A DNA stretch of 64,000 nt from a bacterium. GTDB taxonomy: Bacteria > Omnitrophota > Gorgyraeia > Zapsychrales > Zapsychraceae. Position numbers and translations under genes: made by a program. The notes beneath the pieces were generated by a model. That model did not search any database, was not told the DNA's origin, and saw nothing but the letters and a program-made list of their open reading frames with translations. Positions within the stretch are counted from its first letter, which is position 1. Each line of letters opens with the position of its first letter. Below are positions 1 to 64,000 of this stretch, in pieces. The stretch lies in the NCBI GenBank assembly GCA_030429765.1, contig JAUIER010000001.1, positions 1,014-65,013 of the forward strand, read 5' to 3'.

Positions 1-3000
1 AATGAAGGGAATCAAGGATATTACGTCGATCGAACCAATATCATGGGGCAGAACGGTACGCCAAAGTCCGGTCGTGAGGTATTTGTTGATACCACCACCA
101 GCATGGCCGAGTTCTTCCAACGACGAGCCCAGCGAAACGGAAAGCCGATTCGACTGGTGATTAAGCCGGGCATCGGTGGTCAACACACGCCGTTTCAGGG
201 TATCGCGGATGTATTCCAGGTCGTTGTTCCCGAGACCGGAGAAGTCGTTGGGGAATACGAACTAGGCAAAAATTATGAAGAGTCTATCAACAACGCCTTG
301 CAGCAATTGGGAGCGACATGGGATCAGGTTGCCGTTATTCCAAGCTCCAAGTCAGGTTCTACCGATGAGACGATGATGATCTTTGTTGATGTCCTCAAAG
401 CCGGATTGAAAAATGTGGCGAATATGCGGGGGATTGACGGAGAAATTTTTGCGGATGCGACGATCAACTATTTAAATCGTATCAACATTGTCGATGGACA
501 AGAAGTTGCCGGAGAGGATCTCTTCAAAGATTTTGATTTCGACACGCTGGTTTCCGAGATATCTGCCAGAGATTCTAGAGTCAATGCTCAGGTTTCAATG
601 GCCGTTTTTCGGACCGTTTTAGGGAATATGTTTTTCGAGACGACGGATCGACCGGAGGCATCAAGACTGTCGGCGTTTATCCGAAATTCCGGATTGGATC
701 AGGTGTTGGGTGAAGACGCGCCGGGGTTTGGCGCAATGTTCGATAATGTCGGCGGACGCTGGACGGGTGATCTGCATATGATGGCGTTCCTCGCCTTCAA
801 CAATCTTAACCCGAATGAATATTGGCAAACCCGCTACGAGGGCATTCAGTCGGTGAGAAACGGGACACACACGGGTGTTGTCTTGGCCGACAAAATTGTC
901 AATGAACGGATTCAGAAGATCGCGCTGGTTGTTCCCGACGAGTATTTCTGGGCGGCCAAGGGGACGGAGCAGAATTTCAATGAAAGTATCTGGCAGGAAG
1001 GATTTGCTAACCTGCGAGCGATTAAGGCCAGCAATTGGACGGCGCAGCAGCAATACTACACCGGACCGGGCGCGCTGGTTGTTAACGCGTCAGACCTGGC
1101 AATTGACCAGGGCTACAATGTCTACAATATCGACCGCGTCAATCAGTCAGCAGGGGCACAAACGTTGGCGAATGAGTTTGGAAGATTGTTCACCACATTT
1201 TACGGGATGACGTATACGACCGGAAACCGGTTGATCGCCCGTGCCGTAAACCAGGCGGGTTATGGAACGGAAGATATTGATGTCAACGACCTTAATAATC
1301 CGGCGACACAGATACTTCAGGAAAATTTGTATCTCAGACAACCTTATGTGGAGTTAGGAAAGGGTTTGCTGGAGGCGCGTCTCAAAGAATTACAGACACG
1401 TCAGCAGGCGTGGAGTCAGGCCGGTGCCACAGGAACAAGTCCGGTTCGCCAGTCAGAAGTTGAAATGTCGACTCAAGCCCAGCAGCGACAGGTCACCACA
1501 AATGTGCCGGGTATCAGTCTGAATCGCGTTGAAAACGCGCAGCAAATGGCGGATACCATTACGGCGGCCAGAGTCTATGCTGCGCAAACGGATCGTACAT
1601 TTGTGCCGTTCCTTTATGTAGGCGGTAATGAATACGTTGACCTGCGTGAATCCCTGGTGGACATGGGGGTTGAATGGGTCATGCAGGGAACAGGTGATCA
1701 GCATATCAGCTATCAGCAGGTGTTGGCCAACCCGGATCAATATCTGCCGTTTTTCGTGTCTTTTGTGCCGGCGGCGGACCAGTTCCAGGAAGGAACACCG
1801 GCCATCGGATTTGCGAAGTCTTATTTGGATCGCATCAGTCCGAATGTAGTTAGGGATTATTTTGCCCAGGCATCGTTTGAGGCGTTGACAGATCTTCGAC
1901 GGGATCAAGGCGGTTTAGGTGTTTTCATGCGAACCACGGAAAGCCCGGAACGGGTGGCGGAAGTCAAAGAAGCCTTTCGGCAAAGTTTTGCCCAAGCCTT
2001 GGATGAAGGATCCGATATGGCGATGTTAGCCATTACAACCGAAGAATTGGTTGAACTGGTTTATGAGATCAATGAAATCCTACAGATTTTGACAAATAGT
2101 CGAACTAATTTCCAAGACATCATCACAGAAGCCTTTATCCAATCGGATTCTAATGCCCTGGAGATGAGGGCGAATGAAGGTCGATTACCGGATACATACA
2201 CCGTCGATGCCGAGGTCTTTGTAGAAACCTTGAGTGACGGGATTGATATGGATGTCTCGCGAATCATAGGAGCATTCCTGATTCCTTTTAATTCGCCCCG
2301 GGTCATTCAGATTGGATTGGCCGCGGCCGGTTTAAGCCGAGATAACGCCGGATTCGAGCAGCAGGTCCTGGAAGCGGGTGTTGGCCGGCTGGCCTTGAGG
2401 ACCATATCCGATATGGGATTGAGAAAAGAGATTGCCCGATCGTCAAATCCGGTTGTGTACAGCCGGGCCCAAAGCGTTGACGGAGACCGGCCGGTTTTGG
2501 TTATGGACGGTGAGAATTTAATTAACTTCGCCGCAGGTCTGAATGAACTGGCGATGGCGCTTGCCGGCACAGATGTCAGCCGGTTTGACGCGGTATTGGA
2601 GTCTATTGCCGGTCAGGTGGGCAATTCAATTGAGCTCACGAGCGTATACCAGACGGATATGCTGCAGTTATTGCGAAATTTAGCGCGCAATTTAAATGAA
2701 GATGTCGATCGGCTGCAGGATGCGTTGGGATTGGCCTCGAATGCCGCGATCTACCGGGAGTTTGGTGATGTAGATTTGGGGGCGGACACCCCGCCGGCTG
2801 CGGTTATTTCTTTGGCTCCAGTTCAGCCAATTGAACAACCAGTCGATGCGGCGCAAACGTCCGATGACTTCAGAAAAGGGGGGATTGATTTGAACCCCGA
2901 ACTATTGGATCTGCAGATTAAGCGGGATACAGATGGTGTGCCGCTGCCTATTCAGCAGCAGCCGATAGAGAACATGAATATTGACGGATTTTTACCTGTT

Positions 3001-3144
3001 ATCATCAATGTCACACCGATAACAAATTTACCGCTGCTATTGGGTATGGCGGACGGCGAGGCGCTTCCGCAGGAGTTGAGCCTCGAACTCAGTCCAGCCG
3101 ACCACAAGGCCCGGTTAGATGTAGCACATGACGTAGTATCATAA
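1..3144 (+). CDS. Large multidomain protein, 5'-truncated at the window edge. The reading frame is open from nt 1 (N-E-G-N-Q-G-Y-Y-V-D-R-T-N-I upstream of the first Met at 43). The N-terminal ~400 aa resembles a phosphoglucose-isomerase/SIS-like sugar isomerase fold. The C-terminal ~600 aa is unassigned
   Basis: There is no stop codon between nt 1 and the ATG at 43 in frame. Motifs: 'KPGIGGQHTP' (PGI N-terminal GIGGS-like), 'IPSSKSGSTDETM' (SKSGTTxET-like), 'VGGRWTGD' (PGI signature-1-like GGRYS). There is no clear PGI signature 2. The ORF is continuous over 1047+ codons. Confidence 0.55.
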   Translation, partial: NEGNQGYYVDRTNIMGQNGTPKSGREVFVDTTTSMAEFFQRRAQRNGKPIRLVIKPGIGGQHTPFQGIADVFQVVVPETGEVVGEYELGKNYEESINNALQQLGATWDQVAVIPSSKSGSTDETMMIFVDVLKAGLKNVANMRGIDGEIFADATINYLNRINIVDGQEVAGEDLFKDFDFDTLVSEISARDSRVNAQVSMAVFRTVLGNMFFETTDRPEASRLSAFIRNSGLDQVLGEDAPGFGAMFDNVGGRWTGDLHMMAFLAFNNLNPNEYWQTRYEGIQSVRNGTHTGVVLADKIVNERIQKIALVVPDEYFWAAKGTEQNFNESIWQEGFANLRAIKASNWTAQQQYYTGPGALVVNASDLAIDQGYNVYNIDRVNQSAGAQTLANEFGRLFTTFYGMTYTTGNRLIARAVNQAGYGTEDIDVNDLNNPATQILQENLYLRQPYVELGKGLLEARLKELQTRQQAWSQAGATGTSPVRQSEVEMSTQAQQRQVTTNVPGISLNRVENAQQMADTITAARVYAAQTDRTFVPFLYVGGNEYVDLRESLVDMGVEWVMQGTGDQHISYQQVLANPDQYLPFFVSFVPAADQFQEGTPAIGFAKSYLDRISPNVVRDYFAQASFEALTDLRRDQGGLGVFMRTTESPERVAEVKEAFRQSFAQALDEGSDMAMLAITTEELVELVYEINEILQILTNSRTNFQDIITEAFIQSDSNALEMRANEGRLPDTYTVDAEVFVETLSDGIDMDVSRIIGAFLIPFNSPRVIQIGLAAAGLSRDNAGFEQQVLEAGVGRLALRTISDMGLRKEIARSSNPVVYSRAQSVDGDRPVLVMDGENLINFAAGLNELAMALAGTDVSRFDAVLESIAGQVGNSIELTSVYQTDMLQLLRNLARNLNEDVDRLQDALGLASNAAIYREFGDVDLGADTPPAAVISLAPVQPIEQPVDAAQTSDDFRKGGIDLNPELLDLQIKRDTDGVPLPIQQQPIENMNIDGFLPVIINVTPITNLPLLLGMADGEALPQELSLELSPADHKARLDVAHDVVS

Positions 3145-3220
3145 AGACGTCTGCAGCTGATGGGGCACCAGATTGTCCATATCGGCTGTTTGTTCCGATT
3201 CCCCAATCGACAATGTCGAA

Positions 3221-3279
3221 ACAGGGGACACAAACTAGATTCTATGTGCAGAAAATAGGGCGATGTCCCCTGTTTTTTG
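3221..3279 (+). terminator. Candidate rho-independent terminator after the large gene. A perfect 10-bp inverted repeat ACAGGGGACA...TGTCCCCTGT is followed by a T-run
   Basis: Positions 3221-3230 are the exact reverse complement of 3264-3273, followed by TTTTTTG. The loop is long (33 nt), which lowers confidence. Confidence 0.4.
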
Positions 3280-3455
3280 ACAATCCGACCTTCCTTTAAG
3301 CTAAATTTTGCTGGCTTACCGTACCAAATCATATATAATAATACTGTTATAGTTAAAGATTCTTACATCAGATCAAATAATTCTGGCATGCATGGACTTA
3401 CGTCCGAATTCCACCGCCGGAGTTTGATCTCAAATCCTACATAATAGATACCAAA

Positions 3456-4523
3456 ATGGTCAACATTGGACTGATCGGCTGCGGATATTGGGGGCCGAAT
3501 TTGCTGCGTAATTTCATGGATTGTCAGGACGCGACCGTGTCGATGGTGGCTGAACTTGATCCTGAACGGATCGAATATATCCAGCAAAAGTATCCGGGTA
3601 TCAAGACCACACGCGACTATCATGATTTGTTCGGTGATGCGGTTGACGCGGTCGTTATTGCCACACAACCCGCCACGCATTTTGCGTTTGCCAAAGAGGC
3701 CTTAGAGCACGATAAGCATGTGCTCGTCGAGAAACCATTGGCCAAATCAATCCTGGAGGCTGAAGAACTCGTACGGATCGCCCGGCAGCGCGATCTCAAG
3801 TTGATGGTCGGTCATACATTTGAATACAATGAGGCCGTCCGGGAGCTTAAACGGCAGATCCAGCAGGGAACCGTCGGCAAGCCGTATTATCTGTATTCTC
3901 AACGGCTGAATTTCGGTATTGTCCGCAAGGATGTCAATGCGCTATGGAATCTGGCCCCGCATGATGTCTCTATATTGATCCATTTGCTTGAAACCATGCC
4001 CGAGGCGGTGAGCTGCCGCGGGTATGATTTTATTCAACCGGGCATCGACGATGTAATCTTTATGGTGCTGCATTTTCCCAACAATATCATTGCCCACGTT
4101 CAGGTCAGCTGGCTGGACCCGAGCAAAGTCCGCAAAATGACTGTCGTCGGCAGCGATAAAATGATCATATATAACGATATGGATGATCACAAGATCCAGA
4201 TTTATGACAAGGGGATAAAGGTCCAGAATATGGATGAATCGCTGGGACCGTACGATGATTTTGGAAAATATCAGCTGATCAAGCAGGCCGGTGATGTGAG
4301 TTTTCCCAAAATAGATTTTAAAGAACCCCTCAAGGCCGAGTGTGACGATTTCGTAAACAGTATTGTTAACGATACTCAACCGCTGGCCAACGGTGAGAAT
4401 GGTCTGCGTGTCGTGCGGGTGTTGCAAACCGCGCAGGCCTCTATGAACTTAAATGGAGTGACGCTCGACGTGAGAAAAGGATCTCCCGAACCCAAACGGC
4501 CGACGATGGCCACACAATTCTAA
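3456..4523 (+). CDS. Gfo/Idh/MocA-family NAD-binding oxidoreductase, WbpB/WlbA/GnnA-like UDP-sugar 3-dehydrogenase
   Basis: N-terminal Rossmann motif 'IGLIGCGYWGPN', 'EKP' motif, 355 aa. It sits immediately upstream of a DegT aminotransferase. It is a paralog of ORF 25437-26453. Confidence 0.8.
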   Translation: MVNIGLIGCGYWGPNLLRNFMDCQDATVSMVAELDPERIEYIQQKYPGIKTTRDYHDLFGDAVDAVVIATQPATHFAFAKEALEHDKHVLVEKPLAKSILEAEELVRIARQRDLKLMVGHTFEYNEAVRELKRQIQQGTVGKPYYLYSQRLNFGIVRKDVNALWNLAPHDVSILIHLLETMPEAVSCRGYDFIQPGIDDVIFMVLHFPNNIIAHVQVSWLDPSKVRKMTVVGSDKMIIYNDMDDHKIQIYDKGIKVQNMDESLGPYDDFGKYQLIKQAGDVSFPKIDFKEPLKAECDDFVNSIVNDTQPLANGENGLRVVRVLQTAQASMNLNGVTLDVRKGSPEPKRPTMATQF

Positions 4524-4528
4524 ATATC

Positions 4529-5647
4529 ATGATCCCACTAGTAGATTTAAGACGACAGTATCAAAGTATCAAAGATGAAGTGCACACGGCCGTCAATGAA
4601 GCCATCGAAAGCATGGCCTTCATCAACGGACCGCAGATTAAACAATTTGAACGGGACTTCGCACGGATCTCGGGCGCCAAATTCGGCGTCGGTGCCAGTT
4701 CCGGAACCACCGCGTTACAATTGGCTTTAACGGGACTGGGCATTGGTCACGGCGATGAGGTGATCACGGTACCCAACACATTCATCGCGACCACCGAAGC
4801 CATCACGCATAGCGGCGCGCGGGTTGTGTTTGTTGATATCGACGAGCAAACGTACAATATCGATGCGTCCAAGATTGAGGCCGCCATTACGGATAAGACC
4901 CGGGCGATTATCGCGGTCCACCTGTATGGGCAGCCGTGTGATATTGAAGGGGTGTTGGCGGTGGCGCGAAAGCATGATCTCAAGGTGATTTTTGACGCGG
5001 CGCAGGCGCATCTGGCTGAGTATGATGGTAATCCAATCGGCGGGTATGGCGACGCGGTCTGCTATAGTTTCTATCCCGGGAAAAATCTGGGGGCGTACGG
5101 GGACGGAGGTATTGTCCTGACAAACGATGAAGATTTGGCCAAGCGGATGGAGATGCTGGCCGATCACGGGCGCGAAGAAAAGTACGCGCATTTGATGGAA
5201 GGGTTTAATTACCGGCTGTCAGAGATTCAGGCCGCCATTCTGAATGTCAAACTCAAGTATTTACCCGAGTGGACCAAGTCGCGGCAGATGCTCGCCCGGG
5301 AATACGGAAGATTGCTGCAAAGTATGGATGTAGTTTTACCGTATGTCGACGAGAAAATGAGCCATGTGTTTCATTTGTTTGTTGTTCGGCTGCAGCATCG
5401 TGATGAGATAAAATCATATTTAAATGATAAGGGCATCGGTGCTGGAATACACTATCCGATCACCCTTCACACACAGAAGGCGTATAGCTATATGAACCAC
5501 GCGCCGGATGATTTTCCTGTGGCTGAAAGATGCTCCAAGGAAATCCTGTCATTGCCGATGTTTCCTGAATTAACAATCGAGGACCTGCAGTTGATCGTCC
5601 GGGAGCTGGCATCCGCCCAGGACAAATCCAGAACGCAATATGTATAG
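4529..5647 (+). CDS. DegT/DnrJ/EryC1/StrS-family PLP-dependent sugar aminotransferase (WbpE/GnnB-like)
   Basis: 'FYPGKNLGAYGDGG' Lys-PLP motif and the family-typical N-terminus 'IPLVDLRRQY'. The start is 6 nt after the oxidoreductase stop. Confidence 0.85.
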   Translation: MIPLVDLRRQYQSIKDEVHTAVNEAIESMAFINGPQIKQFERDFARISGAKFGVGASSGTTALQLALTGLGIGHGDEVITVPNTFIATTEAITHSGARVVFVDIDEQTYNIDASKIEAAITDKTRAIIAVHLYGQPCDIEGVLAVARKHDLKVIFDAAQAHLAEYDGNPIGGYGDAVCYSFYPGKNLGAYGDGGIVLTNDEDLAKRMEMLADHGREEKYAHLMEGFNYRLSEIQAAILNVKLKYLPEWTKSRQMLAREYGRLLQSMDVVLPYVDEKMSHVFHLFVVRLQHRDEIKSYLNDKGIGAGIHYPITLHTQKAYSYMNHAPDDFPVAERCSKEILSLPMFPELTIEDLQLIVRELASAQDKSRTQYV

Positions 5648-6584
5648 AGACAAGAAAATTGCGCTGGTGATTCCCGCGTACAATGAATCCCGACTGATTC
5701 AGCCTACCCTGAAGAATGTTCCCGAAGTGATTGATAAGATTTACGTGGTCGATGACTGCAGTACGGACAATATGACCAGTGTTGTCCAGTCGTTGGCTAA
5801 GGAAGATCCGCGCATCGAGCTTATTGAACATGAAGAAAATCAAGGGCCGGGCGGCGCGATTATCACCGGCTATCGGGCGTCTTCGAGAGATAACTATGAT
5901 ATCGCCGTTGTCGTCGGGGGAGATTATCAAATGCCTCTCGACGAAGTCCACGCGTTTCTTGATCCGTTGATCGATAAACAAGCGGACTACACCAAAGGTA
6001 ACCGATTTTTTGTCTGGGACAAGACACGTTCCAAGATGCCCAAGATCCGGATCTTCGGAAACATTATCATCACTGCCATGACCAAGATCGCGTCGGGTTA
6101 CTACAAGATCATGGATGTCGTCGACGGATATACCGCCATTACCAAACAGGCGATTGATATTGTCGACTGGGATATTGCCTGGAAGCGCTACGGTTATCCC
6201 ATGGATTTCCTGATCAGACTAAACGCGTACGGACAGAAGGTCAAAGATATTCCACGTACGCCGATTTATCTGGAAGGCGAGCGGCAATCGCAGATCAAGG
6301 GATTGCGTTATGCCATACGCGTGGCGCCGATGCTGATCCGCGGATTTTTCTGGCGCATGTTTTTCCGATATATCTACCTGGACTTTCATCCGCTGGTCTT
6401 GTTTTTTATCTGCGGGATTCTGCTGTTCCCCTTCGGCGTGGCCTTAGGATTTGAATTGATCTACCGGGAGTTCTTTGCCGGCGGAGCGACAGGGCCCAAG
6501 GCGATACTCTGTGCGTTGTCTATTATCACGGGGCTGCAGTTCTTATTGTTCGGTATGTGGTTCGATATGGAGATGAGCAAGTAA
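5640..6584 (+). CDS. Family-2 glycosyltransferase with C-terminal TM helices (polyprenyl-phosphate sugar synthase, GtrB/ArnC/DPM1-like)
   Basis: 'IPAYNE...VVDDCSTD' GT2 DXD-type N-terminus. Two C-terminal hydrophobic helices. There is an 8-nt overlap with the upstream gene. Confidence 0.8.
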   Translation: MYRDKKIALVIPAYNESRLIQPTLKNVPEVIDKIYVVDDCSTDNMTSVVQSLAKEDPRIELIEHEENQGPGGAIITGYRASSRDNYDIAVVVGGDYQMPLDEVHAFLDPLIDKQADYTKGNRFFVWDKTRSKMPKIRIFGNIIITAMTKIASGYYKIMDVVDGYTAITKQAIDIVDWDIAWKRYGYPMDFLIRLNAYGQKVKDIPRTPIYLEGERQSQIKGLRYAIRVAPMLIRGFFWRMFFRYIYLDFHPLVLFFICGILLFPFGVALGFELIYREFFAGGATGPKAILCALSIITGLQFLLFGMWFDMEMSK

Positions 6585-6612
6585 TCCGACGGCTATCCGG
6601 AAAGTATCATTT

Positions 6613-7653
6613 ATGCGAATTGTAGTTGATATAGGACATCCCGCCCACGTTCACTTCTTTAAAAATTTTATCCACGAATACCGCCGACGGGGACATGAGA
6701 TCATGTTAACCACGACGGATAAGGACATCGCCCTCGAGCTGCTTAATGATTATGGATTTGAATACACGCTCCTGGGACGCACGGGCAAGTCTCTGTTACG
6801 TAAAGTACTGAGTATCCCGATCCTGGATTGGCGTCTTTATCAAGCCGTCAGACGGTTCAAACCGGACCTCTTTATGGGATTGGGATCTATCCGTTGCGCC
6901 CATATCGCTCGGCTGACGGGTAAGCGCTCCATCATCTTCAATGATACCGAGGCGACGATCAAAGAACATATCCTTTATTACCCGTTCGCCGATCGCGTGG
7001 TTTCACCGAGATGTTTCGGCCGGGATTTCGGTAAAAAACATATCCGTTATGACGGCTATCATGAACTGGCTTATCTGCATCCGGATCGCTTCACGCCGGA
7101 TCCCACCGTTCTGCAGGAATTGAATATTTCACCTGATGAAAAAATATTTATCGTTCGCTTTATTTCGTGGGAGGCCACCCATGATATTGGACAGCGGGGA
7201 TTTACCGATGAAGGCAAGAGACGGTTGATCAATGCGCTCGATCAGCATGGACGGGTGATTATCACCTCTGAAGGATCATTGCCGGACGACCTTCAGAAAT
7301 TCCAAATGCGGATCAGTCCGACCCGCATGCATGATGTGCTCGCGCATGCCACGATGTGTATCGGCGAGGGGGCGACAATGGCCTCGGAGGCCGTTGTGCT
7401 GGGGATTCCGGTTGTTTTCTTAAGTACATTGGTACACAATTATCTGCATGAACAGGCGGATGAATATCAGTTGATGCATATCTTCAATGAGCAGGAAGGA
7501 GCGATCCGTAAAGTCGAAGAGCTTTTGCAAGTGCCTAATCTGCGCGAACAATGGCAGTCTCGACGAGAACGGATGTTGGCCGACAAGGTCGATGTCACGG
7601 CGTTTATGCTGGACTTTGTGGATCAGTTTGCACGAGAGTTGATCAAGTCATGA
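6613..7653 (+). CDS. DUF354-like protein (predicted GT-B-fold glycosyltransferase/epimerase-like)
   Basis: The N-terminus 'MRIVVDIGHPAHVHFFKNFI' matches the DUF354 signature as I remember it. 346 aa. Confidence 0.5.
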   Translation: MRIVVDIGHPAHVHFFKNFIHEYRRRGHEIMLTTTDKDIALELLNDYGFEYTLLGRTGKSLLRKVLSIPILDWRLYQAVRRFKPDLFMGLGSIRCAHIARLTGKRSIIFNDTEATIKEHILYYPFADRVVSPRCFGRDFGKKHIRYDGYHELAYLHPDRFTPDPTVLQELNISPDEKIFIVRFISWEATHDIGQRGFTDEGKRRLINALDQHGRVIITSEGSLPDDLQKFQMRISPTRMHDVLAHATMCIGEGATMASEAVVLGIPVVFLSTLVHNYLHEQADEYQLMHIFNEQEGAIRKVEELLQVPNLREQWQSRRERMLADKVDVTAFMLDFVDQFARELIKS

Positions 7654-8711
7654 AATTATTGATCGCAGCGCGGCTTAATTCGGAATATAAATTACGGACG
7701 ACCCTCGAGCCGATTCTGCAATTATCGATGATCGATCAGGTGTATCTGGTGCGGCGATATCCGATCGAGCTGCCCAAGACCATCTGCTATAGCCCGCCGG
7801 TTCTACTTCGCAAATCTATCCTTACGACCGAACTCTACCGTGTATGGAAGATCATGATGCTTTGTCTGTTCAAACGGCCGGACGGACTCATGGGGATTCA
7901 CTTTATCTTTCATTGCGTCTATACCGCGCTGGCGAAAATGATCTTCCGTATCCCTTTGATTATGCTGATCATCGAAAGCCCGGATAAATACCGACAGCAT
8001 CCTGTTTTCAATTTTCTGATGAGACGGGCGGATCTGGTGGGGGTGAGAGGGAATAATTCCCTGAAGTTTTTATCGAACACCGCGAAGGTCGACGAACCCC
8101 GCATATTTGTTACACCCGATGTTCATCGCTTTCAGAATCCCGAAGAGATCAAGGAAGCGGAAAAAAATTATGATTTGGTCTTTGTCGGATATTACACCAA
8201 GGCCAAGCGTATCGATATTCTGCTGGAGGTGGTTGACCGGATCCGGCAGCAAAAACCGGATGTGAGTCTGGCCCTCGTCGGAGATGGCCCCCTACATGAT
8301 TCGGTGGTGGAAAAGATTGACCAATTGGGATTGCATGACAATGTGGACCGGTTGGGGCATGTCAAAAGCATCTATCCTTATCTGAAAAGTTCGCGGATTT
8401 TTATCATGACGTCCCAGACAGAAGGATTGCCAACGGTGCTGCTGGAGGCCCTGGGGTTTGGATTGCCGTTCGTGGTGCCGGATGTAGGCGATGTCCGGGA
8501 CCTGGCGATCGACGATTACAACGCGATTGTGGTTGAAAAATTGGATGTCGACGCATTTGCCGCCGCCTGTCTCAAACTATTAGAGGATGATGAATATTAC
8601 CAAACGGTTCACGCCAATGCCTGCGCGTTTCGGGATGAACTAAAAGACCGCCATCGGTTTGAGTCGGTCCAGCGGCTGTGGGAAGAAAAGCTGAAGGTGA
8701 CGCTTCAATGA
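7650..8711 (+). CDS. Family-4 (GT-B) glycosyltransferase
   Basis: 'EGLPTVLLEALGFGLPFVVPDVGD' EX7E motif. The track ORF starts at 7551 but overlaps the previous gene. An ATG at 7650 forms an ATGA overlap with the upstream stop and gives 'MKLLIAARL...'. Confidence 0.75.
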   Translation: MKLLIAARLNSEYKLRTTLEPILQLSMIDQVYLVRRYPIELPKTICYSPPVLLRKSILTTELYRVWKIMMLCLFKRPDGLMGIHFIFHCVYTALAKMIFRIPLIMLIIESPDKYRQHPVFNFLMRRADLVGVRGNNSLKFLSNTAKVDEPRIFVTPDVHRFQNPEEIKEAEKNYDLVFVGYYTKAKRIDILLEVVDRIRQQKPDVSLALVGDGPLHDSVVEKIDQLGLHDNVDRLGHVKSIYPYLKSSRIFIMTSQTEGLPTVLLEALGFGLPFVVPDVGDVRDLAIDDYNAIVVEKLDVDAFAAACLKLLEDDEYYQTVHANACAFRDELKDRHRFESVQRLWEEKLKVTLQ

Positions 8712-10819
8712 AGGAGAACAAGTTGGGACACCGCGGGATCCACGTGTTGATGGGCATCGCCGCATTGATCTGGATGATTCCCTTTGCGGCGTTTTTTAAG
8801 CGCGAGATCGCCCTTTTCCCCGACGGATGGTCCTATTTCAACTGGACACGCTTTGTATATGACAATATTACACGAGGTGTGTATCCGCTGTGGCAGCCGT
8901 TTGATAATTGGGGATACCCGGTAGGGTTCAAGATTCGGTTTCTAGGCGAGTTCAATCCGCTGTTCTTGCTGATGATGATCCCCTATAAGCTGGGGATATC
9001 CTATCCTGTGGTTTATTTTGCATATGCGGTCGGATACTTTTTGCTCGGTATTTACGGGTTTTATCGAATCTGCCTGCATTTGACGCAGGATCAAATTTCG
9101 GCCTATCTGGGTTTTATCATATTGCTTTTTTCCAATATGGGGATCGCGATATTTTTCAATTATTGCGAGATTGCCTTATTTGTGCCGGCGGTTTGGTTCT
9201 TTTATTTTTTCCTGACGTTTTGTTCCGGGCCGACACGTTCATCACTCATCGGGATGACATTCGCGGTGATGATGATCTTGACGACCTACATGCCGTTTTA
9301 TTTTCTGACTGCTTTTTTAGCCTTTTTGGTCATCGCTGCTGTTTTGTACATGCGCGATTTGAAACCGATTCTGGTCCAGAGTCTCCGGTTTTTAATCCAG
9401 CATCGCGGATTAACGGTCTTGTGTGTGGCCGCTATACTTGTTTCAGCCGTACCGGGTTATATCACCTACAAGGAAACCGGGTCCAGCGAATTCAGTTATG
9501 ATCATCGAAAGGCTGACTCGTCGGAGAGCGCGGTGACAACAGGGGTCTCGATGGTCAACGCAGGGAGTATTCTGGGGCCGGTGACATGGCGGGGACTGTT
9601 ATTCGGACAAAAGTATCAGGACAATTATTTGTCCTACTTTTTTCTGCCGGCCGGGGCCATATTTATCCTGTTGATGACCATTTTTAATCCGTTTAACCGG
9701 CGGCTCGCGCTGTGTTTGGGGGTGGCCCTGGGTATGTTCTATATTGTGATCACCAACGCGTCGGGGGTGACACAGTTTCTGTATGATCGCGTGTTCTTTT
9801 TTAGAATCATGCGGAATATTTTCTATCTATTCTATCTGGCCGTTCCATTTGTAGTTTTTTTCGTGGTGGAACAGCTTCGGATTTGGATGGCGTCGGAAAA
9901 GCAGAATGGATCGATCTCAAGAATTTGGATTCTGTTGGTGGCGACGGGACTGATCGTATATCTCAAGATTCAAGGTCACGCGCTGGTATCTATTTATATC
10001 TCGGTTATCGGCATAGCATCGGCGCTGATTTTTAACGTTCAAAATTTTTCAAGATGGGCCTTTGCACTAGCCGTGACGTTTTTCTTTTTGGTTCATCCGA
10101 TCGATGTGTACCGTCATTATGTGTCGAATGTGGCTGAGGTCATCCCGGCCGGGGAAATCTTCGAGCCGCGGCATCCGAAATTTCACTATCAACGACCGGA
10201 CTTCGGCACCAAGCCGGCGTTTGCGGCCCATGAGTTTGAGGAAAGTTCAGGGTTCACCCTACAGAAATTTGCCGGGACGCAGGGGGCGGCATTGCTGCAG
10301 AACAATACCGATCCCGGGGCGATGAGCCGATATACACGCAATAAATTTATTGCCTATGATCAGACCGTCACGCAATCGTTCGCATCACAAAACTGGTTTC
10401 AGATCGGCCGGCATTTGATTGAATTGCAGAACGAGGCGATTGTCGTGGGCGACGGAGAATCAATCCGTCAGGCGCCGGCGTCGGCCCAGGTGATTTCGTC
10501 GGATTCGGACTTGTTCCGGGTCACGCACTTTGATTTGAACACCATCAGTTTTGAAACCAATTTCCCGACGAGAAAATTTATCGTTTACAACGATAGCTAT
10601 CACAGCGGATGGACGGCCCGTGTCAATGGAGAAGCCGGACCGATATGGCAGAGTAATATCGCTTTTAAAGGGCTGTGGCTTGAGGCGGGACCGAATCTAG
10701 TCCAGTTACGCTTCGGTTCGGTATGGCTCGAACGATTTTATTTTTTGCTGATGATCGTATTCATGTTGGTCTTTGCCGGGTTAATCCATCTACTTGTCCA
10801 GGAGCGATCGCGTGAATAA
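8708..10819 (+). CDS. Large polytopic membrane protein, YfhO-like/GT-C-like (many TM helices, a C-terminal extracytoplasmic domain, and a terminal TM anchor)
   Basis: ~13 predicted hydrophobic helices, then a ~200-aa soluble segment, then a final helix 'FLLMIVFMLVFAGLIHLL'. The ATG at 8708 overlaps the GT4 stop (ATGA). Confidence 0.5.
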   Translation: MKENKLGHRGIHVLMGIAALIWMIPFAAFFKREIALFPDGWSYFNWTRFVYDNITRGVYPLWQPFDNWGYPVGFKIRFLGEFNPLFLLMMIPYKLGISYPVVYFAYAVGYFLLGIYGFYRICLHLTQDQISAYLGFIILLFSNMGIAIFFNYCEIALFVPAVWFFYFFLTFCSGPTRSSLIGMTFAVMMILTTYMPFYFLTAFLAFLVIAAVLYMRDLKPILVQSLRFLIQHRGLTVLCVAAILVSAVPGYITYKETGSSEFSYDHRKADSSESAVTTGVSMVNAGSILGPVTWRGLLFGQKYQDNYLSYFFLPAGAIFILLMTIFNPFNRRLALCLGVALGMFYIVITNASGVTQFLYDRVFFFRIMRNIFYLFYLAVPFVVFFVVEQLRIWMASEKQNGSISRIWILLVATGLIVYLKIQGHALVSIYISVIGIASALIFNVQNFSRWAFALAVTFFFLVHPIDVYRHYVSNVAEVIPAGEIFEPRHPKFHYQRPDFGTKPAFAAHEFEESSGFTLQKFAGTQGAALLQNNTDPGAMSRYTRNKFIAYDQTVTQSFASQNWFQIGRHLIELQNEAIVVGDGESIRQAPASAQVISSDSDLFRVTHFDLNTISFETNFPTRKFIVYNDSYHSGWTARVNGEAGPIWQSNIAFKGLWLEAGPNLVQLRFGSVWLERFYFLLMIVFMLVFAGLIHLLVQERSRE

Positions 10820-11507
10820 ATATGTGGGGTGGATCAATCGATCGTTGGTTGTTTATCTTATTGTTGGTGGATTGATTTATGTGACGATCGATCATCAACA
10901 GGCCACGATCAAGATTCTCAATCATGACCGGAATGCCGCGCGCTATGTCAATCGACACGCGCTTCGGCCGGATGTTGAATTCGACGAGGCCAAGTTTTAT
11001 AAAGCGGGAGAGTATCAGCGGCGATTGATCAAACTTTTACCCGATGAGTATTTGAGTCATGGTGTTTTGGGTTATATTTATTATCAGCTAGGCGATATCC
11101 CGCGGGCGATACGGTCTTATCAGCGCGCGGCGCGAGTGCGGCCGGAACTATTCGGGTTTCATTACAACCTCGGCTTGATCCATTTTCAAAATCAGGATTG
11201 GGAGCAGGCCGTTGCTTCCTTTGATAAGGCGCTGGCTGCAGGACCCACGGCATCAATCGAACATCATCAGGTGATTGCGCGCCAAATGCTTGACGGCCCC
11301 AATCAGCAGGCGTGGATCCAGTCCAAGGCCGGACAACTCAAACAGGCCTATGAATTGACGCAGCTTTTAAGAAGCAAGGCACAGCAGCGGCAGGGACTCA
11401 GTGAGGCTGAGAACGCATCCTTGTACTACTACGTGCCGGAAATGGAAACGGGGATTAAACCATTAGATGTTATTGTTAACCATCGGAAAACAGGTGAATC
11501 TTTATGA
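10812..11507 (+). CDS. TPR-repeat protein with an N-terminal TM anchor
   Basis: The TPR-like repeats ('[19 protein letters not shown]', '[16 protein letters not shown]') suggest this call. The track ORF starts with TTG at 10794. GTG at 10812 overlaps the upstream stop, so the start is uncertain. Confidence 0.55.
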
Positions 11508-12088
11508 GCAAATCAAACGTGAAGGTCCATGAAACGGCCTGGGTGGATGAAGGGGCAACCATTGGGGACGGCACAGCGATCTGGCATTTTTGTCATGTCA
11601 TGAGCGGCGCGCGCATCGGTCAAAATTGCAAGATCGGACAAAATGTCGTTGTACATCCCACCGCGGTGATTGGAAACGGGGTTAAGATCCAGAACAATGT
11701 CTCTGTGTACGATGCCGTGACACTGGAGGATGAGGTGTTTTGCGGTCCGTCCTGTGTGTTTACCAATATTATTAATCCGCGTTCGGCGATCAATCGGAAT
11801 TCTGATAAATTCTTCCGGCGGACGTTGGTGAAAAAGGGTGCGACCATCGGCGCGAATGCCACCATAGTCTGCGGCGTAACGCTGGGGCGGTATGCCTTCG
11901 TGGGGGCCGGAGCGGTGGTTACGCGGGACGTGCCGGACTACACGCTGGTTTACGGAAACCCTGCCCGCGCAATGGGTTGGGCATGTGAATGCGGCGAGCG
12001 GATTGAATTTTCAGCGTCCCGGGCGACTTGTGCCGCCTGTCAGCGTAAATACAGCTATGACAACGGTTTAGTGTCCAACGTCCTGTAA
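11504..12088 (+). CDS. Left-handed beta-helix (hexapeptide) N-acetyltransferase, WbpD/WlbB-like (UDP-2-acetamido-3-amino-2,3-dideoxy sugar N-acetyltransferase). It has a C-terminal Cys4 tail
   Basis: '[25 protein letters not shown]...[10 protein letters not shown]...[11 protein letters not shown]' closely resembles WbpD-family proteins. The C-terminus is 'CECG...CAAC'. There is an ATGA overlap with the TPR gene. Confidence 0.75.
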
Positions 12089-12115
12089 TTATCTGTCCAC
12101 GGTCTCAAAAATAAT

Positions 12116-12144
12116 TTGCCAAGCCCAGAGCGGATGTATATAAT
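12116..12144 (+). promoter_or_regulatory. Sigma70-type promoter upstream of trxA: TTGCCA, 17-nt spacer, TATAAT
   Basis: TTGCCA is at 12116-12121 and TATAAT at 12139-12144. An AAAGGAG RBS sits at 12183-12189, 5 nt before the trxA ATG. A GGATGT..ACATCC inverted repeat overlaps the -10 element. Confidence 0.5.
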
Positions 12145-12194
12145 ACACATCCACTAACAACCTTATAAATAATACTACATATAAAGGAGTCCGG

Positions 12195-12518
12195 ATGAGC
12201 GCAACACATCTGACAGAGCAGAATTTTGAGAAGGAAGTCATCAAGTCTGACATTCCCGTTTTGGTGGATTTTTGGGCGGAGTGGTGCGGTCCCTGCAAGA
12301 TGATCAGTCCGATTATTGATGAAATTGCCGAGGAACTCAGTGGAAAGCTGAAAGTGACAAAGCTCAATGTGGATGACGCGCAGGAACTTGCGGCCAAATT
12401 CAGTATTTTGTCGATTCCGACATTGCTGGTTTTCAAGAATGGTGAGCCGGTTGAGCAAATTGTCGGGGCGATGTCTAAAGATCAGTTGCTGGAAAAGATC
12501 AATCCGCAGTTGGCGTAG
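12195..12518 (+). CDS. trxA: Thioredoxin
   Basis: 'WAEWCGPCK' active site, 107 aa. Confidence 0.95.
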   Translation: MSATHLTEQNFEKEVIKSDIPVLVDFWAEWCGPCKMISPIIDEIAEELSGKLKVTKLNVDDAQELAAKFSILSIPTLLVFKNGEPVEQIVGAMSKDQLLEKINPQLA

Positions 12519-12529
12519 GAAAATATTTT

Positions 12530-12880
12530 ATGACGATAGAGTTTTGCTATTCAAAGATAACGTACGCGGTTGTGACGCAGGCGGAATTGTATTACGAAGG
12601 CAGTATCACCATTGACGAAAAGATATTGCAGGCCGCCGAGATTGTACCGGGACAGAAACTGCAGATTGTAAATATCAATAATGGTCAGCGGTTTGAGACC
12701 TATGCCATTGCCGGTGAGGCCGGATCGGGGGCGATTTGTCTTAATGGACCGGCGGCCCGGTTGGGTATGGTCGGTGATCAGATCCACATCCTGAGTTATG
12801 TTCATGTCGACCGGGATCAGGCCCGTTCGATGAAGACCCGGGTGATTGATCTGGGCGAGGGCAATCAGATCAAATCATGA
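12530..12880 (+). CDS. panD: Aspartate 1-decarboxylase
   Basis: 'YEGSITID' (Gly-Ser self-cleavage site) and 'NGPAARL' motifs. 116 aa. Confidence 0.9.
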   Translation: MTIEFCYSKITYAVVTQAELYYEGSITIDEKILQAAEIVPGQKLQIVNINNGQRFETYAIAGEAGSGAICLNGPAARLGMVGDQIHILSYVHVDRDQARSMKTRVIDLGEGNQIKS

Positions 12881-13386
12881 AAATTCCCCCGTTGAAAGTC
12901 CGGTTATATGGCGATCCGTGTCTGCGGGAGCCGGCCCAGACGGTCGAAGAAGTGGGAATTGTGGAGATCATGCTGATCGATGCCATGATTGAGACCATGA
13001 TCCGATACAAGGGCATTGGACTGGCCGCACCGCAAGTCGGGATTAGCCGGCGGATTCTCGTGGCAGATATCGGCGACGGTCCGATCGCGCTGATCAATCC
13101 GGAGATCAAAAAACAATCCGGCTCGGGCGTGCTGGAAGAAGGATGTCTCAGTATTCCCGAGGTGAATCTCAATATCACACGGGCGAAATCGATCGTGGTC
13201 GAGTACCGCGATATCAACAACCAAGTCGTCCAAAAAAAATTTAAGGATCTGATGGCGCGGGTCATTCTGCATGAAACCGATCACCTCAACGGCAAGATGA
13301 TCGTGGATTACGCCACCAAAGAAGATTTGGAAAAGATTCAGCCTCAACTGACGTTGCTGGAAGAACGGCAGAAGAAAGCTTCATAA
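12877..13386 (+). CDS. def: Peptide deformylase
   Basis: 'GIGLAAPQVG', 'EGCLSIPE' and 'HETDHLNG' motifs. Confidence 0.95.
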   Translation: MKIPPLKVRLYGDPCLREPAQTVEEVGIVEIMLIDAMIETMIRYKGIGLAAPQVGISRRILVADIGDGPIALINPEIKKQSGSGVLEEGCLSIPEVNLNITRAKSIVVEYRDINNQVVQKKFKDLMARVILHETDHLNGKMIVDYATKEDLEKIQPQLTLLEERQKKAS

Positions 13387-13404
13387 CCACTCAAATTTTT
13401 CATC

Positions 13405-14313
13405 ATGGTTCAAATCGTCGACGAGAAATTACCGGAAAATCAGCCATTACCCAAATGGTTCCGTCAGGAACTGCCGGACATGGACCGGATCCGGGAAATG
13501 AAAAAAATGTTCCGTTCATCCGGCCTGCATACGGTTTGTGAAAGCGCCCGTTGTCCGAATATCGGTAAATGCTGGGGAGAGGGCGTAGCGACCTTTATGA
13601 TCCTGGGAGAGATTTGTACCCGTGCGTGTCGTTTTTGCGCGGTCAAGGCCGGCCGGCCGATGGATGTCGATCCGGATGAGCCGCGAAACGTCGCCCAGGC
13701 CGTAAAAGATTTGAATCTGCGTTACGTGGTGATCACTTCGGTGGCCCGGGACGACATTCCCGATGAAGGAGCGGAACATTTTTATCAAACTATTCGGCAG
13801 ATCCGTTCTCTCAGTCCGCAAACCAAGATTGAAGTATTAATCCCGGATTTTTCCAACAAACAGCCGAGTATCGAGCGATTGATCGAAGCACATCCGGAGG
13901 TTGTGAGCCACAATATCGAAAGCGTCCGCCGGGTGTCCAGCCGAATCCGCCCGCAGGCGCAATACGACCGCTCACTCGATGTCCTGCGTAATTTTAAGAA
14001 ATTCGGTCCGGATATCTTCACCAAATCGAGCTTCATGCTCGGACTCGGAGAGACACATGACGAGATTGAAGAGGTCATGCGCGATCTTCTGAATGCCGAT
14101 GTGGATATTCTGACCATCGGCCAATATCTCCAACCCACACAATTAAAGCGACACATTCCCGTCGAACATTTTTATACACCTCAGGAATTTGATTTTTACA
14201 AACAGCTTGGTTTGAAGATGGGGTTCAAGCACGTGATGAGCGGTCCGCTGGTCCGCAGCTCGTTCATCGCCGAGGAAGGGTATAAAGAATGCTTCGGAAA
14301 AGTCAATGCCTGA
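13405..14313 (+). CDS. lipA: Lipoyl synthase
   Basis: 'CESARCPNIGKCW' and 'CTRACRFCAV' Fe-S/radical-SAM cysteine motifs. Confidence 0.95.
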   Translation: MVQIVDEKLPENQPLPKWFRQELPDMDRIREMKKMFRSSGLHTVCESARCPNIGKCWGEGVATFMILGEICTRACRFCAVKAGRPMDVDPDEPRNVAQAVKDLNLRYVVITSVARDDIPDEGAEHFYQTIRQIRSLSPQTKIEVLIPDFSNKQPSIERLIEAHPEVVSHNIESVRRVSSRIRPQAQYDRSLDVLRNFKKFGPDIFTKSSFMLGLGETHDEIEEVMRDLLNADVDILTIGQYLQPTQLKRHIPVEHFYTPQEFDFYKQLGLKMGFKHVMSGPLVRSSFIAEEGYKECFGKVNA

Positions 14314-14381
14314 TCAGGACGTTCAGCGGAATTGTCCAGCAGGTTTTCATTAACCCACATGGAATGCGCGTTTAATCCCTT

Positions 14382-15365
14382 ATGAAAAAATTTTTGAATT
14401 ACATACTCCGAGTCGGAATCAGTGTGGCCCTGTTATGGTGGCTGTTTTCCAAAAAGATTGACCTGCCCAGCACGATTGAGGTCTTGAAAAATGCCGACTT
14501 GCCGTTTATCGGTCTGGCATTCGCCATCTTTGTCTTCACGAACATTGTAATTTTGATCCGCTGGATCATATTTATTCGCGCTCTCGAACTGGATATCCCT
14601 TTAGGGGAAATCATTCGATATTGTCTGATCGGTTTGTTCGGAAATCTGTTCCTGCCAAGCGCGATCGGCGGCGACGCGATCAAGATCTATGGGCTTTGCA
14701 AAAGCACACCGCATAAGGCCAAGGTAGTGGCTTCGATTCTGCTCGACCGGCTCTGCGGATATATTGGACTGGTGGTTGTGGTGATCGGCGCGTTTATCGT
14801 CGGGCACAAACACATTACCGACCCCACCATTACCTACGCGATTTTGCTGGTCATTCCTGGAACATTTGTCGTTATGACGGTGTTATTCAATGAAGCGGTG
14901 TATGAATTCTGCTGCCGTTTGTTCAACGGCATTCCCAAGATTAAAAACGCGTTGATGCAGATGCATTATGATATTGCGTTACTCAAAGGAAATAAAAAAT
15001 CCGGATTTGCCGGCCTGGCCCTGTCATGTGTGTCGCATGTCCTGCTGGCTGTGTTGTCATTTTATATCGCCAAAGGGTTGGGGCAGAGTGTCAGCCTGAT
15101 CTATTTTCTGCTCTTCTTCCCGCTGATCAGTATGGCGGCGGCCTTGCCGTCTCTGGGAGGATTGGGCGTGCGTGAGGCGGCCGCGGTGTACTTTTTTGGC
15201 AAGATCGGGATCGATTCGGGAATCGCGGCGAGTATCACGCTGATGACGTACATCTACATGGTGATCATCGGACTTATTGGGGGAGCGGTTTATGTCTTTA
15301 CACTATCTTCTGGACGGATACAACATCCTGCACCAGATGCCCCGGCTGACGGAACTGGACATTGA
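14382..15365 (+). CDS. Membrane protein with a flippase-like / LPG-synthase TM-region domain (UPF0104)
   Basis: ~8 TM helices. 'PSAIGGDAIKIYG' is the conserved GGD motif of this family. Confidence 0.6.
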   Translation: MKKFLNYILRVGISVALLWWLFSKKIDLPSTIEVLKNADLPFIGLAFAIFVFTNIVILIRWIIFIRALELDIPLGEIIRYCLIGLFGNLFLPSAIGGDAIKIYGLCKSTPHKAKVVASILLDRLCGYIGLVVVVIGAFIVGHKHITDPTITYAILLVIPGTFVVMTVLFNEAVYEFCCRLFNGIPKIKNALMQMHYDIALLKGNKKSGFAGLALSCVSHVLLAVLSFYIAKGLGQSVSLIYFLLFFPLISMAAALPSLGGLGVREAAAVYFFGKIGIDSGIAASITLMTYIYMVIIGLIGGAVYVFTLSSGRIQHPAPDAPADGTGH

Positions 15366-15786
15366 TCAGCAGCGATTGATTCTGGTCCGGGAGATCGAGA
15401 AGCAGCGACCGCATGGCCGGCAGCGAAACCAGATCACCATCTATTTTGATGGGCGGCCGGGCCCGGTTCAGCCGATCCAGTCGTCGGTGGTCAAGGTTCA
15501 GTTCACGTATGATGACACGGCGGATGACCGGATTAAGACGGCCGTGCATGAGGCCTCGAACAGCCGGAATATTGTAGTTGTCACCGATGATCGCGCGATT
15601 CAGTACGCGGTCCGCGCGTATGGGGCCAAGGTCTGGACAGTCAAAGAATTTCTAGACCGATTGAATAAAACGTCCGCCGGTTCAGGTTCAAGCAGCGGCA
15701 GCAATCGCGGAATTTCGGCGCAGTCCGCCGAACAGATTAATTCTGAGCTGGAAGACATATGGCTCCGGAAAAAATCAGATGAATGA
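15292..15786 (+). CDS. NYN-domain (YacP-like) predicted RNA-binding protein/nuclease
   Basis: The N-terminus 'MSLHYLLDGYNILH' matches YacP-type NYN domains. The gene overlaps the upstream membrane-protein gene by ~70 nt (track start 15277). Confidence 0.6.
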   Translation: MSLHYLLDGYNILHQMPRLTELDIDQQRLILVREIEKQRPHGRQRNQITIYFDGRPGPVQPIQSSVVKVQFTYDDTADDRIKTAVHEASNSRNIVVVTDDRAIQYAVRAYGAKVWTVKEFLDRLNKTSAGSGSSSGSNRGISAQSAEQINSELEDIWLRKKSDE

Positions 15787-15847
15787 GACCACATAACGGT
15801 CAAAACTGTTTCTATCACCAAAAATTTCTATTATAATAAAACCGCCC

Positions 15848-16618
15848 ATGAAATCATTTTTTGAGTCAATGGTGAACATCGTCAGAGGCATGGGAGACGC
15901 TCTTTGGTTTTTATGTGACATACTCGGACATATTTTGTGCGGTCGGATTCGTATCGGGGAAGTCCTCAAACAGGTGTATGAACAGGGTGTTCAGTCGGTG
16001 ATTATTATCACCTTGACCTCGGTGGCCTCCGGTATGGTGTTAGCGCTCCAGGGCTATGTGGCGATGAGCCGCTTCGGGGCCAAAGAATACATATCTCATT
16101 TAGTGGCTTTGTCTTTGGTGCGCGAATTAAGTCCGGTATTCACGGCACTGGTGTTTTCAGGAAAGGCCGGCGCGCGGATTACGGCTGAATTGGGGACGAT
16201 GAATGTCAACAGTCAGATCCTGGCGACCAAGACCATGGGGGTGGATCCGGTGGAATACCTGGTCGTGCCGCGGTTTTTGGGGACGATTATCGCGCTACCC
16301 GTGTTGACGATCATCTCAGAGATCGTCGGTATCGCCGGAGGCTATCTGATCGGGGTCTACGAGGCCAACATCCCCGGGGCTTTCTACATCAATCAGACGA
16401 TCAAGGCCATCCGCTACGTGGATTTTTTCAGCGGATTTATAAAAGTGGCATTTTTTTCATTTATTATTTCCTGGGTCTGCTGTTATCAAGGTTATTTCAC
16501 CCGCGGCGGATCGCTGGGCGTGGGTCAATACACCACCAAGGCGGTGGCGTATTCGTATATATACATCATTATTTCCAACACACTCTTAACCAAGTTCATT
16601 CTAACCTTTTGGGGTTAA
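15848..16618 (+). CDS. mlaE: MlaE-family ABC transporter permease
   Basis: The length, TM pattern and conserved MlaE region 'LVRELSPVFTALVFSGKAGARITAELGTM' support this call. Confidence 0.85.
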   Translation: MKSFFESMVNIVRGMGDALWFLCDILGHILCGRIRIGEVLKQVYEQGVQSVIIITLTSVASGMVLALQGYVAMSRFGAKEYISHLVALSLVRELSPVFTALVFSGKAGARITAELGTMNVNSQILATKTMGVDPVEYLVVPRFLGTIIALPVLTIISEIVGIAGGYLIGVYEANIPGAFYINQTIKAIRYVDFFSGFIKVAFFSFIISWVCCYQGYFTRGGSLGVGQYTTKAVAYSYIYIIISNTLLTKFILTFWG

Positions 16619-16627
16619 GGAGGGATT

Positions 16628-16975
16628 GTGATACGTAGGACTTCGACAACGATAGTATGCATGATCGGTTTGATGATCGCGCTGTCCGGCTGTTCATCCA
16701 ATGGCGTCGGGAATAGAGGAAATGTGCCGTCATATGCCTTTGGGAATATGGAGGCGGAGTGGATCCGTAACGGTGAGCCCGTGGAGTTTGAAGGTCAGAT
16801 GTGGTATCCGGCCGATGGGATCGAGAGTTTGACCGACATGGAAGTTTATCCGATCAGTGAGTACCGGGGTGTTAAGATCTTTGTGGACAAGACGGATGTC
16901 CGGCCCTTTGACCGGGTGTACACAAAGTTCGGTGTCAACAAGTACCGATACTTTAAACCCAGATCTGCATTATGA
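16628..16975 (+). CDS. Small putative lipoprotein inserted in the mla operon
   Basis: GTG start preceded by AAGGAGGGA. The signal peptide has the lipobox 'ALSGC'. 115 aa, with no recognisable family. Confidence 0.5.
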   Translation: MIRRTSTTIVCMIGLMIALSGCSSNGVGNRGNVPSYAFGNMEAEWIRNGEPVEFEGQMWYPADGIESLTDMEVYPISEYRGVKIFVDKTDVRPFDRVYTKFGVNKYRYFKPRSAL

Positions 16976-17688
16976 TCGAACTGACGAATGTCTCCAAAAC
17001 ATTTTCCGGGCAGAAAATTCTGGATGATATCAGCCTTCAAATCGGCACTGGAGAAATTGTCGTTATTCTGGGTGAGAGCGGGACAGGAAAAAGTGTTCTG
17101 CTCAAGCATATCATCGGACTGATCAAGCCGGATCAGGGCCACATCAAGATCGATGGTCAGGATATCAGCCGGTTGTCGGAACGAAAGTTGCTGAATGTGC
17201 GTAAGAAGATCGGTTTTTTGTTTCAGGAAGGCGCGCTCTACGACTTCATGAATTGTTTCGACAACATTGCGTTTCCACTGCGGGAACACACCCGGATGAA
17301 AGAGCGGGTGATTAAAGAGAAGATCCAGAAGATTCTCAAATTGATTGACCTGCAGGGTGTTGAAGATAAGTTGCCCTCGCAGTTATCCGGCGGGATGAAA
17401 AAACGTGTGGCCCTCGCCCGGGCGATTGTGCTGGATTCCAAGATCCTGTTTTGCGATGAACCGACGTCGGGTCTGGACCCGATCCGCAGCCGTGACATTT
17501 CGGACCTGATCCGCAATGTGTCCAAGGAGCTTAATTGTACGACGGTGATCACGTCTCATGATATTAAAAATTCATTCCGTGTGGCGGACCGGCTGATCCT
17601 GCTCGGCAAGGGCAAGATCATCGCGGACGGCAACCGGAGTTTCTTTGAGCAATCCAATTTACCGCAAGTTCAGGAATTTATCAGCTGA
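16972..17688 (+). CDS. mlaF: MlaF-type ABC transporter ATP-binding protein
   Basis: Walker A 'GESGTGKS' and signature 'LSGGMKKR'. Confidence 0.9.
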   Translation: MIELTNVSKTFSGQKILDDISLQIGTGEIVVILGESGTGKSVLLKHIIGLIKPDQGHIKIDGQDISRLSERKLLNVRKKIGFLFQEGALYDFMNCFDNIAFPLREHTRMKERVIKEKIQKILKLIDLQGVEDKLPSQLSGGMKKRVALARAIVLDSKILFCDEPTSGLDPIRSRDISDLIRNVSKELNCTTVITSHDIKNSFRVADRLILLGKGKIIADGNRSFFEQSNLPQVQEFIS

Positions 17689-17697
17689 GGTTTCTAT

Positions 17698-18369
17698 ATG
17701 AATTTAAGAGATTTTACTAAAAGTTTTATGGCCGGATTGTTCTTTATTGTCGGGGTGCTGCTGATCGTTGGCTTTGTCTTTACGTTGGGCAAGGACAAAG
17801 GATTGGCCAAGGCCAAATTTCAGATTCCGGTGTTGTTTAACAATGTCGGCGGTCTGTCTGAAGGCGCGCCGGCCCGTTTGGCGGGTGTTACCGTCGGGGG
17901 CGTATCCAGCATAGACTTTCTCCAAAAACCGGTGGAAGGGCGCCGTGTAGTGGTCACGATCAGTGTGCTCGATAAATACCGGCCGCAGTTTGACAATAGC
18001 GTCAAGTTCGCGATTGTCACCGAAGGGGTGTTGGGTGAGAAGCTGATGGAAATCAAGATTCTGGATGGCGGTGATAAATTGAATTTATCTCAGCCGATCT
18101 TCGGTGAAGATCCGTTAGAGGTTTCCGATCTGGTGGAGGTATTCACATCTGCGGCGGATTCGTTTACCAAGACGGCCGAGGAAATCAGTCAGATCGACAT
18201 GGTGGAACTATCGACTGTGATGCGTGATTCGTCCAAGGCCCTGTTGATCACAGCCGACGGTCTCAATGCCATGATGGACGAGCTGTATGACATCACGCGA
18301 AAATCCAAGCGGATCTTCGATCGGATCGAACAAAAGGTCATCGAAGGGGATTTATTCAAAGTTTTTTAG
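17698..18369 (+). CDS. mlaD: MlaD/MCE-domain periplasmic substrate-binding component
   Basis: An N-terminal TM anchor plus an MCE domain. It follows mlaF. Confidence 0.8.
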   Translation: MNLRDFTKSFMAGLFFIVGVLLIVGFVFTLGKDKGLAKAKFQIPVLFNNVGGLSEGAPARLAGVTVGGVSSIDFLQKPVEGRRVVVTISVLDKYRPQFDNSVKFAIVTEGVLGEKLMEIKILDGGDKLNLSQPIFGEDPLEVSDLVEVFTSAADSFTKTAEEISQIDMVELSTVMRDSSKALLITADGLNAMMDELYDITRKSKRIFDRIEQKVIEGDLFKVF

Positions 18370-18435
18370 AAGGTGAACGCCCGCATTCACTTGCGTCAAC
18401 CTAGTCGGGCTCATGAAATCAGAGAGGAACACGAT

Positions 18436-27799: not shown

Positions 27800-28528
27800 A
27801 TGAGATTATTTGGAAAAAATCCGGTTATTGAGCGTCTGCGGGCGAATCCGCATAGCATCCGAAAGATCACCATTCAGCGCGGTTTCAGCGAGGCGGCGTA
27901 TATCAGCAAAAAAGCCAAGCAGTGGAATATTCCTGTGCGCGTGGTGGAGCGCCACAAGATGGACAAGATGACCCGCAACACCAATTCGCAGGGCGTCGTT
28001 GTCGATATCGATGATTTTGAGTACATGCCGTATGACGAATTGCTGGAGTACGCGCTCAAGAAAAAGAAGGTGTTACTGTTTCTCGATGAGCTCAATGATC
28101 CGCAAAATCTCGGCGGGATCATCCGCAGTTTGGGATGCTTCGGCAATTTTGTGATCATCCTGCCGACGCATAAGTCAGTCAAGATTACCGAAGCGGTTTT
28201 GCGGGTGGCCTCCGGCGGTGAAAATTATGTGCAGATCTCCCAGGTTTCCAATTTAGGAAAGGCGATCCGCAAAGCCAAGGATGAGGGATTTAATGTGATC
28301 GGCGCGGTCGTCAAGGATGGTGAACCGATCCATAAGGTTAAATTACATTTTCCATTAGGACTTGTCGTCGGTTCTGAAGCCAAAGGCGTCCGCGAAGTGA
28401 CGCAGAAAGTTTTGGATTCCAAGGTGACGATTCCGATGCATGGTCAGGGCGTAACCTTTAACGCGGCAGTGGCCACGAGTATACTCTGTTATGAAATCAC
28501 CAAACAAAGCCTCGAAAGGCGCGGATAA
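27800..28528 (+). CDS. rlmB: 23S rRNA (Gm2251) 2'-O-methyltransferase, SpoU/TrmH family
   Basis: An N-terminal SpoU substrate-binding region plus 'GNFVIILPTHKS' and 'VVGSEAKGV' SPOUT motifs. Confidence 0.75.
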   Translation: MRLFGKNPVIERLRANPHSIRKITIQRGFSEAAYISKKAKQWNIPVRVVERHKMDKMTRNTNSQGVVVDIDDFEYMPYDELLEYALKKKKVLLFLDELNDPQNLGGIIRSLGCFGNFVIILPTHKSVKITEAVLRVASGGENYVQISQVSNLGKAIRKAKDEGFNVIGAVVKDGEPIHKVKLHFPLGLVVGSEAKGVREVTQKVLDSKVTIPMHGQGVTFNAAVATSILCYEITKQSLERRG

Positions 28529-29102
28529 AAATATCGACGGGGCGCTCGACTTTTTCGCCGAGGCGGGACTGCTCAAGCATATAAAACGCAGCGGATGGTG
28601 GGTGGCCGGGATCAAGGATCCCGAGTCCGTCGCCGAGCACAGTTTTCGCTGCGGCATTATGGCGTACTATCTCGCCCATATGGAGAAAGTTGACAGCAGC
28701 CGGGTGATGAAGATGGCCTTGTTCAATGACATTCATGAGGCGCGAATTAATGATCTGCACAAAATGGGGCATCATTATATCGATTTTCGCGACGCTGAAG
28801 CGCGTGTGTTTCAGGATCAGATGCAGGGGCTCAACTCAAGTTTTACCCGGGAGATGAAGGCTTTGCGTAAAGAATACGAAGATCAGGAAACCCCGGAAAG
28901 TATTGTCGCGCGTGACGCGGATATTCTTGAGTGTCTGTTACAGGCCAAGGAGTATTACGATAACGGACATACCAAGGCGAAAAAGTTTTTTCAGCGCGCG
29001 CCCAAACACTTAAAATCCGCGTCGGCCAAGAAGATATGGTCGCGCATACGTCAATGGGATAGTGGTGAATGGTGGGAGAAGGTGGTCAAATTTGAACGTT
29101 AA
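28491..29102 (+). CDS. HD-domain phosphohydrolase (YfbR-like)
   Basis: 'RSGWW...ESVAEHSFR' is the YfbR-type HD-domain N-terminus. Confidence 0.6.
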   Translation: MKSPNKASKGADKNIDGALDFFAEAGLLKHIKRSGWWVAGIKDPESVAEHSFRCGIMAYYLAHMEKVDSSRVMKMALFNDIHEARINDLHKMGHHYIDFRDAEARVFQDQMQGLNSSFTREMKALRKEYEDQETPESIVARDADILECLLQAKEYYDNGHTKAKKFFQRAPKHLKSASAKKIWSRIRQWDSGEWWEKVVKFER

Positions 29103-29112
29103 AGGTATTAGG

Positions 29113-29877
29113 ATGAAAAGGTTTTGTATATGGTGTGCCATGGGGATGATCGTCATCGGGTCGTCGGGGTGTGCGAGTCTGGGCACATTTAATCCTGCCA
29201 CCGGCCGAAATGAATTGCTGCTGATCTCGACATATCAGGAAGTTGCGCTGGGGCAGGAGGTGCATCAGACCCTGTCCGAGCAATACCAACTGTCGACGGA
29301 TTCGGCAAAGAATGCCCGTTTGCAGCGACTGGGCCAGCAAATGGCCAGTGTGTCGGATCGTCAGGACTATCAGTACACATTTTTCCTGGTTGACGAAGAT
29401 CAGCTTAATGCCTTCACCACACCGGGCGGACGCATTTATGTGTTTACCGGATTGATGGACCGGTTGACCGATGAGCAGCTGGCTTCGGTGCTGGCACATG
29501 AAATCGGGCATTGCGCCGCCAAACATACGGCCAAAAAGTACCAATCGGCATTGGGTTACAATCTGATTGGAAGTCTGGTTCTCGGGCAGATTGCCAGCGA
29601 CAGCGCCCGGCAATTGGCCTCCATCAGTTCCGGCGCCATTATGCAGCTGGTATCGTCTTCCTACAGCCGGCGGGACGAATACGAAGCGGACCGGCTGGCG
29701 GTGAAATATATGCAGCGGGCCGGCTATGATCCCAAGGCCGTCATCGGAGCGTTCGAAGTTCTGAAGGCCAATTCAGGCGGGTCGCAGATTCCCCTCATTC
29801 TTCGCAGCCATCCATATCTTGATGACCGAATTACTGCGGTAAAACAGCAGATAGCCACGGGATCTGTCCAGCCATAG
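29113..29877 (+). CDS. M48-family Zn-metallopeptidase lipoprotein (LoiP/BepA-like)
   Basis: The signal peptide ends in 'SSGC'. 'HEIGHCAAKH' is the HExxH motif, followed by 'EYEAD' downstream. The start was moved to the ATG at 29113. Confidence 0.8.
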   Translation: MKRFCIWCAMGMIVIGSSGCASLGTFNPATGRNELLLISTYQEVALGQEVHQTLSEQYQLSTDSAKNARLQRLGQQMASVSDRQDYQYTFFLVDEDQLNAFTTPGGRIYVFTGLMDRLTDEQLASVLAHEIGHCAAKHTAKKYQSALGYNLIGSLVLGQIASDSARQLASISSGAIMQLVSSSYSRRDEYEADRLAVKYMQRAGYDPKAVIGAFEVLKANSGGSQIPLILRSHPYLDDRITAVKQQIATGSVQP

Positions 29878-29974
29878 AGAGTCAATTTTCTAAAAAATTT
29901 AATTTTTAAATTATCAGTTGTTTTTTTAATGTTAGAATGATGAAAGCCTTGAACCGTATGATTGACGAAAGGCG

Positions 29975-30274
29975 TTGCAAATGAAAAGGATCGGGATCGC
30001 CGCCAGCCGGATTTCCAAAGGGAATGTTGTGCACTACAATTTGTGTGTGGTGGGCATTTCGCTGCTGGTGTCGTTGTTTCTTTTCTTAATTGCCGGGTTG
30101 GCCGTATTGCTGGCCATCGGCTTAGTGGCTTTTTTCGGTCACGAAACAATGACGGAAGAATTGCGGAACAACTGGACGACGATCATGTCGCTATGTGCCA
30201 GGGCGTTGGGGCTGGCTGTTGTCGTGTTCAATATTGTTGCCCTGGCTATCAATATCAAGATACCGCCGAAGTAA
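29975..30274 (+). CDS. Small hypothetical membrane protein (2 TM helices)
   Basis: 99 aa. Preceded by an AT-rich promoter-like region (TAGAAT). No family recognised. Confidence 0.35.
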   Translation: MQMKRIGIAASRISKGNVVHYNLCVVGISLLVSLFLFLIAGLAVLLAIGLVAFFGHETMTEELRNNWTTIMSLCARALGLAVVVFNIVALAINIKIPPK

Positions 30275-30286
30275 GTTCAAAACTTT

Positions 30287-32593
30287 ATGTCTACCAAATC
30301 TATCGAATACAAAGAAATCATCGAGAACATTCAAACGAATATCGGACGTGTCCTGCCCGCCACCAAGCCGAAGTTCATATATATGAATGAACATATGCGC
30401 AGTCGGTTTGGATACAATCTCAAGAACATGCAGAAGGTCTACCTGGAGAATCTTTTTGGAGAGCGTCGGGTGTTTCTCAAATTCAGGAAAGAACTTTACA
30501 CCGAAAACCGGGTGAGCAAATTCGAGGCCCGTCTTAAAGGCGTTCAGAAAACATCATTCTGGTGCTCGATCTCGGCGGTGATGACGCGTGATCGAATCGG
30601 CAATCCGAAACATATTGATCTTTATATCGAAGATATTTCCTCACGTAAACGCTATGAGAAAGAATTGGTTGAGTCCAAGGAGTTGTTTCAGACCGTGTTT
30701 AACAACACGGCGGCGGCCATCATGGTGACCGATAAGAATGAGCGGCTGGTGGCCTGGAATCCGTACGCGGAACATTTACTGGAAATGGAACGTGAAGATT
30801 TGTTCAATAAACCGGTCAAGGAATTGTATCCGGCCAAAGAATGGCGCCGGATTAAGTCGTATAAGATCGGACAGAAAGGCGTGAAAGCCAATATTGAGAC
30901 GCAGATTTACAAAAAAGACGGGTCGCTGCTTGAGGTAAATATCTCGGTGTCGATGCTCAAAGATCTGGAAGGCAAGGCCATCGGATCAATCGGGATCATT
31001 CGGGACATCACTCAGCAGAAGGAAGATGAACGAAAGATCCGCGAGTCGGAAAACAAGATACGGATTATTCTCGATAACTCGGCGGCCAGTATCACCTTAA
31101 CAGATGAACAGGAGCGGATTGTTTCCTGGAACCGATACACCGAAGAGCTGCTGGGGATGAAGAAGAAAGATTTGTACCTGAAGCATATCAGCACGCTGTA
31201 TCCCAAGGAAGAATGGGAGAAGATTCGCGGGGAAAATATCCGAAAGACCGGTTCCAAGCATCATATGGAAACCAAGATTGTGAAGAAGAACGGCGATCTC
31301 GTCGACGTGGATCTGTCGGTCAATATTTTGAGTGATGAGGATAAGGGTATCACCGGTTCGGTTGGAATTATGCAGGACATCACGCAGCAGAAACGCGCGC
31401 AGGAGATGCTGATTCAGGCCAAGATTGCCGCGGAAGAGGCCAATAACGCCAAGTCGCTGTTTCTGGCCAACATGTCGCACGAAGTGCGGACACCGATCAA
31501 CACCATTATCGGGATGCTCGATCTGACGCTTGACACCACGCTTAATCAGGAGCAGCAGGATAATCTGGAAGTGGCCAAGGACGCGTCGGTTAATCTGCTG
31601 AGTTTGTTGAATGATATCCTGGATCTGTCACGGGTCGAGGCCGGCAAGATCAGCCTGGAGGACATCGAGTTTCATATGCACAATGTCGCGCACAGCGTGA
31701 CCAAGGGGATGTCGGTGCTGGCCAAGAAAAAGGGATTGGAAACCGTCTTAAATATCCAAAATGATGTTCCTCAACTGGTCGAAGGTGATCCCGTCCGGTT
31801 GCGGCAGGTCATTGTGAATCTCATCAATAACGCCATCAAGTTTACACACAAGGGCAAGATCACGACGGAGATCAAGGTCGCCTCCAAAAACGGCAACGAG
31901 ATCATGCTGTTATTCTCCATCATTGATGAAGGGATCGGTATTCCTAAAAGCAAACAGGACAAAATTTTTGACATCTTCGCGCAGGCGGATGATTCCACGA
32001 CAAGACGATTCGGCGGGACCGGACTTGGGCTGGCGATATCCAAACGTCTGGTGGAGATGATGGGTGGACGAATCTGGGTGGAAAGTGAAGAGGGTAAAGG
32101 CAGTGCGTTTAATTTCACCGCCAATTTTAAGATTGTCAAAGAAAAGTCCCTATCATCTGCCGGTCTTGAATCCGGGGTTGAGATTGACGATAAATATATT
32201 CAGGAACAGCTTCAGGGAATTAAAATTTTGTTGGCTGAGGACAATATCGTGAATCAAAAGATCGCGGTTAAACTTTTGGAAAAACAAGGATGGGTCGTGA
32301 CAGCGGTTGACAACGGACAGGATGCTGTCGACAAGGCTCTGCATAATAATTATGATGTCGTTCTGATGGACGCCAATATGCCGATTCTCGACGGGCTCGA
32401 GGCGACACGGCTGATCCGGGAGAATGAACAGAAAACAGGGAAGCATATTCCAATTATCGCTTTGACGGCACGCGCGATGCAGGAAGACAAAAAGCGCTGT
32501 CTGGATTCCGGTATGGATGGTTATGTGACCAAGCCCATAGATCGTAAAGAGCTTTTTCAGACGATCGGAAAAATCATCAAACAAGGAAGGTAA
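30287..32593 (+). CDS. Hybrid sensor histidine kinase: multiple PAS domains, HisKA, HATPase and a C-terminal receiver
   Basis: PAS repeats ('AAAIMVTDKNERLVAWN', 'AASITLTDEQERIVSWN'). H-box 'MSHEVRTPIN'. G-boxes 'DEGIGIP' and 'GGTGLGLAISK'. REC 'ILLAEDN...VVLMDANMPILDG'. Confidence 0.9.
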   Translation: MSTKSIEYKEIIENIQTNIGRVLPATKPKFIYMNEHMRSRFGYNLKNMQKVYLENLFGERRVFLKFRKELYTENRVSKFEARLKGVQKTSFWCSISAVMTRDRIGNPKHIDLYIEDISSRKRYEKELVESKELFQTVFNNTAAAIMVTDKNERLVAWNPYAEHLLEMEREDLFNKPVKELYPAKEWRRIKSYKIGQKGVKANIETQIYKKDGSLLEVNISVSMLKDLEGKAIGSIGIIRDITQQKEDERKIRESENKIRIILDNSAASITLTDEQERIVSWNRYTEELLGMKKKDLYLKHISTLYPKEEWEKIRGENIRKTGSKHHMETKIVKKNGDLVDVDLSVNILSDEDKGITGSVGIMQDITQQKRAQEMLIQAKIAAEEANNAKSLFLANMSHEVRTPINTIIGMLDLTLDTTLNQEQQDNLEVAKDASVNLLSLLNDILDLSRVEAGKISLEDIEFHMHNVAHSVTKGMSVLAKKKGLETVLNIQNDVPQLVEGDPVRLRQVIVNLINNAIKFTHKGKITTEIKVASKNGNEIMLLFSIIDEGIGIPKSKQDKIFDIFAQADDSTTRRFGGTGLGLAISKRLVEMMGGRIWVESEEGKGSAFNFTANFKIVKEKSLSSAGLESGVEIDDKYIQEQLQGIKILLAEDNIVNQKIAVKLLEKQGWVVTAVDNGQDAVDKALHNNYDVVLMDANMPILDGLEATRLIRENEQKTGKHIPIIALTARAMQEDKKRCLDSGMDGYVTKPIDRKELFQTIGKIIKQGR

Positions 32594-32596
32594 ACT

Positions 32597-32944
32597 ATGA
32601 GCGACGACATTCTTGATGTGCCGGAATTTATGGAGCGGGTTCAGGATGACAAAGATTTATTGCGTGAGCTCCTCGACATATTTATGGAAGACTATGCGCA
32701 AAAACGTAAAAATCTCGGCGAGGCCATTATGGCCAAAGATTTTGAGTCGATCCGCAGTATCGGCCACTCGGTGAAGGGCGCGTCGGGAAATATTTCCGCG
32801 AAACGTGTTCGCGAGATATGCATGCAGTTGGAGAACAAGGGTAAGGATCAGGACGGCGAGGGCTTGGAAGATCTCCTGGCCAGTCTTGATAAGGAATATG
32901 AACAGCTCAAGGAACGGATCGCCGTCGTCCAACAAGAACTCTAG
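32597..32944 (+). CDS. Hpt (histidine phosphotransfer) domain protein
   Basis: 'HSVKGASGNISAKRV' Hpt motif. 115 aa, starting 4 nt after the kinase stop. Confidence 0.8.
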   Translation: MSDDILDVPEFMERVQDDKDLLRELLDIFMEDYAQKRKNLGEAIMAKDFESIRSIGHSVKGASGNISAKRVREICMQLENKGKDQDGEGLEDLLASLDKEYEQLKERIAVVQQEL

Positions 32945-32946
32945 CC

Positions 32947-34638
32947 ATGAAGCTTTTGAGCTTCAACAATTGGAATGGTCTGACGATATTGGCTGTGCTG
33001 GCCGTTATCGGGTTTTTGTGTTATGGCCGGGTCATTTCCTATCCGTTTGTTCATGATGATGTCGTTTTCATCGTCAACAATCCTGACATCAAATCACTTG
33101 ATCTCATTGAGATTTTTCATCCGCGTGCGGTGGACACCGCCGTGCCGGAGCTGGTTAATACCTATTATCGTCCATTGATTGAACTGGTTCATCGGATCCA
33201 GTACCGACTATTCGGACTCACGCCTCACGGCTATCATCTCACTAATATAATCCTGCATATCCTCAACGCCTTTATGTTGTTTGCGTTGTTCACCCGGTTG
33301 AAGACTCTAACCAAAGGGATCGCGTTTAGCGCGGCGGTGATTTTTCTCGTGCATCCGGTTCAAACCGAATCGGTGGCCTGTATTTCCGGGATATCGAACG
33401 TGCTGCTGCTGACCATGATGCTGGGGAGTTTTCATCTCTACCTCGATGGTACGCGTAAAGGAGTTTTCTGGAAGTATCTGCTAGCGTTGGTGATTTTTCT
33501 AATCGGCTGTTTTGTCAAGGAGCAGATGATTGTCCTGCCGTTTGTCATCGCCTTGTTCGAATGGCTGACAGACCGTCGCATGAAGTCCGTGGCGGGATAT
33601 CTAATCCCGCTTGTAGTTTACTTTGTGCTTCGTAAATTGATCTTGGGATTCTCCACGACGGTGATTTTTGATCCCAACGGCGAGTATCTGCTGAGAATGG
33701 CCGCCATTCCGCGATCGATCCTGACTTATTTGTCGTTGATGATCTTTCCGGTGAACCTGCATTATTATCGAAGTTTGAATGTGCTGGAACCCAGCATATT
33801 TGCGGCGATGATTGTGGCGGTTTTAATCGGTATTGTATATTGGGGGTGTCGACGATTTCAGTCACCGTATCGGCCTTATGTGATTTTCGGTCTGGGCTGG
33901 ATGATGCTGACGATTGCCCCGATGCTCAATATCATTCCGTTGGTTAACGAGTACGCGAGCATCCTCAACTTTGAACATTTTCTGTACATTCCATTGGCTG
34001 GGATGAGTTTGATAGTTTGTCTGGTGGCTGCGCATGCGGCGGAAAAATTTAAAGTTTCACCTTCAATGCTACGGAATATCATTATCTGTGTCATGATCGT
34101 GGGCTCGGGACTGACGATCCATCAGAATCGATTCTGGCGGTCCGAGATCGCGTTGTTCGAACGTACACTAAATTATGTCGATTCGGCCCGTGTCCGCATC
34201 CTGCTGGGGAAGGCGTACTACTTTGATGGGCGTCACCATGATGCCATCGGGCAGTACCAGCAGGCGCTGGATCAGATGGGCCAATATATTCGTCGGGCGA
34301 CAAATCCTTCATTAACAGCGTTTTACACGGGGTTTATCAAAGAGATTTATTTTGACCTAGCCCATTGTTACGAGGCTTTGAAAAATTGGCCGCAAGCCGT
34401 TAAAATGTATCGTCAGGGGATTGAAATCGATCCGACAGATATAAATTTCTACAACAACCTGGCCGTTCTGTATATCCGGCAGTCCGAGTATAAATCGGCC
34501 ATTCGGTATCTGGAACAGGCCCTGGTGCTGAATCCGCAGCATCCGATAACGCGCCAGAATCTGGCTTATTGTCTGGTTCAAGTCGGTCAAAAAGACCGGG
34601 CCGATCAACTAATGCAAACAGAAAGACGAAATCCATGA
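32947..34638 (+). CDS. TMTC-like GT-C membrane glycosyltransferase (DUF1736-type N-terminal domain) fused to C-terminal TPR repeats
   Basis: The N-terminus has 'YPFVHDDVVFIVNNP...YYRPL'. There are ~10 TM helices, then TPR repeats ('AHCYEALKNWPQAVKMYRQGIEIDP', 'YNNLAVLYIRQSEYKSAIRYLEQAL'). Confidence 0.7.
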   Translation: MKLLSFNNWNGLTILAVLAVIGFLCYGRVISYPFVHDDVVFIVNNPDIKSLDLIEIFHPRAVDTAVPELVNTYYRPLIELVHRIQYRLFGLTPHGYHLTNIILHILNAFMLFALFTRLKTLTKGIAFSAAVIFLVHPVQTESVACISGISNVLLLTMMLGSFHLYLDGTRKGVFWKYLLALVIFLIGCFVKEQMIVLPFVIALFEWLTDRRMKSVAGYLIPLVVYFVLRKLILGFSTTVIFDPNGEYLLRMAAIPRSILTYLSLMIFPVNLHYYRSLNVLEPSIFAAMIVAVLIGIVYWGCRRFQSPYRPYVIFGLGWMMLTIAPMLNIIPLVNEYASILNFEHFLYIPLAGMSLIVCLVAAHAAEKFKVSPSMLRNIIICVMIVGSGLTIHQNRFWRSEIALFERTLNYVDSARVRILLGKAYYFDGRHHDAIGQYQQALDQMGQYIRRATNPSLTAFYTGFIKEIYFDLAHCYEALKNWPQAVKMYRQGIEIDPTDINFYNNLAVLYIRQSEYKSAIRYLEQALVLNPQHPITRQNLAYCLVQVGQKDRADQLMQTERRNP

Positions 34639-35327
34639 CCGCGCCATCACCCGCTACCCTTACGGCCTTTATCCTGCTTGTTGTGCTAACCGTGTTATTG
34701 ATCGAGGTGTTGTTGATTCCGGAAGTCAAAAAACGGACCCGCAAACGCAAAAAGAATCGTAAGCCGGAGCCATCCGAAGAAGAGCTGAAACTGCGTGAAT
34801 CGATCAAGCGGATGGAGAACAAGATCGACAGTCTAAAAGCCGAACTGGATGAGGCTGCGCTGAATGCCAAGCGTCTGGAGAAATCCATCGAAGAGGAGCA
34901 GGCCAAGTCGGCCAAGCTTCAGGAAAAGCTCACGACGGAGCGCGGCTGGCATGAAAAAGAGCAGCAGGAGATTTATAAGAAGAACAAAGAGATCCAAAAA
35001 ATGCGCGAGGAGTTTCAGATTGAACAGGAAAACTTTAGTCGTGAGCATACGGAGTTTATCAAACTTGAGCATGAGCTTAAACGGGTGAAGAGTGAGTATC
35101 AGGAATTGCACAATCAGAAGCGGGCACTTGAGCGGGAAAACTCAATCTTTAAAGGTAAGATCGAAGGTCAGCGAAAAGAGATCATGAATCTCAAAGGAGA
35201 TATTGCCGGGCTGAACAAGAAAAAGGAAGAAGAGAGCTGGATTGCCAAGTCTGAATACGGTCGGTTGGAAAAAGAAATGGAAAAGCTTCAGAAAGAACTG
35301 GAACGGGTGCAACGTGACCAAGACTAG
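34635..35327 (+). CDS. Membrane-anchored coiled-coil protein (K/E-rich)
   Basis: An N-terminal TM helix, then a ~190-aa heptad-like KE-rich sequence. An ATGA overlap with the upstream stop (the track ORF starts earlier at 34569). Confidence 0.5.
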   Translation: MTAPSPATLTAFILLVVLTVLLIEVLLIPEVKKRTRKRKKNRKPEPSEEELKLRESIKRMENKIDSLKAELDEAALNAKRLEKSIEEEQAKSAKLQEKLTTERGWHEKEQQEIYKKNKEIQKMREEFQIEQENFSREHTEFIKLEHELKRVKSEYQELHNQKRALERENSIFKGKIEGQRKEIMNLKGDIAGLNKKKEEESWIAKSEYGRLEKEMEKLQKELERVQRDQD

Positions 35328-36510
35328 TAAGTTTAATTTTGCCCGTCGCTGTGACTGGGATCTTCAGACGAATGAGATCACCCGTCTCAAGGAACAGCTG
35401 ATCCGGCAAGGCACGGACATCATTGATTTGACGGTTTCAAATCCCACCCAATGCGGTCTGATCTTTGACCAGGATATATCGTTGGCTGAATTGTCGGATG
35501 ACCGCAACAGATTGTATAGCGCGGAATCTCAAGGGATGGCAGAAGCGCGTGCCGCCGTCAGTCAGATGTACGCCAAGCAGGGAGTGAATGTCGCACCTGA
35601 ACGGATATTTTTGACAGCGTCGACGTCCGAGGCCTACACCTACCTGTTTCGGTTGCTGGCCAATCCGGACGATACCGTTCTATTTCCCGCTCCGAGTTAT
35701 CCGCTGTTTAATTTTCTGGGGACATTGAATGATGTCCGGATCAATTTTTATCAGTTAATGTATGATCAACGGTGGCAGATAGATTTTGCGGACTTGGTTG
35801 AACAGCTGCAACCTGACGCCCGGGCGATTGTGTTGGTGAATCCCAACAATCCAACAGGATCTTATGTGTCCAATGAAGAGATCGGACATTTGAACCGGAT
35901 ATGCGCGGACCGGCAGATGGCGATCATCAGCGACGAGGTATTTTTTGATTTCAATCACCAACGGCAAAGTTTCACCAGCCTGGCCGGTAATGAGCCCGCC
36001 TTGACGTTTGTGATGGGCGGTTTATCCAAGACGCTGGGATTTCCGCAAATGAAACTTTCGTGGATTATACTCAGCGGGCCGGACGATCTGGTTGCGCAGG
36101 CCCGATCCAAACTGGAAATTATTGCCGACACATTTCTGTCGGTAAATACGCCGGTCCAGAACGCGTTGCCGCAATGGTTGGCCCAGAAAGCGCATCGTCA
36201 GCAGCCGATTCAGCAGCGGATAAAGGCCAATCTTGAATGCCTTAAGCAATCAATTGATGGCTTGCGGGCGGCCCAGCTGTTGGATGTTCAGGGTGGATGG
36301 TACGCCATTGTCAGAATTGACCAGACCAGGACCGAAGAGGAATGGGTGCTGAAATTGCTTGGCAAGTATCATGTGTTCGTACATCCGGGATTTTTTTATG
36401 ACTTTGCCGAAGGTTCCCATCTGGTGCTGAGTTTATTGCCACCGACGGAACGCTTTAGGGATGGCGTCGAAAGGATGCTGAGCCGTTTAGAACAGCCCTA
36501 TCACGGATGA
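35309..36510 (+). CDS. Class I/II PLP-dependent aminotransferase
   Basis: 'GGLSKTLGFPQMKLSWI' Lys-PLP region, 'NPNNPTG' and 'DEVF' motifs. The start is uncertain; GTG at 35309 overlaps the upstream gene (track start 35242). Confidence 0.7.
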
Positions 36511-36584
36511 CGCCGACGGTAAATTGCTTTAATTTCAGGTTTTAATTTGCTATCATGACAGGATGTTCGGAAAGGATATAACAT

Positions 36585-36998
36585 ATGACAAACAATCCAG
36601 TTAAAGTGTTAATGGCCGAGGATGAGATCGATGTCCTCACAGTGATGAGCAAATCCATCGCTCGTCATGGCTACGAGGTGGTCACCGCGTCCAATGGTGA
36701 AGAGGCCTGGGAAAAGATACAGCAGGAATCACCGGACGTGATTTTGCTCGATATCAATATGCCGCTAAAGAATGGCTTTGAAGTGCTGAAGCTGCTGAGG
36801 GAAAATCCCAGTAGTGACAAATGGCAGCCGGTCATCATTATCTCGGCCCGCTCGGAACTTAGCGATATGCAGAAAAGTTATAATCTTGAAGCCGATCATT
36901 ACATCACCAAGCCCTGTCAGATGGACGATATTCTCAAATCGATCCGTCTGATGGTCAATTTAATACCACAACATAAAAAACCGTCGGAAATGGACTAA
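36585..36998 (+). CDS. Single-domain response regulator (CheY-like receiver)
   Basis: 'VLMAEDE' acid pocket, 'LLDINMP' phosphoacceptor Asp, 'IIISA' and 'YITKP' motifs. 137 aa. Confidence 0.85.
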   Translation: MTNNPVKVLMAEDEIDVLTVMSKSIARHGYEVVTASNGEEAWEKIQQESPDVILLDINMPLKNGFEVLKLLRENPSSDKWQPVIIISARSELSDMQKSYNLEADHYITKPCQMDDILKSIRLMVNLIPQHKKPSEMD

Positions 36999-37026
36999 GG
37001 AAGTTTACGACGCTGTGAGATAGATT

Positions 37027-37836
37027 ATGAAAATCCTTGTAGGACTTATGATCACTCTGGGAGTGATGTTTTTAGCCATTCGAATTCTTGAAAAAATTTC
37101 TGTATTTTTTCCGTCGAAGGAGATTCTGCAGACACCCGCCAGCGTGCGGCTCGATTTTGAAGATGTCTTTATCACCGATGGACAGGCCGCCATTCGAATT
37201 CACGGCTGGTGGATTCCACGGATGGGCGCGGATAAAACCGTTTTATTTCTGCATGGAAATGCCGGGAATATCGGAGATCGGCTGGACAAGGCCCAATTGT
37301 TTCATGAACTGGGTGTGAATGTACTCATGATCGACTATCGCGGGTTCGGTCGCAGTGAAGGTAAGCCCACGGAAGCCGGCATGTATCGGGACAGTCAGCT
37401 CGCTCTTAATTTTCTATACGATGATAAGGGGATTCCGTCCCAGGATGTGGTGGTTTACGGTGATTCGCTCGGCGGTGTCGCTGCAACATATGTGGCGGCG
37501 CACAATGAGGTTGGCGGATTGGTGGTGGACTCGTCGTTCACGCATTCACGCGATATGGCCCGCTACATGTATCCATGGGTGCCGTCGTTTTTGGTCCGAA
37601 AGATGCTGGATTCGCTCGAACGGATTGTGCAGGTGGATGAGCCTAAATTATTTTTCCATAGTCCGGAAGACCGGACGGTCCCGTTTGCGCTCGGACGCAA
37701 GCTGTTTGACGCGGCCGCTCAGCCCAAGACATTTATCGAAACCCGTGGTGGGCATAATGATGCCCATCTGCATTCCGATGATCTCTATCGAGACGCGCTT
37801 TCCCGGTTTCTTGAAGATCTGCACGTCCGTCAATAG
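37027..37836 (+). CDS. Alpha/beta-fold hydrolase with an N-terminal TM anchor
   Basis: 'GDSLGG' nucleophile elbow and 'HGNAGN'. Confidence 0.7.
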   Translation: MKILVGLMITLGVMFLAIRILEKISVFFPSKEILQTPASVRLDFEDVFITDGQAAIRIHGWWIPRMGADKTVLFLHGNAGNIGDRLDKAQLFHELGVNVLMIDYRGFGRSEGKPTEAGMYRDSQLALNFLYDDKGIPSQDVVVYGDSLGGVAATYVAAHNEVGGLVVDSSFTHSRDMARYMYPWVPSFLVRKMLDSLERIVQVDEPKLFFHSPEDRTVPFALGRKLFDAAAQPKTFIETRGGHNDAHLHSDDLYRDALSRFLEDLHVRQ

Positions 37837-37868
37837 CTTGCCGTTGAGGATCTTGAAGCGTTGGAATA

Positions 37869-38678
37869 ATGTATATGAACCAGAAGATTACCAGCCCGTC
37901 CAATTCACGAATCAAAGATATCGTCCGCCTACGGCAACGCAAATACCGTGATCAGCATCGCCTATCGATCGTCGAGGGTGTTACTGAAATCACCCGTTTG
38001 TTGGAGTCATCGGTCCGGACAACCGATATTTTTGTGTGTCTTGACTATTTGACGGATGCGAGTAAAGCGGTTTATCATGCGGCCATTCAAAAAGATATTC
38101 CCGTCACAGAAACGTCGCCGGCGGTTTATGAAAAAATTGCCTTTGGCGATCGGCATGATGGTCTGTTGATGCTGATCGAATATCCCACACAAACGCTGGA
38201 ACAAATCAAGGCGACGTCACAGTCGCTTTTTGTTGTATTGGAAAAGGTGGAAAAGCCGGGCAATTTGGGAGCTGTATTACGGACGGCCGACGCGGTCGGG
38301 GCGCAGGGCCTATTCATTTGTGATCCGGGCACTGATATGTATAATCCGAATGTCATCCGGGCGAGTCTGGGGACGGTATTTTCAGTGCCCACAGCGACGG
38401 GGAGCGCCGAGGATGTGGTCGAGTATCTAAACAAGAATCAGATCAAGATCTACGCGGCGGTGGTCGACGCGGACAAGATTTATTTTGATGTTGATTGGCG
38501 GTCTTCGGCCGCTGTTGTTTTAGGGAGTGAACATGACGGTTTAACCCCGTTCTGGAAAGAACATGCGGACGCAACGATCCGTATTCCAATGCAAGGCCGG
38601 GCTGATTCGCTGAATGTGTCCGCCTCAGCCGCGGTGATTTTGTATGAAGCCTGTCGCCAAAAAGTCAAATCCTGTTAG
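37869..38678 (+). CDS. TrmH/SpoU-family RNA 2'-O-methyltransferase
   Basis: SPOUT motifs ('LEKVEKPGNLGAVLRTADAVG', 'VLGSEHDGL'). 269 aa. Confidence 0.7.
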   Translation: MYMNQKITSPSNSRIKDIVRLRQRKYRDQHRLSIVEGVTEITRLLESSVRTTDIFVCLDYLTDASKAVYHAAIQKDIPVTETSPAVYEKIAFGDRHDGLLMLIEYPTQTLEQIKATSQSLFVVLEKVEKPGNLGAVLRTADAVGAQGLFICDPGTDMYNPNVIRASLGTVFSVPTATGSAEDVVEYLNKNQIKIYAAVVDADKIYFDVDWRSSAAVVLGSEHDGLTPFWKEHADATIRIPMQGRADSLNVSASAAVILYEACRQKVKSC

Positions 38679-39378
38679 ACTTCAAGTCTTTTTATCGCAC
38701 AATGGCGTAGCATCCCGTCGGGGGGCTATGGATATCGTCAAATCCGGGCGTGTTCGGGTGAACGGTGAGGTGGTACGCGAACCCTCGCATCCGGTGAGCG
38801 CGGCATCAGATCAGATCCAGGTCGACGGACAGATTGTGGCCACGAAAAAGTTTGAGTATATTTTGTTGTACAAAAAGGCCGGATTTGTGGTGACCAAAGA
38901 ACAGCGTCCGTCGGTGTCGAATGTGTTTCAATTATTGCCGGATTCTTTTCGGCATCTATCGGCTGTGGGCCGGTTGGACAAGGATACCGAGGGACTATTG
39001 TTGTTCACCAATGACGGAGACACGGCCTACAAACTGACACATCCCAAATTTAATGTTGATAAAACATATTTTGTGCGGGTCCAGGGAATCCTAAATGATC
39101 GGGCCAAATATCGGTTGATGGGCGGGATTGTGCTGGAGGGCAAAAAGACGGCCAAGGCCAAGGTTTTTCATGTCAAGCCGCTGAAGGATGCGACGGAATT
39201 TAAGATCACCATCCACGAGGGCCGTAAGCGTCAGATCCGTTTAATGTGTGACAAAGTAGGTCATCGGGTAGTATACTTAAAACGTCTGGCCCAGGGGCCA
39301 TTGACGCTCGGCCGGCTTGAATCTGGACGCTGGCGTCGGCTTACCGCCAAAGAAATTCAACAAATCAAAAAAATATAA
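38644..39378 (+). CDS. RluB/RsuA-family pseudouridine synthase with an S4 domain
   Basis: S4 'RLQVFLSHNGVASRR' and catalytic 'GRLDKDTEGLLLFTNDG'. Confidence 0.8.
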   Translation: MKPVAKKSNPVRLQVFLSHNGVASRRGAMDIVKSGRVRVNGEVVREPSHPVSAASDQIQVDGQIVATKKFEYILLYKKAGFVVTKEQRPSVSNVFQLLPDSFRHLSAVGRLDKDTEGLLLFTNDGDTAYKLTHPKFNVDKTYFVRVQGILNDRAKYRLMGGIVLEGKKTAKAKVFHVKPLKDATEFKITIHEGRKRQIRLMCDKVGHRVVYLKRLAQGPLTLGRLESGRWRRLTAKEIQQIKKI

Positions 39379-39383
39379 TTGTC

Positions 39384-41345
39384 ATGATTACGATTAACAA
39401 TCTCAGCATGGGTTTTTCGCAGCGTACACTTTTCAAAGATGTGACCTTCAGCATCTTTCCCAAGGAAAAGATCGGCCTGACCGGACCAAACGGTGCCGGA
39501 AAGACGACACTGTTTTCGATTATCCGCGGCGAAATGGAACCTCTGGCCGGTGAAATCCAGATCCAGAAAGGAATCAATATCGGATATCTGCCGCAGGAGG
39601 CCAAGTTTAAATCTGACCAGACCGTCATGGAAGAGCTGACGCAGGGCGATGAACGGATCAAAAAACTGGTGCGGGAGCGCACCAAGCTCGAAGATCAAAA
39701 CAAGGCGGCCACGGAACGTTACGGCGACATTCTCGAAGAGCTCGAACAATTAGGTATTTACGAGATTGAGCATCGGGCCGAAAAAATTTTGTCAGGCTTG
39801 GGATTCAAACCGGAAGACTTTCATCGTCCTATCCGGGAGTTGAGCGGCGGCTGGCAGATGCGAACACTGCTCGCTAAACTTCTCACCTATCCGTATGATC
39901 TGTTGCTGCTCGACGAGCCCACCAACTATCTCGACCTGGAGGCCACATTGTGGCTCAAAGATTACCTGAAAAATTATCAAGGCAGTTTTGTATTGATTTC
40001 CCATGACCGGGTCATTCTCAATGATGTAACCAATTACACAATTATTCTCGAAGGCTCGGGTATGACCAAGATCAAAGGAAATTATGAGTTTCATGAGCAG
40101 CAAAAGGCCGTGAACCTCAAATCGATGGAGAAGAAGCAGAAGGTGATTGAGAAAAAACGAAAACAGCTGGAGCGCTTCACGCAACGCTTTCATGCCCAGC
40201 CGAACCGGGCGGCCGCTGTGCGCAATAAGAGAAAGATGATTGAGAAGCTTGAAACCATTGATCTGCCGCAGGATCAAAAAAGTATCGGTGAGTTCACGTT
40301 TGAGAATGTTGAACAAAGCGGTTATGTGGTGATGAGCATGAAGGGGGTCAGTAAGTCTTACGGTGAAAAACGTGTGTACCAAGGTTTGGATCTGGAGGTC
40401 ATCCGCGGGCAAAAGATTTGTCTGGTGGGGCCGAACGGGGCGGGGAAGTCGACGTTGCTCAAGATGCTGGCCGAGGCGATCAAGCCCGACGACGGAGTGA
40501 TCAAGCTCGGTCACAATGTCGAGCGCGGATATTTTTCACAGACTCGTCTGGATGTGCTTAATCCCAATCGCAATGCCTTTGAAGAAGTGTCCAGTGCGGC
40601 GCCGCAGGGCATTCCGTCTGTGAAGGTCCGCAGTCTTTTGGGATTGTTCAACTTTCACGGGGATGATGTGTTTAAGACCGTTAAGGTGTTGTCCGGAGGT
40701 GAGAAGAGCCGGGTGATCCTGGCCAAGCTGCTGATCCATCCGCCAAACCTTATGCTGCTGGATGAGCCGACAACCCACCTGGATCTCGACGGTGTTAAGG
40801 CCTTGACCCGGGCGTTTCAGGATTACGGCGGGACCGTTGTCTTTATCAGTCACGATCTTTATTTTATCCGCGAGATTGCCGATCATATTATTGAAGTGAA
40901 CAACGGAAAGATTATTAATTACCCGGGCGGGTTGGAGTATTACCTGGAAAAGAAAGGGCATGCGGAGATCGCGGGCCGGAAAGAGGCCAAGAAAAAACGA
41001 GCGGCCGCGGCCAAGCCTGAATCCATATCCACGACGGCCCGGTCGGATGGTGCTTCGTCTAAGCCGGAAAAAGGGAAAATGAAGGAGTTGCGGGCCAAGC
41101 ACAAAGAGGCCAAGAAGCGAATTTCCCAGATCAAGAACCAGATTAAGAATCTGGAAAAAGAACAGAAAGACCTCGAGATGGAAAGTTATGTAAAATCACG
41201 GCATATGTCCAAGCAGTTTGACAAACGTGATGAAAGTGTCCTCAAGGAGTATGGCCGGCGGCTCAAAGAAATCCAGTCGCGTCAGCGCGAGATTGAATCA
41301 ACGATCAATAAACTCAAAGAAGAACATCAGCAGATTAGTCGTTAA
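39384..41345 (+). CDS. ABC-F family ATPase (tandem ABC domains, no TMD) with a K/E-rich C-terminal coiled-coil
   Basis: Two Walker A motifs ('GPNGAGKTTL', 'GPNGAGKSTLL'). Two signature motifs ('LSGGWQMR', 'LSGGEKSR'). Confidence 0.85.
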   Translation: MITINNLSMGFSQRTLFKDVTFSIFPKEKIGLTGPNGAGKTTLFSIIRGEMEPLAGEIQIQKGINIGYLPQEAKFKSDQTVMEELTQGDERIKKLVRERTKLEDQNKAATERYGDILEELEQLGIYEIEHRAEKILSGLGFKPEDFHRPIRELSGGWQMRTLLAKLLTYPYDLLLLDEPTNYLDLEATLWLKDYLKNYQGSFVLISHDRVILNDVTNYTIILEGSGMTKIKGNYEFHEQQKAVNLKSMEKKQKVIEKKRKQLERFTQRFHAQPNRAAAVRNKRKMIEKLETIDLPQDQKSIGEFTFENVEQSGYVVMSMKGVSKSYGEKRVYQGLDLEVIRGQKICLVGPNGAGKSTLLKMLAEAIKPDDGVIKLGHNVERGYFSQTRLDVLNPNRNAFEEVSSAAPQGIPSVKVRSLLGLFNFHGDDVFKTVKVLSGGEKSRVILAKLLIHPPNLMLLDEPTTHLDLDGVKALTRAFQDYGGTVVFISHDLYFIREIADHIIEVNNGKIINYPGGLEYYLEKKGHAEIAGRKEAKKKRAAAAKPESISTTARSDGASSKPEKGKMKELRAKHKEAKKRISQIKNQIKNLEKEQKDLEMESYVKSRHMSKQFDKRDESVLKEYGRRLKEIQSRQREIESTINKLKEEHQQISR

Positions 41346-41599
41346 TGAAACTAAAGCTCGATTTACATGACATATATTCGGATGGCCGTAAGCTGCATGC
41401 GGCTTTGACCGATGTGATGGATGAGGCCGTGTCCTGTAAGGCCAAGCAAGTGGAAATAATCCCGGGCAAAGGCAGCGGGCAGCTCAAAAAACACGTGCTC
41501 CGTTTCCTCGAAAAGAATTATAAGGGTATTTATCAGCGGATCGAGAAGGATGACAAGAACTGGGGCCGGATATTTGTGCACTTTCGCTGGAAATCGTAG
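41345..41599 (+). CDS. Smr-domain protein
   Basis: 'LDLHD' and 'IIPGKGSG' Smr motifs. 84 aa. The ATG overlaps the ABC-F stop codon (TAATG). Confidence 0.65.
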   Translation: MKLKLDLHDIYSDGRKLHAALTDVMDEAVSCKAKQVEIIPGKGSGQLKKHVLRFLEKNYKGIYQRIEKDDKNWGRIFVHFRWKS

Positions 41600-41623
41600 T
41601 GTGGTAAACTATAGGGGTAATCA

Positions 41624-42016
41624 ATGAGACCAATCCGAGCCATAATCTGGATCCTGATACCGGTTGTCTGTACGGGTTGCGCCAAACTGGGCAATCTGGA
41701 CAAGTTGTTGACTCTCAAAGATCTCGCGGATCATCAGGAGGCCACCGATGCCCATGTCGAAGAACGGGAGCAGATATTCCGCCAAATGATCACCGACGTC
41801 GAAGGCGGTCAAGTTCAGCCGGGCACGGTCAAACAGGAAATTCTCAGCCGTTACGGCGATCCGATCTTTGTCGAATACACGCAGTATCAGGATCAAGTGG
41901 CGGAATTATGGATGTATCGGATGCCGGTTAAGTTCACCGGATCGGATCAGGTTTACCTTTATTTTGATGCAATGGATCAAGTCATCGCCTATGAAGTCAA
42001 ACGACAGTCAGACTAG
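41624..42016 (+). CDS. Putative lipoprotein of unknown function
   Basis: The signal peptide ends in 'CTGC'. 130 aa. Confidence 0.45.
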   Translation: MRPIRAIIWILIPVVCTGCAKLGNLDKLLTLKDLADHQEATDAHVEEREQIFRQMITDVEGGQVQPGTVKQEILSRYGDPIFVEYTQYQDQVAELWMYRMPVKFTGSDQVYLYFDAMDQVIAYEVKRQSD

Positions 42017-42025
42017 GAGGTTGCC

Positions 42026-42157
42026 ATGGGAAAGTCAGGAAAGAAACCACGTATGAAAGTTGATACCCGAAAGTTTGAAGCCGCTGGAGAAACCAAGAAG
42101 AAAGAACGGGATTGGAGTTTTGATGATATCGCCAGGTCGAAGACCCGTCGACGTTAA
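42026..42157 (+). CDS. Candidate small basic protein (43 aa). It is not in the ORF track
   Basis: ATG at 42026, 5 nt after a perfect AGGAGG (42015-42020). Its TAA stop overlaps the ATG of the next gene (TAATG at 42155-42159). Translation: MGKSGKKPRMKVDTRKFEAAGETKKKERDWSFDDIARSKTRRR. Confidence 0.4.
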   Translation: MGKSGKKPRMKVDTRKFEAAGETKKKERDWSFDDIARSKTRRR

Positions 42158-42870
42158 TGAATAACAATCCGATCGTTGAATTTTACCGCATTTTATTCGA
42201 ATTTTATGGTCCGCAGGATTGGTGGCCGGGAGACACGGCGTTCGAAATCATCGTCGGAGCAATCCTTACGCAGAACACCAATTGGACCAATGTCGAAAAA
42301 GCCCTGGAGAATCTCAAAGTCCAGCGACGCTTGACGCCGGAACGGATGTTTCAGTGTTCCCTCGAAGAATTGGCCGAGCTGATACGGCCGTCTGGTTACT
42401 TTAATGTAAAGGCCAAGCGTCTCAGAAATTTCCTCACGTATCTCAATCAAAATTATCAGCTGAGTCTCGAAAAATTAGCGGCTCAGCCCACGAAAAAATT
42501 GCGGGAGGAGCTGCTCTCGATCAATGGAATTGGCCCCGAGACCGCCGATTCCATTTTACTTTATGCGTTCGGTCACCAGGTGTTTGTGATCGATGCTTAC
42601 ACTAAACGATTGCTGTACCGTCACGGTCTGGTGGACGCGTCGGCCGATTATCATCGGATGCAAAACCAGATGATTTCGGCCCTAGTTGGTGACACACAAT
42701 TGTACAATGAGTATCACGCGCTCATCGTGCGTTTGGGAAAGGATTATTGCCGTCCCAAGCCTGACTGCGATGAGTGTCCGCTGAACCGCTGTTATTATTC
42801 AGTGGATCAACGTTGCCCGCGTTGCTATCGTCAAACGGTCGATACTTCAGTATCTTGCTCCTGCGTCTAA
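42157..42870 (+). CDS. Endonuclease III-family HhH-GPD DNA glycosylase-like protein with a C-terminal Cys cluster
   Basis: 'GAILTQNTNW' plus HhH ('INGIGPETADSILLYAFG'). The C-terminus has 'CRPKPDCDECPLNRC'. Confidence 0.75.
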   Translation: MNNNPIVEFYRILFEFYGPQDWWPGDTAFEIIVGAILTQNTNWTNVEKALENLKVQRRLTPERMFQCSLEELAELIRPSGYFNVKAKRLRNFLTYLNQNYQLSLEKLAAQPTKKLREELLSINGIGPETADSILLYAFGHQVFVIDAYTKRLLYRHGLVDASADYHRMQNQMISALVGDTQLYNEYHALIVRLGKDYCRPKPDCDECPLNRCYYSVDQRCPRCYRQTVDTSVSCSCV

Positions 42871-42925
42871 AGATAGCGACCAAAGCATTGCATATTCCCG
42901 GCTTTCAGGATAGGATAGAAAAATC

Positions 42926-44140
42926 ATGTCAGAGTCAGACTTATTTTTAATTGTATTGGGGCTGTTGGCCTTGAATACGGTCTTTTTGATCGTCCTGTAT
43001 GTCATGTTTTCCGCGCAGCGTCGGGAGCAGGACCGGATGGAGCGGACCGTTCGCGAGGAGATGTCCAATAACCGCCAGGATTTGTCCCGCCATCTGGATA
43101 GCTTTTCCACGCAGCTGCTCAAGCTTACCGAATTGAATGAACGAAAACTCGAACGTGTGCGTGACGCGCTGGAATCAAATCTCAAATCGCTGCAGGAAGA
43201 TAACAACACCAAACTTGAACGGATGCGTGAAACCGTGGATGAGAAACTGCACGCGACGCTCGAAAAACGACTGGGCGATTCGTTCCGGATCGTCAGTGAT
43301 CGGCTGGAGCAGGTCCACCGCGGATTGGGCGAAATGCAGAACCTGGCCGCGGGTGTTGGTGATTTAAAGAAGGTTTTGACCAATGTCAAAACGCGCGGCA
43401 CATGGGGCGAGATCCAGCTGGAGAATCTACTGGAACAGATTTTGACGCCCAGTCAATACGACAAGAACGTCATCACCAAACCAGGCAGCCGGGATGCTGT
43501 GGAATTTGCTATCAAGTTGCCGGGGCGGGAAGAAAAAACAGTTTACATTCCAGTCGACGCCAAGTTTCCCAAAGAAGATTATGAACGTTTGATTGAGGCG
43601 CATGATCAGGGTGACATGGCATTGATCGAAGAATCACTGAAAGCGATCGAGTCACGGATCAAACTCGAGGCCAAGAAAATTCGTGACAAATATATCGATC
43701 CGCCGAATACCACGGATTTTGGTATATTGTATTTACCGACGGAAGGATTATATGCTGAAGTTTTGAGACGTCCGGGATTGTGTGATCAGTTACAGCGTGA
43801 TCATCGTGTCACCGTCGCCGGGCCAACGACCATTTCAGCCGTCCTCAATTCATTGCAGATGGGATTCCGGACATTGGCCGTCGAGAAACGGGCCAGCGAG
43901 GTCTGGACACTGCTGGGGAATGTCAGGAATGAATTCGGAAAATTTGGCGACATCTTGGATAAGACACAGGATAAGCTTCGTCAGGCCAGCAATCAAATTG
44001 AGTCCGCGGTCAAGAAGACGCGGACGATTGAGCGTAAGCTCAAGAAGGTTCAGGAAATTCCAACCCAGAAAGATTCAGAACTCTTAGCCGATGACATTGA
44101 AATCAAAACTCTCTTCGACGACTCCAGTCCTGTTTCGTGA
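42926..44140 (+). CDS. rmuC: DNA recombination protein RmuC
   Basis: An N-terminal TM helix, a long coiled-coil, and the conserved C-terminal RmuC region ('VDAKFP', 'ILYLPTEGLYAEVL'). Confidence 0.8.
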   Translation: MSESDLFLIVLGLLALNTVFLIVLYVMFSAQRREQDRMERTVREEMSNNRQDLSRHLDSFSTQLLKLTELNERKLERVRDALESNLKSLQEDNNTKLERMRETVDEKLHATLEKRLGDSFRIVSDRLEQVHRGLGEMQNLAAGVGDLKKVLTNVKTRGTWGEIQLENLLEQILTPSQYDKNVITKPGSRDAVEFAIKLPGREEKTVYIPVDAKFPKEDYERLIEAHDQGDMALIEESLKAIESRIKLEAKKIRDKYIDPPNTTDFGILYLPTEGLYAEVLRRPGLCDQLQRDHRVTVAGPTTISAVLNSLQMGFRTLAVEKRASEVWTLLGNVRNEFGKFGDILDKTQDKLRQASNQIESAVKKTRTIERKLKKVQEIPTQKDSELLADDIEIKTLFDDSSPVS

Positions 44141-44831
44141 CGCCTTTCCAGATCACGTTGTCGTACAGGTATCTGATCGGGTAGTCGATTTTTCATTAAA
44201 CGATATTCAGCATGTATTTGATGACCGGCAACGGCAGTATTTGACTGACGTGTGGGGGGTGTCACCGGAACAGATCATAAATGTCAGACAGGTCCACGGT
44301 GATCAGGTTCGTCGGGTCAGCCGGATCGATCATACGCTTCAAGAGGCTGATGCGCTGATCACAGATTTGACAGATGTCGCTATCGCCATTCGCACCGCTG
44401 ATTGTGTTCCCATATTTTTGTATGATCCTGGCTCCGAGAGTATCGGGTTGGTTCATGCCGGTTGGCGGGGAACCCGTGAAGGCATCGTCACCAAGACCAT
44501 TGATGCCATGGTTGAGGCGTATGGATCCGATGTCGGACAAATCAGGGTGATGTTGGGCCCGCATATCCGCCGTGATCAATATGAAGTATCCAAAGATTTT
44601 GTCGAATATTTTCCCGGCGCCACTGTTGTCACAGAGGGGCGTGTGTATCTGGATTTAGCCCGGGCCAATAGCCAGCAATTACTGGCTCGAGGCGTCCAGG
44701 CTGAGAAAATTTTTGATTGCGGGATTTGCACCTTTGCCGATATGAGGTATGATTCCTATCGTCGGCAGGGAACGGAGGCCGGACGAATGTTATCACTCAT
44801 GATGATCAAGGATTCAACATGTATGCCGTGA
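44091..44831 (+). CDS. pgeF: YfiH/PgeF (DUF152) laccase-domain protein / purine nucleoside phosphorylase
   Basis: 'TADCVPIFLYDP' and 'HAGWRG' motifs. It overlaps the rmuC 3' end by 50 nt, so the start may be downstream. Confidence 0.8.
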   Translation: MTLKSKLSSTTPVLFRDAFPDHVVVQVSDRVVDFSLNDIQHVFDDRQRQYLTDVWGVSPEQIINVRQVHGDQVRRVSRIDHTLQEADALITDLTDVAIAIRTADCVPIFLYDPGSESIGLVHAGWRGTREGIVTKTIDAMVEAYGSDVGQIRVMLGPHIRRDQYEVSKDFVEYFPGATVVTEGRVYLDLARANSQQLLARGVQAEKIFDCGICTFADMRYDSYRRQGTEAGRMLSLMMIKDSTCMP

Positions 44832-45133
44832 TTTTATCTACCGCCAATGATCGTGGACAAGCGGACCGCATCGCGCAGCGACTTGTCGAGGATGAATTGG
44901 TGGCGTGCGTCAACATCGTCGAAGGGGTACAGTCGGTATATAAATGGAAAGGAAAAGTTCAAACGGACGCCGAGGTCTTGATGGTGATGAAGACGCGCGT
45001 TGAGCTATACAAGGATGTGGAGGAGGCGGTTCTGGCCTTGCATCCGTATGAAGTTCCGGAAATTATCATGCTGCCGATTCAAGATGGCAGCGCAGCGTAT
45101 TTAAATTGGCTTAATGATTCAACACGGGGATAG
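44819..45133 (+). CDS. cutA: CutA1 divalent-cation tolerance protein
   Basis: 'ELVACVNIV.GVQSVYKWKGKV' is typical of CutA. 104 aa. Confidence 0.8.
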   Translation: MYAVILSTANDRGQADRIAQRLVEDELVACVNIVEGVQSVYKWKGKVQTDAEVLMVMKTRVELYKDVEEAVLALHPYEVPEIIMLPIQDGSAAYLNWLNDSTRG

Positions 45134-45139
45134 TGAAAT

Positions 45140-45637
45140 ATGAAAAATATAGCTGTAGGGGTTTTAGTCAGTGTCATGATGTTTTCAGTGAGTGCCGTTT
45201 CGGCGATGGAGCCGATGATGCGACAGGAAAGCAAGGTCCAGGGGCAGAAGGCGCCGGATTTCACGTTGAAAGATACCGATGGCAATAAGTATTCTTTTAG
45301 CAAAGCGCGGGACGGGAAAAAAGCCATTCTATTTTTCTGGGCGACGTGGTGCCCGCATTGCCGGACACAAATCAAAGATCTTCAGTCCACCCACCAGGCC
45401 ATTGCTGAGCAGAACATTGAGCTTGTATTGATCGATTTAGGTGAGGGAGAGCGACAGGTCCGGAGCTATCTCAAGCAAAACAGTGTCACGCTACCTATTC
45501 TGCTCGATGAAGATGGATCTGTTGGCGAGGAGTATGGTGTGTTCGGTCTGCCGACATTTATTTTTGTAAATGAGGCTGGCAACGTGGCTTCGGTCGCGCA
45601 TGACCTGCCGGATGATTTTGAAGAATTTTTTAAATAA
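45140..45637 (+). CDS. TlpA/ResA-like periplasmic thiol:disulfide oxidoreductase (redoxin)
   Basis: A signal peptide and 'WATWCPHCR' (CXXC). Confidence 0.85.
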   Translation: MKNIAVGVLVSVMMFSVSAVSAMEPMMRQESKVQGQKAPDFTLKDTDGNKYSFSKARDGKKAILFFWATWCPHCRTQIKDLQSTHQAIAEQNIELVLIDLGEGERQVRSYLKQNSVTLPILLDEDGSVGEEYGVFGLPTFIFVNEAGNVASVAHDLPDDFEEFFK

Positions 45638-47134
45638 TTAGTTTCGATTTTGCGCAATATTACTCATCAAATCCGCCTGGATGCGCAATTGCGACATGAA
45701 GTCGCTGAAATGAGTATTCTTTTTCTCAGCGAGGAGCTGTTCCCGGATATCCTCGGCTTGTTCGGCAAATTCGCTGGCATCGGCCGGCGTATATTCATCG
45801 AGGTGAAGAATGGCAAATCCTTTGGCCGTTTCGATCACGTCACTGATCCGTTTTGTTTCATCCAGTCCAAACGCGGTAGATTCAAAATCCTTGGTGATTC
45901 CAATATTTGGCAGATACTGCCCCCGATTAAAGTTAGGCGTCTGCAGAACTTCCAGTTTCATATCCTTGGCGATTTGCGCAAAGTTTTTAGAAGGATTTTT
46001 GTCCATTTCGTCGACAATCTTTTCTCGGTATTCCGCCGCTTTGGCCTGAGTCACTTCTTTGGCCTGTTCAAGCAGGTACGCGTCCTTGACTTTCTCCGTG
46101 ACTTCTTTGTACAGCGGAAGGTAAGCCTCCCGGTTTTCCAGTACGCTTAAAATTACAATTCCTTTGGATGTTTCAAACGGTCCCTGGATTTGTTTCACCG
46201 GAAAACCGAAAACCTGATTGAGTAATTCATATGACCACCCAAGTTTTAGATTGGGTTCCTCCGCGCTGAAAAATCCGGTCTCCAAAATTTCGATTTCATT
46301 GCTTTGCGCGACCGCTCGTAAGTCAGGGTTTTCCTTTAATTGCTCGACGAGAGTCTCGGCTCGGGCGATCGCGGCTTCGGTTCCGTCGGACGACTCTGAA
46401 TCGGTGGACGCCTCGGCATCCGGCGTTTCAAAAGGGATTTCAATGTATTCGATATTCACCGCGGAGGGAACGAGGAAGTCCCGTTTGTTGGCTTCGAAAA
46501 ATTCCTGGGCCTTTTGGGCGTCATATTTTTTCTCGTCCGTGAAATTTTCTGGGGAGACAATTACGTAACTGACCTGCACTTGTTCGTTTCGTGATTGGAA
46601 CTCGTTGCGGACCTCTTCATCGGTGACGGAAATCCCTTGGGTTTCCTGATCGAAAAGTCGGGCCATCTGCAGGTTTTCGCGGATGCCTTCTTCGAATGTG
46701 CGGGGGTTCATGCGAAAGGCGCTTTGCACGATGTAGTTGTACATGCGGGAATCAAACTGACCGTTTTGCTGAAAAAACTCATAGCCTTGAATGGTCTTGA
46801 TGATTTCGTCGTTGTACACCGTGATCTTCCGTTTATCGGCTTCATGAGCCAGAATCAGGCGATCCCAGGCCTTGGACTCCAGGTTAAGATACTCTTGAAC
46901 GTTTCGGAAGTTATCTCCATAGCGCATCATGGCCTGTACGCGGGCAATGTCATAGGCCTTGGCGTAGTCGGCCTGGGAGATCTTTTTGTTGAAGATTTTT
47001 CCGGCAAAGTTTCCCGCCCCCATGTCAGTAATAAGGTAGGCCGTCCCGAAAACTCCGAATGACAAGATGATGACGATTGCAACGACCCAAATGACCTTCT
47101 TTTTTAACTCTTTGTCCCGCATGACTTTTAACAT
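45638..47134 (-). CDS. PpiD/SurA-family periplasmic chaperone with a parvulin PPIase domain, N-terminally membrane-anchored
   Basis: An N-terminal TM helix 'VIWVVAIVIILSFGVFGTAYLI' and a SurA-N-like domain. Its 3' end abuts the TlpA-like gene. Confidence 0.7.
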   Translation of the reverse strand: MLKVMRDKELKKKVIWVVAIVIILSFGVFGTAYLITDMGAGNFAGKIFNKKISQADYAKAYDIARVQAMMRYGDNFRNVQEYLNLESKAWDRLILAHEADKRKITVYNDEIIKTIQGYEFFQQNGQFDSRMYNYIVQSAFRMNPRTFEEGIRENLQMARLFDQETQGISVTDEEVRNEFQSRNEQVQVSYVIVSPENFTDEKKYDAQKAQEFFEANKRDFLVPSAVNIEYIEIPFETPDAEASTDSESSDGTEAAIARAETLVEQLKENPDLRAVAQSNEIEILETGFFSAEEPNLKLGWSYELLNQVFGFPVKQIQGPFETSKGIVILSVLENREAYLPLYKEVTEKVKDAYLLEQAKEVTQAKAAEYREKIVDEMDKNPSKNFAQIAKDMKLEVLQTPNFNRGQYLPNIGITKDFESTAFGLDETKRISDVIETAKGFAILHLDEYTPADASEFAEQAEDIREQLLAEKKNTHFSDFMSQLRIQADLMSNIAQNRN

Positions 47135-47375
47135 TTAAAGCTCCCGTGGTTACTCAATCATCCAAAATAGTATGTGCCTGGATGGTGTATGCCTTGCTTA
47201 ATTGATCTGTGTTTAACCGGGCCGGAATGGTCCCAAAGTGGCCATTATTGGTCCGGGCAAGCAAGATTATATCCACCATCGAACCCTTTGACAAGCTATT
47301 TTCCCGGCCGGATCGCTCTTGACTTGCCAGCAAAGCCTCGCAAGATTATACTATATGAGCACATCCACAAATGTC

Positions 47376-47404
47376 TTTACAAGTAAATGGACCGAAGCTA
47401 TAAT
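47376..47404 (+). promoter_or_regulatory. Sigma70-type promoter for hisG: TTTACA, 17-nt spacer, TATAAT
   Basis: TTTACA at 47376-47381 and TATAAT at 47399-47404. The ATG is at 47450. Confidence 0.5.
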
Positions 47405-47449
47405 GACGATTCATTTTAAGATAAACGTAACCAAGAAGCAGAAACAGCA

Positions 47450-48325
47450 ATGAAAAAATTAAAGTTGGGTTTACCCAAAGGCAGTTTGCAGGACGCGACG
47501 ATCAAGGTTTTTGGTCGAGCGGGATTCAAAATATACGTCAGAAGCCGGTCTTACTTTCCCAGTATCGACGATAGTGAAATCGAGCCGGTTCTGTTACGAG
47601 CTCAAGAGATGAGCCGATATGTTGAGGATGGAACGCTGGATTGCGGGATCACCGGTGCGGATTGGGTCATGGAAAACGGATCCAAGGTCAAATCACTGGC
47701 TGAGTTACATTACTCTAAACAGACATCCAACAAAGTCAGATGGGTGTTGGCCGTGCCGGAAGCATCAAAAATTAAATCGGTTAAAGATCTGCAGGGAAAA
47801 AAGATCGCGACCGAAGTTGTAGGGATTACCAAAAAATATTTACGTCAGCACAAGGTTAAAGCTGACGTCGAGTTCAGCTGGGGCGCGACCGAAGCCAAAG
47901 TCACATCAGGTCTCGTCGACGCTATCGTTGAACTTACCGAAACTGGAAGTAGTTTACGGGCGAACAAATTGCGTATTGTTGAGACATTATGCGAGTCCAA
48001 CACGCAGTTCGTCGCCAGCCGAGAGGCCATTGCTGACAAATGGAAGAAAGCCAAGATGGAGCAGATCATTATGTTGCTTCAAGGCGCGATGGCGGCTGAC
48101 AATATGGTTGGACTGAAAATGAACGTTCATTCCAAAAACGTAGACAAAATCAAAGATCTTCTTCCGTCGCTGAAAGAGCCGACAATCTCCCATCTTAGTG
48201 ATTCCAAATGGGTGGCGATTGAAACGGTGATTGATGAAGGGACGGTCAGAATTTTAATCCCTAAACTGAAACAAGCGGGCGCTGAAGGGATCATTGAATA
48301 TCCGCTTAACAAATTAATTTACTAG
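47450..48325 (+). CDS. hisG: ATP phosphoribosyltransferase, long form with a C-terminal regulatory domain
   Basis: '[12 protein letters not shown]' (equivalent to the E. coli 'DLVSTGATLEAN' PRPP loop). The C-terminal ~90 aa aligns to the HisG regulatory domain. Confidence 0.85.
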
Positions 48326-48341
48326 TCAAAGGTAGACGTTT

Positions 48342-48443
48342 ATGCCGTGCGGTAAGAAAAGAAAAAACAGAAAAATACGTACTCATAAGAGAAAAAAATT
48401 AAGAAAATCACTGCGTCATCTTAAAAAACGTGACTGGAAGTAA
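48342..48443 (+). CDS. Cryptic 33-aa extremely basic peptide ORF (MPCGKKRKNRKIRTHKRKKLRKSLRHLKKRDWK). It may equally be a non-coding A-rich spacer
   Basis: ATG-to-TAA ORF in the hisG/TPR intergenic region. 20 of 33 residues are K/R/H. Only a weak RBS. Confidence 0.25.
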   Translation: MPCGKKRKNRKIRTHKRKKLRKSLRHLKKRDWK

Positions 48444-48495
48444 TCATCGCTTTTAGCGGTGGATTATCTGACAGTTGAACACGAAGGTGGGAATC

Positions 48496-49521
48496 ATGCG
48501 AAGTACATCAGCAAAACAACTTTTGGTAGGTGTCATTGTTGGACTGGTGTTTCTTTGTCATGTGAATGCGGCTCAGGCATTTGTTTTTCAGGATCGTATC
48601 ACGACGGCCAAGGGGCTAGCCCACTACGCGATGGGGCAAATCTATGATTTACTGGGTCAGACCAAAAAAGCGGTCTTTGAGTACCAGCAGGCCGCTCAAT
48701 TTGATGAAGCCAACTATCTGATCCATCTTCGATTAGGCGCCGACTACGCGCGGCTGGACATGCTCACCCAGGCCAAGGAAGAGCTGAAGCTCGTCGGGAA
48801 ATATAATCCTGATGAACTACAGTCGCATTATCTGCTGGCGTTGATCTATTCCACGGAAAAAGATTACGACAGCGCCGCCCGAGAGTACGAGCACATCCTC
48901 AAAACCTTTTCAGACGCTGAACCGGGGAATATCGATATCTACGGATATCTCGGTCAGCTCTATTATTCTCAACGAAAATACAAACAAGCCATCAATCAGT
49001 TCGAAAAGATTCTGGAGCTTGAGCCGGAAAATCCGGATATCATGTACCTGCTCGGATCACTCTATTTGGAGATTGAAGATCAGCGCAAGGCGATTGAATT
49101 ATTGCAGCAGTCGATCGCGTTGGATCCGGAGCATGATGGCAGCCTCAACACACTCGGATACGTCTATGCGGAAACCGATCAGAGGCTTGATGAGGCGCAA
49201 AGTCTTGTTGAGCGCGCTCTGAAGGTCAGTCCAAACAATGGCGCGTACCTCGACAGTCTCGGGTGGGTTCTTTACAAACGCGGCCGGTACGAAGAGGCTC
49301 TGGAGACATTCAAGGAGGCAGACGCCCTGCTTAAAGATCCTGTCATTTACGACCATATGGGAGATACGTACTACAAGCTGAACAAGTTTGATGAAGCGAT
49401 AGAGCACTGGAAGATGTCGCTCGAGCTTCTGCCCGACCAAAAGAAAGTGCTTCAGAAAATTGAATCCACTCAAAGCATTCAGGCCCGAACCAATACAGTC
49501 TCCGAAACGGATCAGCCCTAG
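48496..49521 (+). CDS. Secreted TPR-repeat protein
   Basis: RBS AGGTGG, a signal peptide ending 'VNAAQA', and multiple TPR repeats. Confidence 0.75.
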   Translation: MRSTSAKQLLVGVIVGLVFLCHVNAAQAFVFQDRITTAKGLAHYAMGQIYDLLGQTKKAVFEYQQAAQFDEANYLIHLRLGADYARLDMLTQAKEELKLVGKYNPDELQSHYLLALIYSTEKDYDSAAREYEHILKTFSDAEPGNIDIYGYLGQLYYSQRKYKQAINQFEKILELEPENPDIMYLLGSLYLEIEDQRKAIELLQQSIALDPEHDGSLNTLGYVYAETDQRLDEAQSLVERALKVSPNNGAYLDSLGWVLYKRGRYEEALETFKEADALLKDPVIYDHMGDTYYKLNKFDEAIEHWKMSLELLPDQKKVLQKIESTQSIQARTNTVSETDQP

Positions 49522-49539
49522 GGTCTACGTCACTGTCTC

Positions 49540-50448
49540 ATGTCTCAACTGACCCTTAACGCCCCCGCCAAATTAAATCTTTATCTCAAAGTCATCAACA
49601 AACGACCCGACGGGTTTCACAATATCAAGACCCTGTTTGAACGGATCAACCTCATTGACCGGGTGGGTCTCAAAGATAACACCCGCGGAGAGATCCGTAT
49701 CACCTGCAATCATCCGCATGTGCCCTTGGGGTCCAAAAATCTGGTGTACCGTGTGGCGGACCTGATGCGGACCAACTACGGCATGCCGGACCGGGGTGTG
49801 GATATCGATATTCAGAAGGTGATCCCGGTGGCGGCGGGATTAGCGGGAGGTTCGACCAACGCGGCGGCCGTTATTATGGGGCTGAACCGGTTGTGGAGGC
49901 TGAAGCTTCAGCACAAGGATTTAATTGCCATCGCCCGACAGATTGGCAGTGACGTCCCGTTTTTCCTGTACGATACCAGCTGGGCGATGGGGACGGAGCG
50001 CGGCGATAAAATCCGTCCATTGAAGATCGACCGGAAATTATGGCATATTTTGGTGGTCCCAAAGGTCAAGATGCATACACCCAAAGTGTACGGCGCCATA
50101 AAGATAGGAAAAAAAGAGGGTCAGGGAAATATTGGCGGATCCGAGGGCACGAATTTGTTGACAAAGCCAGGTGATAATGCTAATATTCTTGTTCATAAAT
50201 TACGAAATAGTAATATAATAAATATTAGTTCTTTGTTATATAACGACTTGGAAAAAGTTGTTGTACAGATTTGTCCAAGAATCAAAAAATTGAAAGAAAA
50301 ACTAAAGTCGTTGAATGCTATGGGGGTTACTGTTTCAGGCAGCGGCCCTAGCGTGTATGGCTTAACGGATTCAGAAACAGCAGCCAAGCAAATACAAGCC
50401 CAATTATCGAACCGTTATACACAGGTATTTGTTGTTCGGACTTTTTGA
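49540..50448 (+). CDS. ispE: 4-diphosphocytidyl-2-C-methyl-D-erythritol kinase
   Basis: 'APAKLNLYLKV...RPDGFH' and 'PVAAGLAGGSTNAAAV' GHMP-kinase motifs. It contains an AT-rich N/I/K-rich insertion near residues 185-235. Confidence 0.9.
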   Translation: MSQLTLNAPAKLNLYLKVINKRPDGFHNIKTLFERINLIDRVGLKDNTRGEIRITCNHPHVPLGSKNLVYRVADLMRTNYGMPDRGVDIDIQKVIPVAAGLAGGSTNAAAVIMGLNRLWRLKLQHKDLIAIARQIGSDVPFFLYDTSWAMGTERGDKIRPLKIDRKLWHILVVPKVKMHTPKVYGAIKIGKKEGQGNIGGSEGTNLLTKPGDNANILVHKLRNSNIINISSLLYNDLEKVVVQICPRIKKLKEKLKSLNAMGVTVSGSGPSVYGLTDSETAAKQIQAQLSNRYTQVFVVRTF

Positions 50449-50494
50449 TTCTACTTATGATGAATAAGCGGAGCAAAAACACGAAGGAGCAATT

Positions 50495-50908
50495 ATGGAG
50501 ATTACGGAAATTCGAGTATTTCCAAAAGAGGGGCAAGATAAAAAGCTAAAAGCCTATACCACGGTTACATTTGATAATGCTTTTGTCGTCAGGAACATAA
50601 AAATTATTCAGGGATCGAGCGGGCTGTTTATCGCCATGCCGTCTCGAAAAATGAAGTTCTCTTGCCTGAAATGTGGTTTCAAGAACGAAGTGGGCAGTAA
50701 ATATTGTAATCAATGCGGAGGCACGTTGCAAGGTCCAGGCTCTGGTGGCGGTCCAGATGATCGAACGGATGCGAAGTCGGAACATCGGGATATAGCACAT
50801 CCCATTACCCAGCAGTTTCGTGAGTATCTTCAAGAGCAAATCATTGAGGCCTACCGTAAAGAATCAGAGAATCCCAGTTCAGTTGGTTCGATCCAGGGAG
50901 CTTCATAG
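50495..50908 (+). CDS. spoVG: SpoVG with an internal zinc-ribbon insertion and a C-terminal extension
   Basis: The canonical 'MEITEIRVFPKEG...IAMPSRK' and 'RDIAHPI' are present. Between them sits 'FSCLKCGF...SKYCNQCGG' (CxxC...CxxC). 137 aa, versus ~95-100 aa for typical SpoVG. Confidence 0.8.
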   Translation: MEITEIRVFPKEGQDKKLKAYTTVTFDNAFVVRNIKIIQGSSGLFIAMPSRKMKFSCLKCGFKNEVGSKYCNQCGGTLQGPGSGGGPDDRTDAKSEHRDIAHPITQQFREYLQEQIIEAYRKESENPSSVGSIQGAS

Positions 50909-50939
50909 ACGTTCACATTTATTGACTTAGTTAAATTTT

Positions 50940-51011
50940 TGCCCGGTGGTGTAATTGGTAACACAGCAGAATTTGGATCTGCTTTTCCAGGTTCGAGTCC
51001 TGGCTGGGCAG
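50940..51011 (+). tRNA. tRNA-Gln (anticodon UUG)
   Basis: The cloverleaf was folded by hand. A 7-bp acceptor with a U1·A72 pair, D-stem GTGT/ACAC, anticodon stem GCAGA/TCTGC, loop aUUUGGa, T-arm CCAGG-TTCGAGT-CCTGG, and discriminator G. No CCA is encoded. Confidence 0.85.
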
Positions 51012-51058
51012 CTTTATTTCGAAGGGTTATTGTTGGCGAATAGCGATATCACAGACTC

Positions 51059-52318
51059 ATGAAAGATCTTAGAACAATTATTTTAGCGGCCGGTAAGGGA
51101 ACCCGGATGAAGTCAGATGTTCCCAAGGTATTACATCAAGTTTGCGGCGTTCCTATCATCCAATACGTCCTGGATGTGACCAAGGCTGTCGGATCCGAAA
51201 AAAATTACGTCGTTCTCGGTCACAAAAGTGATACCATCCAGAATTATCTTCCCGACGATATCATCACAGTACAACAGAAAAAACTTCTTGGCACAGCGGA
51301 TGCTGTTCGCTCGACGGAGAGTCAACTTAAATCATACCGCGGGGATGTCCTGATTCTATGCGGTGACACCCCTTTGCTGACACGTGAGACGATCAAAAGT
51401 TTGGTCAAAAAACACCGGAGTGCGAAGAATTCATGTACTTTCCTAACCGGCGTGGTGCACGAGCCGCAGGGGTATGGACGGATTATTCGTGATCAGAAAG
51501 GTCGGCCAGTGGCGATCCGGGAAGACAAGGATGCATCGGGATTGGAACGCGAAATCGCCGAGATCAATGCCGGCGTTTATTGTTTCCAGTCGCGTGATCT
51601 TTTTGAAATGCTGAATCTTGTCGAGAAAAATCCGCTGAAAAAAGAATTTTATCTGACGGATGTGATCGAGCTGTTAACCGATCGCGGGAAAAAAGTCCAG
51701 ACCATTCAGACCGAAAATTTTTCAGAAACGCTGGGGGTCAATTCACGGGCGGATCTGGCACAGTCCGAAGCGGTGATTCGTCGTCGTATACTAAATGAGT
51801 GCATGAACAAGGGCGTCAGCATTATCGATCCCAACACGACTTATATCAATGCAGATGTTAAGATCGGGCGTGATACAGTCATCAAGCCGTTTACAGTGAT
51901 CGAGAGTGATGTCCGTGTCGGTGAAAACTGTTCAATCGGACCATTCGCCCGATTAAGACCGGGCACACGGATCGGTAATAGTGTCGAAATAGGAAATTTT
52001 TCTGAAGTATCGCGGACCAAGATTGGTGAGTCATCGATCATGAAGCATTTTGGATTTTTGGGCGACACGACCGTCGGTAAACATGTAAATGTCGGAGCCG
52101 GCACCGTGACGGCTAATTATGACGGTGAGAACAAGAATCCGACCAAAATCGCCGACGGCGCATTTATCGGATCAGATTCGATCCTGGTGGCTCCTGTCAA
52201 AGTCGGTAAAAAGGCTGTCGTCGGAGCGGGCAGTGTCGTGGTCAAAACAAATCTTCCCGATAACAGTATCGCGATGGGAGTTCCAGCGCGGGTCACCAAA
52301 CGGAGAGAAAGTTCATGA
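51059..52318 (+). CDS. glmU: Bifunctional UDP-GlcNAc pyrophosphorylase / GlcN-1-P acetyltransferase
   Basis: 'ILAAGKGTRMKSDVPKVLH' uridyltransferase N-terminus and a C-terminal hexapeptide LbH domain. 419 aa. Confidence 0.85.
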   Translation: MKDLRTIILAAGKGTRMKSDVPKVLHQVCGVPIIQYVLDVTKAVGSEKNYVVLGHKSDTIQNYLPDDIITVQQKKLLGTADAVRSTESQLKSYRGDVLILCGDTPLLTRETIKSLVKKHRSAKNSCTFLTGVVHEPQGYGRIIRDQKGRPVAIREDKDASGLEREIAEINAGVYCFQSRDLFEMLNLVEKNPLKKEFYLTDVIELLTDRGKKVQTIQTENFSETLGVNSRADLAQSEAVIRRRILNECMNKGVSIIDPNTTYINADVKIGRDTVIKPFTVIESDVRVGENCSIGPFARLRPGTRIGNSVEIGNFSEVSRTKIGESSIMKHFGFLGDTTVGKHVNVGAGTVTANYDGENKNPTKIADGAFIGSDSILVAPVKVGKKAVVGAGSVVVKTNLPDNSIAMGVPARVTKRRESS

Positions 52319-53265
52319 ACGGTTTGGCAATATGTACAGGAAACGCCAATAAGGCCCTGGCCAAGGGGATTTGTAAGCACCTCGGAACCCACTTAACTGA
52401 CGTGCTGGTTAGTAAATTCAGCGAAGGTGAAGTGCGTGTCCAGATAGAGGAAAATATCCGCGGCAAGGACGTTTTTATCGTCCAGCCGACGTGTCCGCCG
52501 ACGAATGATAATCTGATGGAATTGTTGATTATGATCGATGCGGCTCGACGGGCGTCGGCTAAACGGATTACGGCAGTGTTGCCCTATTACGGATATGCCC
52601 GCCAAGACCGCAAAGATCAGCCCAGGGTGCCGATCACGGCTAAGCTGGTGGCTAATCTTATTGTGGCGGCCGGTGCGAAAAGAGTATTGACGATGGATCT
52701 GCACGCCAATCAGATTCAGGGATTTTTTGATATTCCCGTTGACCATTTGTACGGGATCAATGAACTGTGCGATTACTTTATCGATAAGAAGCTGAAAAAT
52801 TTAGTCGTCGTATCCCCCGATGTCGGTGGTATCAAGATGGCCCGGGCCTATGCGAAGCGCTTGGGCGCGGGGCTGGCGATCGTCGACAAACGTCGGGATA
52901 ATCCGGAAAAAACGGAGGTCATGCATATCCTGGGTAATGTCAAAGGCAAGAATGCCGTTCTCGTCGATGACATTGTGGCCACAGCCGGTTCACTGGTTGA
53001 GGCCATTGGAGCCCTCAAAAAGAAAGGCGTGAAGGATGTTTATGCCGCGATCAGTCACGGTATTTTATCGGGACCGGCGGTGTCACGGATTAAGGCCTGT
53101 AAAGATCTAAAGGAACTGGTTATCACGGACAGTATCCCATTGACCAAATCAAAGAAAATCAAAAATATAACGGCTGTCACAGTTGCCTCGCTTCTGGCTG
53201 AGGCGATTCAGCGGATTCATAACGAGGAATCAATCAGCTGTTTGTTTGATGAAACAACGCGGTAA
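52315..53265 (+). CDS. prs: Ribose-phosphate pyrophosphokinase
   Basis: 'YYGYARQDRK' and the PRPP-binding 'VVSPDVGG' / 'DDIVATAGS'. Confidence 0.95.
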   Translation: MNGLAICTGNANKALAKGICKHLGTHLTDVLVSKFSEGEVRVQIEENIRGKDVFIVQPTCPPTNDNLMELLIMIDAARRASAKRITAVLPYYGYARQDRKDQPRVPITAKLVANLIVAAGAKRVLTMDLHANQIQGFFDIPVDHLYGINELCDYFIDKKLKNLVVVSPDVGGIKMARAYAKRLGAGLAIVDKRRDNPEKTEVMHILGNVKGKNAVLVDDIVATAGSLVEAIGALKKKGVKDVYAAISHGILSGPAVSRIKACKDLKELVITDSIPLTKSKKIKNITAVTVASLLAEAIQRIHNEESISCLFDETTR

Positions 53266-53283
53266 AAAAAGGAATGAATTAAA

Positions 53284-53946
53284 ATGGAAGAGATTACATT
53301 GGATGTACAAATCAGAAATGAAGTAGGGCGTCGGCAGTTACGTGCGGTTCGTGATCGCGATCAAATTCCAGCAGTTGTCTACGGCGGAGATAAGGAGCCA
53401 ACAAATATTGAAGTTGATCGCCGATCGTTTGAAAAGATTATGCGGGCTCATCACGGACAAAGCGTTGTCTTTCATATCAATGTTCACGAGGGTGACAAAA
53501 AATTGCGCGATTATTCGGCCATTGTCAAAGACGAACAGTTTCATCCGTTAGCTGAAAATCTGCTGCATCTTGATTTTCAGAGAATTTCACTCAAAGAGGA
53601 ACTGGAAGTAGCGGTTCAAGTTGTCTTGACCGGAGAAGCGATAGGAGTCAAGCGGGACGGCGGATCGCTGGATCAGCCGATGCATGAGCTGGAAGTTATC
53701 TGTCTACCGACAAATATTCCCGAGAAAATTGAGGTGGATGTTTCGGCCCTTGAAATTGGGGACGCGATTCACGTAAGCGATATAACTCTACCGGCTAAAG
53801 TTAAGACCAAAGAGGATCCGGAAGCGATGGTCGCGTCAGTGGTTCCGCCAATGAAGGACGAAGAGGCGATCGCCGCTGAAGGTGAAGAAGTGACTGAACC
53901 AGAAGTGACCAAAGAGAAGAAGAAAGACGAAGCGGCCGAAGGGTAA
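53284..53946 (+). CDS. rplY: Ribosomal protein bL25 / general stress protein Ctc, with an acidic C-terminal extension
   Basis: 'RRQLRAVRDRDQIPAVVYGG' L25 N-terminus. 220 aa. Confidence 0.85.
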   Translation: MEEITLDVQIRNEVGRRQLRAVRDRDQIPAVVYGGDKEPTNIEVDRRSFEKIMRAHHGQSVVFHINVHEGDKKLRDYSAIVKDEQFHPLAENLLHLDFQRISLKEELEVAVQVVLTGEAIGVKRDGGSLDQPMHELEVICLPTNIPEKIEVDVSALEIGDAIHVSDITLPAKVKTKEDPEAMVASVVPPMKDEEAIAAEGEEVTEPEVTKEKKKDEAAEG

Positions 53947-53995
53947 GCATTCCCTGGTCCGGTTTTTTCAGATCAGTTAAATGTGTTAACAGGCG

Positions 53996-54583
53996 GTGCA
54001 TGTCTTGTCGGAAACAAAGGTTATTGTTGGTTTAGGAAATCCAGGCCCGCAATACGAGTACACAAGACACAATTTAGGGTTTCTGGCTGTTCAGCGAATA
54101 GCTGAGCAGCATCAATTGAAATTCGGGTTGAGTTCTTTTGCAAATGGTTTGACAGCGCAGGGTGATATAGAAGGACAGCAGGTTTGTCTGCTTCTGCCGC
54201 TCACTTACATGAATAATTCGGGAGTGGCTGTTCGGCAGGTCTTAAAGCATACACAGGCTGAGCTCAGCAATTTACTGGTTGTCTGTGATGATTTAAACCT
54301 AAAGTATGAGGGAATCCGGATTCGTCCGTCAGGAAGTGACGGCGGAAACAACGGTTTAAAATCGATTATAGCCCGGCTTCAAACGCGCGAGTTTTCCCGG
54401 TTGCGTTTGGGAATAGGCCGGCCATCCAATAGTGATGACACGGTCGATTATGTTTTATCGGAGTTCAGTAAAGAGGAACAAGCCTCTCTCAAGGATTTTG
54501 TTGAAACAGCAGCACAATGCAGTGCTGTATGGCTGAAAGAGGGAATTGCCAAAGCGATGGATCAATTTAACAAAAGGAAATAA
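53996..54583 (+). CDS. pth: Peptidyl-tRNA hydrolase
   Basis: 'VIVGLGNPGPQYEYTRHNLG'. A GTG or TTG start (53996 or 54005). Confidence 0.9.
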   Translation: MHVLSETKVIVGLGNPGPQYEYTRHNLGFLAVQRIAEQHQLKFGLSSFANGLTAQGDIEGQQVCLLLPLTYMNNSGVAVRQVLKHTQAELSNLLVVCDDLNLKYEGIRIRPSGSDGGNNGLKSIIARLQTREFSRLRLGIGRPSNSDDTVDYVLSEFSKEEQASLKDFVETAAQCSAVWLKEGIAKAMDQFNKRK

Positions 54584-54584
54584 A

Positions 54585-54923
54585 ATGGATAATTCGAATA
54601 CAACAAAAAAATACGAACTTATGGTTATCGTGGATGCACATTTGTCGCAGGACGAAAAAGACAGCATCCTCAAAGAAATTGATGGAGAAATTTCAAAAGC
54701 CGGCGGAAAGACAGTCAACACGCAAACATGGTTTGAAAAGCAGAAGTTTACGTTTGAGATCAAGAAAAAGAAAGAGGGAACATACTACTTGATCAATTTT
54801 GAAGCTGAGAAACCAGCAATCGCTAAACTCAATGCCTTCTTACGTCTATATGAAAAAGTATTGCGTGGGCTTATACTGGAAGTTGAAAAACACTCTGTAA
54901 AAGAGCAAGCCGCCCAAGTGTAA
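54585..54923 (+). CDS. rpsF: Ribosomal protein bS6
   Basis: 'KKYELMVIVDAHLSQDE' S6 N-terminus. The ATG is directly after the pth stop (track start 54546 is upstream). Confidence 0.85.
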   Translation: MDNSNTTKKYELMVIVDAHLSQDEKDSILKEIDGEISKAGGKTVNTQTWFEKQKFTFEIKKKKEGTYYLINFEAEKPAIAKLNAFLRLYEKVLRGLILEVEKHSVKEQAAQV

Positions 54924-54994
54924 GGTTCACACCTCACAAATTGCCAAGATCTAACTAATACTAACAGCTTTCATTAGATTGTAAGGAGAAACTA

Positions 54995-55438
54995 ATGGCG
55001 AATTTAAACAAAGTATTTCTTATCGGCAACCTGACAAGAGATCCAGAGCTCAGATATACCCCAGGTGGAACTGCTGTGGCCAACCTAGGAATTGCCGTTA
55101 ATCGCCGATTTAAAGATAGCTCCGGTGAGCTCAAGGAAGAGGTATGCTTCCTTACGGTCACTGTGTGGGACAAGCAAGCGGAAGCCTGCTGCCAGTATCT
55201 CACCAAAGGACGACCGGTGTTTGTAGAAGGTGTATTGCAATCCCGATTTTGGGAAACATCAGACGGACAAAAACGAAGTGCAATTGATGTGCGTGCGGAG
55301 CGGGTTCAGTTTCTTGGAAACTACGGAAACTCCAAGGACAAATCTGCCGACAACGCGTCGGACATCGAAGGTGAATTGGTTGACGTCGGAAGTTCGGGCG
55401 ATACCATCAAGCCTGAAGACATTGCTTGGGATGAATAG
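54995..55438 (+). CDS. ssb: Single-stranded DNA-binding protein
   Basis: 'LNKVFLIGNLTRDPELRYTPGGTAVANLGIAVNRRF' OB-fold. An acidic C-terminus ending 'DIAWDE'. Confidence 0.9.
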   Translation: MANLNKVFLIGNLTRDPELRYTPGGTAVANLGIAVNRRFKDSSGELKEEVCFLTVTVWDKQAEACCQYLTKGRPVFVEGVLQSRFWETSDGQKRSAIDVRAERVQFLGNYGNSKDKSADNASDIEGELVDVGSSGDTIKPEDIAWDE

Positions 55439-55458
55439 GTAAAAATTGGAGAAATTAG

Positions 55459-55710
55459 ATGACCGCATTTAAAAGGACAAAACGAAGATTTAACAACCGG
55501 CCTAAATTATCGGCCAAATATCAATTGCCAAAAGACGCGGTAATTGATTACAAAAACTTGCCGTTGATCCAGCGATATATCAACGACCGCGGGAAATTGG
55601 TTCCTCGTCGTATATCGGGCCTCACGGCTAAAGAGCAGCGTCAGATTTCGATCGCTGTCAAAAGAGCGCGGTTTATGTCCCTGTTGACGACAGGCGGCGT
55701 ACGACGCTAA
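55459..55710 (+). CDS. rpsR: Ribosomal protein bS18
   Basis: 'IDYKNLPLIQRYINDRGKLVPRRISGLTAKEQR'. Confidence 0.9.
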   Translation: MTAFKRTKRRFNNRPKLSAKYQLPKDAVIDYKNLPLIQRYINDRGKLVPRRISGLTAKEQRQISIAVKRARFMSLLTTGGVRR

Positions 55711-55751
55711 ATTTTGGTTGAACGATTACTACAATAGCAGGGAATCCAGAA

Positions 55752-56195
55752 ATGAAAGTAATACTTACACATGATGTCAAGCATTTGGGAAGAGTCGGGG
55801 ATGTTGTCAAAGTCAAAGATGGATATGCCCGCAACATGCTTTTACCCAGAAATTTGGCCTATCTTGCAACTCCGGAAAACCTCAAGCGTATTGAAAAGCA
55901 GCAGAAACTGCGGGCGGACCAGTATGCTGAAGAAAAGGCTAAAGCCGAACAATTAGCTGAGCAGTTGGCGAAAGCCTCGGCCACAGTTAATGTCGAAGTC
56001 AATGATCTTGAAAAGTTATATGGTTCTATTTCCGAAACTGACGTTGTCAAGGCGTTAGAACAGGAAGGGTTTACTATTGATAAGAAAGACGTGATCTTCG
56101 AACAGCCTATTGAAGAGCTGGGTATTTTCGAGGTCGGAGTTAAACTTCATTCAGAAGTGACAGCAAAGATCAGGTTATGGGTAACCAAGAAGTAA
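55752..56195 (+). CDS. rplI: Ribosomal protein bL9
   Basis: 'MKVILTHDVKHLGRVGDVVKVKDGYARNMLLPRNLA'. Confidence 0.9.
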   Translation: MKVILTHDVKHLGRVGDVVKVKDGYARNMLLPRNLAYLATPENLKRIEKQQKLRADQYAEEKAKAEQLAEQLAKASATVNVEVNDLEKLYGSISETDVVKALEQEGFTIDKKDVIFEQPIEELGIFEVGVKLHSEVTAKIRLWVTKK

Positions 56196-57526
56196 GAGTC
56201 CCCCCACAGAATATCGAAGCGGAGAAATCCGTTCTTGGAGCCATGCTCATTGATGATGAAGCCATCGGTCAGGCGGTGGAAATCCTCGATGAAGCATGGT
56301 TTTACAATGAAGCCCATCGAATTATTTATCAGGCCATTCTTGATCTCTATAATGATCGCAAGAATGTCGATCTGATTACCATTTCCGATAAGCTGAAAAA
56401 TGACAAACAGCTCGATGCCGTCGGCGGAGTCACCTATCTGTCGACGATTATCGACTTTGTCCCTACCTCGGCCAATGTGGCGCATTACGCGCAAATCGTC
56501 AAGGAGAAAGGAATTCTCCGTCAGCTTATTAAAAACTCCACACAAATCATCACCGAAAGTTACGACGCAACAGGTGAAATCGAAGATATCGTGGATAACG
56601 CCGAAAAGCTCATATTCGAGATATCGGATATGAAGCAAAAGCAAAGGTCATACCACATCAAAGAGCTGGTCAAGGATGGGATCGAAACCATTGATAAACT
56701 TTATCAGCGTAAAGAAAGTCTGACCGGAGTCCCAACCGGATTCAACGAAATCGACAAAATGACCTCCGGTCTGCAAAAGGCGGATCTGATCATCGTGGCG
56801 GCCCGTCCGTCGATGGGTAAGACGGCCTTTGCGGTGACGATTGCGGAAAATTATGCCATCCATCATGGCGGAAGCGTGGCAATTTTCAGCTTGGAGATGT
56901 CCAAGGAGCAATTGGTCCAGCGGATGCTGTGTTCACAGGCCCGGGTGGATGCTCACTCCGTGCGATCCGGATTTCTTTCGCCGTCAGACTGGCCGCTCCT
57001 AACCAAGGCCGCGGCTGACTTGTCGAACGCCAATATCTTCATTGATGATACGCCGGCGATATCCGCCATGGAATTACGGGCCAAGGCCAGACGTCTCAAG
57101 GCTAACCATGACATTCAGTTGATCCTACTTGATTACATCCAGCTCATGCGGGGGACCACAAAATCCGAAAGTCGTCAGCAGGAAATTTCAGAAATCTCCC
57201 GATCGCTCAAAGCTATTGGGCGAGAATTGAGTGTGCCGGTGATTGCCTTAAGTCAGTTGTCACGTCTGGTTGAACAGCGTCAGGATCACCGTCCGCAACT
57301 TTCAGATTTACGCGAGTCCGGCGCGATCGAGCAGGATGCCGATGTTGTTTTCCTTTTAATGCGCGAAGAATATTACAATCCCACCGAAGAGAATCGCGGC
57401 GTTGCCGATGCGATTATTGCTAAACAACGAAACGGACCTGTTGGAACAGTTAAACTTGCATTCCTAAAAGAATATGTGCGTTTTGAAAATCTTGCCAACG
57501 TCGAAAATCTTGCACATGTTGATTGA
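56177..57526 (+). CDS. dnaB: Replicative DNA helicase
   Basis: 'PPQNIEAEKSVLGAML' N-terminus, Walker A 'ARPSMGKTAFA', 'ALSQLSR'. 449 aa. Confidence 0.95.
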   Translation: MGNQEVRVPPQNIEAEKSVLGAMLIDDEAIGQAVEILDEAWFYNEAHRIIYQAILDLYNDRKNVDLITISDKLKNDKQLDAVGGVTYLSTIIDFVPTSANVAHYAQIVKEKGILRQLIKNSTQIITESYDATGEIEDIVDNAEKLIFEISDMKQKQRSYHIKELVKDGIETIDKLYQRKESLTGVPTGFNEIDKMTSGLQKADLIIVAARPSMGKTAFAVTIAENYAIHHGGSVAIFSLEMSKEQLVQRMLCSQARVDAHSVRSGFLSPSDWPLLTKAAADLSNANIFIDDTPAISAMELRAKARRLKANHDIQLILLDYIQLMRGTTKSESRQQEISEISRSLKAIGRELSVPVIALSQLSRLVEQRQDHRPQLSDLRESGAIEQDADVVFLLMREEYYNPTEENRGVADAIIAKQRNGPVGTVKLAFLKEYVRFENLANVENLAHVD

Positions 57527-57570
57527 CACGCACTTTGATTGATCCTATAATCAGACAAACACGTCAAAAA

Positions 57571-59901
57571 ATGAAAAAATTATTCCAATTTTCAACGCTA
57601 TTTATAGCATTCTTTATTGTCTTTACATCTACGTTTTCATTTGCCCAGTCATTTTCAAATCCGATGGCCGGCGAGGAGAAGGTACGTAAAGTCAAATCCA
57701 TCGAGGTGATCGGTAACAAAACGATCAGCATCGCCACCATTCTTTCCAAAATCAAGACCAGGGTCGGACAGGATTATCTGCAGGGGGTTGTCAGTGACGA
57801 CCTCAAACGACTGTACAATACCGGCTATTTTTCAGACATCCGCGTTGACCGTCAGCTGGAGGACGGCGCGTTCAAGGTGTCGATATTTGTCGAGGAAAAG
57901 CCCATTATCGAGGAGATCACCTTCTCTAAAACCAAGTATATAAAGGGTAAAGTCCTCAAGAAAAAGATCAAATCTATCGTTGGGAAATTTCTGGACAATA
58001 AGGATCTCAAGGATGATGAAAAAACCATTCTCGCATTATATGAGAAGAAAGGGCTGACGTCCGCTGAGATCAAGGCCGAGACGTTTGTGGATGAAGCCAC
58101 GAATAAGGCCAGCATCCATTTTGTTGTTCAGGAAGGACAGAAGATCCGTATTTCCCAGATCAATATTTTCGGCAATGAGTCGTTTAGCGACCGTAAAATC
58201 CGCAAGGTGATTAAGACCAAGCCCAAGAAATTTGTCATCAGCTCAGGATTCCTTAAGGAAGACGAGCTTGATGAAGATATGGACCGGATCGTGTCGTTCT
58301 ATGAACAGCAAGGGTATATTGATGCGTCCGTTGACTATAAGGTCGACACGTTGGGTAAAGGGGATATCGAAGTCGATATTCAGATCAAGGAAGGTCGGCG
58401 CTACTCGGTGGGTGATGTGACGGTTTCAGGTAATCAGGTGATCTCGGACAAAGAAGTATTGCGCGTCATGAATGAGATTACACCGGGAGGCGTTTTCAGT
58501 CGTGAAAAGCTGGGAGTCGATGTTGCCAATATTCGTACCCTGTACTTTGACCGGGGATACATTTTTGCGCGGGTCAGCGAGTCGACGTCGTTGGATTCAG
58601 GGACTGGTAAAGTCGGTGTCCGGATCGAGATTCTCGAGGGGGATGTGGCTTATGTAGAGCGTGTACGTATCGAAGGGAATACACGAACCAAGGACCGTGT
58701 TATCCGACGAGAGCTGAAAATGCTGCCGGGCGATCGATTTGACGGTGAGCAGCTGAGAAAAAGCAAAGAGCGCCTGACATCTATGGGATATTTTGAAGAT
58801 GTCAGTTTCGATATCGAGGATACCGGCGCTCCGGATCGTAAAGACCTTGTCGTGCAGGTCAAGGAAGCCAAGACCGGGACGTTTAGTTTTGGCGGCGGCT
58901 TTAGTACGGTCGACCGCATCGTTGGATTTATCGAAGTCGAACAGCGCAATTTCGACATTATGAACTGGCCTACCTTTACAGGAGGCGGTCAGCAGCTGGA
59001 AGTTCGTGCCGAGACGGGTTCGTCACGTAGCAACTACCGATTGAGTTTTACCGAGCCGTGGATGTTCGGTCATCCAATTTCGGGTGGATTCGACGCGTTC
59101 CGATCAGAACGTGATCGAGAGGACGATACAGGTTATGCCTATGATGAGAAGCGAACGGGTGGAGTCCTTCGCCTCGGGAAACGATTCAGCGATCGTTATT
59201 CCGGCAATGTCTCCTACAAGCTTGAGGAAGTTGAGATTGAGAATTTTGAAGCCGGCGTCTCGGCGGATCTGCTTGCCGAAGCGGGAGAGAACCTGGTGAG
59301 TACGTTGGGATTTGGATTCACGGCAGACGGACGCAACAGCTTTATCAATCCGACCAAAGGTTGGATCTCACGTCATGATTTGGATTTTGCCGGGAGCTGG
59401 TTGGGCGGAGACAAAGACTTTATCCGGTACCAGACATCAAACAGTGTCTTTATTCCATTGAAATGGAAATCAGTACTCGAGTTTCGATTACGGGCCGGAG
59501 TGGTCGATGCCATTTCCGATTCGAATAAGGTGCCGATCTTTGAGCGATTCTTTGCCGGTGGGGCAAGCAGTATTCGCGGGTATGATGAGCGGGATGTCGG
59601 CCCGTTAGACACGGCCGTCCTGGATCCAATCGGTGGGGAGGCTATGCTCGTCGGGAATATCGAGTATACCATTCCGGTGATCCAGTACATCAAACTGGCG
59701 GCCTTCTATGACATTGGAAATGTCTGGGCTGACATCAAGGATTTCGGTGGAGGAAATTTCAAATCGGGCGTCGGTCTGGGACTCAGGGTTAAGACACCGA
59801 TCGGACCGATCAATCTGGATTACGGATATCCATTGGATGATGTTCCGACCGAGGCCGACCGTGAAGGAAAATTCTACTTTAGTGTAAGTCGTGGATTCTA
59901 A
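57571..59901 (+). CDS. bamA: Outer membrane protein assembly factor BamA (Omp85)
   Basis: A signal peptide, repeated POTRA-like segments, and a C-terminal beta-barrel with 'GGGFSTVDR' and a terminal 'YFSVSRGF'. The start was moved to the ATG at 57571. Confidence 0.85.
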   Translation: MKKLFQFSTLFIAFFIVFTSTFSFAQSFSNPMAGEEKVRKVKSIEVIGNKTISIATILSKIKTRVGQDYLQGVVSDDLKRLYNTGYFSDIRVDRQLEDGAFKVSIFVEEKPIIEEITFSKTKYIKGKVLKKKIKSIVGKFLDNKDLKDDEKTILALYEKKGLTSAEIKAETFVDEATNKASIHFVVQEGQKIRISQINIFGNESFSDRKIRKVIKTKPKKFVISSGFLKEDELDEDMDRIVSFYEQQGYIDASVDYKVDTLGKGDIEVDIQIKEGRRYSVGDVTVSGNQVISDKEVLRVMNEITPGGVFSREKLGVDVANIRTLYFDRGYIFARVSESTSLDSGTGKVGVRIEILEGDVAYVERVRIEGNTRTKDRVIRRELKMLPGDRFDGEQLRKSKERLTSMGYFEDVSFDIEDTGAPDRKDLVVQVKEAKTGTFSFGGGFSTVDRIVGFIEVEQRNFDIMNWPTFTGGGQQLEVRAETGSSRSNYRLSFTEPWMFGHPISGGFDAFRSERDREDDTGYAYDEKRTGGVLRLGKRFSDRYSGNVSYKLEEVEIENFEAGVSADLLAEAGENLVSTLGFGFTADGRNSFINPTKGWISRHDLDFAGSWLGGDKDFIRYQTSNSVFIPLKWKSVLEFRLRAGVVDAISDSNKVPIFERFFAGGASSIRGYDERDVGPLDTAVLDPIGGEAMLVGNIEYTIPVIQYIKLAAFYDIGNVWADIKDFGGGNFKSGVGLGLRVKTPIGPINLDYGYPLDDVPTEADREGKFYFSVSRGF

Positions 59902-59905
59902 TTGA

Positions 59906-60409
59906 ATGGAGGATATCATGAAAATCAAAAATATATTACTTTCACTGTTGATGTGCGCTGTGATTGCCACTCCCGCCTTGGCCAAAGACAAGTTGGGATA
60001 TGTCGATTTAAGCCGATTGTTTGACGAGTACTATAAGACGCAGGATTATGATAAGACACTTGAGTCCAAGCACAAAGGGTTTGAAGAAACCCGGAATCAG
60101 AAAATTGAACAGATCCGGGAGTCCCAAGGTAAACTTGGACTGCTGAATGAAGACAAGAAAGCTGAGCTTGAAGAAGAAATTGAAAAGATGAAGGCCGATT
60201 TGCTTGAATTTGATCGGCAGAAAAAGGCTGACCTGACCAAAGAACGAAACGAAAAGATCCGGGAGATTTTGCTGGAAATTGAGAATGAAGTCAGCGCGTA
60301 TGCCGAGAAAGAAGGATTCGCCATGATCCTTAATGATCGTGTCCTGGTATATGGGAACCAGACGATCGACGTCACCGAAGAAATCCTTCAAAAGCTCAAC
60401 ACCCGATAA
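59906..60409 (+). CDS. skp: OmpH/Skp periplasmic chaperone
   Basis: A signal peptide plus the coiled-coil '[12 protein letters not shown]'. It sits between bamA and lpxD. Confidence 0.8.
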
Positions 60410-60492
60410 CATCAATTCAAGATATGATGAATACCAAAAACAGAGGACAGGTGTCCTCTGTTTTTTGGGATCTAGCACCTCAGGAACGTGTT

Positions 60493-61548
60493 ATGCAAAA
60501 AACCTTAGCCGAGATTGCGCAAATGATAGATGGCGAGGTTTGTGGTGACGGGAATGTCAAGATCACCGGCCTGAATGGTATCCGCGAGGCTGGTAGCGGT
60601 GAAATTACCTTTGTGGCCAATTCAAAATACGCTGCCTTGCTGAAACGGACCGATGCGGCGGCTGTAATTATCCCGCCGAGTCTAGACCCGCCCGAGATTC
60701 CTTCCATACGAGTTGATGATCCGGTTCAGGCCTTTTCGATTCTGGCTCAGAAAATGGTTGGGGATGATCAGTATGAGATTTCTGGGATTCATCCGACGGC
60801 GGTCATTGCCGATGACGTCCGGATTGGGTCTGATGTGTCGATTGGACCGCAAGTTGTTGTGGAACCAGGGGTTGTGATTGGAGATCGCTGCCGGATCGAA
60901 GCCGGATCATTTGTAGGGTATAAGGCGGAAGTGGGCGCAGATGGCCATTTGCTGCCGAATGTGACGATATTGTCCAAGTGCCGGATTGGCAGCCGGGTGA
61001 AAATTTTCAGCGGCACGGTGATTGGTGCGGATGGTTTTGGATTTGAGGTGGTCAATGGGGCTCATCAGAAGATTCCCCAGATCGGCATCGTGATCATCGA
61101 GGATGACGTGGAGATTGGTTCCAATGTCACTATCGACCGGGCTCGATTTAACGCGACGGTGATCGGACGGGGTACAAAGATTGACAATCTGGTACAAATC
61201 GGACACAATGTCATCATCGGTGCGCATTGTATTGTTGTATCGCAGGTTGGAATCAGCGGCAGTACGCTGGTTGGTAAAAATTCAATCCTGGCCGGACAGG
61301 CCGGCATTGCCGGACATCTAACGATCGGTGCCAACTCAATTGTGGCGGCTCAAGCAGGCGTAACTGGATCTATCCCGGAAAATAGCAAAGTCAGCGGGTA
61401 TCCGGCCAAGCCGCATGTGCATGCCAAGCGTGTGAATGCCCATGTTCAGCAGCTGCCGGATTATATTAAACGGATCAAGGCATTAGAGAAAAAAATATCA
61501 GAACTTGAAGCAGGACGAAATGAAACCAGCGAATCAAAAGACGATTAA
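60493..61548 (+). CDS. lpxD: UDP-3-O-acylglucosamine N-acyltransferase
   Basis: N-terminus '[12 protein letters not shown]...ITGL', then hexapeptide repeats. The start was moved to the ATG at 60493. Confidence 0.85.
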
Positions 61549-62854
61549 GAACGAATGTGAAATAGAGGGAGTTGGTCTTCACACCGGAAGTCCTGTGAAG
61601 GCGATTTTGAAACCGGGTATGGTCGGTGCCGGAATAGTTTTTATCCGTACCGATTTGCCGGAACAACCTATGGTTCCGGCAAATATTGAGAGTATTAATT
61701 TATCACCGGGCGTTCCCCGATGCACGACGATCGGCAAAGATGAACATCAAATTCATACCATCGAGCATTTAATGAGTGCCCTGGCCGGCTGCGGGATTAC
61801 GAATCTCACCGTCGAGCTTGACGCCTCAGAGTTGCCCGGAGGCGATGGCAGTGCGTTGTGTTTTTACGAAGCGGTTCAAAAGGCGGGGATTGAAGATCAA
61901 TCCGAACCGGTTGAGCCTTTTTTTTTATCCGAACCCATCGGGGTCTCCAATGATCACGCCTCGATCTTCATCACGCCGGCTGATGATTTTAAGATTACAT
62001 ATGCCCTGAACTATGATCATCCGTTGCTGCGTTCGCAGTTCTTTGAATTCACTATGACACCGGAAAATTATGCTCGAGATATTGCGTCGTGTCGTACATT
62101 CTGTATGGAAGAGGAGGCCGATGAGCTTAGGCGCAAAGGATTAGGCAAGGGGGCCAACTTTAAAAATACATTGGTCGTGGGAGCCAAGGGTGTCCTGGAA
62201 AATGAGGTTCGATTTGCGGATGAATTTGTCCGGCACAAGGTTTTGGATATTGTTGGAGATTTGTATTTGCTGGGACTGCCGTTAAAGGGGCATGTCTTTG
62301 CCGTGAAAAGCGGACACCGGCTGAATCTGCAGCTGTTGAAGAAGATTCAGCAGCAGCGTAAGCTGGCCAAGGTCAAGGCAGCCCGATTTGACTATGATTT
62401 TACTGGCAAGAAAGAGATCGATATAGAAGGGATCATGAAGGTACTTCCGCACCGGTATCCATTTTTGCTGGTAGACCGGGTGATCGAGATTGAGCATGGC
62501 AAAAAGGCCGTGGGCATCAAAAATGTCACGATAAATGACGGATTTTTCCAGGGGCATTTCCCCACCCGGCCGGTTATGCCCGGGGTTTTGATGGTCGAGG
62601 CCATGGCCCAGACGGCCGGCGTTGTTGTCTTGACGAATCCGGCGCATCGTGGTAAATTAGCCTTTTTTATGGCTGTGGATAATGTCAAATTCCGCAAGGT
62701 CGTCACCGCTGGCGACCAGCTGATGATGGATATTGAGGTGACCAAGGACCGCAGCCGGATCACTCAAATTCACGCTGTATCGCGGGTGGATGGGGAAATT
62801 GTAGCCGAGGCCGATATGACATTTTCCTTCACCGACGCCTCATATTTGGACTAG
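61520..62854 (+). CDS. lpxC-fabZ: Fused LpxC (UDP-3-O-acyl-GlcNAc deacetylase) and FabZ (3-hydroxyacyl-ACP dehydratase) bifunctional protein
   Basis: Residues 1-~285 carry 'GVGLHTG', '[10 protein letters not shown]' and '[14 protein letters not shown]' (LpxC). Residues ~300-445 carry '[13 protein letters not shown]', 'FFQGHFP..PVMPGVL' and 'EAMAQ' (FabZ). One continuous ORF. Confidence 0.85.
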
Positions 62855-62936
62855 TTTTTTTTGGCATGACAAAAAATGTCAATAAATGTGTTTGAAAACT
62901 GCAAAATTGCAGTAAAATATTAAGTAAGTTGATCTT

Positions 62937-63722
62937 ATGGAAAACGTAAATATCCACAAAACTGCCGTCATCCACCCGGGCGCCAAGCTTTCTCCAGGCG
63001 TCTCGATCGGTCCCTATTCGATCGTGGAAGGCAACGTCACCCTGGGCGACAATGTCCGTGTCGGCAGCCATTGCGTTCTCACCGGCCAAACCACTATTGG
63101 TCGAAATTGTAAGATTTATACCGGCGCCGTCATCGGCAGCGCCCCTCAAGACCGCAAGCATTCCGCGGATGATAATGTATTTCTCAATATCGGTGAAAAT
63201 AATGTGATCCGTGAATATGTCACCATGAATCCAGGTACGCTGGATGGAGGCGGCAAGACGATCATCGGTAGCGGTAATTTGTTTATGGCCTATTCCCATG
63301 TGGCTCATGACTGCGTTATCGGTAATAATTGTGTGATGGCAAACGCCGCCACGCTGGCCGGACATGTGACGCTTGAGGACAACGCCGTTTTGGGCGGATT
63401 CAGTGCCGTGCATCAGTTCACCCGATTGGGCCGGCTGTCAATTGTTGGCGGCTGTTCAAAAGTGGTTCAGGACGTGCCGCCGTTCGCGATGGTTGACGGG
63501 CATCCGGTCAAAGTGATCCGGACCAATGTCGTTGGCCTGAAACGTTCACAGATTTCCGAAAAATCGATCAAGCTTCTGAACAAATCGTTCAAGATTTTAT
63601 TCCGACAAGGTTTAACCAAAACACACGCTATTGAAAAAGTCATCGCTGAAGTTGAAGCCAGCCCTGAAGTCGAGCATCTTGTATTTTTCTGCAAGACGTC
63701 AGAGCGTGGATTGTGTAGTTAA
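62937..63722 (+). CDS. lpxA: Acyl-ACP–UDP-GlcNAc O-acyltransferase
   Basis: 'IHPGAKLSPGVSIGPYSIVEGNVTLGDNV' LbH repeats. 261 aa. Confidence 0.9.
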   Translation: MENVNIHKTAVIHPGAKLSPGVSIGPYSIVEGNVTLGDNVRVGSHCVLTGQTTIGRNCKIYTGAVIGSAPQDRKHSADDNVFLNIGENNVIREYVTMNPGTLDGGGKTIIGSGNLFMAYSHVAHDCVIGNNCVMANAATLAGHVTLEDNAVLGGFSAVHQFTRLGRLSIVGGCSKVVQDVPPFAMVDGHPVKVIRTNVVGLKRSQISEKSIKLLNKSFKILFRQGLTKTHAIEKVIAEVEASPEVEHLVFFCKTSERGLCS

Positions 63723-63803
63723 TTATAAGGAAGTCACAAGCCGCAATTAGCCGATTGGAGCATCCCGCTCATATCGACGTGTGTTCTTGTGGCGTTTTTG
63801 TTT

Positions 63804-64000
63804 ATGGTCGAGAAACGACTCGGACTCATCGCCGGTAACGGCAAATTTCCCATTCTCTTCGCCAAGGAAGCCAAGTCTATGGACTATGAGGTCATAGCGG
63901 CTGGTATTCGCGGCGACACATCATTTTTACTGAAACCGTTTGTGGACAAGATCAGTACATTTAATGTCGGCGAACTTCGCAAACTGTTCACTTATTTCGA
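63804..64000 (+). CDS. lpxI: LpxI-like (DUF1009) UDP-2,3-diacylglucosamine hydrolase, 5' fragment; it runs off the window end
   Basis: The translation 'MVEKRLGLIAGNGKFPILFAKEAK...' resembles LpxI N-termini. The ORF is open to nt 64000. Confidence 0.5.
   Translation, partial: MVEKRLGLIAGNGKFPILFAKEAKSMDYEVIAAGIRGDTSFLLKPFVDKISTFNVGELRKLFTYF

Follow-up and report, generated by a model that had tools for sequence, protein, structure and literature searches.

Eight genes at 3456-12088 of the window, the 64-kb stretch of DNA analysed here, appear to form a single operon serving an extracytoplasmic glycan, much as an earlier note had proposed in describing one unit dedicated to a periplasmic glycan. 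The operon belongs to an uncultured member of the Omnitrophota. Its most likely role is to produce a 2,3-diacetamido sugar, which would be mounted on a lipid carrier in the membrane and then joined to an acceptor outside the inner membrane. From the sequence, we read it as a three-component-type glycosylation pathway with its own sugar supply, and we give this reading about an even chance of being right. The logic of such a pathway is known; the sugar and the final enzyme pair, a GT-C glycosyltransferase with a TPR protein, are unusual. The eight open reading frames are co-directional and each is backed by domain or homology evidence, so that the module delimited in the earlier note is confirmed. 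They are listed here, followed by one gene downstream of the operon:

3456..4523, + strand: GFO1, Gfo/Idh/MocA oxidoreductase, predicted UDP-GlcNAc 3-dehydrogenase (355 aa; PF01408 and C-terminal domains match)
4529..5647, + strand: DegT-family PLP aminotransferase, predicted to act at C-3 and make UDP-GlcNAc3N (372 aa; PF01041, 2e-119)
5640..6584, + strand: GT2a, predicted polyprenyl-phosphate sugar synthase (314 aa; two C-terminal membrane helices)
6613..7653, + strand: DUF354 protein (PF04007), GT-B fold (346 aa; start given by the gene caller, 6703)
7650..8711, + strand: GT4, GT-B retaining-type glycosyltransferase (353 aa; PF00534, 4.5e-33)
8708..10819, + strand: predicted GT-C fold membrane glycosyltransferase, remote YfhO relative (703 aa)
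10812..11507, + strand: membrane-anchored TPR protein, GT-C partner (231 aa; TPR_1, TPR_2 and TPR_11 match)
11504..12088, + strand: AcT1, predicted WlbB/WbpD-type hexapeptide N-acetyltransferase for the 3-amino group (194 aa)
14424..15365, + strand: PF03706 (LPG_synthase_TM, MprF-flippase-like) membrane protein, candidate flippase by a weak assignment (PF03706, 1e-38)

Three starts were corrected using the identical Logan contig L001 and the lengths of orthologues: GT4 begins at 7650 (353 aa, not 386), the GT-C gene at 8708 (703 aa, not the 713 first reported) and the TPR gene at a GTG at 10812 (231 aa). Once the starts are set in this way, the sequence itself shows how the genes join. Five junctions are start/stop overlaps, of 8 nt at DegT/GT2 (ATGTATAG) and at GT-C/TPR, and of the ATGA type at DUF354/GT4, GT4/GT-C and TPR/acetyltransferase; the remaining two are short spacers, of 5 nt at GFO/DegT and 28 nt at GT2/DUF354. 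The chain of overlaps previously described from GT2 to the acetyltransferase therefore holds at all later junctions, but not at GT2/DUF354. The best sigma-70-like match of the region (TTGCCA-17-TATAAT at 12116-12144, 11/12) falls after the last stop codon and before a thioredoxin gene, which is weakly consistent with an operon end at 12088, as the overall number of promoter-like sites equals that expected by chance.

Gene order is kept in related Omnitrophota contigs (L002-L006). In L006 the AcT1 orthologue is 74% identical and also stands in terminal position; in the closest relatives, L002-L005, the acetyltransferase is absent from the operon end. Two contigs that do not come from Omnitrophota, one from KSB1 (L052) and one marine (L054), carry GFO, AcT, DegT and GT2a side by side, with 45% (GFO), 41-45% (AcT), 49-50% (DegT) and 66-68% (GT2a) identity to the proteins of the window. 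Throughout its occurrences in KSB1, SAR324 and Hydrogenedentota, GT2a has GFO, DegT and the acetyltransferase as neighbours. The oxidoreductase and acetyltransferase are fused in L051, and in L022 a GT-C/TPR pair adjoins the paralogous GFO2/AcT2/GT2b module. A second paralogous module is also present in the window, at 19958-27750, and went unmentioned in the earlier note.

In the proposed pathway, GFO1 would oxidize UDP-GlcNAc at C-3, DegT would aminate the resulting keto sugar to UDP-GlcNAc3N, and the WlbB-like AcT1 would acetylate this product to UDP-2,3-diacetamido-2,3-dideoxyglucose. The best NCBIfam family for GFO1 is NF040723, the archaeal UDP-GlcNAc 3-dehydrogenase, with 181 bits, below the equivalog cut-off of 450 bits. 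Searched against the PDB, the profile of its family ranks GnnA (7bvj, 1.5e-30, full length) above WlbA (3q2k, 1.8e-20; 3q2i, 3e-16), with WbpB entries absent from the top 60 matches; the single GFO1 sequence finds neither WlbA nor WbpB at E<=1e-10. An EKP motif occupies residues 92-94. By these comparisons, GnnA and the archaeal UDP-GlcNAc 3-dehydrogenase, rather than WbpB/WlbA, are the nearer relatives of the oxidoreductase. The best PDB relatives of DegT are 7b0d (7e-116), named glutamine--scyllo-inositol transaminase, followed by QdtB (1e-103), DesV and WbpE (1e-79, full length), and a SFYPGK motif, which bears the PLP lysine, stands at residue 185. These matches group it with sugar C-3 aminotransferases (QdtB, DesV, WbpE), and its likeness to WbpE is one of regiochemistry, not orthology. 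AcT1 matches WlbB (3mqg, 1.5e-64, 220 bits) over residues 7-188 of 194 and is by homology a clear WlbB/WbpD relative. The set of oxidoreductase, aminotransferase and N-acetyltransferase for a 2-acetamido-3-acetamido sugar named in the earlier note is thus supported by these matches, by the contiguity in the KSB1 and marine contigs and by the GFO-AcT fusion in L051. Its individual assignments fared differently: the acetyltransferase is WbpD-like over its full length and the aminotransferase is WbpE-like at the level of C-3 regiochemistry, whereas the oxidoreductase is not WbpB-like.

The characterized substrate of WlbB is the uronic acid form of the sugar. Nevertheless, UDPG_MGDP_dh (WbpA-type 6-dehydrogenase) and Epimerase_2 domains are absent from all ORFs of at least 330 aa in the 64-kb window, and the window encodes no homologue of WbpA, the enzyme the earlier note had proposed to look for, and no canonical 2-epimerase of the WbpI kind (PF02350). 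Therefore, the product of the operon is likely UDP-GlcNAc3NAc, rather than a uronic acid. A classical WbpB/WbpE/WbpD (WlbA/C/B) route, the main reading of the earlier note, would yield UDP-2,3-diacetamido-2,3-dideoxy-(gluc/mann)uronic acid, destined for a polymer like O-antigen, and would place WbpA and WbpI elsewhere in the genome. The close homology of AcT1 to WlbB, the DegT match to WbpE at 1e-79 and the epimerase-like fold of DUF354 described below are all in keeping with this route, as is the presence of Epimerase_2, an asparagine-synthase-type amidotransferase and/or a UDP-sugar 6-dehydrogenase in the L006 and L051 clusters. We nonetheless consider it improbable, given the lack of a 6-dehydrogenase or Epimerase_2 within 64 kb, an oxidoreductase family that ranks GnnA and the archaeal dehydrogenase over WlbA, and an adjacent transferase that is predicted to be a lipid-phosphate sugar synthase rather than an O-unit transferase.

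Slightly less probable still is that the oxidoreductase and aminotransferase act as GnnA/GnnB, so that LpxA would receive UDP-GlcNAc3N and build lipid A on a 2,3-diamino backbone, either as the pair's only task or besides the operon's own use. GnnA 7bvj is the best functionally characterized solved relative of the oxidoreductase family, and the window holds two GFO paralogues with only one DegT; moreover, lpxD, lpxC-fabZ and lpxA are present at 60424-63722, from which it follows that the organism makes lipid A. These lpx genes, however, are 48 kb from the operon, whereas in the operon the GFO-DegT pair has a 3-N-acetyltransferase and the lipid-phosphate sugar synthase as neighbours, company that it keeps in three phyla, and LpxA could not acylate the 3-amine once this is acetylated.

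On the reading we favour, the diacetamido sugar would next be transferred by GT2a to polyprenyl (undecaprenyl) phosphate at the cytoplasmic face. The best NCBIfam families for GT2a are AglJ (5e-23, full length), PpgS, Dol-P hexose transferase and ArnC, and its profile matches PfDPMS (5mlz, 2.9e-15), ArnC (3e-8) and GtrB (1e-3) in the PDB. Hydropathy places its two C-terminal hydrophobic helices, the expected anchor of a DPMS/ArnC/GtrB-type enzyme, at residues 252-270 and 288-306. As judged from these profiles, GT2a is a polyprenyl-phosphate sugar synthase of the DPMS/ArnC/AglJ-like kind and not an ordinary chain-extending transferase, so that its earlier placement as one link in a sequential chain of glycosyltransferases is not upheld, and the logic of the pathway shifts to a lipid-linked donor plus a GT-C enzyme.

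The lipid-linked sugar would then be flipped, possibly by the PF03706 protein encoded 2.3 kb downstream of the operon. The position of this gene is kept downstream in L002, L004-L006 and L050. In the KSB1 and marine contigs, too, PF03706 genes come after the GFO-AcT-DegT-GT2 module, although those proteins are not BLAST-detectable orthologues of the one in the window. The window encodes no flippase of the GtrA/SMR/MATE type; among ORFs of 75-260 aa, only MlaE and one antisense ORF have at least three hydrophobic helices.

At the outer face of the inner membrane, the YfhO-related GT-C protein would then pass the sugar to an acceptor, together with the membrane-anchored TPR protein, predicted to be periplasmic. 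The GT-C protein itself matches no NCBIfam family and no Pfam family even at E=10; PF09586 (YfhO) is matched weakly by five of eight close relatives (best 9.1e-8). An AF2 model of medium quality (pTM 0.79, pLDDT 72, built from 8 sequences) has as its best PDB folds STT3, AftD, EmbB, PglB, AglB and Pmt4; its top structural neighbours are nearly all GT-C enzymes, with weak Foldseek E-values of 0.02-1. Hydropathy and the secondary structure of the model indicate ca. 11 membrane helices in the N-terminal part, then a domain rich in beta structure (545-670) and one last helix (679-697), which is the YfhO-type architecture of a polytopic N-terminal domain, a large soluble domain (predicted to lie outside) and a C-terminal helix. 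The first loop, also predicted to be outside, carries an aspartate, D39, that 92% of 150 relatives share. Fold and sequence comparisons thus assign the protein to the GT-C fold as only a remote YfhO relative, and it is not a PF09586 member by the curated model; 'YfhO-like', the earlier label, holds at the level of superfamily and architecture but not by the PF09586 HMM. The GT-C family is multi-copy in the Omnitrophota. Among 39 full loci with a GT-C homologue, 27 have a TPR gene directly downstream of it, and the two are fused in one genome (L019/P0087); the conserved unit, not remarked on in the earlier note, is GT-C plus TPR. The TPR protein of the window has an N-terminal hydrophobic helix at residues 8-26.

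A model in which a single sugar is transferred leaves GT4 and DUF354 unaccounted for. Both are predicted to be cytoplasmic GT-B proteins of the same pathway, whose task may be to make the acceptor or to lengthen the lipid-linked sugar. GT4 has an E-x7-E motif at residues 258-266. DUF354 matches PF04007 with 66.3 bits (gathering cut-off, 22) over positions 2-336 of 346 and is 47-50% identical to proteins of methanogenic archaea. Its AF2 model (pLDDT 91.7) resembles UDP-GlcNAc 2-epimerases with Foldseek TM scores of 0.63-0.73 (WecB/MnaA, 0.72-0.73) and GT1/MurG transferases with 0.58-0.67, whereas the family profile finds no sequence match in the PDB. The glycosyltransferase role given to it in the earlier note is not borne out by these comparisons, which indicate a GT-B fold. 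In L006 and L051, DUF354 co-occurs with a canonical Epimerase_2.

The two GT-B proteins could instead belong to an archaeal, Agl-like pathway, in which GT2a would begin a lipid-linked oligosaccharide on polyprenyl monophosphate; after elongation by DUF354 and GT4 in the cytoplasm and then flipping, GT-C would transfer it en bloc, possibly to proteins chosen by the TPR partner. The cluster contains two GT-B proteins yet no initiating phosphoglycosyltransferase, and the best curated family for GT2a is AglJ, which starts Dol-P-linked glycans in Haloferax. L050 retains GFO-DegT-GT2-DUF354-GT4 without GT-C/TPR; therefore, GT-C is not an obligatory partner of this module, whose members stay together even in its absence. 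TPR modules joined to GT-C in the eukaryotic TMTC enzymes recognize protein substrates, a precedent for such a role here. Genes for GT2a-like and DUF354 proteins also co-occur in methanogen clusters, each with a polytopic protein of ca. 640 aa; however, these polytopic proteins have no detectable homology to the GT-C of the window. GT2a, moreover, is 65-69% identical in KSB1, SAR324 and Hydrogenedentota, thus across bacterial phyla, and so is not specifically archaeal, and the resemblance of the C-terminal beta domain of GT-C to carbohydrate-binding modules (AftD, CBM35) in Foldseek favours a glycan acceptor. Finally, the characterized members of the YfhO family use C55-P donors and transfer one sugar at a time (PMC5836110, PMC8035078). 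We regard the Agl-like pathway as unlikely, though the strongest of the alternatives to a three-component-type operon.

The known three-component systems include GtrB/GtrA/Gtr* for O-antigen, CsbB-GtcA-YfhO and GtlA-GtlB for lipoteichoic acid, and ArnC-ArnE/F-ArnT for lipid A. Like them, the operon combines a GT2 polyprenyl-phosphate sugar synthase (predicted) bearing C-terminal helices with a polytopic GT-C protein and, like the arn operon, it includes sugar-nucleotide tailoring genes, among them a DegT-type aminotransferase. Unlike them, it has no GtrA/SMR/MATE flippase gene in the window, its GT-C has a TPR partner, and it carries two extra GT-B genes (DUF354 and GT4). The host is a diderm, whereas the characterized YfhO enzymes are from Firmicutes. 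We know of no three-component system that uses GlcNAc3NAc, the predicted donor sugar.

The sugar-nucleotide steps resemble those of WbpA/B/E/D/I in P. aeruginosa and WlbA/C/B/D in Bordetella, which lead to UDP-ManNAc3NAcA, in that a UDP-2-acetamido sugar is predicted to be oxidized at C-3, transaminated and N-acetylated, and in the clear WlbB homology of the acetyltransferase. They differ in having an oxidoreductase from another, GnnA/archaeal-like branch and in the lack of a nearby 6-dehydrogenase or canonical 2-epimerase; the product is probably not a uronic acid. In Methanococcus maripaludis, MMP0352/MMP0351/MMP0350 form the archaeal route to UDP-GlcNAc3NAc, a sugar that archaea further oxidize and epimerize for N-glycans. 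The predicted order of reactions likewise begins at UDP-GlcNAc itself, and among curated families both GFO paralogues match NF040723 best, but with scores of 181-187 bits, far under the 450-bit cut-off, and in a bacterial host. As with GnnA/GnnB of Acidithiobacillus and Leptospira, a Gfo/Idh/MocA oxidoreductase gene sits beside a DegT gene, here 5 nt away, and UDP-GlcNAc is the predicted substrate; in contrast to GnnA/GnnB, the genes coupled to the pair are those for an N-acetyltransferase and a lipid-phosphate transferase rather than lpx genes. Lastly, the GT-C/TPR unit recalls eukaryotic TMTC1-4 and bacterial PMT_2-TPR fusions, which join a GT-C membrane domain to TPR repeats on the non-cytoplasmic side, where the TPR protein is also predicted to lie here, and a fused form occurs in L019/P0087; the GT-C, however, is related to YfhO rather than to PMT, and the TPR protein is usually encoded by a separate, translationally coupled gene.

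In this window, from an uncultured member of Omnitrophota, eight plus-strand genes occupy positions 3456-12088, in a cluster whose closest named relatives are Candidatus Omnitrophota MAGs. Pfam and NCBIfam searches identified, in order, a Gfo/Idh/MocA oxidoreductase (GFO1), a DegT aminotransferase, a GT2 glycosyltransferase (GT2a), a DUF354 protein, a GT4 glycosyltransferase and, after a large membrane protein, a TPR protein and a hexapeptide acetyltransferase (AcT1). The eight-gene observation of the earlier note was confirmed, with three gene starts corrected on the basis of gene calls on an identical Logan contig and the lengths of orthologues: GT4 to 7650, the membrane protein to 8708 (703 aa, 10 codons downstream of the start of the 713-aa ORF) and TPR to 10812. 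Read from the sequence, GFO1/DegT and GT2a/DUF354 are separated by spacers of 5 and 28 nt, DegT/GT2a and membrane protein/TPR overlap by 8 nt each, and the remaining junctions (DUF354/GT4, GT4/membrane protein and TPR/AcT1) are ATGA overlaps; the region's strongest match to a sigma-70-like promoter (TTGCCA-17-TATAAT, 11/12, positions 12116-12144) lies directly past the last stop. Thus, the claim of an operon stands; GT2a and DUF354 do not overlap but are joined through the 28-nt spacer. The sigma-70-like site falls between the operon end and the thioredoxin-panD-def-lipA genes.

The host is a diderm, and domain searches also found BamA, Skp-LpxD, an LpxC-FabZ fusion, LpxA and MlaEFD in the window. 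A single 449-aa ORF (61505-62854) joins LpxC to a FabZ/FabA-like dehydratase and is flanked by lpxD (60424-61548) and lpxA (62937-63722); BamA (57523-59901) and a 167-aa ORF with no annotation (59906-60409) lie upstream of these lpx genes. The gene upstream of the operon (43-3144) encodes a 1033-aa protein with no match in Pfam or the PDB, and a PGI-like enzyme, suspected from its SKSGSTDE motif, is supported by neither. In related genomes, the same slot (L002 1-4381, L050 1-2608) holds giant proteins, of which one exceeds 2604 aa and has a weak FBPase match and another exceeds 4030 aa and carries PPDK domains, which fits the multi-enzyme giant proteins described for Omnitrophota (bioRxiv 10.64898/2026.06.07.730766).

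PDB searches matched AcT1 to solved WlbB over its whole length (1.5e-64), and the best solved relatives of DegT include the C-3 aminotransferases QdtB, DesV and WbpE. Judged by sequence, DegT does not belong with 4-aminotransferases such as perosamine synthase or ArnB, and neither enzyme points to an unrelated sugar pathway or a non-WbpD clade. A single-sequence PDB search with GFO1 returned GnnA, but no WbpB or WlbA at E<=1e-10. When a family profile built from six sequences was used, GnnA ranked third (1.5e-30, full length), above WlbA entries at 1.8e-20 and 3e-16, and WbpB was absent from the top 60. The best curated family for both GFO1 and its paralog GFO2 is the archaeal UDP-GlcNAc 3-dehydrogenase, with scores well under the equivalog cut-off. 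Literature searches on MMP0352 and on PDB entry 7B0D, the top PDB match of DegT, gave nothing usable. The interpretation in the earlier note is partly supported: its WbpB/E/D-type triad was right in kind, with a WlbB-like AcT1 and a C-3-type DegT, but its oxidoreductase was placed in the wrong branch, since GnnA and the archaeal 3-dehydrogenase come above WlbA. No UDP-sugar 6-dehydrogenase or Epimerase_2 domain was found in window ORFs of at least 330 aa, and we infer that the simplest product would be UDP-GlcNAc3NAc, made straight from UDP-GlcNAc. With the WlbB and WbpE matches for it and the lack of a 6-dehydrogenase domain in these window ORFs against it, a classical Wbp uronic-acid pathway seems quite improbable; with the GnnA match for it and the presence of a WlbB-like acetyltransferase against it, a GnnA/GnnB role in lipid A seems slightly more improbable still.

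All of the best curated families for GT2a (AglJ, PpgS, Dol-P hexose transferase and ArnC) are polyprenyl-phosphate sugar synthases, a PDB search with its family profile returned Pyrococcus Dol-P-mannose synthase, ArnC and GtrB, and its C-terminus consists of two hydrophobic helices. No other protein of the cluster is as well conserved: GT2a keeps 84% identity in the nearest Omnitrophota and 65-69% in KSB1, SAR324 and Hydrogenedentota. One KSB1 contig (L052) and one marine contig (L054) carry the order GFO, acetyltransferase, DegT, GT2, each a recognisable orthologue of the window gene, followed by GT4 and a PF03706 membrane protein. On another related contig (L051), the oxidoreductase and acetyltransferase are fused into a single 536-aa protein (1943-3553), in a cluster that also holds a UDP-sugar 6-dehydrogenase, DegT, GT2, DUF354 and Epimerase_2. 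Omnitrophota, KSB1 and a marine lineage, at a minimum, share a four-gene supply module, GFO-DegT-AcT-GT2, and this recurrence is the main evidence that GT2a would use the diacetamido sugar as its donor. In a related Omnitrophota cluster (L050), a polysaccharide-deacetylase-like gene (5965-6996) directly follows GT2. ArnD, NaxD and LgmC have a comparable place in lipid A amino-sugar modification, which hints that some versions of the pathway leave an amine of the lipid-linked sugar free.

The membrane protein, whether taken as 713 or 703 aa, has no Pfam or NCBIfam match at any threshold; among its close relatives, five of eight match Pfam YfhO weakly (best 9.1e-8). A word-indexed homology search with eight matches had suggested a very rare family, which was overturned by an exhaustive profile search: 476 cluster representatives match at E<=1e-30, and over 21,000 at E<=1e-3. 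In the AlphaFold model (pLDDT 72, pTM 0.79), about eleven helices at the N-terminus are followed by a beta-rich domain and a final helix. GT-C enzymes (STT3, AftD, EmbB, PglB, AglB and Pmt4) make up nearly all of the best PDB neighbours of the model, with weak E-values (0.02-1) and high probabilities, and carbohydrate-binding modules (AftD, CBM35) align with the beta domain. Across 150 relatives, D39 in the first loop is 92% conserved; W62, a YxPFYF motif, an RN pair and a C-terminal NxAFKG motif are likewise conserved. From sequence and model, we file the protein as a probable GT-C enzyme that is a remote relative of YfhO, not a member of that family.

When one genome was scanned for each species, 41 GT-C loci were found, nearly all from Omnitrophota or from MAGs labelled 'uncultured Planctomycetales', often with several per genome and sometimes in tandem. 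What is conserved in them is GT-C together with TPR: a TPR gene lies directly 3' of GT-C on the same strand in 27 of the 39 full loci, and natural GT-C-TPR fusions of 1065-1075 aa (L019 10001-13195 and the cluster representative P0087) support a physical partnership of the window's GT-C and TPR proteins. The complete eight-gene arrangement is confined to close relatives: four loci (L002-L005) are without the terminal acetyltransferase, and L006 keeps it (74% identity) together with Epimerase_2, an asparagine-synthase-type amidotransferase and WbuX/Y/Z-like genes. In the same chromosomal slot, L050 has GFO-DegT-GT2-deacetylase-DUF354-GT4 without GT-C/TPR, and in L022 the pair adjoins a paralogous GFO2/AcT2/GT2b module. 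Thus, GT-C/TPR looks like an exchangeable last step, repeatedly joined to donor-making modules.

The window itself contains such a paralogous set:

Second, paralogous module: window 19958-27750
Two polytopic proteins of the second module: minus strand, 462 aa and 456 aa, the latter with PMT_2; mutual identity 25%
Polytopic protein of the second module: 638 aa, weak Agl23 match
GFO2, oxidoreductase of the second module: 40% identical to GFO1
AcT2, acetyltransferase of the second module: 37% identical to AcT1
GT2b, GT2 protein of the second module: Dol-P-hexose-transferase/PpgS-like, no membrane helix

No aminotransferase is encoded within 19958-27750, so both modules may depend on the one DegT, at 4529. 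No homology was detected between GT-C and these other polytopic proteins (m638, m462, PMT_2).

The reading that we favour, at an evenly balanced probability, is a three-component-type pathway: UDP-GlcNAc3NAc would be made first, its sugar loaded on polyprenyl phosphate and flipped, and GT-C/TPR would then transfer it to an acceptor on the outer side. What had been described as a chain of glycosyltransferases is accordingly better read, from the GT2a families and helices and the GT-C fold, as probable lipid-donor synthesis plus a GT-C/TPR transferase. Weighing on this pathway are the absence of a GtrA, SMR or MATE-type flippase from the window and the presence of GT4 and DUF354, for which transfer of a single sugar does not account. 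A PF03706 (MprF-flippase-like) membrane protein, a possible flippase for the lipid-linked sugar, is encoded a few genes downstream of GFO-DegT-AcT-GT2 in three lineages (window 14424-15365, L052 12927-13886, L054 14531-15460), and BLAST detects no orthology among the three copies. GT4 and DUF354 would have a place in the main rival, an Agl-like pathway in which they and GT2a assemble a short oligosaccharide on lipid phosphate that is then transferred en bloc, possibly to proteins; we regard this as rather unlikely. The Wbp uronic-acid and GnnA/GnnB alternatives are less likely than either the Agl-like or the three-component-type pathway.

DUF354 has no sequence-level PDB match, and a literature search found no characterisation. 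Its model has a confident GT-B fold (pLDDT 91.7), with top TM-scores (0.72-0.73) to UDP-GlcNAc 2-epimerases and with GT1-type transferases and MurG close behind. The protein is 47-50% identical to methanogen proteins, and archaeal DUF354 adjoins UDP-sugar dehydrogenases and WbuX-like amidotransferases. This fold and these dehydrogenase neighbours would fit DUF354 as a missing 2-epimerase, whereas its co-occurrence with canonical Epimerase_2 in L006 and L051 and its GT1-like GHPAH and DTE motifs speak against it. On five methanogen contigs (L045-L049), DUF354 directly follows a WbuX-like (weak QueC) gene and/or directly precedes a UDP-sugar dehydrogenase gene; each cluster also encodes a polytopic protein of about 640 aa with 12-15 helices and no Pfam match, to which GT-C has no detectable homology.

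This is a cluster prediction from a metagenome-assembled genome and brings no new principle; it also counsels caution in annotation, as by domain names alone the cluster would pass for an ordinary LPS/O-antigen cluster. Omnitrophota are a phylum of uncultured nanobacteria that are possibly host-dependent. If the favoured pathway holds, polyprenyl-phosphate-GlcNAc3NAc would be a new donor for extracytoplasmic glycosylation, and the cluster offers a testable entry to DUF354 and to the YfhO-related GT-C with its TPR partner, both uncharacterised families and the latter multi-copy in Omnitrophota. In starting from UDP-GlcNAc itself, the predicted pathway resembles the Methanococcus route, in which UDP-GlcNAc3NAc is made directly from that precursor. 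A bolder and unlikely proposal is that the GT-C/TPR pairs are Omnitrophota-expanded periplasmic protein or surface glycosyltransferases. Their donor would be a 2,3-diacetamido sugar carried on polyprenyl phosphate, not described before, or a short oligosaccharide that DUF354 and GT4 assemble on that sugar. If so, DUF354 would gain a first function and a donor lipid would be defined, a widespread one because GT2a is so well conserved in several diderm phyla. The TPR subunit would then select the acceptor, as happens in the eukaryotic TMTC enzymes.

What the first reader, a model, noticed from the sequence alone, without database searches (positions are those of the whole stretch)
30287..36998. 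Phosphorelay operon with an embedded TMTC-like GT-C/TPR glycosyltransferase
A hybrid PAS histidine kinase (with its own receiver), a stand-alone Hpt, a TMTC/DUF1736-type membrane glycosyltransferase with C-terminal TPRs, a membrane-anchored coiled-coil protein and an aminotransferase are packed with 2-4 nt gaps or overlaps. A single-domain response regulator follows 75 nt later. Eukaryotic TMTC proteins O-mannosylate proteins. A bacterial homolog wired into an HK→Hpt→RR relay suggests signal-controlled periplasmic protein glycosylation, or a glycosyltransferase acting as a scaffold for signalling
Basis: partly seen in the sequence, partly recalled or inferred. Interest (0 to 1): 0.6.

Follow-up and report, generated by a model that had tools for sequence, protein, structure and literature searches.

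The report
Phosphorelay genes beside a TPR glycosyltransferase
The genes are real and keep this order in nearly all 80 Omnitrophota species examined, but at least 22 kb around them, housekeeping genes included, is just as conserved, so a functional link between the signalling proteins and the membrane glycosyltransferase is plausible but unproven.

Summary
On the + strand lie a PAS hybrid histidine kinase, a stand-alone Hpt, a GT-C-fold membrane glycosyltransferase with C-terminal TPRs, a membrane-anchored coiled-coil protein, a class I/II aminotransferase and a receiver-only response regulator. The gaps between them are 3, 2, -4, -14 and 74 nt.

The "DUF1736" label is not supported: the catalytic domain has no Pfam match, and relatives hit PMT_2 only.

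The window comes from an Omnitrophota genome. In 80 species-level relatives the order small ORF-HK-Hpt-GT-C-coiled coil is almost universal. However, the whole stretch from GreA to ABC-F (at least 22 kb, housekeeping genes included) is equally syntenic. Tight spacing is also the norm in this genome, with 27 of 50 junctions at or below 20 nt.

The aminotransferase (AlaA-like) and the regulator are backbone neighbours rather than members of the module. In most relatives ferritin, dCMP deaminase or YchF genes lie between them and the cluster. The kinase is missing in 5 and kinase plus Hpt in 2 of 53 loci that can be judged.

Most likely this is a co-transcribed envelope cluster holding a working phosphorelay and a periplasm-facing glycosyltransferase. 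Direct signal control of glycosylation remains speculative. Interest is moderate.

The parts
29911..29938 (+). Promoter-like site (TTATCA, 16 nt spacer, TG-TAGAAT) in the 103-nt AT-rich gap upstream of the small ORF. Possible start of the transcription unit in this genome.
   Evidence: Consensus scan, (9 of 12 matches plus extended -10 TG); sequence. Weak: 26 such sites were found against 15.5 expected in shuffles.
29981..30274 (+). Small membrane protein of 97 aa with 2-3 predicted TM helices and a strongly conserved N-terminus (MxRIGIAASKIxKGNL). First gene of the conserved core.
   Evidence: Translation. Found in 58 loci. Within 100 nt of the kinase gene in 47 of 49 loci. No Pfam hit. Kept even where the kinase is lost.
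30287..32593 (+). Soluble hybrid histidine kinase: N-terminal region, PAS domains, HisKA (His398), HATPase_c, REC (Asp695). No TM segment.
   Evidence: Pfam; NCBIfam BarA/TorS/ArcB/LuxQ-like partial hits. His398 and Asp695 invariant in 59 of 59 orthologues.
32597..32944 (+). Stand-alone Hpt phosphotransfer protein (115 aa, His57 in HSVKG).
   Evidence: PF01627, E=1.8e-15. His57 in 75 of 75 and Gly61 in 75 of 75 orthologues. Always within 100 nt after the kinase gene (66 of 66).
32947..34638 (+). Membrane glycosyltransferase of the GT-C fold: 11 TM helices, N-terminus inside, DD motif (D37 D38) in the first periplasmic loop. Followed by a short periplasmic TPR domain of about 4 repeats (residues ~400-561). 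TMTC-like in architecture.
   Evidence: AlphaFold2 pLDDT 89.6 and 81.8 for the N-terminal domain. The top 26 Foldseek PDB hits are all GT-C enzymes: STT3/PglB, ArnT, Pmt1/2/4, AftD, Emb, DPY19. Invariant residues. TPR Pfam hits. PMT_2 in 7 of 12 relatives and DUF1736 in 0 of 12.
34635..35327 (+). Bitopic membrane protein (230 aa): short N-terminus, one TM helix, a polybasic stretch (KKRTRKRKKNRK), then about 180 aa of coiled coil predicted to be cytoplasmic. Its start overlaps the GT-C stop (ATGA).
   Evidence: Sequence. Weak coiled-coil hits. Conserved WVAKS and EKL..E..W..KE motifs in 66 sequences. Within 100 nt after the GT-C gene in 52 of 65 loci. The cytoplasmic location is inferred from the positive-inside rule.
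35314..36510 (+). Class I/II PLP aminotransferase, AlaA or alanine-aminotransferase-like. Probably a housekeeping neighbour, not part of the module.
   Evidence: PF00155. Best NCBIfam and PDB matches are alanine aminotransferase PRK08363, 1xi9 and E. coli AlaA 4cvq. Separated from the coiled-coil gene by ferritin-like, flavoreductase-like or DAHP-synthase-like genes in 20 of 59 loci (those names are from reading the sequences, not tested).
36585..36998 (+). Receiver-only response regulator (137 aa; Asp13, Asp56, Lys109). A candidate end-point of the relay, but its closeness to the cluster is specific to this lineage.
   Evidence: PF00072 only. Asp56 and Lys109 in 37 of 37. Within 100 nt of the aminotransferase gene in only 5 of 38 loci, against 32 of 35 for the hydrolase gene downstream. 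Absent from 8-10 kb downstream in 14 of 44 loci.
29062..29877 (+). M48 (LoiP/BepA-like) metalloprotease gene directly upstream. Envelope-related context, present in about half of the relatives.
   Evidence: PF01435, E=7e-40; NCBIfam BepA and LoiP partial hits. M48 to small ORF gap <=100 nt in 31 of 35 loci.
37027..37836 (+). Membrane-anchored alpha/beta hydrolase, the gene most constantly linked to the RR.
   Evidence: Pfam Hydrolase_4 and Abhydrolase_1. RR to hydrolase gap <=100 nt in 32 of 35 loci.

Best explanation
This is a conserved Omnitrophota envelope gene cluster. Its cohesive core is small membrane protein, soluble PAS hybrid kinase, Hpt, TPR-bearing GT-C glycosyltransferase and membrane-anchored coiled-coil protein. 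In this genome the core is most likely transcribed as one unit from the gap at about 29.9 kb.

Shown:
- The kinase, Hpt and RR carry every residue needed for a His-Asp-His-Asp relay.
- The glycosyltransferase has a GT-C fold, an invariant DD in its first external loop, and its TPR domain on the same (periplasmic) side.

Inferred:
- The kinase senses a cytoplasmic or membrane-proximal cue through its PAS domains, perhaps with the small membrane protein. It passes phosphate through its own receiver and Hpt to receiver-only regulator(s), which act by protein-protein contact.
- The GT-C enzyme uses a polyprenyl-phosphate sugar to glycosylate periplasmic or outer-envelope acceptors, most likely proteins picked out by the TPR domain.
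- The two activities are coupled at the level of shared expression in an envelope-maintenance cluster, not by a demonstrated biochemical link.
- The aminotransferase and the adjacent RR owe their position to the very stable genome backbone of this phylum and to the local absence of genes that separate them elsewhere.
For: - Domains and catalytic residues.
- GT-C fold and topology. Family invariants D37, D38, Y73, R75, P76, K191, E192, H272, E343, H344 and Y347.
- Short gaps and overlaps in the window.
- Cohesion across about 76 non-redundant loci from 80 species representatives: small ORF to HK 47 of 49, HK to Hpt 66 of 66, Hpt to GT-C 55 of 74, GT-C to coiled coil 52 of 65 within 100 nt.
- The inserts between Hpt and GT-C that were inspected (L014, L041, L023, L081) hold an anchored 334-399-aa protein. 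In L014 and L081 a DUF1318/YdbL-family periplasmic protein follows it. Inserts at the coiled coil|aminotransferase and aminotransferase|RR junctions look like housekeeping genes: ferritin-like, flavoreductase-like, DAHP-synthase-like, dCMP deaminase, YchF.
- An M48 envelope protease gene sits directly upstream in many loci.
- In one lineage a 2xREC regulator lies between the GT-C gene and a second TPR GT-C paralogue.
- A promoter-like site lies in the only sizeable upstream gap.
Against: - Gene-order conservation is not specific to these genes. The region from GreA through SpoU, HD hydrolase, pseudouridine synthase and ABC-F is equally syntenic. Unrelated genes are packed just as tightly throughout the window.
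- The kinase is absent in 5 and kinase plus Hpt in 2 of 53 loci that can be judged, while the GT-C gene persists. The enzyme therefore does not need the relay.
- There is no output domain on the RR, no transcript data, no donor or acceptor information, and no fusion protein linking the two functions.
- Promoter and terminator scans are near background.
Confidence: 0.5

Rival explanations
1. Direct signalling control. The phosphorelay gates glycosylation after translation. For example, phosphorylated Hpt or the receiver-only RR binds the cytoplasmic coiled coil of the membrane protein that is translationally coupled to the GT-C enzyme. Alternatively the GT-C/TPR protein acts as the periplasmic sensor or scaffold for the otherwise soluble kinase.
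For: - Hpt and GT-C genes are on the same strand and in the same order in all 74 loci that have both, with <=20 nt between them in 43.
- The kinase has no membrane or periplasmic sensor of its own, while two membrane proteins and a periplasmic TPR domain are encoded beside it.
- The RR has no output domain, so it must act through a protein partner.
- An extra 2xREC protein lies between two TPR GT-C genes in L032.
Against: - There is no physical or co-evolutionary evidence.
- The GT-C and coiled-coil genes persist where the kinase, or kinase plus Hpt, are gone.
- The RR is usually separated from the cluster by housekeeping genes and is absent nearby in 14 of 44 loci.
- The conserved order is matched by unrelated neighbours.
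Confidence: 0.13
2. Pure backbone synteny. The relay and the glycosyltransferase are functionally unrelated systems. They sit side by side only because gene order in these small, compact Omnitrophota genomes is almost frozen.
For: - At least 22 kb is collinear in relatives whose GT-C proteins are only 31-49% identical, including clearly unrelated genes: GreA, SpoU, HD, dCMP deaminase, RluA-like, ABC-F.
- 87% coding density and a median 18-nt same-strand gap in the window.
- The relay genes are lost from the locus in some lineages without loss of the GT-C gene.
Against: - The inserts inspected inside the core are envelope genes, while those outside it look like housekeeping genes.
- The Hpt to GT-C and GT-C to coiled-coil junctions are often overlapping or near-abutting, which favours co-translation.
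- There is an envelope theme among neighbours: M48 protease and a YdbL-family protein.
Confidence: 0.3
3. The GT-C enzyme modifies a non-protein envelope acceptor (lipid A or LPS core, peptidoglycan or a polysaccharide), as ArnT or the Emb/Aft enzymes do. The TPR domain would then serve as an assembly scaffold. On this view the cluster resembles two-component-regulated lipid A modification (PmrAB with ArnT or EptA).
For: - ArnT (5f15, 5ezm), AftD and Emb enzymes are among the structural matches.
- A GFO/IDH/MocA oxidoreductase, a hexapeptide acyltransferase and a small GT2 lie 3-5 kb upstream in all relatives. Together they could make and lipid-link a modified sugar.
Against: - The aminotransferase is AlaA-like, not the DegT/ArnB type used for sugar amination.
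- There is no DNA-binding regulator.
- TPR domains fused to GT-C enzymes are, where studied (TMTC1-4), associated with protein acceptors (PMC7801869).
- STT3/PglB and Pmt enzymes, which act on proteins, match as well as or better than ArnT.
Confidence: 0.2

Closest known systems
Eukaryotic TMTC1-4 protein O-mannosyltransferases (GT-C/PMT clan; Pfam PMT_2 plus DUF1736 plus TPR)
   Same: - Two-part architecture: N-terminal GT-C domain with 11 TM helices, then a C-terminal TPR domain on the non-cytoplasmic side.
- DD in external loop 1 (D37 D38).
- YRP of motif M2 (Y74 R75 P76).
- KEQ of motif M4 (K191 E192 Q193).
- E..xxY of motif M7 (E343, Y347).
Sources.

Full-length prokaryotic homologues of TMTCs are known to exist but are uncharacterised (PMC7801869).
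   Different: - No match to the DUF1736 profile in this protein or in 12 relatives.
- Motif M3 (RxD) is replaced by GISN, M5 (DW) by HYYR, and M6 (PxxP) by PxxxxxP.
- The Arg of M7 is His.
- Only about 4 TPR-like repeats.
- Bacterial periplasm, so the donor would be a polyprenyl-phosphate sugar rather than dolichyl-phosphate mannose.
- Sugar and acceptors are unknown.
ArnT and PmrA/PmrB (two-component-regulated lipid A modification; eptA/pmrC co-transcribed with pmrAB). From general knowledge.
   Same: - A GT-C membrane transferase acting on the periplasmic face, with structural similarity to 5f15 and 5ezm.
- An envelope-modifying membrane enzyme encoded in or next to a two-component operon.
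- An aminotransferase gene nearby.
   Different: - The relay here is multi-step (hybrid kinase plus Hpt) and ends in a receiver-only protein, not a DNA-binding regulator.
- The aminotransferase is AlaA-like, not ArnB/DegT.
- The enzyme has a TPR domain and 11 rather than 13 TM helices.
Multi-step phosphorelays with a separate Hpt protein (LuxQ-LuxU-LuxO, RcsC-RcsD-RcsB, GacS-network kinases with HptB)
   Same: - Hybrid kinase with its own receiver followed by a stand-alone Hpt with the HxxKG motif. Best NCBIfam partial matches are BarA, TorS, LuxQ, ArcB and, for Hpt, LuxU.
- All phospho-sites are invariant.
- Like Rcs, it is embedded among envelope genes.
   Different: - The kinase is soluble, with PAS domains only.
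- No cognate output regulator with an effector domain is encoded nearby.
- A membrane glycosyltransferase gene directly follows Hpt, which is not a feature of those systems.
- None of the equivalog cut-offs is reached.
Bacterial and fungal protein O-mannosyltransferases (PMT family, GT39; Pmt1/2, Pmt4; actinobacterial Pmt)
   Same: GT-C fold with an acidic pair in loop 1. PMT_2 or PMT Pfam hits in relatives. Structural matches to 9i5k and 6p25.
   Different: No MIR domain; a TPR domain instead. Sequence similarity is too low for a Pfam hit in the window protein itself.

Membership tests
GT-C fold glycosyltransferases (PMT/ArnT/STT3-like) | Multi-spanning N-terminal domain whose fold matches solved GT-C enzymes | tested here: met
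   N-terminal domain model pLDDT 81.8, pTM 0.87. The top 26 Foldseek PDB hits are all GT-C enzymes, with query TM-score 0.37-0.54 and best E 9e-4. E-values are modest, but the hit list is uniform.
GT-C fold glycosyltransferases (PMT/ArnT/STT3-like) | Acidic catalytic pair (DD, DE or DxD) in the first non-cytoplasmic loop | tested here: met
   FVHDD: D37 is invariant in 63 sequences, and D38 is >=90% conserved there and invariant in the 12-sequence set. It lies just after TM1 (helix 11-31).
GT-C fold glycosyltransferases (PMT/ArnT/STT3-like) | Uses a polyprenyl-phosphate-linked sugar donor | not testable with these tools
   Inferred from the fold only. A small GT2 (27019-27750) that could make such a donor lies upstream, but its role was not tested.
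TMTC family (GT105; PMT_2 plus DUF1736 plus TPR) | N-terminal GT-C domain of 11 TM helices followed by TPRs on the non-cytoplasmic side | tested here: met
   Helix map of the AlphaFold model, plus basic residues in the alternate short loops (sequence). This gives N-terminus in, 11 TM helices, TPR out. TPR Pfam hits at residues 466-560.
TMTC family (GT105; PMT_2 plus DUF1736 plus TPR) | Match to the Pfam DUF1736 profile (the TM7-TM8 loop) | tested here: not met
   No hit at E<=10 for the window protein and none at E<=1 in 12 family members. HMMER's filters could hide a very weak match.
TMTC family (GT105; PMT_2 plus DUF1736 plus TPR) | Seven conserved motifs M1-M7 of TMTC1-4 (PMC7801869, Table 4) | tested here: inconclusive
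   M1 (DD), M2 (YRP part) and M4 (KEQ) are present. M7 is partial (EHxxY in place of ERxxY). M3, M5 and M6 are not kept. The comparison was done by eye on motifs, not by profile-profile alignment to TMTC sequences.
TMTC family (GT105; PMT_2 plus DUF1736 plus TPR) | Protein O-mannosylation activity | not testable with these tools
   No biochemical data. No solved TMTC structure was found by sequence or among the listed fold matches.
His-Asp-His-Asp multi-step phosphorelay | Hybrid kinase with H-box His, ATPase domain and receiver Asp | tested here: met
   HisKA, HATPase_c and Response_reg. His398 and Asp695 in 59 of 59 orthologues.
His-Asp-His-Asp multi-step phosphorelay | Hpt protein with a phospho-accepting His in HxxKG | tested here: met
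   PF01627, E=1.8e-15. His57 in 75 of 75, Lys60 in 74 of 75 and Gly61 in 75 of 75.
His-Asp-His-Asp multi-step phosphorelay | Terminal response regulator that is a partner of this Hpt | tested here: inconclusive
   A receiver-only protein with Asp13, Asp56 and Lys109 intact follows 74 nt after the aminotransferase gene. Its adjacency is not conserved (5 of 38). Partnership cannot be judged from sequence.
Single operon (co-transcription of HK through RR) | Same strand, short or overlapping junctions | tested here: met
   Gaps of 12, 3, 2, -4, -14 and 74 nt. The same holds for most unrelated genes in the window.
Single operon (co-transcription of HK through RR) | Gene order conserved beyond background synteny | tested here: inconclusive
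   The order is conserved in about 76 loci, but so is the whole stretch of at least 22 kb. Only the kind of insert at each junction sets the core apart from its flanks.
Single operon (co-transcription of HK through RR) | One transcript | not testable with these tools
   No transcript data. Promoter and terminator scans are near background.
Arn/Pmr-type regulated lipid A modification | DegT/ArnB-type sugar aminotransferase and a DNA-binding response regulator | tested here: not met
   The aminotransferase is PF00155 and AlaA-like. The RR is receiver-only.

The most novel reading that the evidence does not exclude
A phosphorelay directly gates periplasmic protein glycosylation. Phospho-Hpt or the receiver-only regulator would dock on the cytoplasmic coiled coil of the bitopic membrane protein that is translationally coupled to the TPR GT-C enzyme. 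That docking would switch the enzyme, or its choice of acceptors, on and off. Possible acceptors include the giant repeat-rich surface proteins typical of Omnitrophota. This would be the first signal-controlled GT-C protein glycosylation system in bacteria and would give a function to the very large, uncharacterised family of bacterial TMTC-like enzymes.
Probability: 0.12. Interest if true: 0.75.

Novelty: new variant of a known kind. Interest (0 to 1): 0.4.

Why it matters
Bacterial GT-C enzymes with TPR domains form a very large family. A profile of this catalytic domain finds 105,129 cluster representatives at E<=1e-3 and 16,810 at E<=1e-30. No member was found to have a known function in the papers searched.

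Here one orthologous group appears to be a near-universal gene of a whole candidate phylum. It sits directly behind an intact Hpt and hybrid kinase. If the neighbourhood reflects function, it offers a defined, testable entry point: three soluble proteins for phosphotransfer assays and one enzyme with an obvious DD catalytic mutant. That would address both what these enzymes glycosylate and how uncultured, ultra-small Omnitrophota regulate their envelope.

If it does not reflect function, the case is a useful warning. In phyla with frozen gene order, conserved synteny does not indicate an operon-level functional link.

Tried and rejected
1. Full-length sequence and fold searches were swamped by the TPR domain. 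They were repeated with the N-terminal 405 aa.
3. A profile search of PDB sequences with the catalytic domain found nothing.
4. An Arn-like sugar pathway (oxidoreductase plus aminotransferase plus acetyltransferase plus GT2 plus GT-C) was considered. It was set aside because the aminotransferase is AlaA-like and is separated from the cluster by unrelated genes in a third of the loci.
5. A search for a fusion protein linking signalling and GT-C domains was negative. The one long hit (P0208, 969 aa) is a tandem duplication of the GT-C/TPR unit.
6. The other two GT-C-like genes in the window are not detectably similar to this one by BLASTP.
7. No Rfam element lies in the cluster or its gaps.
8. 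Literature searches for bacterial TMTC-like function, or for this cluster in Omnitrophota, found nothing specific.
9. L075 is the only locus with an unrelated context. It is probably a paralogue or a rearrangement.
10. I did not use the metagenome scan or the two remaining homologue searches. Their best hits would again have been the same Omnitrophota orthologues.

Full report
WHAT IS THERE. The region carries, all on the + strand:
- a 768-aa hybrid histidine kinase (30287-32593)
- a 115-aa Hpt protein (32597-32944)
- a 563-aa membrane protein with C-terminal TPRs (32947-34638)
- a 230-aa protein with one N-terminal TM helix, a polybasic stretch and a long coiled coil (34635-35327)
- a class I/II aminotransferase (35314-36510, if the GTG start is used)
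- a 137-aa receiver-only response regulator (36585-36998)

Pfam and NCBIfam confirm the kinase domains (PAS, HisKA, HATPase_c, REC), Hpt (E=1.8e-15), the TPRs, the aminotransferase and the receiver. Read from the DNA, the junctions are 12, 3, 2, -4 (ATGA), -14 and 74 nt. Public gene calls on an identical contig give the same 230-aa and 398-aa products.

The packing itself carries little information. The window is about 87% coding, and 27 of 50 same-strand junctions are <=20 nt. These include junctions between plainly unrelated genes such as peptide deformylase, MlaEFD, GreA, SpoU methylases, RmuC and HisG.

THE GLYCOSYLTRANSFERASE. The N-terminal 405 residues match no Pfam or NCBIfam model, even at E<=10. 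They also match no PDB sequence, even with a family profile.

AlphaFold2 with 63 homologues gives a confident model (pLDDT 89.6). The N-terminal domain alone reaches pLDDT 81.8. Foldseek of that domain against the PDB returns, as its top 26 matches, only GT-C enzymes: STT3 and PglB, ArnT, Pmt1/2 and Pmt4, AftD, EmbA/B/C and DPY19.

The helix map, with basic residues in the alternate short loops, gives 11 TM helices with the N-terminus inside. That places the invariant FVHDD (D37 D38) and the TPR domain on the periplasmic side.

I compared the family with the seven TMTC motifs of Eisenhaber et al. (PMC7801869):
- Kept: DD, the YRP of motif M2, and KEQ of M4.
- Partial: M7 is EHxxY instead of ERxxY.
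- Not kept: M3, M5 (the DW of DUF1736) and M6.

Seven of 12 relatives hit Pfam PMT_2 and none hits DUF1736. So "GT-C with TPRs, TMTC-like in architecture" is supported, and "DUF1736-type" is not. The wider family is very large: 105,129 cluster representatives at E<=1e-3. The TMTC paper notes that full-length prokaryotic homologues exist but are uncharacterised.

WHERE IT COMES FROM, AND CONSERVATION. Homologues are almost all from Candidatus Omnitrophota metagenome-assembled genomes. A scan of one genome per species returned 80 loci. I searched them with all window proteins and rebuilt the gene boundaries.

Nearly every locus is the orthologous place, with this order:
GFO/IDH/MocA oxidoreductase - hexapeptide transferase - GT2 - SpoU methylase - HD hydrolase - (M48 protease) - small ORF - kinase - Hpt - GT-C/TPR - coiled coil - aminotransferase - ... 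- RR - alpha/beta hydrolase - SpoU - pseudouridine synthase - ABC-F.

GT-C identity runs from 31 to 49% and kinase identity from about 47 to 83% (L004's short partial hit apart). Pfam-annotated contigs show the same layout. Upstream, GreA and a minus-strand PMT_2 gene are also in place. The collinear stretch is therefore at least 22 kb.

But it cannot tell function from a frozen backbone, because housekeeping junctions are just as constant: SpoU to HD in 57 of 57 loci, and GFO to hexapeptide transferase in 43 of 45.

WHAT THE JUNCTIONS SAY. Junctions within 100 nt:

| Junction | Loci within 100 nt |
|---|---|
| small ORF to kinase | 47 of 49 |
| kinase to Hpt | 66 of 66 |
| Hpt to GT-C | 55 of 74 |
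| GT-C to coiled coil | 52 of 65 |
| coiled coil to aminotransferase | 36 of 59 |
| aminotransferase to RR | 5 of 38 |
| RR to hydrolase | 32 of 35 |

What is inserted differs by position:
- Between Hpt and GT-C, 16 loci have an insert of more than 300 nt. In the four I inspected it holds a membrane-anchored 334-399-aa protein. In two of these (L014, L081) a DUF1318/YdbL-family periplasmic protein follows it (PF07027, E about 1e-18), and L081 also has a small lipoprotein-like ORF between them. This recalls E. coli ydbH-ynbE-ydbL, an outer-membrane lipid-homeostasis system (PMC11126948). The large protein itself has no Pfam hit, so that is only a lead.
- Between GT-C and coiled coil, the insert (inspected in L032, and indicated by tblastn in L016, L039 and L080) is a second TPR GT-C paralogue. 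In L032 a 2xREC regulator comes with it.
- Between coiled coil and aminotransferase the inserts are ferritin-like, flavoreductase-like and DAHP-synthase-like genes or a restriction system. These names come from reading the sequences and were not tested.
- Between aminotransferase and RR the insert is nearly always dCMP deaminase, sometimes with YchF (also named from the sequences).

The cohesive, envelope-themed core is thus small ORF - kinase - Hpt - GT-C - coiled coil, often with the M48 protease gene abutting upstream. The aminotransferase and the RR are backbone neighbours. The aminotransferase's best matches are alanine aminotransferases 1xi9 and E. coli AlaA. The closeness of both genes in this window reflects the absence here of the genes that separate them elsewhere.

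IS THE RELAY FUNCTIONAL, AND IS IT NEEDED? The following are invariant across 59, 75 and 37 orthologues respectively: kinase His398 and Asp695, Hpt His57, and RR Asp56 and Lys109. The relay components are therefore under selection as phosphotransfer proteins.

Of 53 loci with enough upstream sequence, 46 have kinase plus Hpt. Five have Hpt directly after the small ORF with no kinase; I verified this in L071. Two have neither: L081 keeps the small ORF, and L075 is an unrelated context. The RR is missing from 8-10 kb downstream in 14 of 44 loci. The GT-C and coiled-coil pair therefore does not depend on the relay genes being present at the locus. That fits an accessory or regulatory relation, or no relation, but not an obligate complex.

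HOW IT MOST LIKELY WORKS. Shown:
- an intact His-Asp-His-Asp component set
- a GT-C enzyme with its catalytic loop and TPR domain facing the periplasm
- near-abutting or overlapping genes
- phylum-wide cohesion of the five-gene core

Inferred:
- The soluble PAS kinase senses an internal or membrane-proximal cue, possibly with the conserved small membrane protein, whose N-terminus MxRIGIAASKIxKGNL is strongly conserved. It feeds receiver-only regulator(s) through Hpt.
- The GT-C enzyme transfers a sugar from a polyprenyl-phosphate donor to periplasmic or surface acceptors, probably proteins, chosen by its short TPR domain.
- The coiled-coil protein is placed in the cytoplasm by its polybasic stretch and is translationally coupled to the enzyme. 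It is the best candidate for any physical bridge between the two systems.

I put about 0.5 on [quoted passage not shown], about 0.3 on "no functional relation, backbone synteny only" and about 0.13 on direct control of glycosylation by the relay. Whether the acceptor is protein or lipid/glycan is a separate question. I favour protein, with about 0.2 on a non-protein acceptor.

A promoter-like site (TTATCA-16-TGnTAGAAT, 29911-29938) lies in the 103-nt gap before the small ORF. No convincing terminator lies inside the cluster, and these scans are close to background. No Rfam element is present there.

COMPARISON AND NOVELTY. The parts are known kinds: a LuxQ/BarA/TorS-like hybrid kinase with a LuxU-like Hpt, and a GT-C/PMT-clan enzyme with TMTC-like architecture.

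What was not described in the papers I could search is the near-universal placement in one phylum of such an enzyme directly behind an Hpt gene. The enzyme family itself departs from TMTCs at three of seven motifs and lacks Pfam coverage of its catalytic domain.

I rate it a new variant of a known kind, with moderate interest (0.4). It is a clean, testable neighbourhood, but the evidence for functional wiring is weak because gene order in these genomes is so stable.

Noticed in passing
window 29981-30274 (+): Conserved 97-aa membrane protein gene 12 nt upstream of the kinase, with an almost invariant N-terminus (MxRIGIAASKIxKGNL). It has no family assignment. It is retained even in lineages that lost the kinase and Hpt.
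   Followed up: partly
L014 8233-9905; L041 8997-10001; L023 8865-9872; L081 5654-7502: In 16 of 74 relatives an insert of more than 300 nt lies between Hpt and the GT-C gene. In the four loci inspected it holds a membrane-anchored 334-399-aa protein with no Pfam hit. In L014 and L081 a DUF1318/YdbL-family periplasmic protein follows it, and L081 also has a small lipoprotein-like ORF. This is reminiscent of E. coli ydbH-ynbE-ydbL.
   Followed up: partly
L032 11625-14571: A response regulator with two receiver domains lies between the GT-C/TPR orthologue and a second, 693-aa TPR GT-C paralogue. L016, L039 and L080 also carry a weaker second GT-C match just downstream.
   Followed up: partly
window 19958-21346 (-), 21771-23141 (-), 23408-25324 (+): Further GT-C-like membrane proteins lie close by. 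The 456-aa minus-strand protein hits PMT_2 (E=6e-8). The neighbouring 462-aa minus-strand protein (no Pfam hit) matches the same places in relatives and appears to be its paralogue. The 638-aa + strand protein hits PMT_2 weakly (E=1e-4) and found no counterpart in the relatives' loci. The 456-aa and 638-aa proteins are not BLASTP-similar to the TPR GT-C enzyme.
   Followed up: partly
window 25437-27750 (+): GFO/IDH/MocA oxidoreductase, hexapeptide-repeat transferase and a 243-aa GT2 form a tight trio that is syntenic in nearly all relatives. They could make and lipid-link a modified sugar for one of the nearby GT-C enzymes.
   Followed up: no
window 36510-36585; relatives, e.g. L044 13583-14056: Most relatives carry a dCMP deaminase gene (sometimes with YchF) between the aminotransferase and the RR. 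It is missing from that place in the window and its closest relatives. Gene names are from reading the sequences, not from a family search.
   Followed up: partly
L005 12075-17698 (same place as L009): In one relative a giant protein of more than 3,117 aa with SpvB, FG-GAP, fn3 and YD-shell domains directly follows the aminotransferase, where the RR sits in the window.
   Followed up: no
window about 17698-44140 and loci L006-L085: Gene order is collinear over at least 22 kb (GreA to ABC-F) across 80 Omnitrophota species representatives, with insertions and deletions the only changes seen apart from one locus (L075). MlaD upstream and HhH-GPD and RmuC downstream are also in place in the few loci compact enough to show them.
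   Followed up: partly
window 8678-10819 (+): A large ORF of 713 aa with no Pfam match at E<=1e-6.
   Followed up: no
window 50940-51011 (+): The only Rfam match in the 64-kb window is one tRNA.
   Followed up: no
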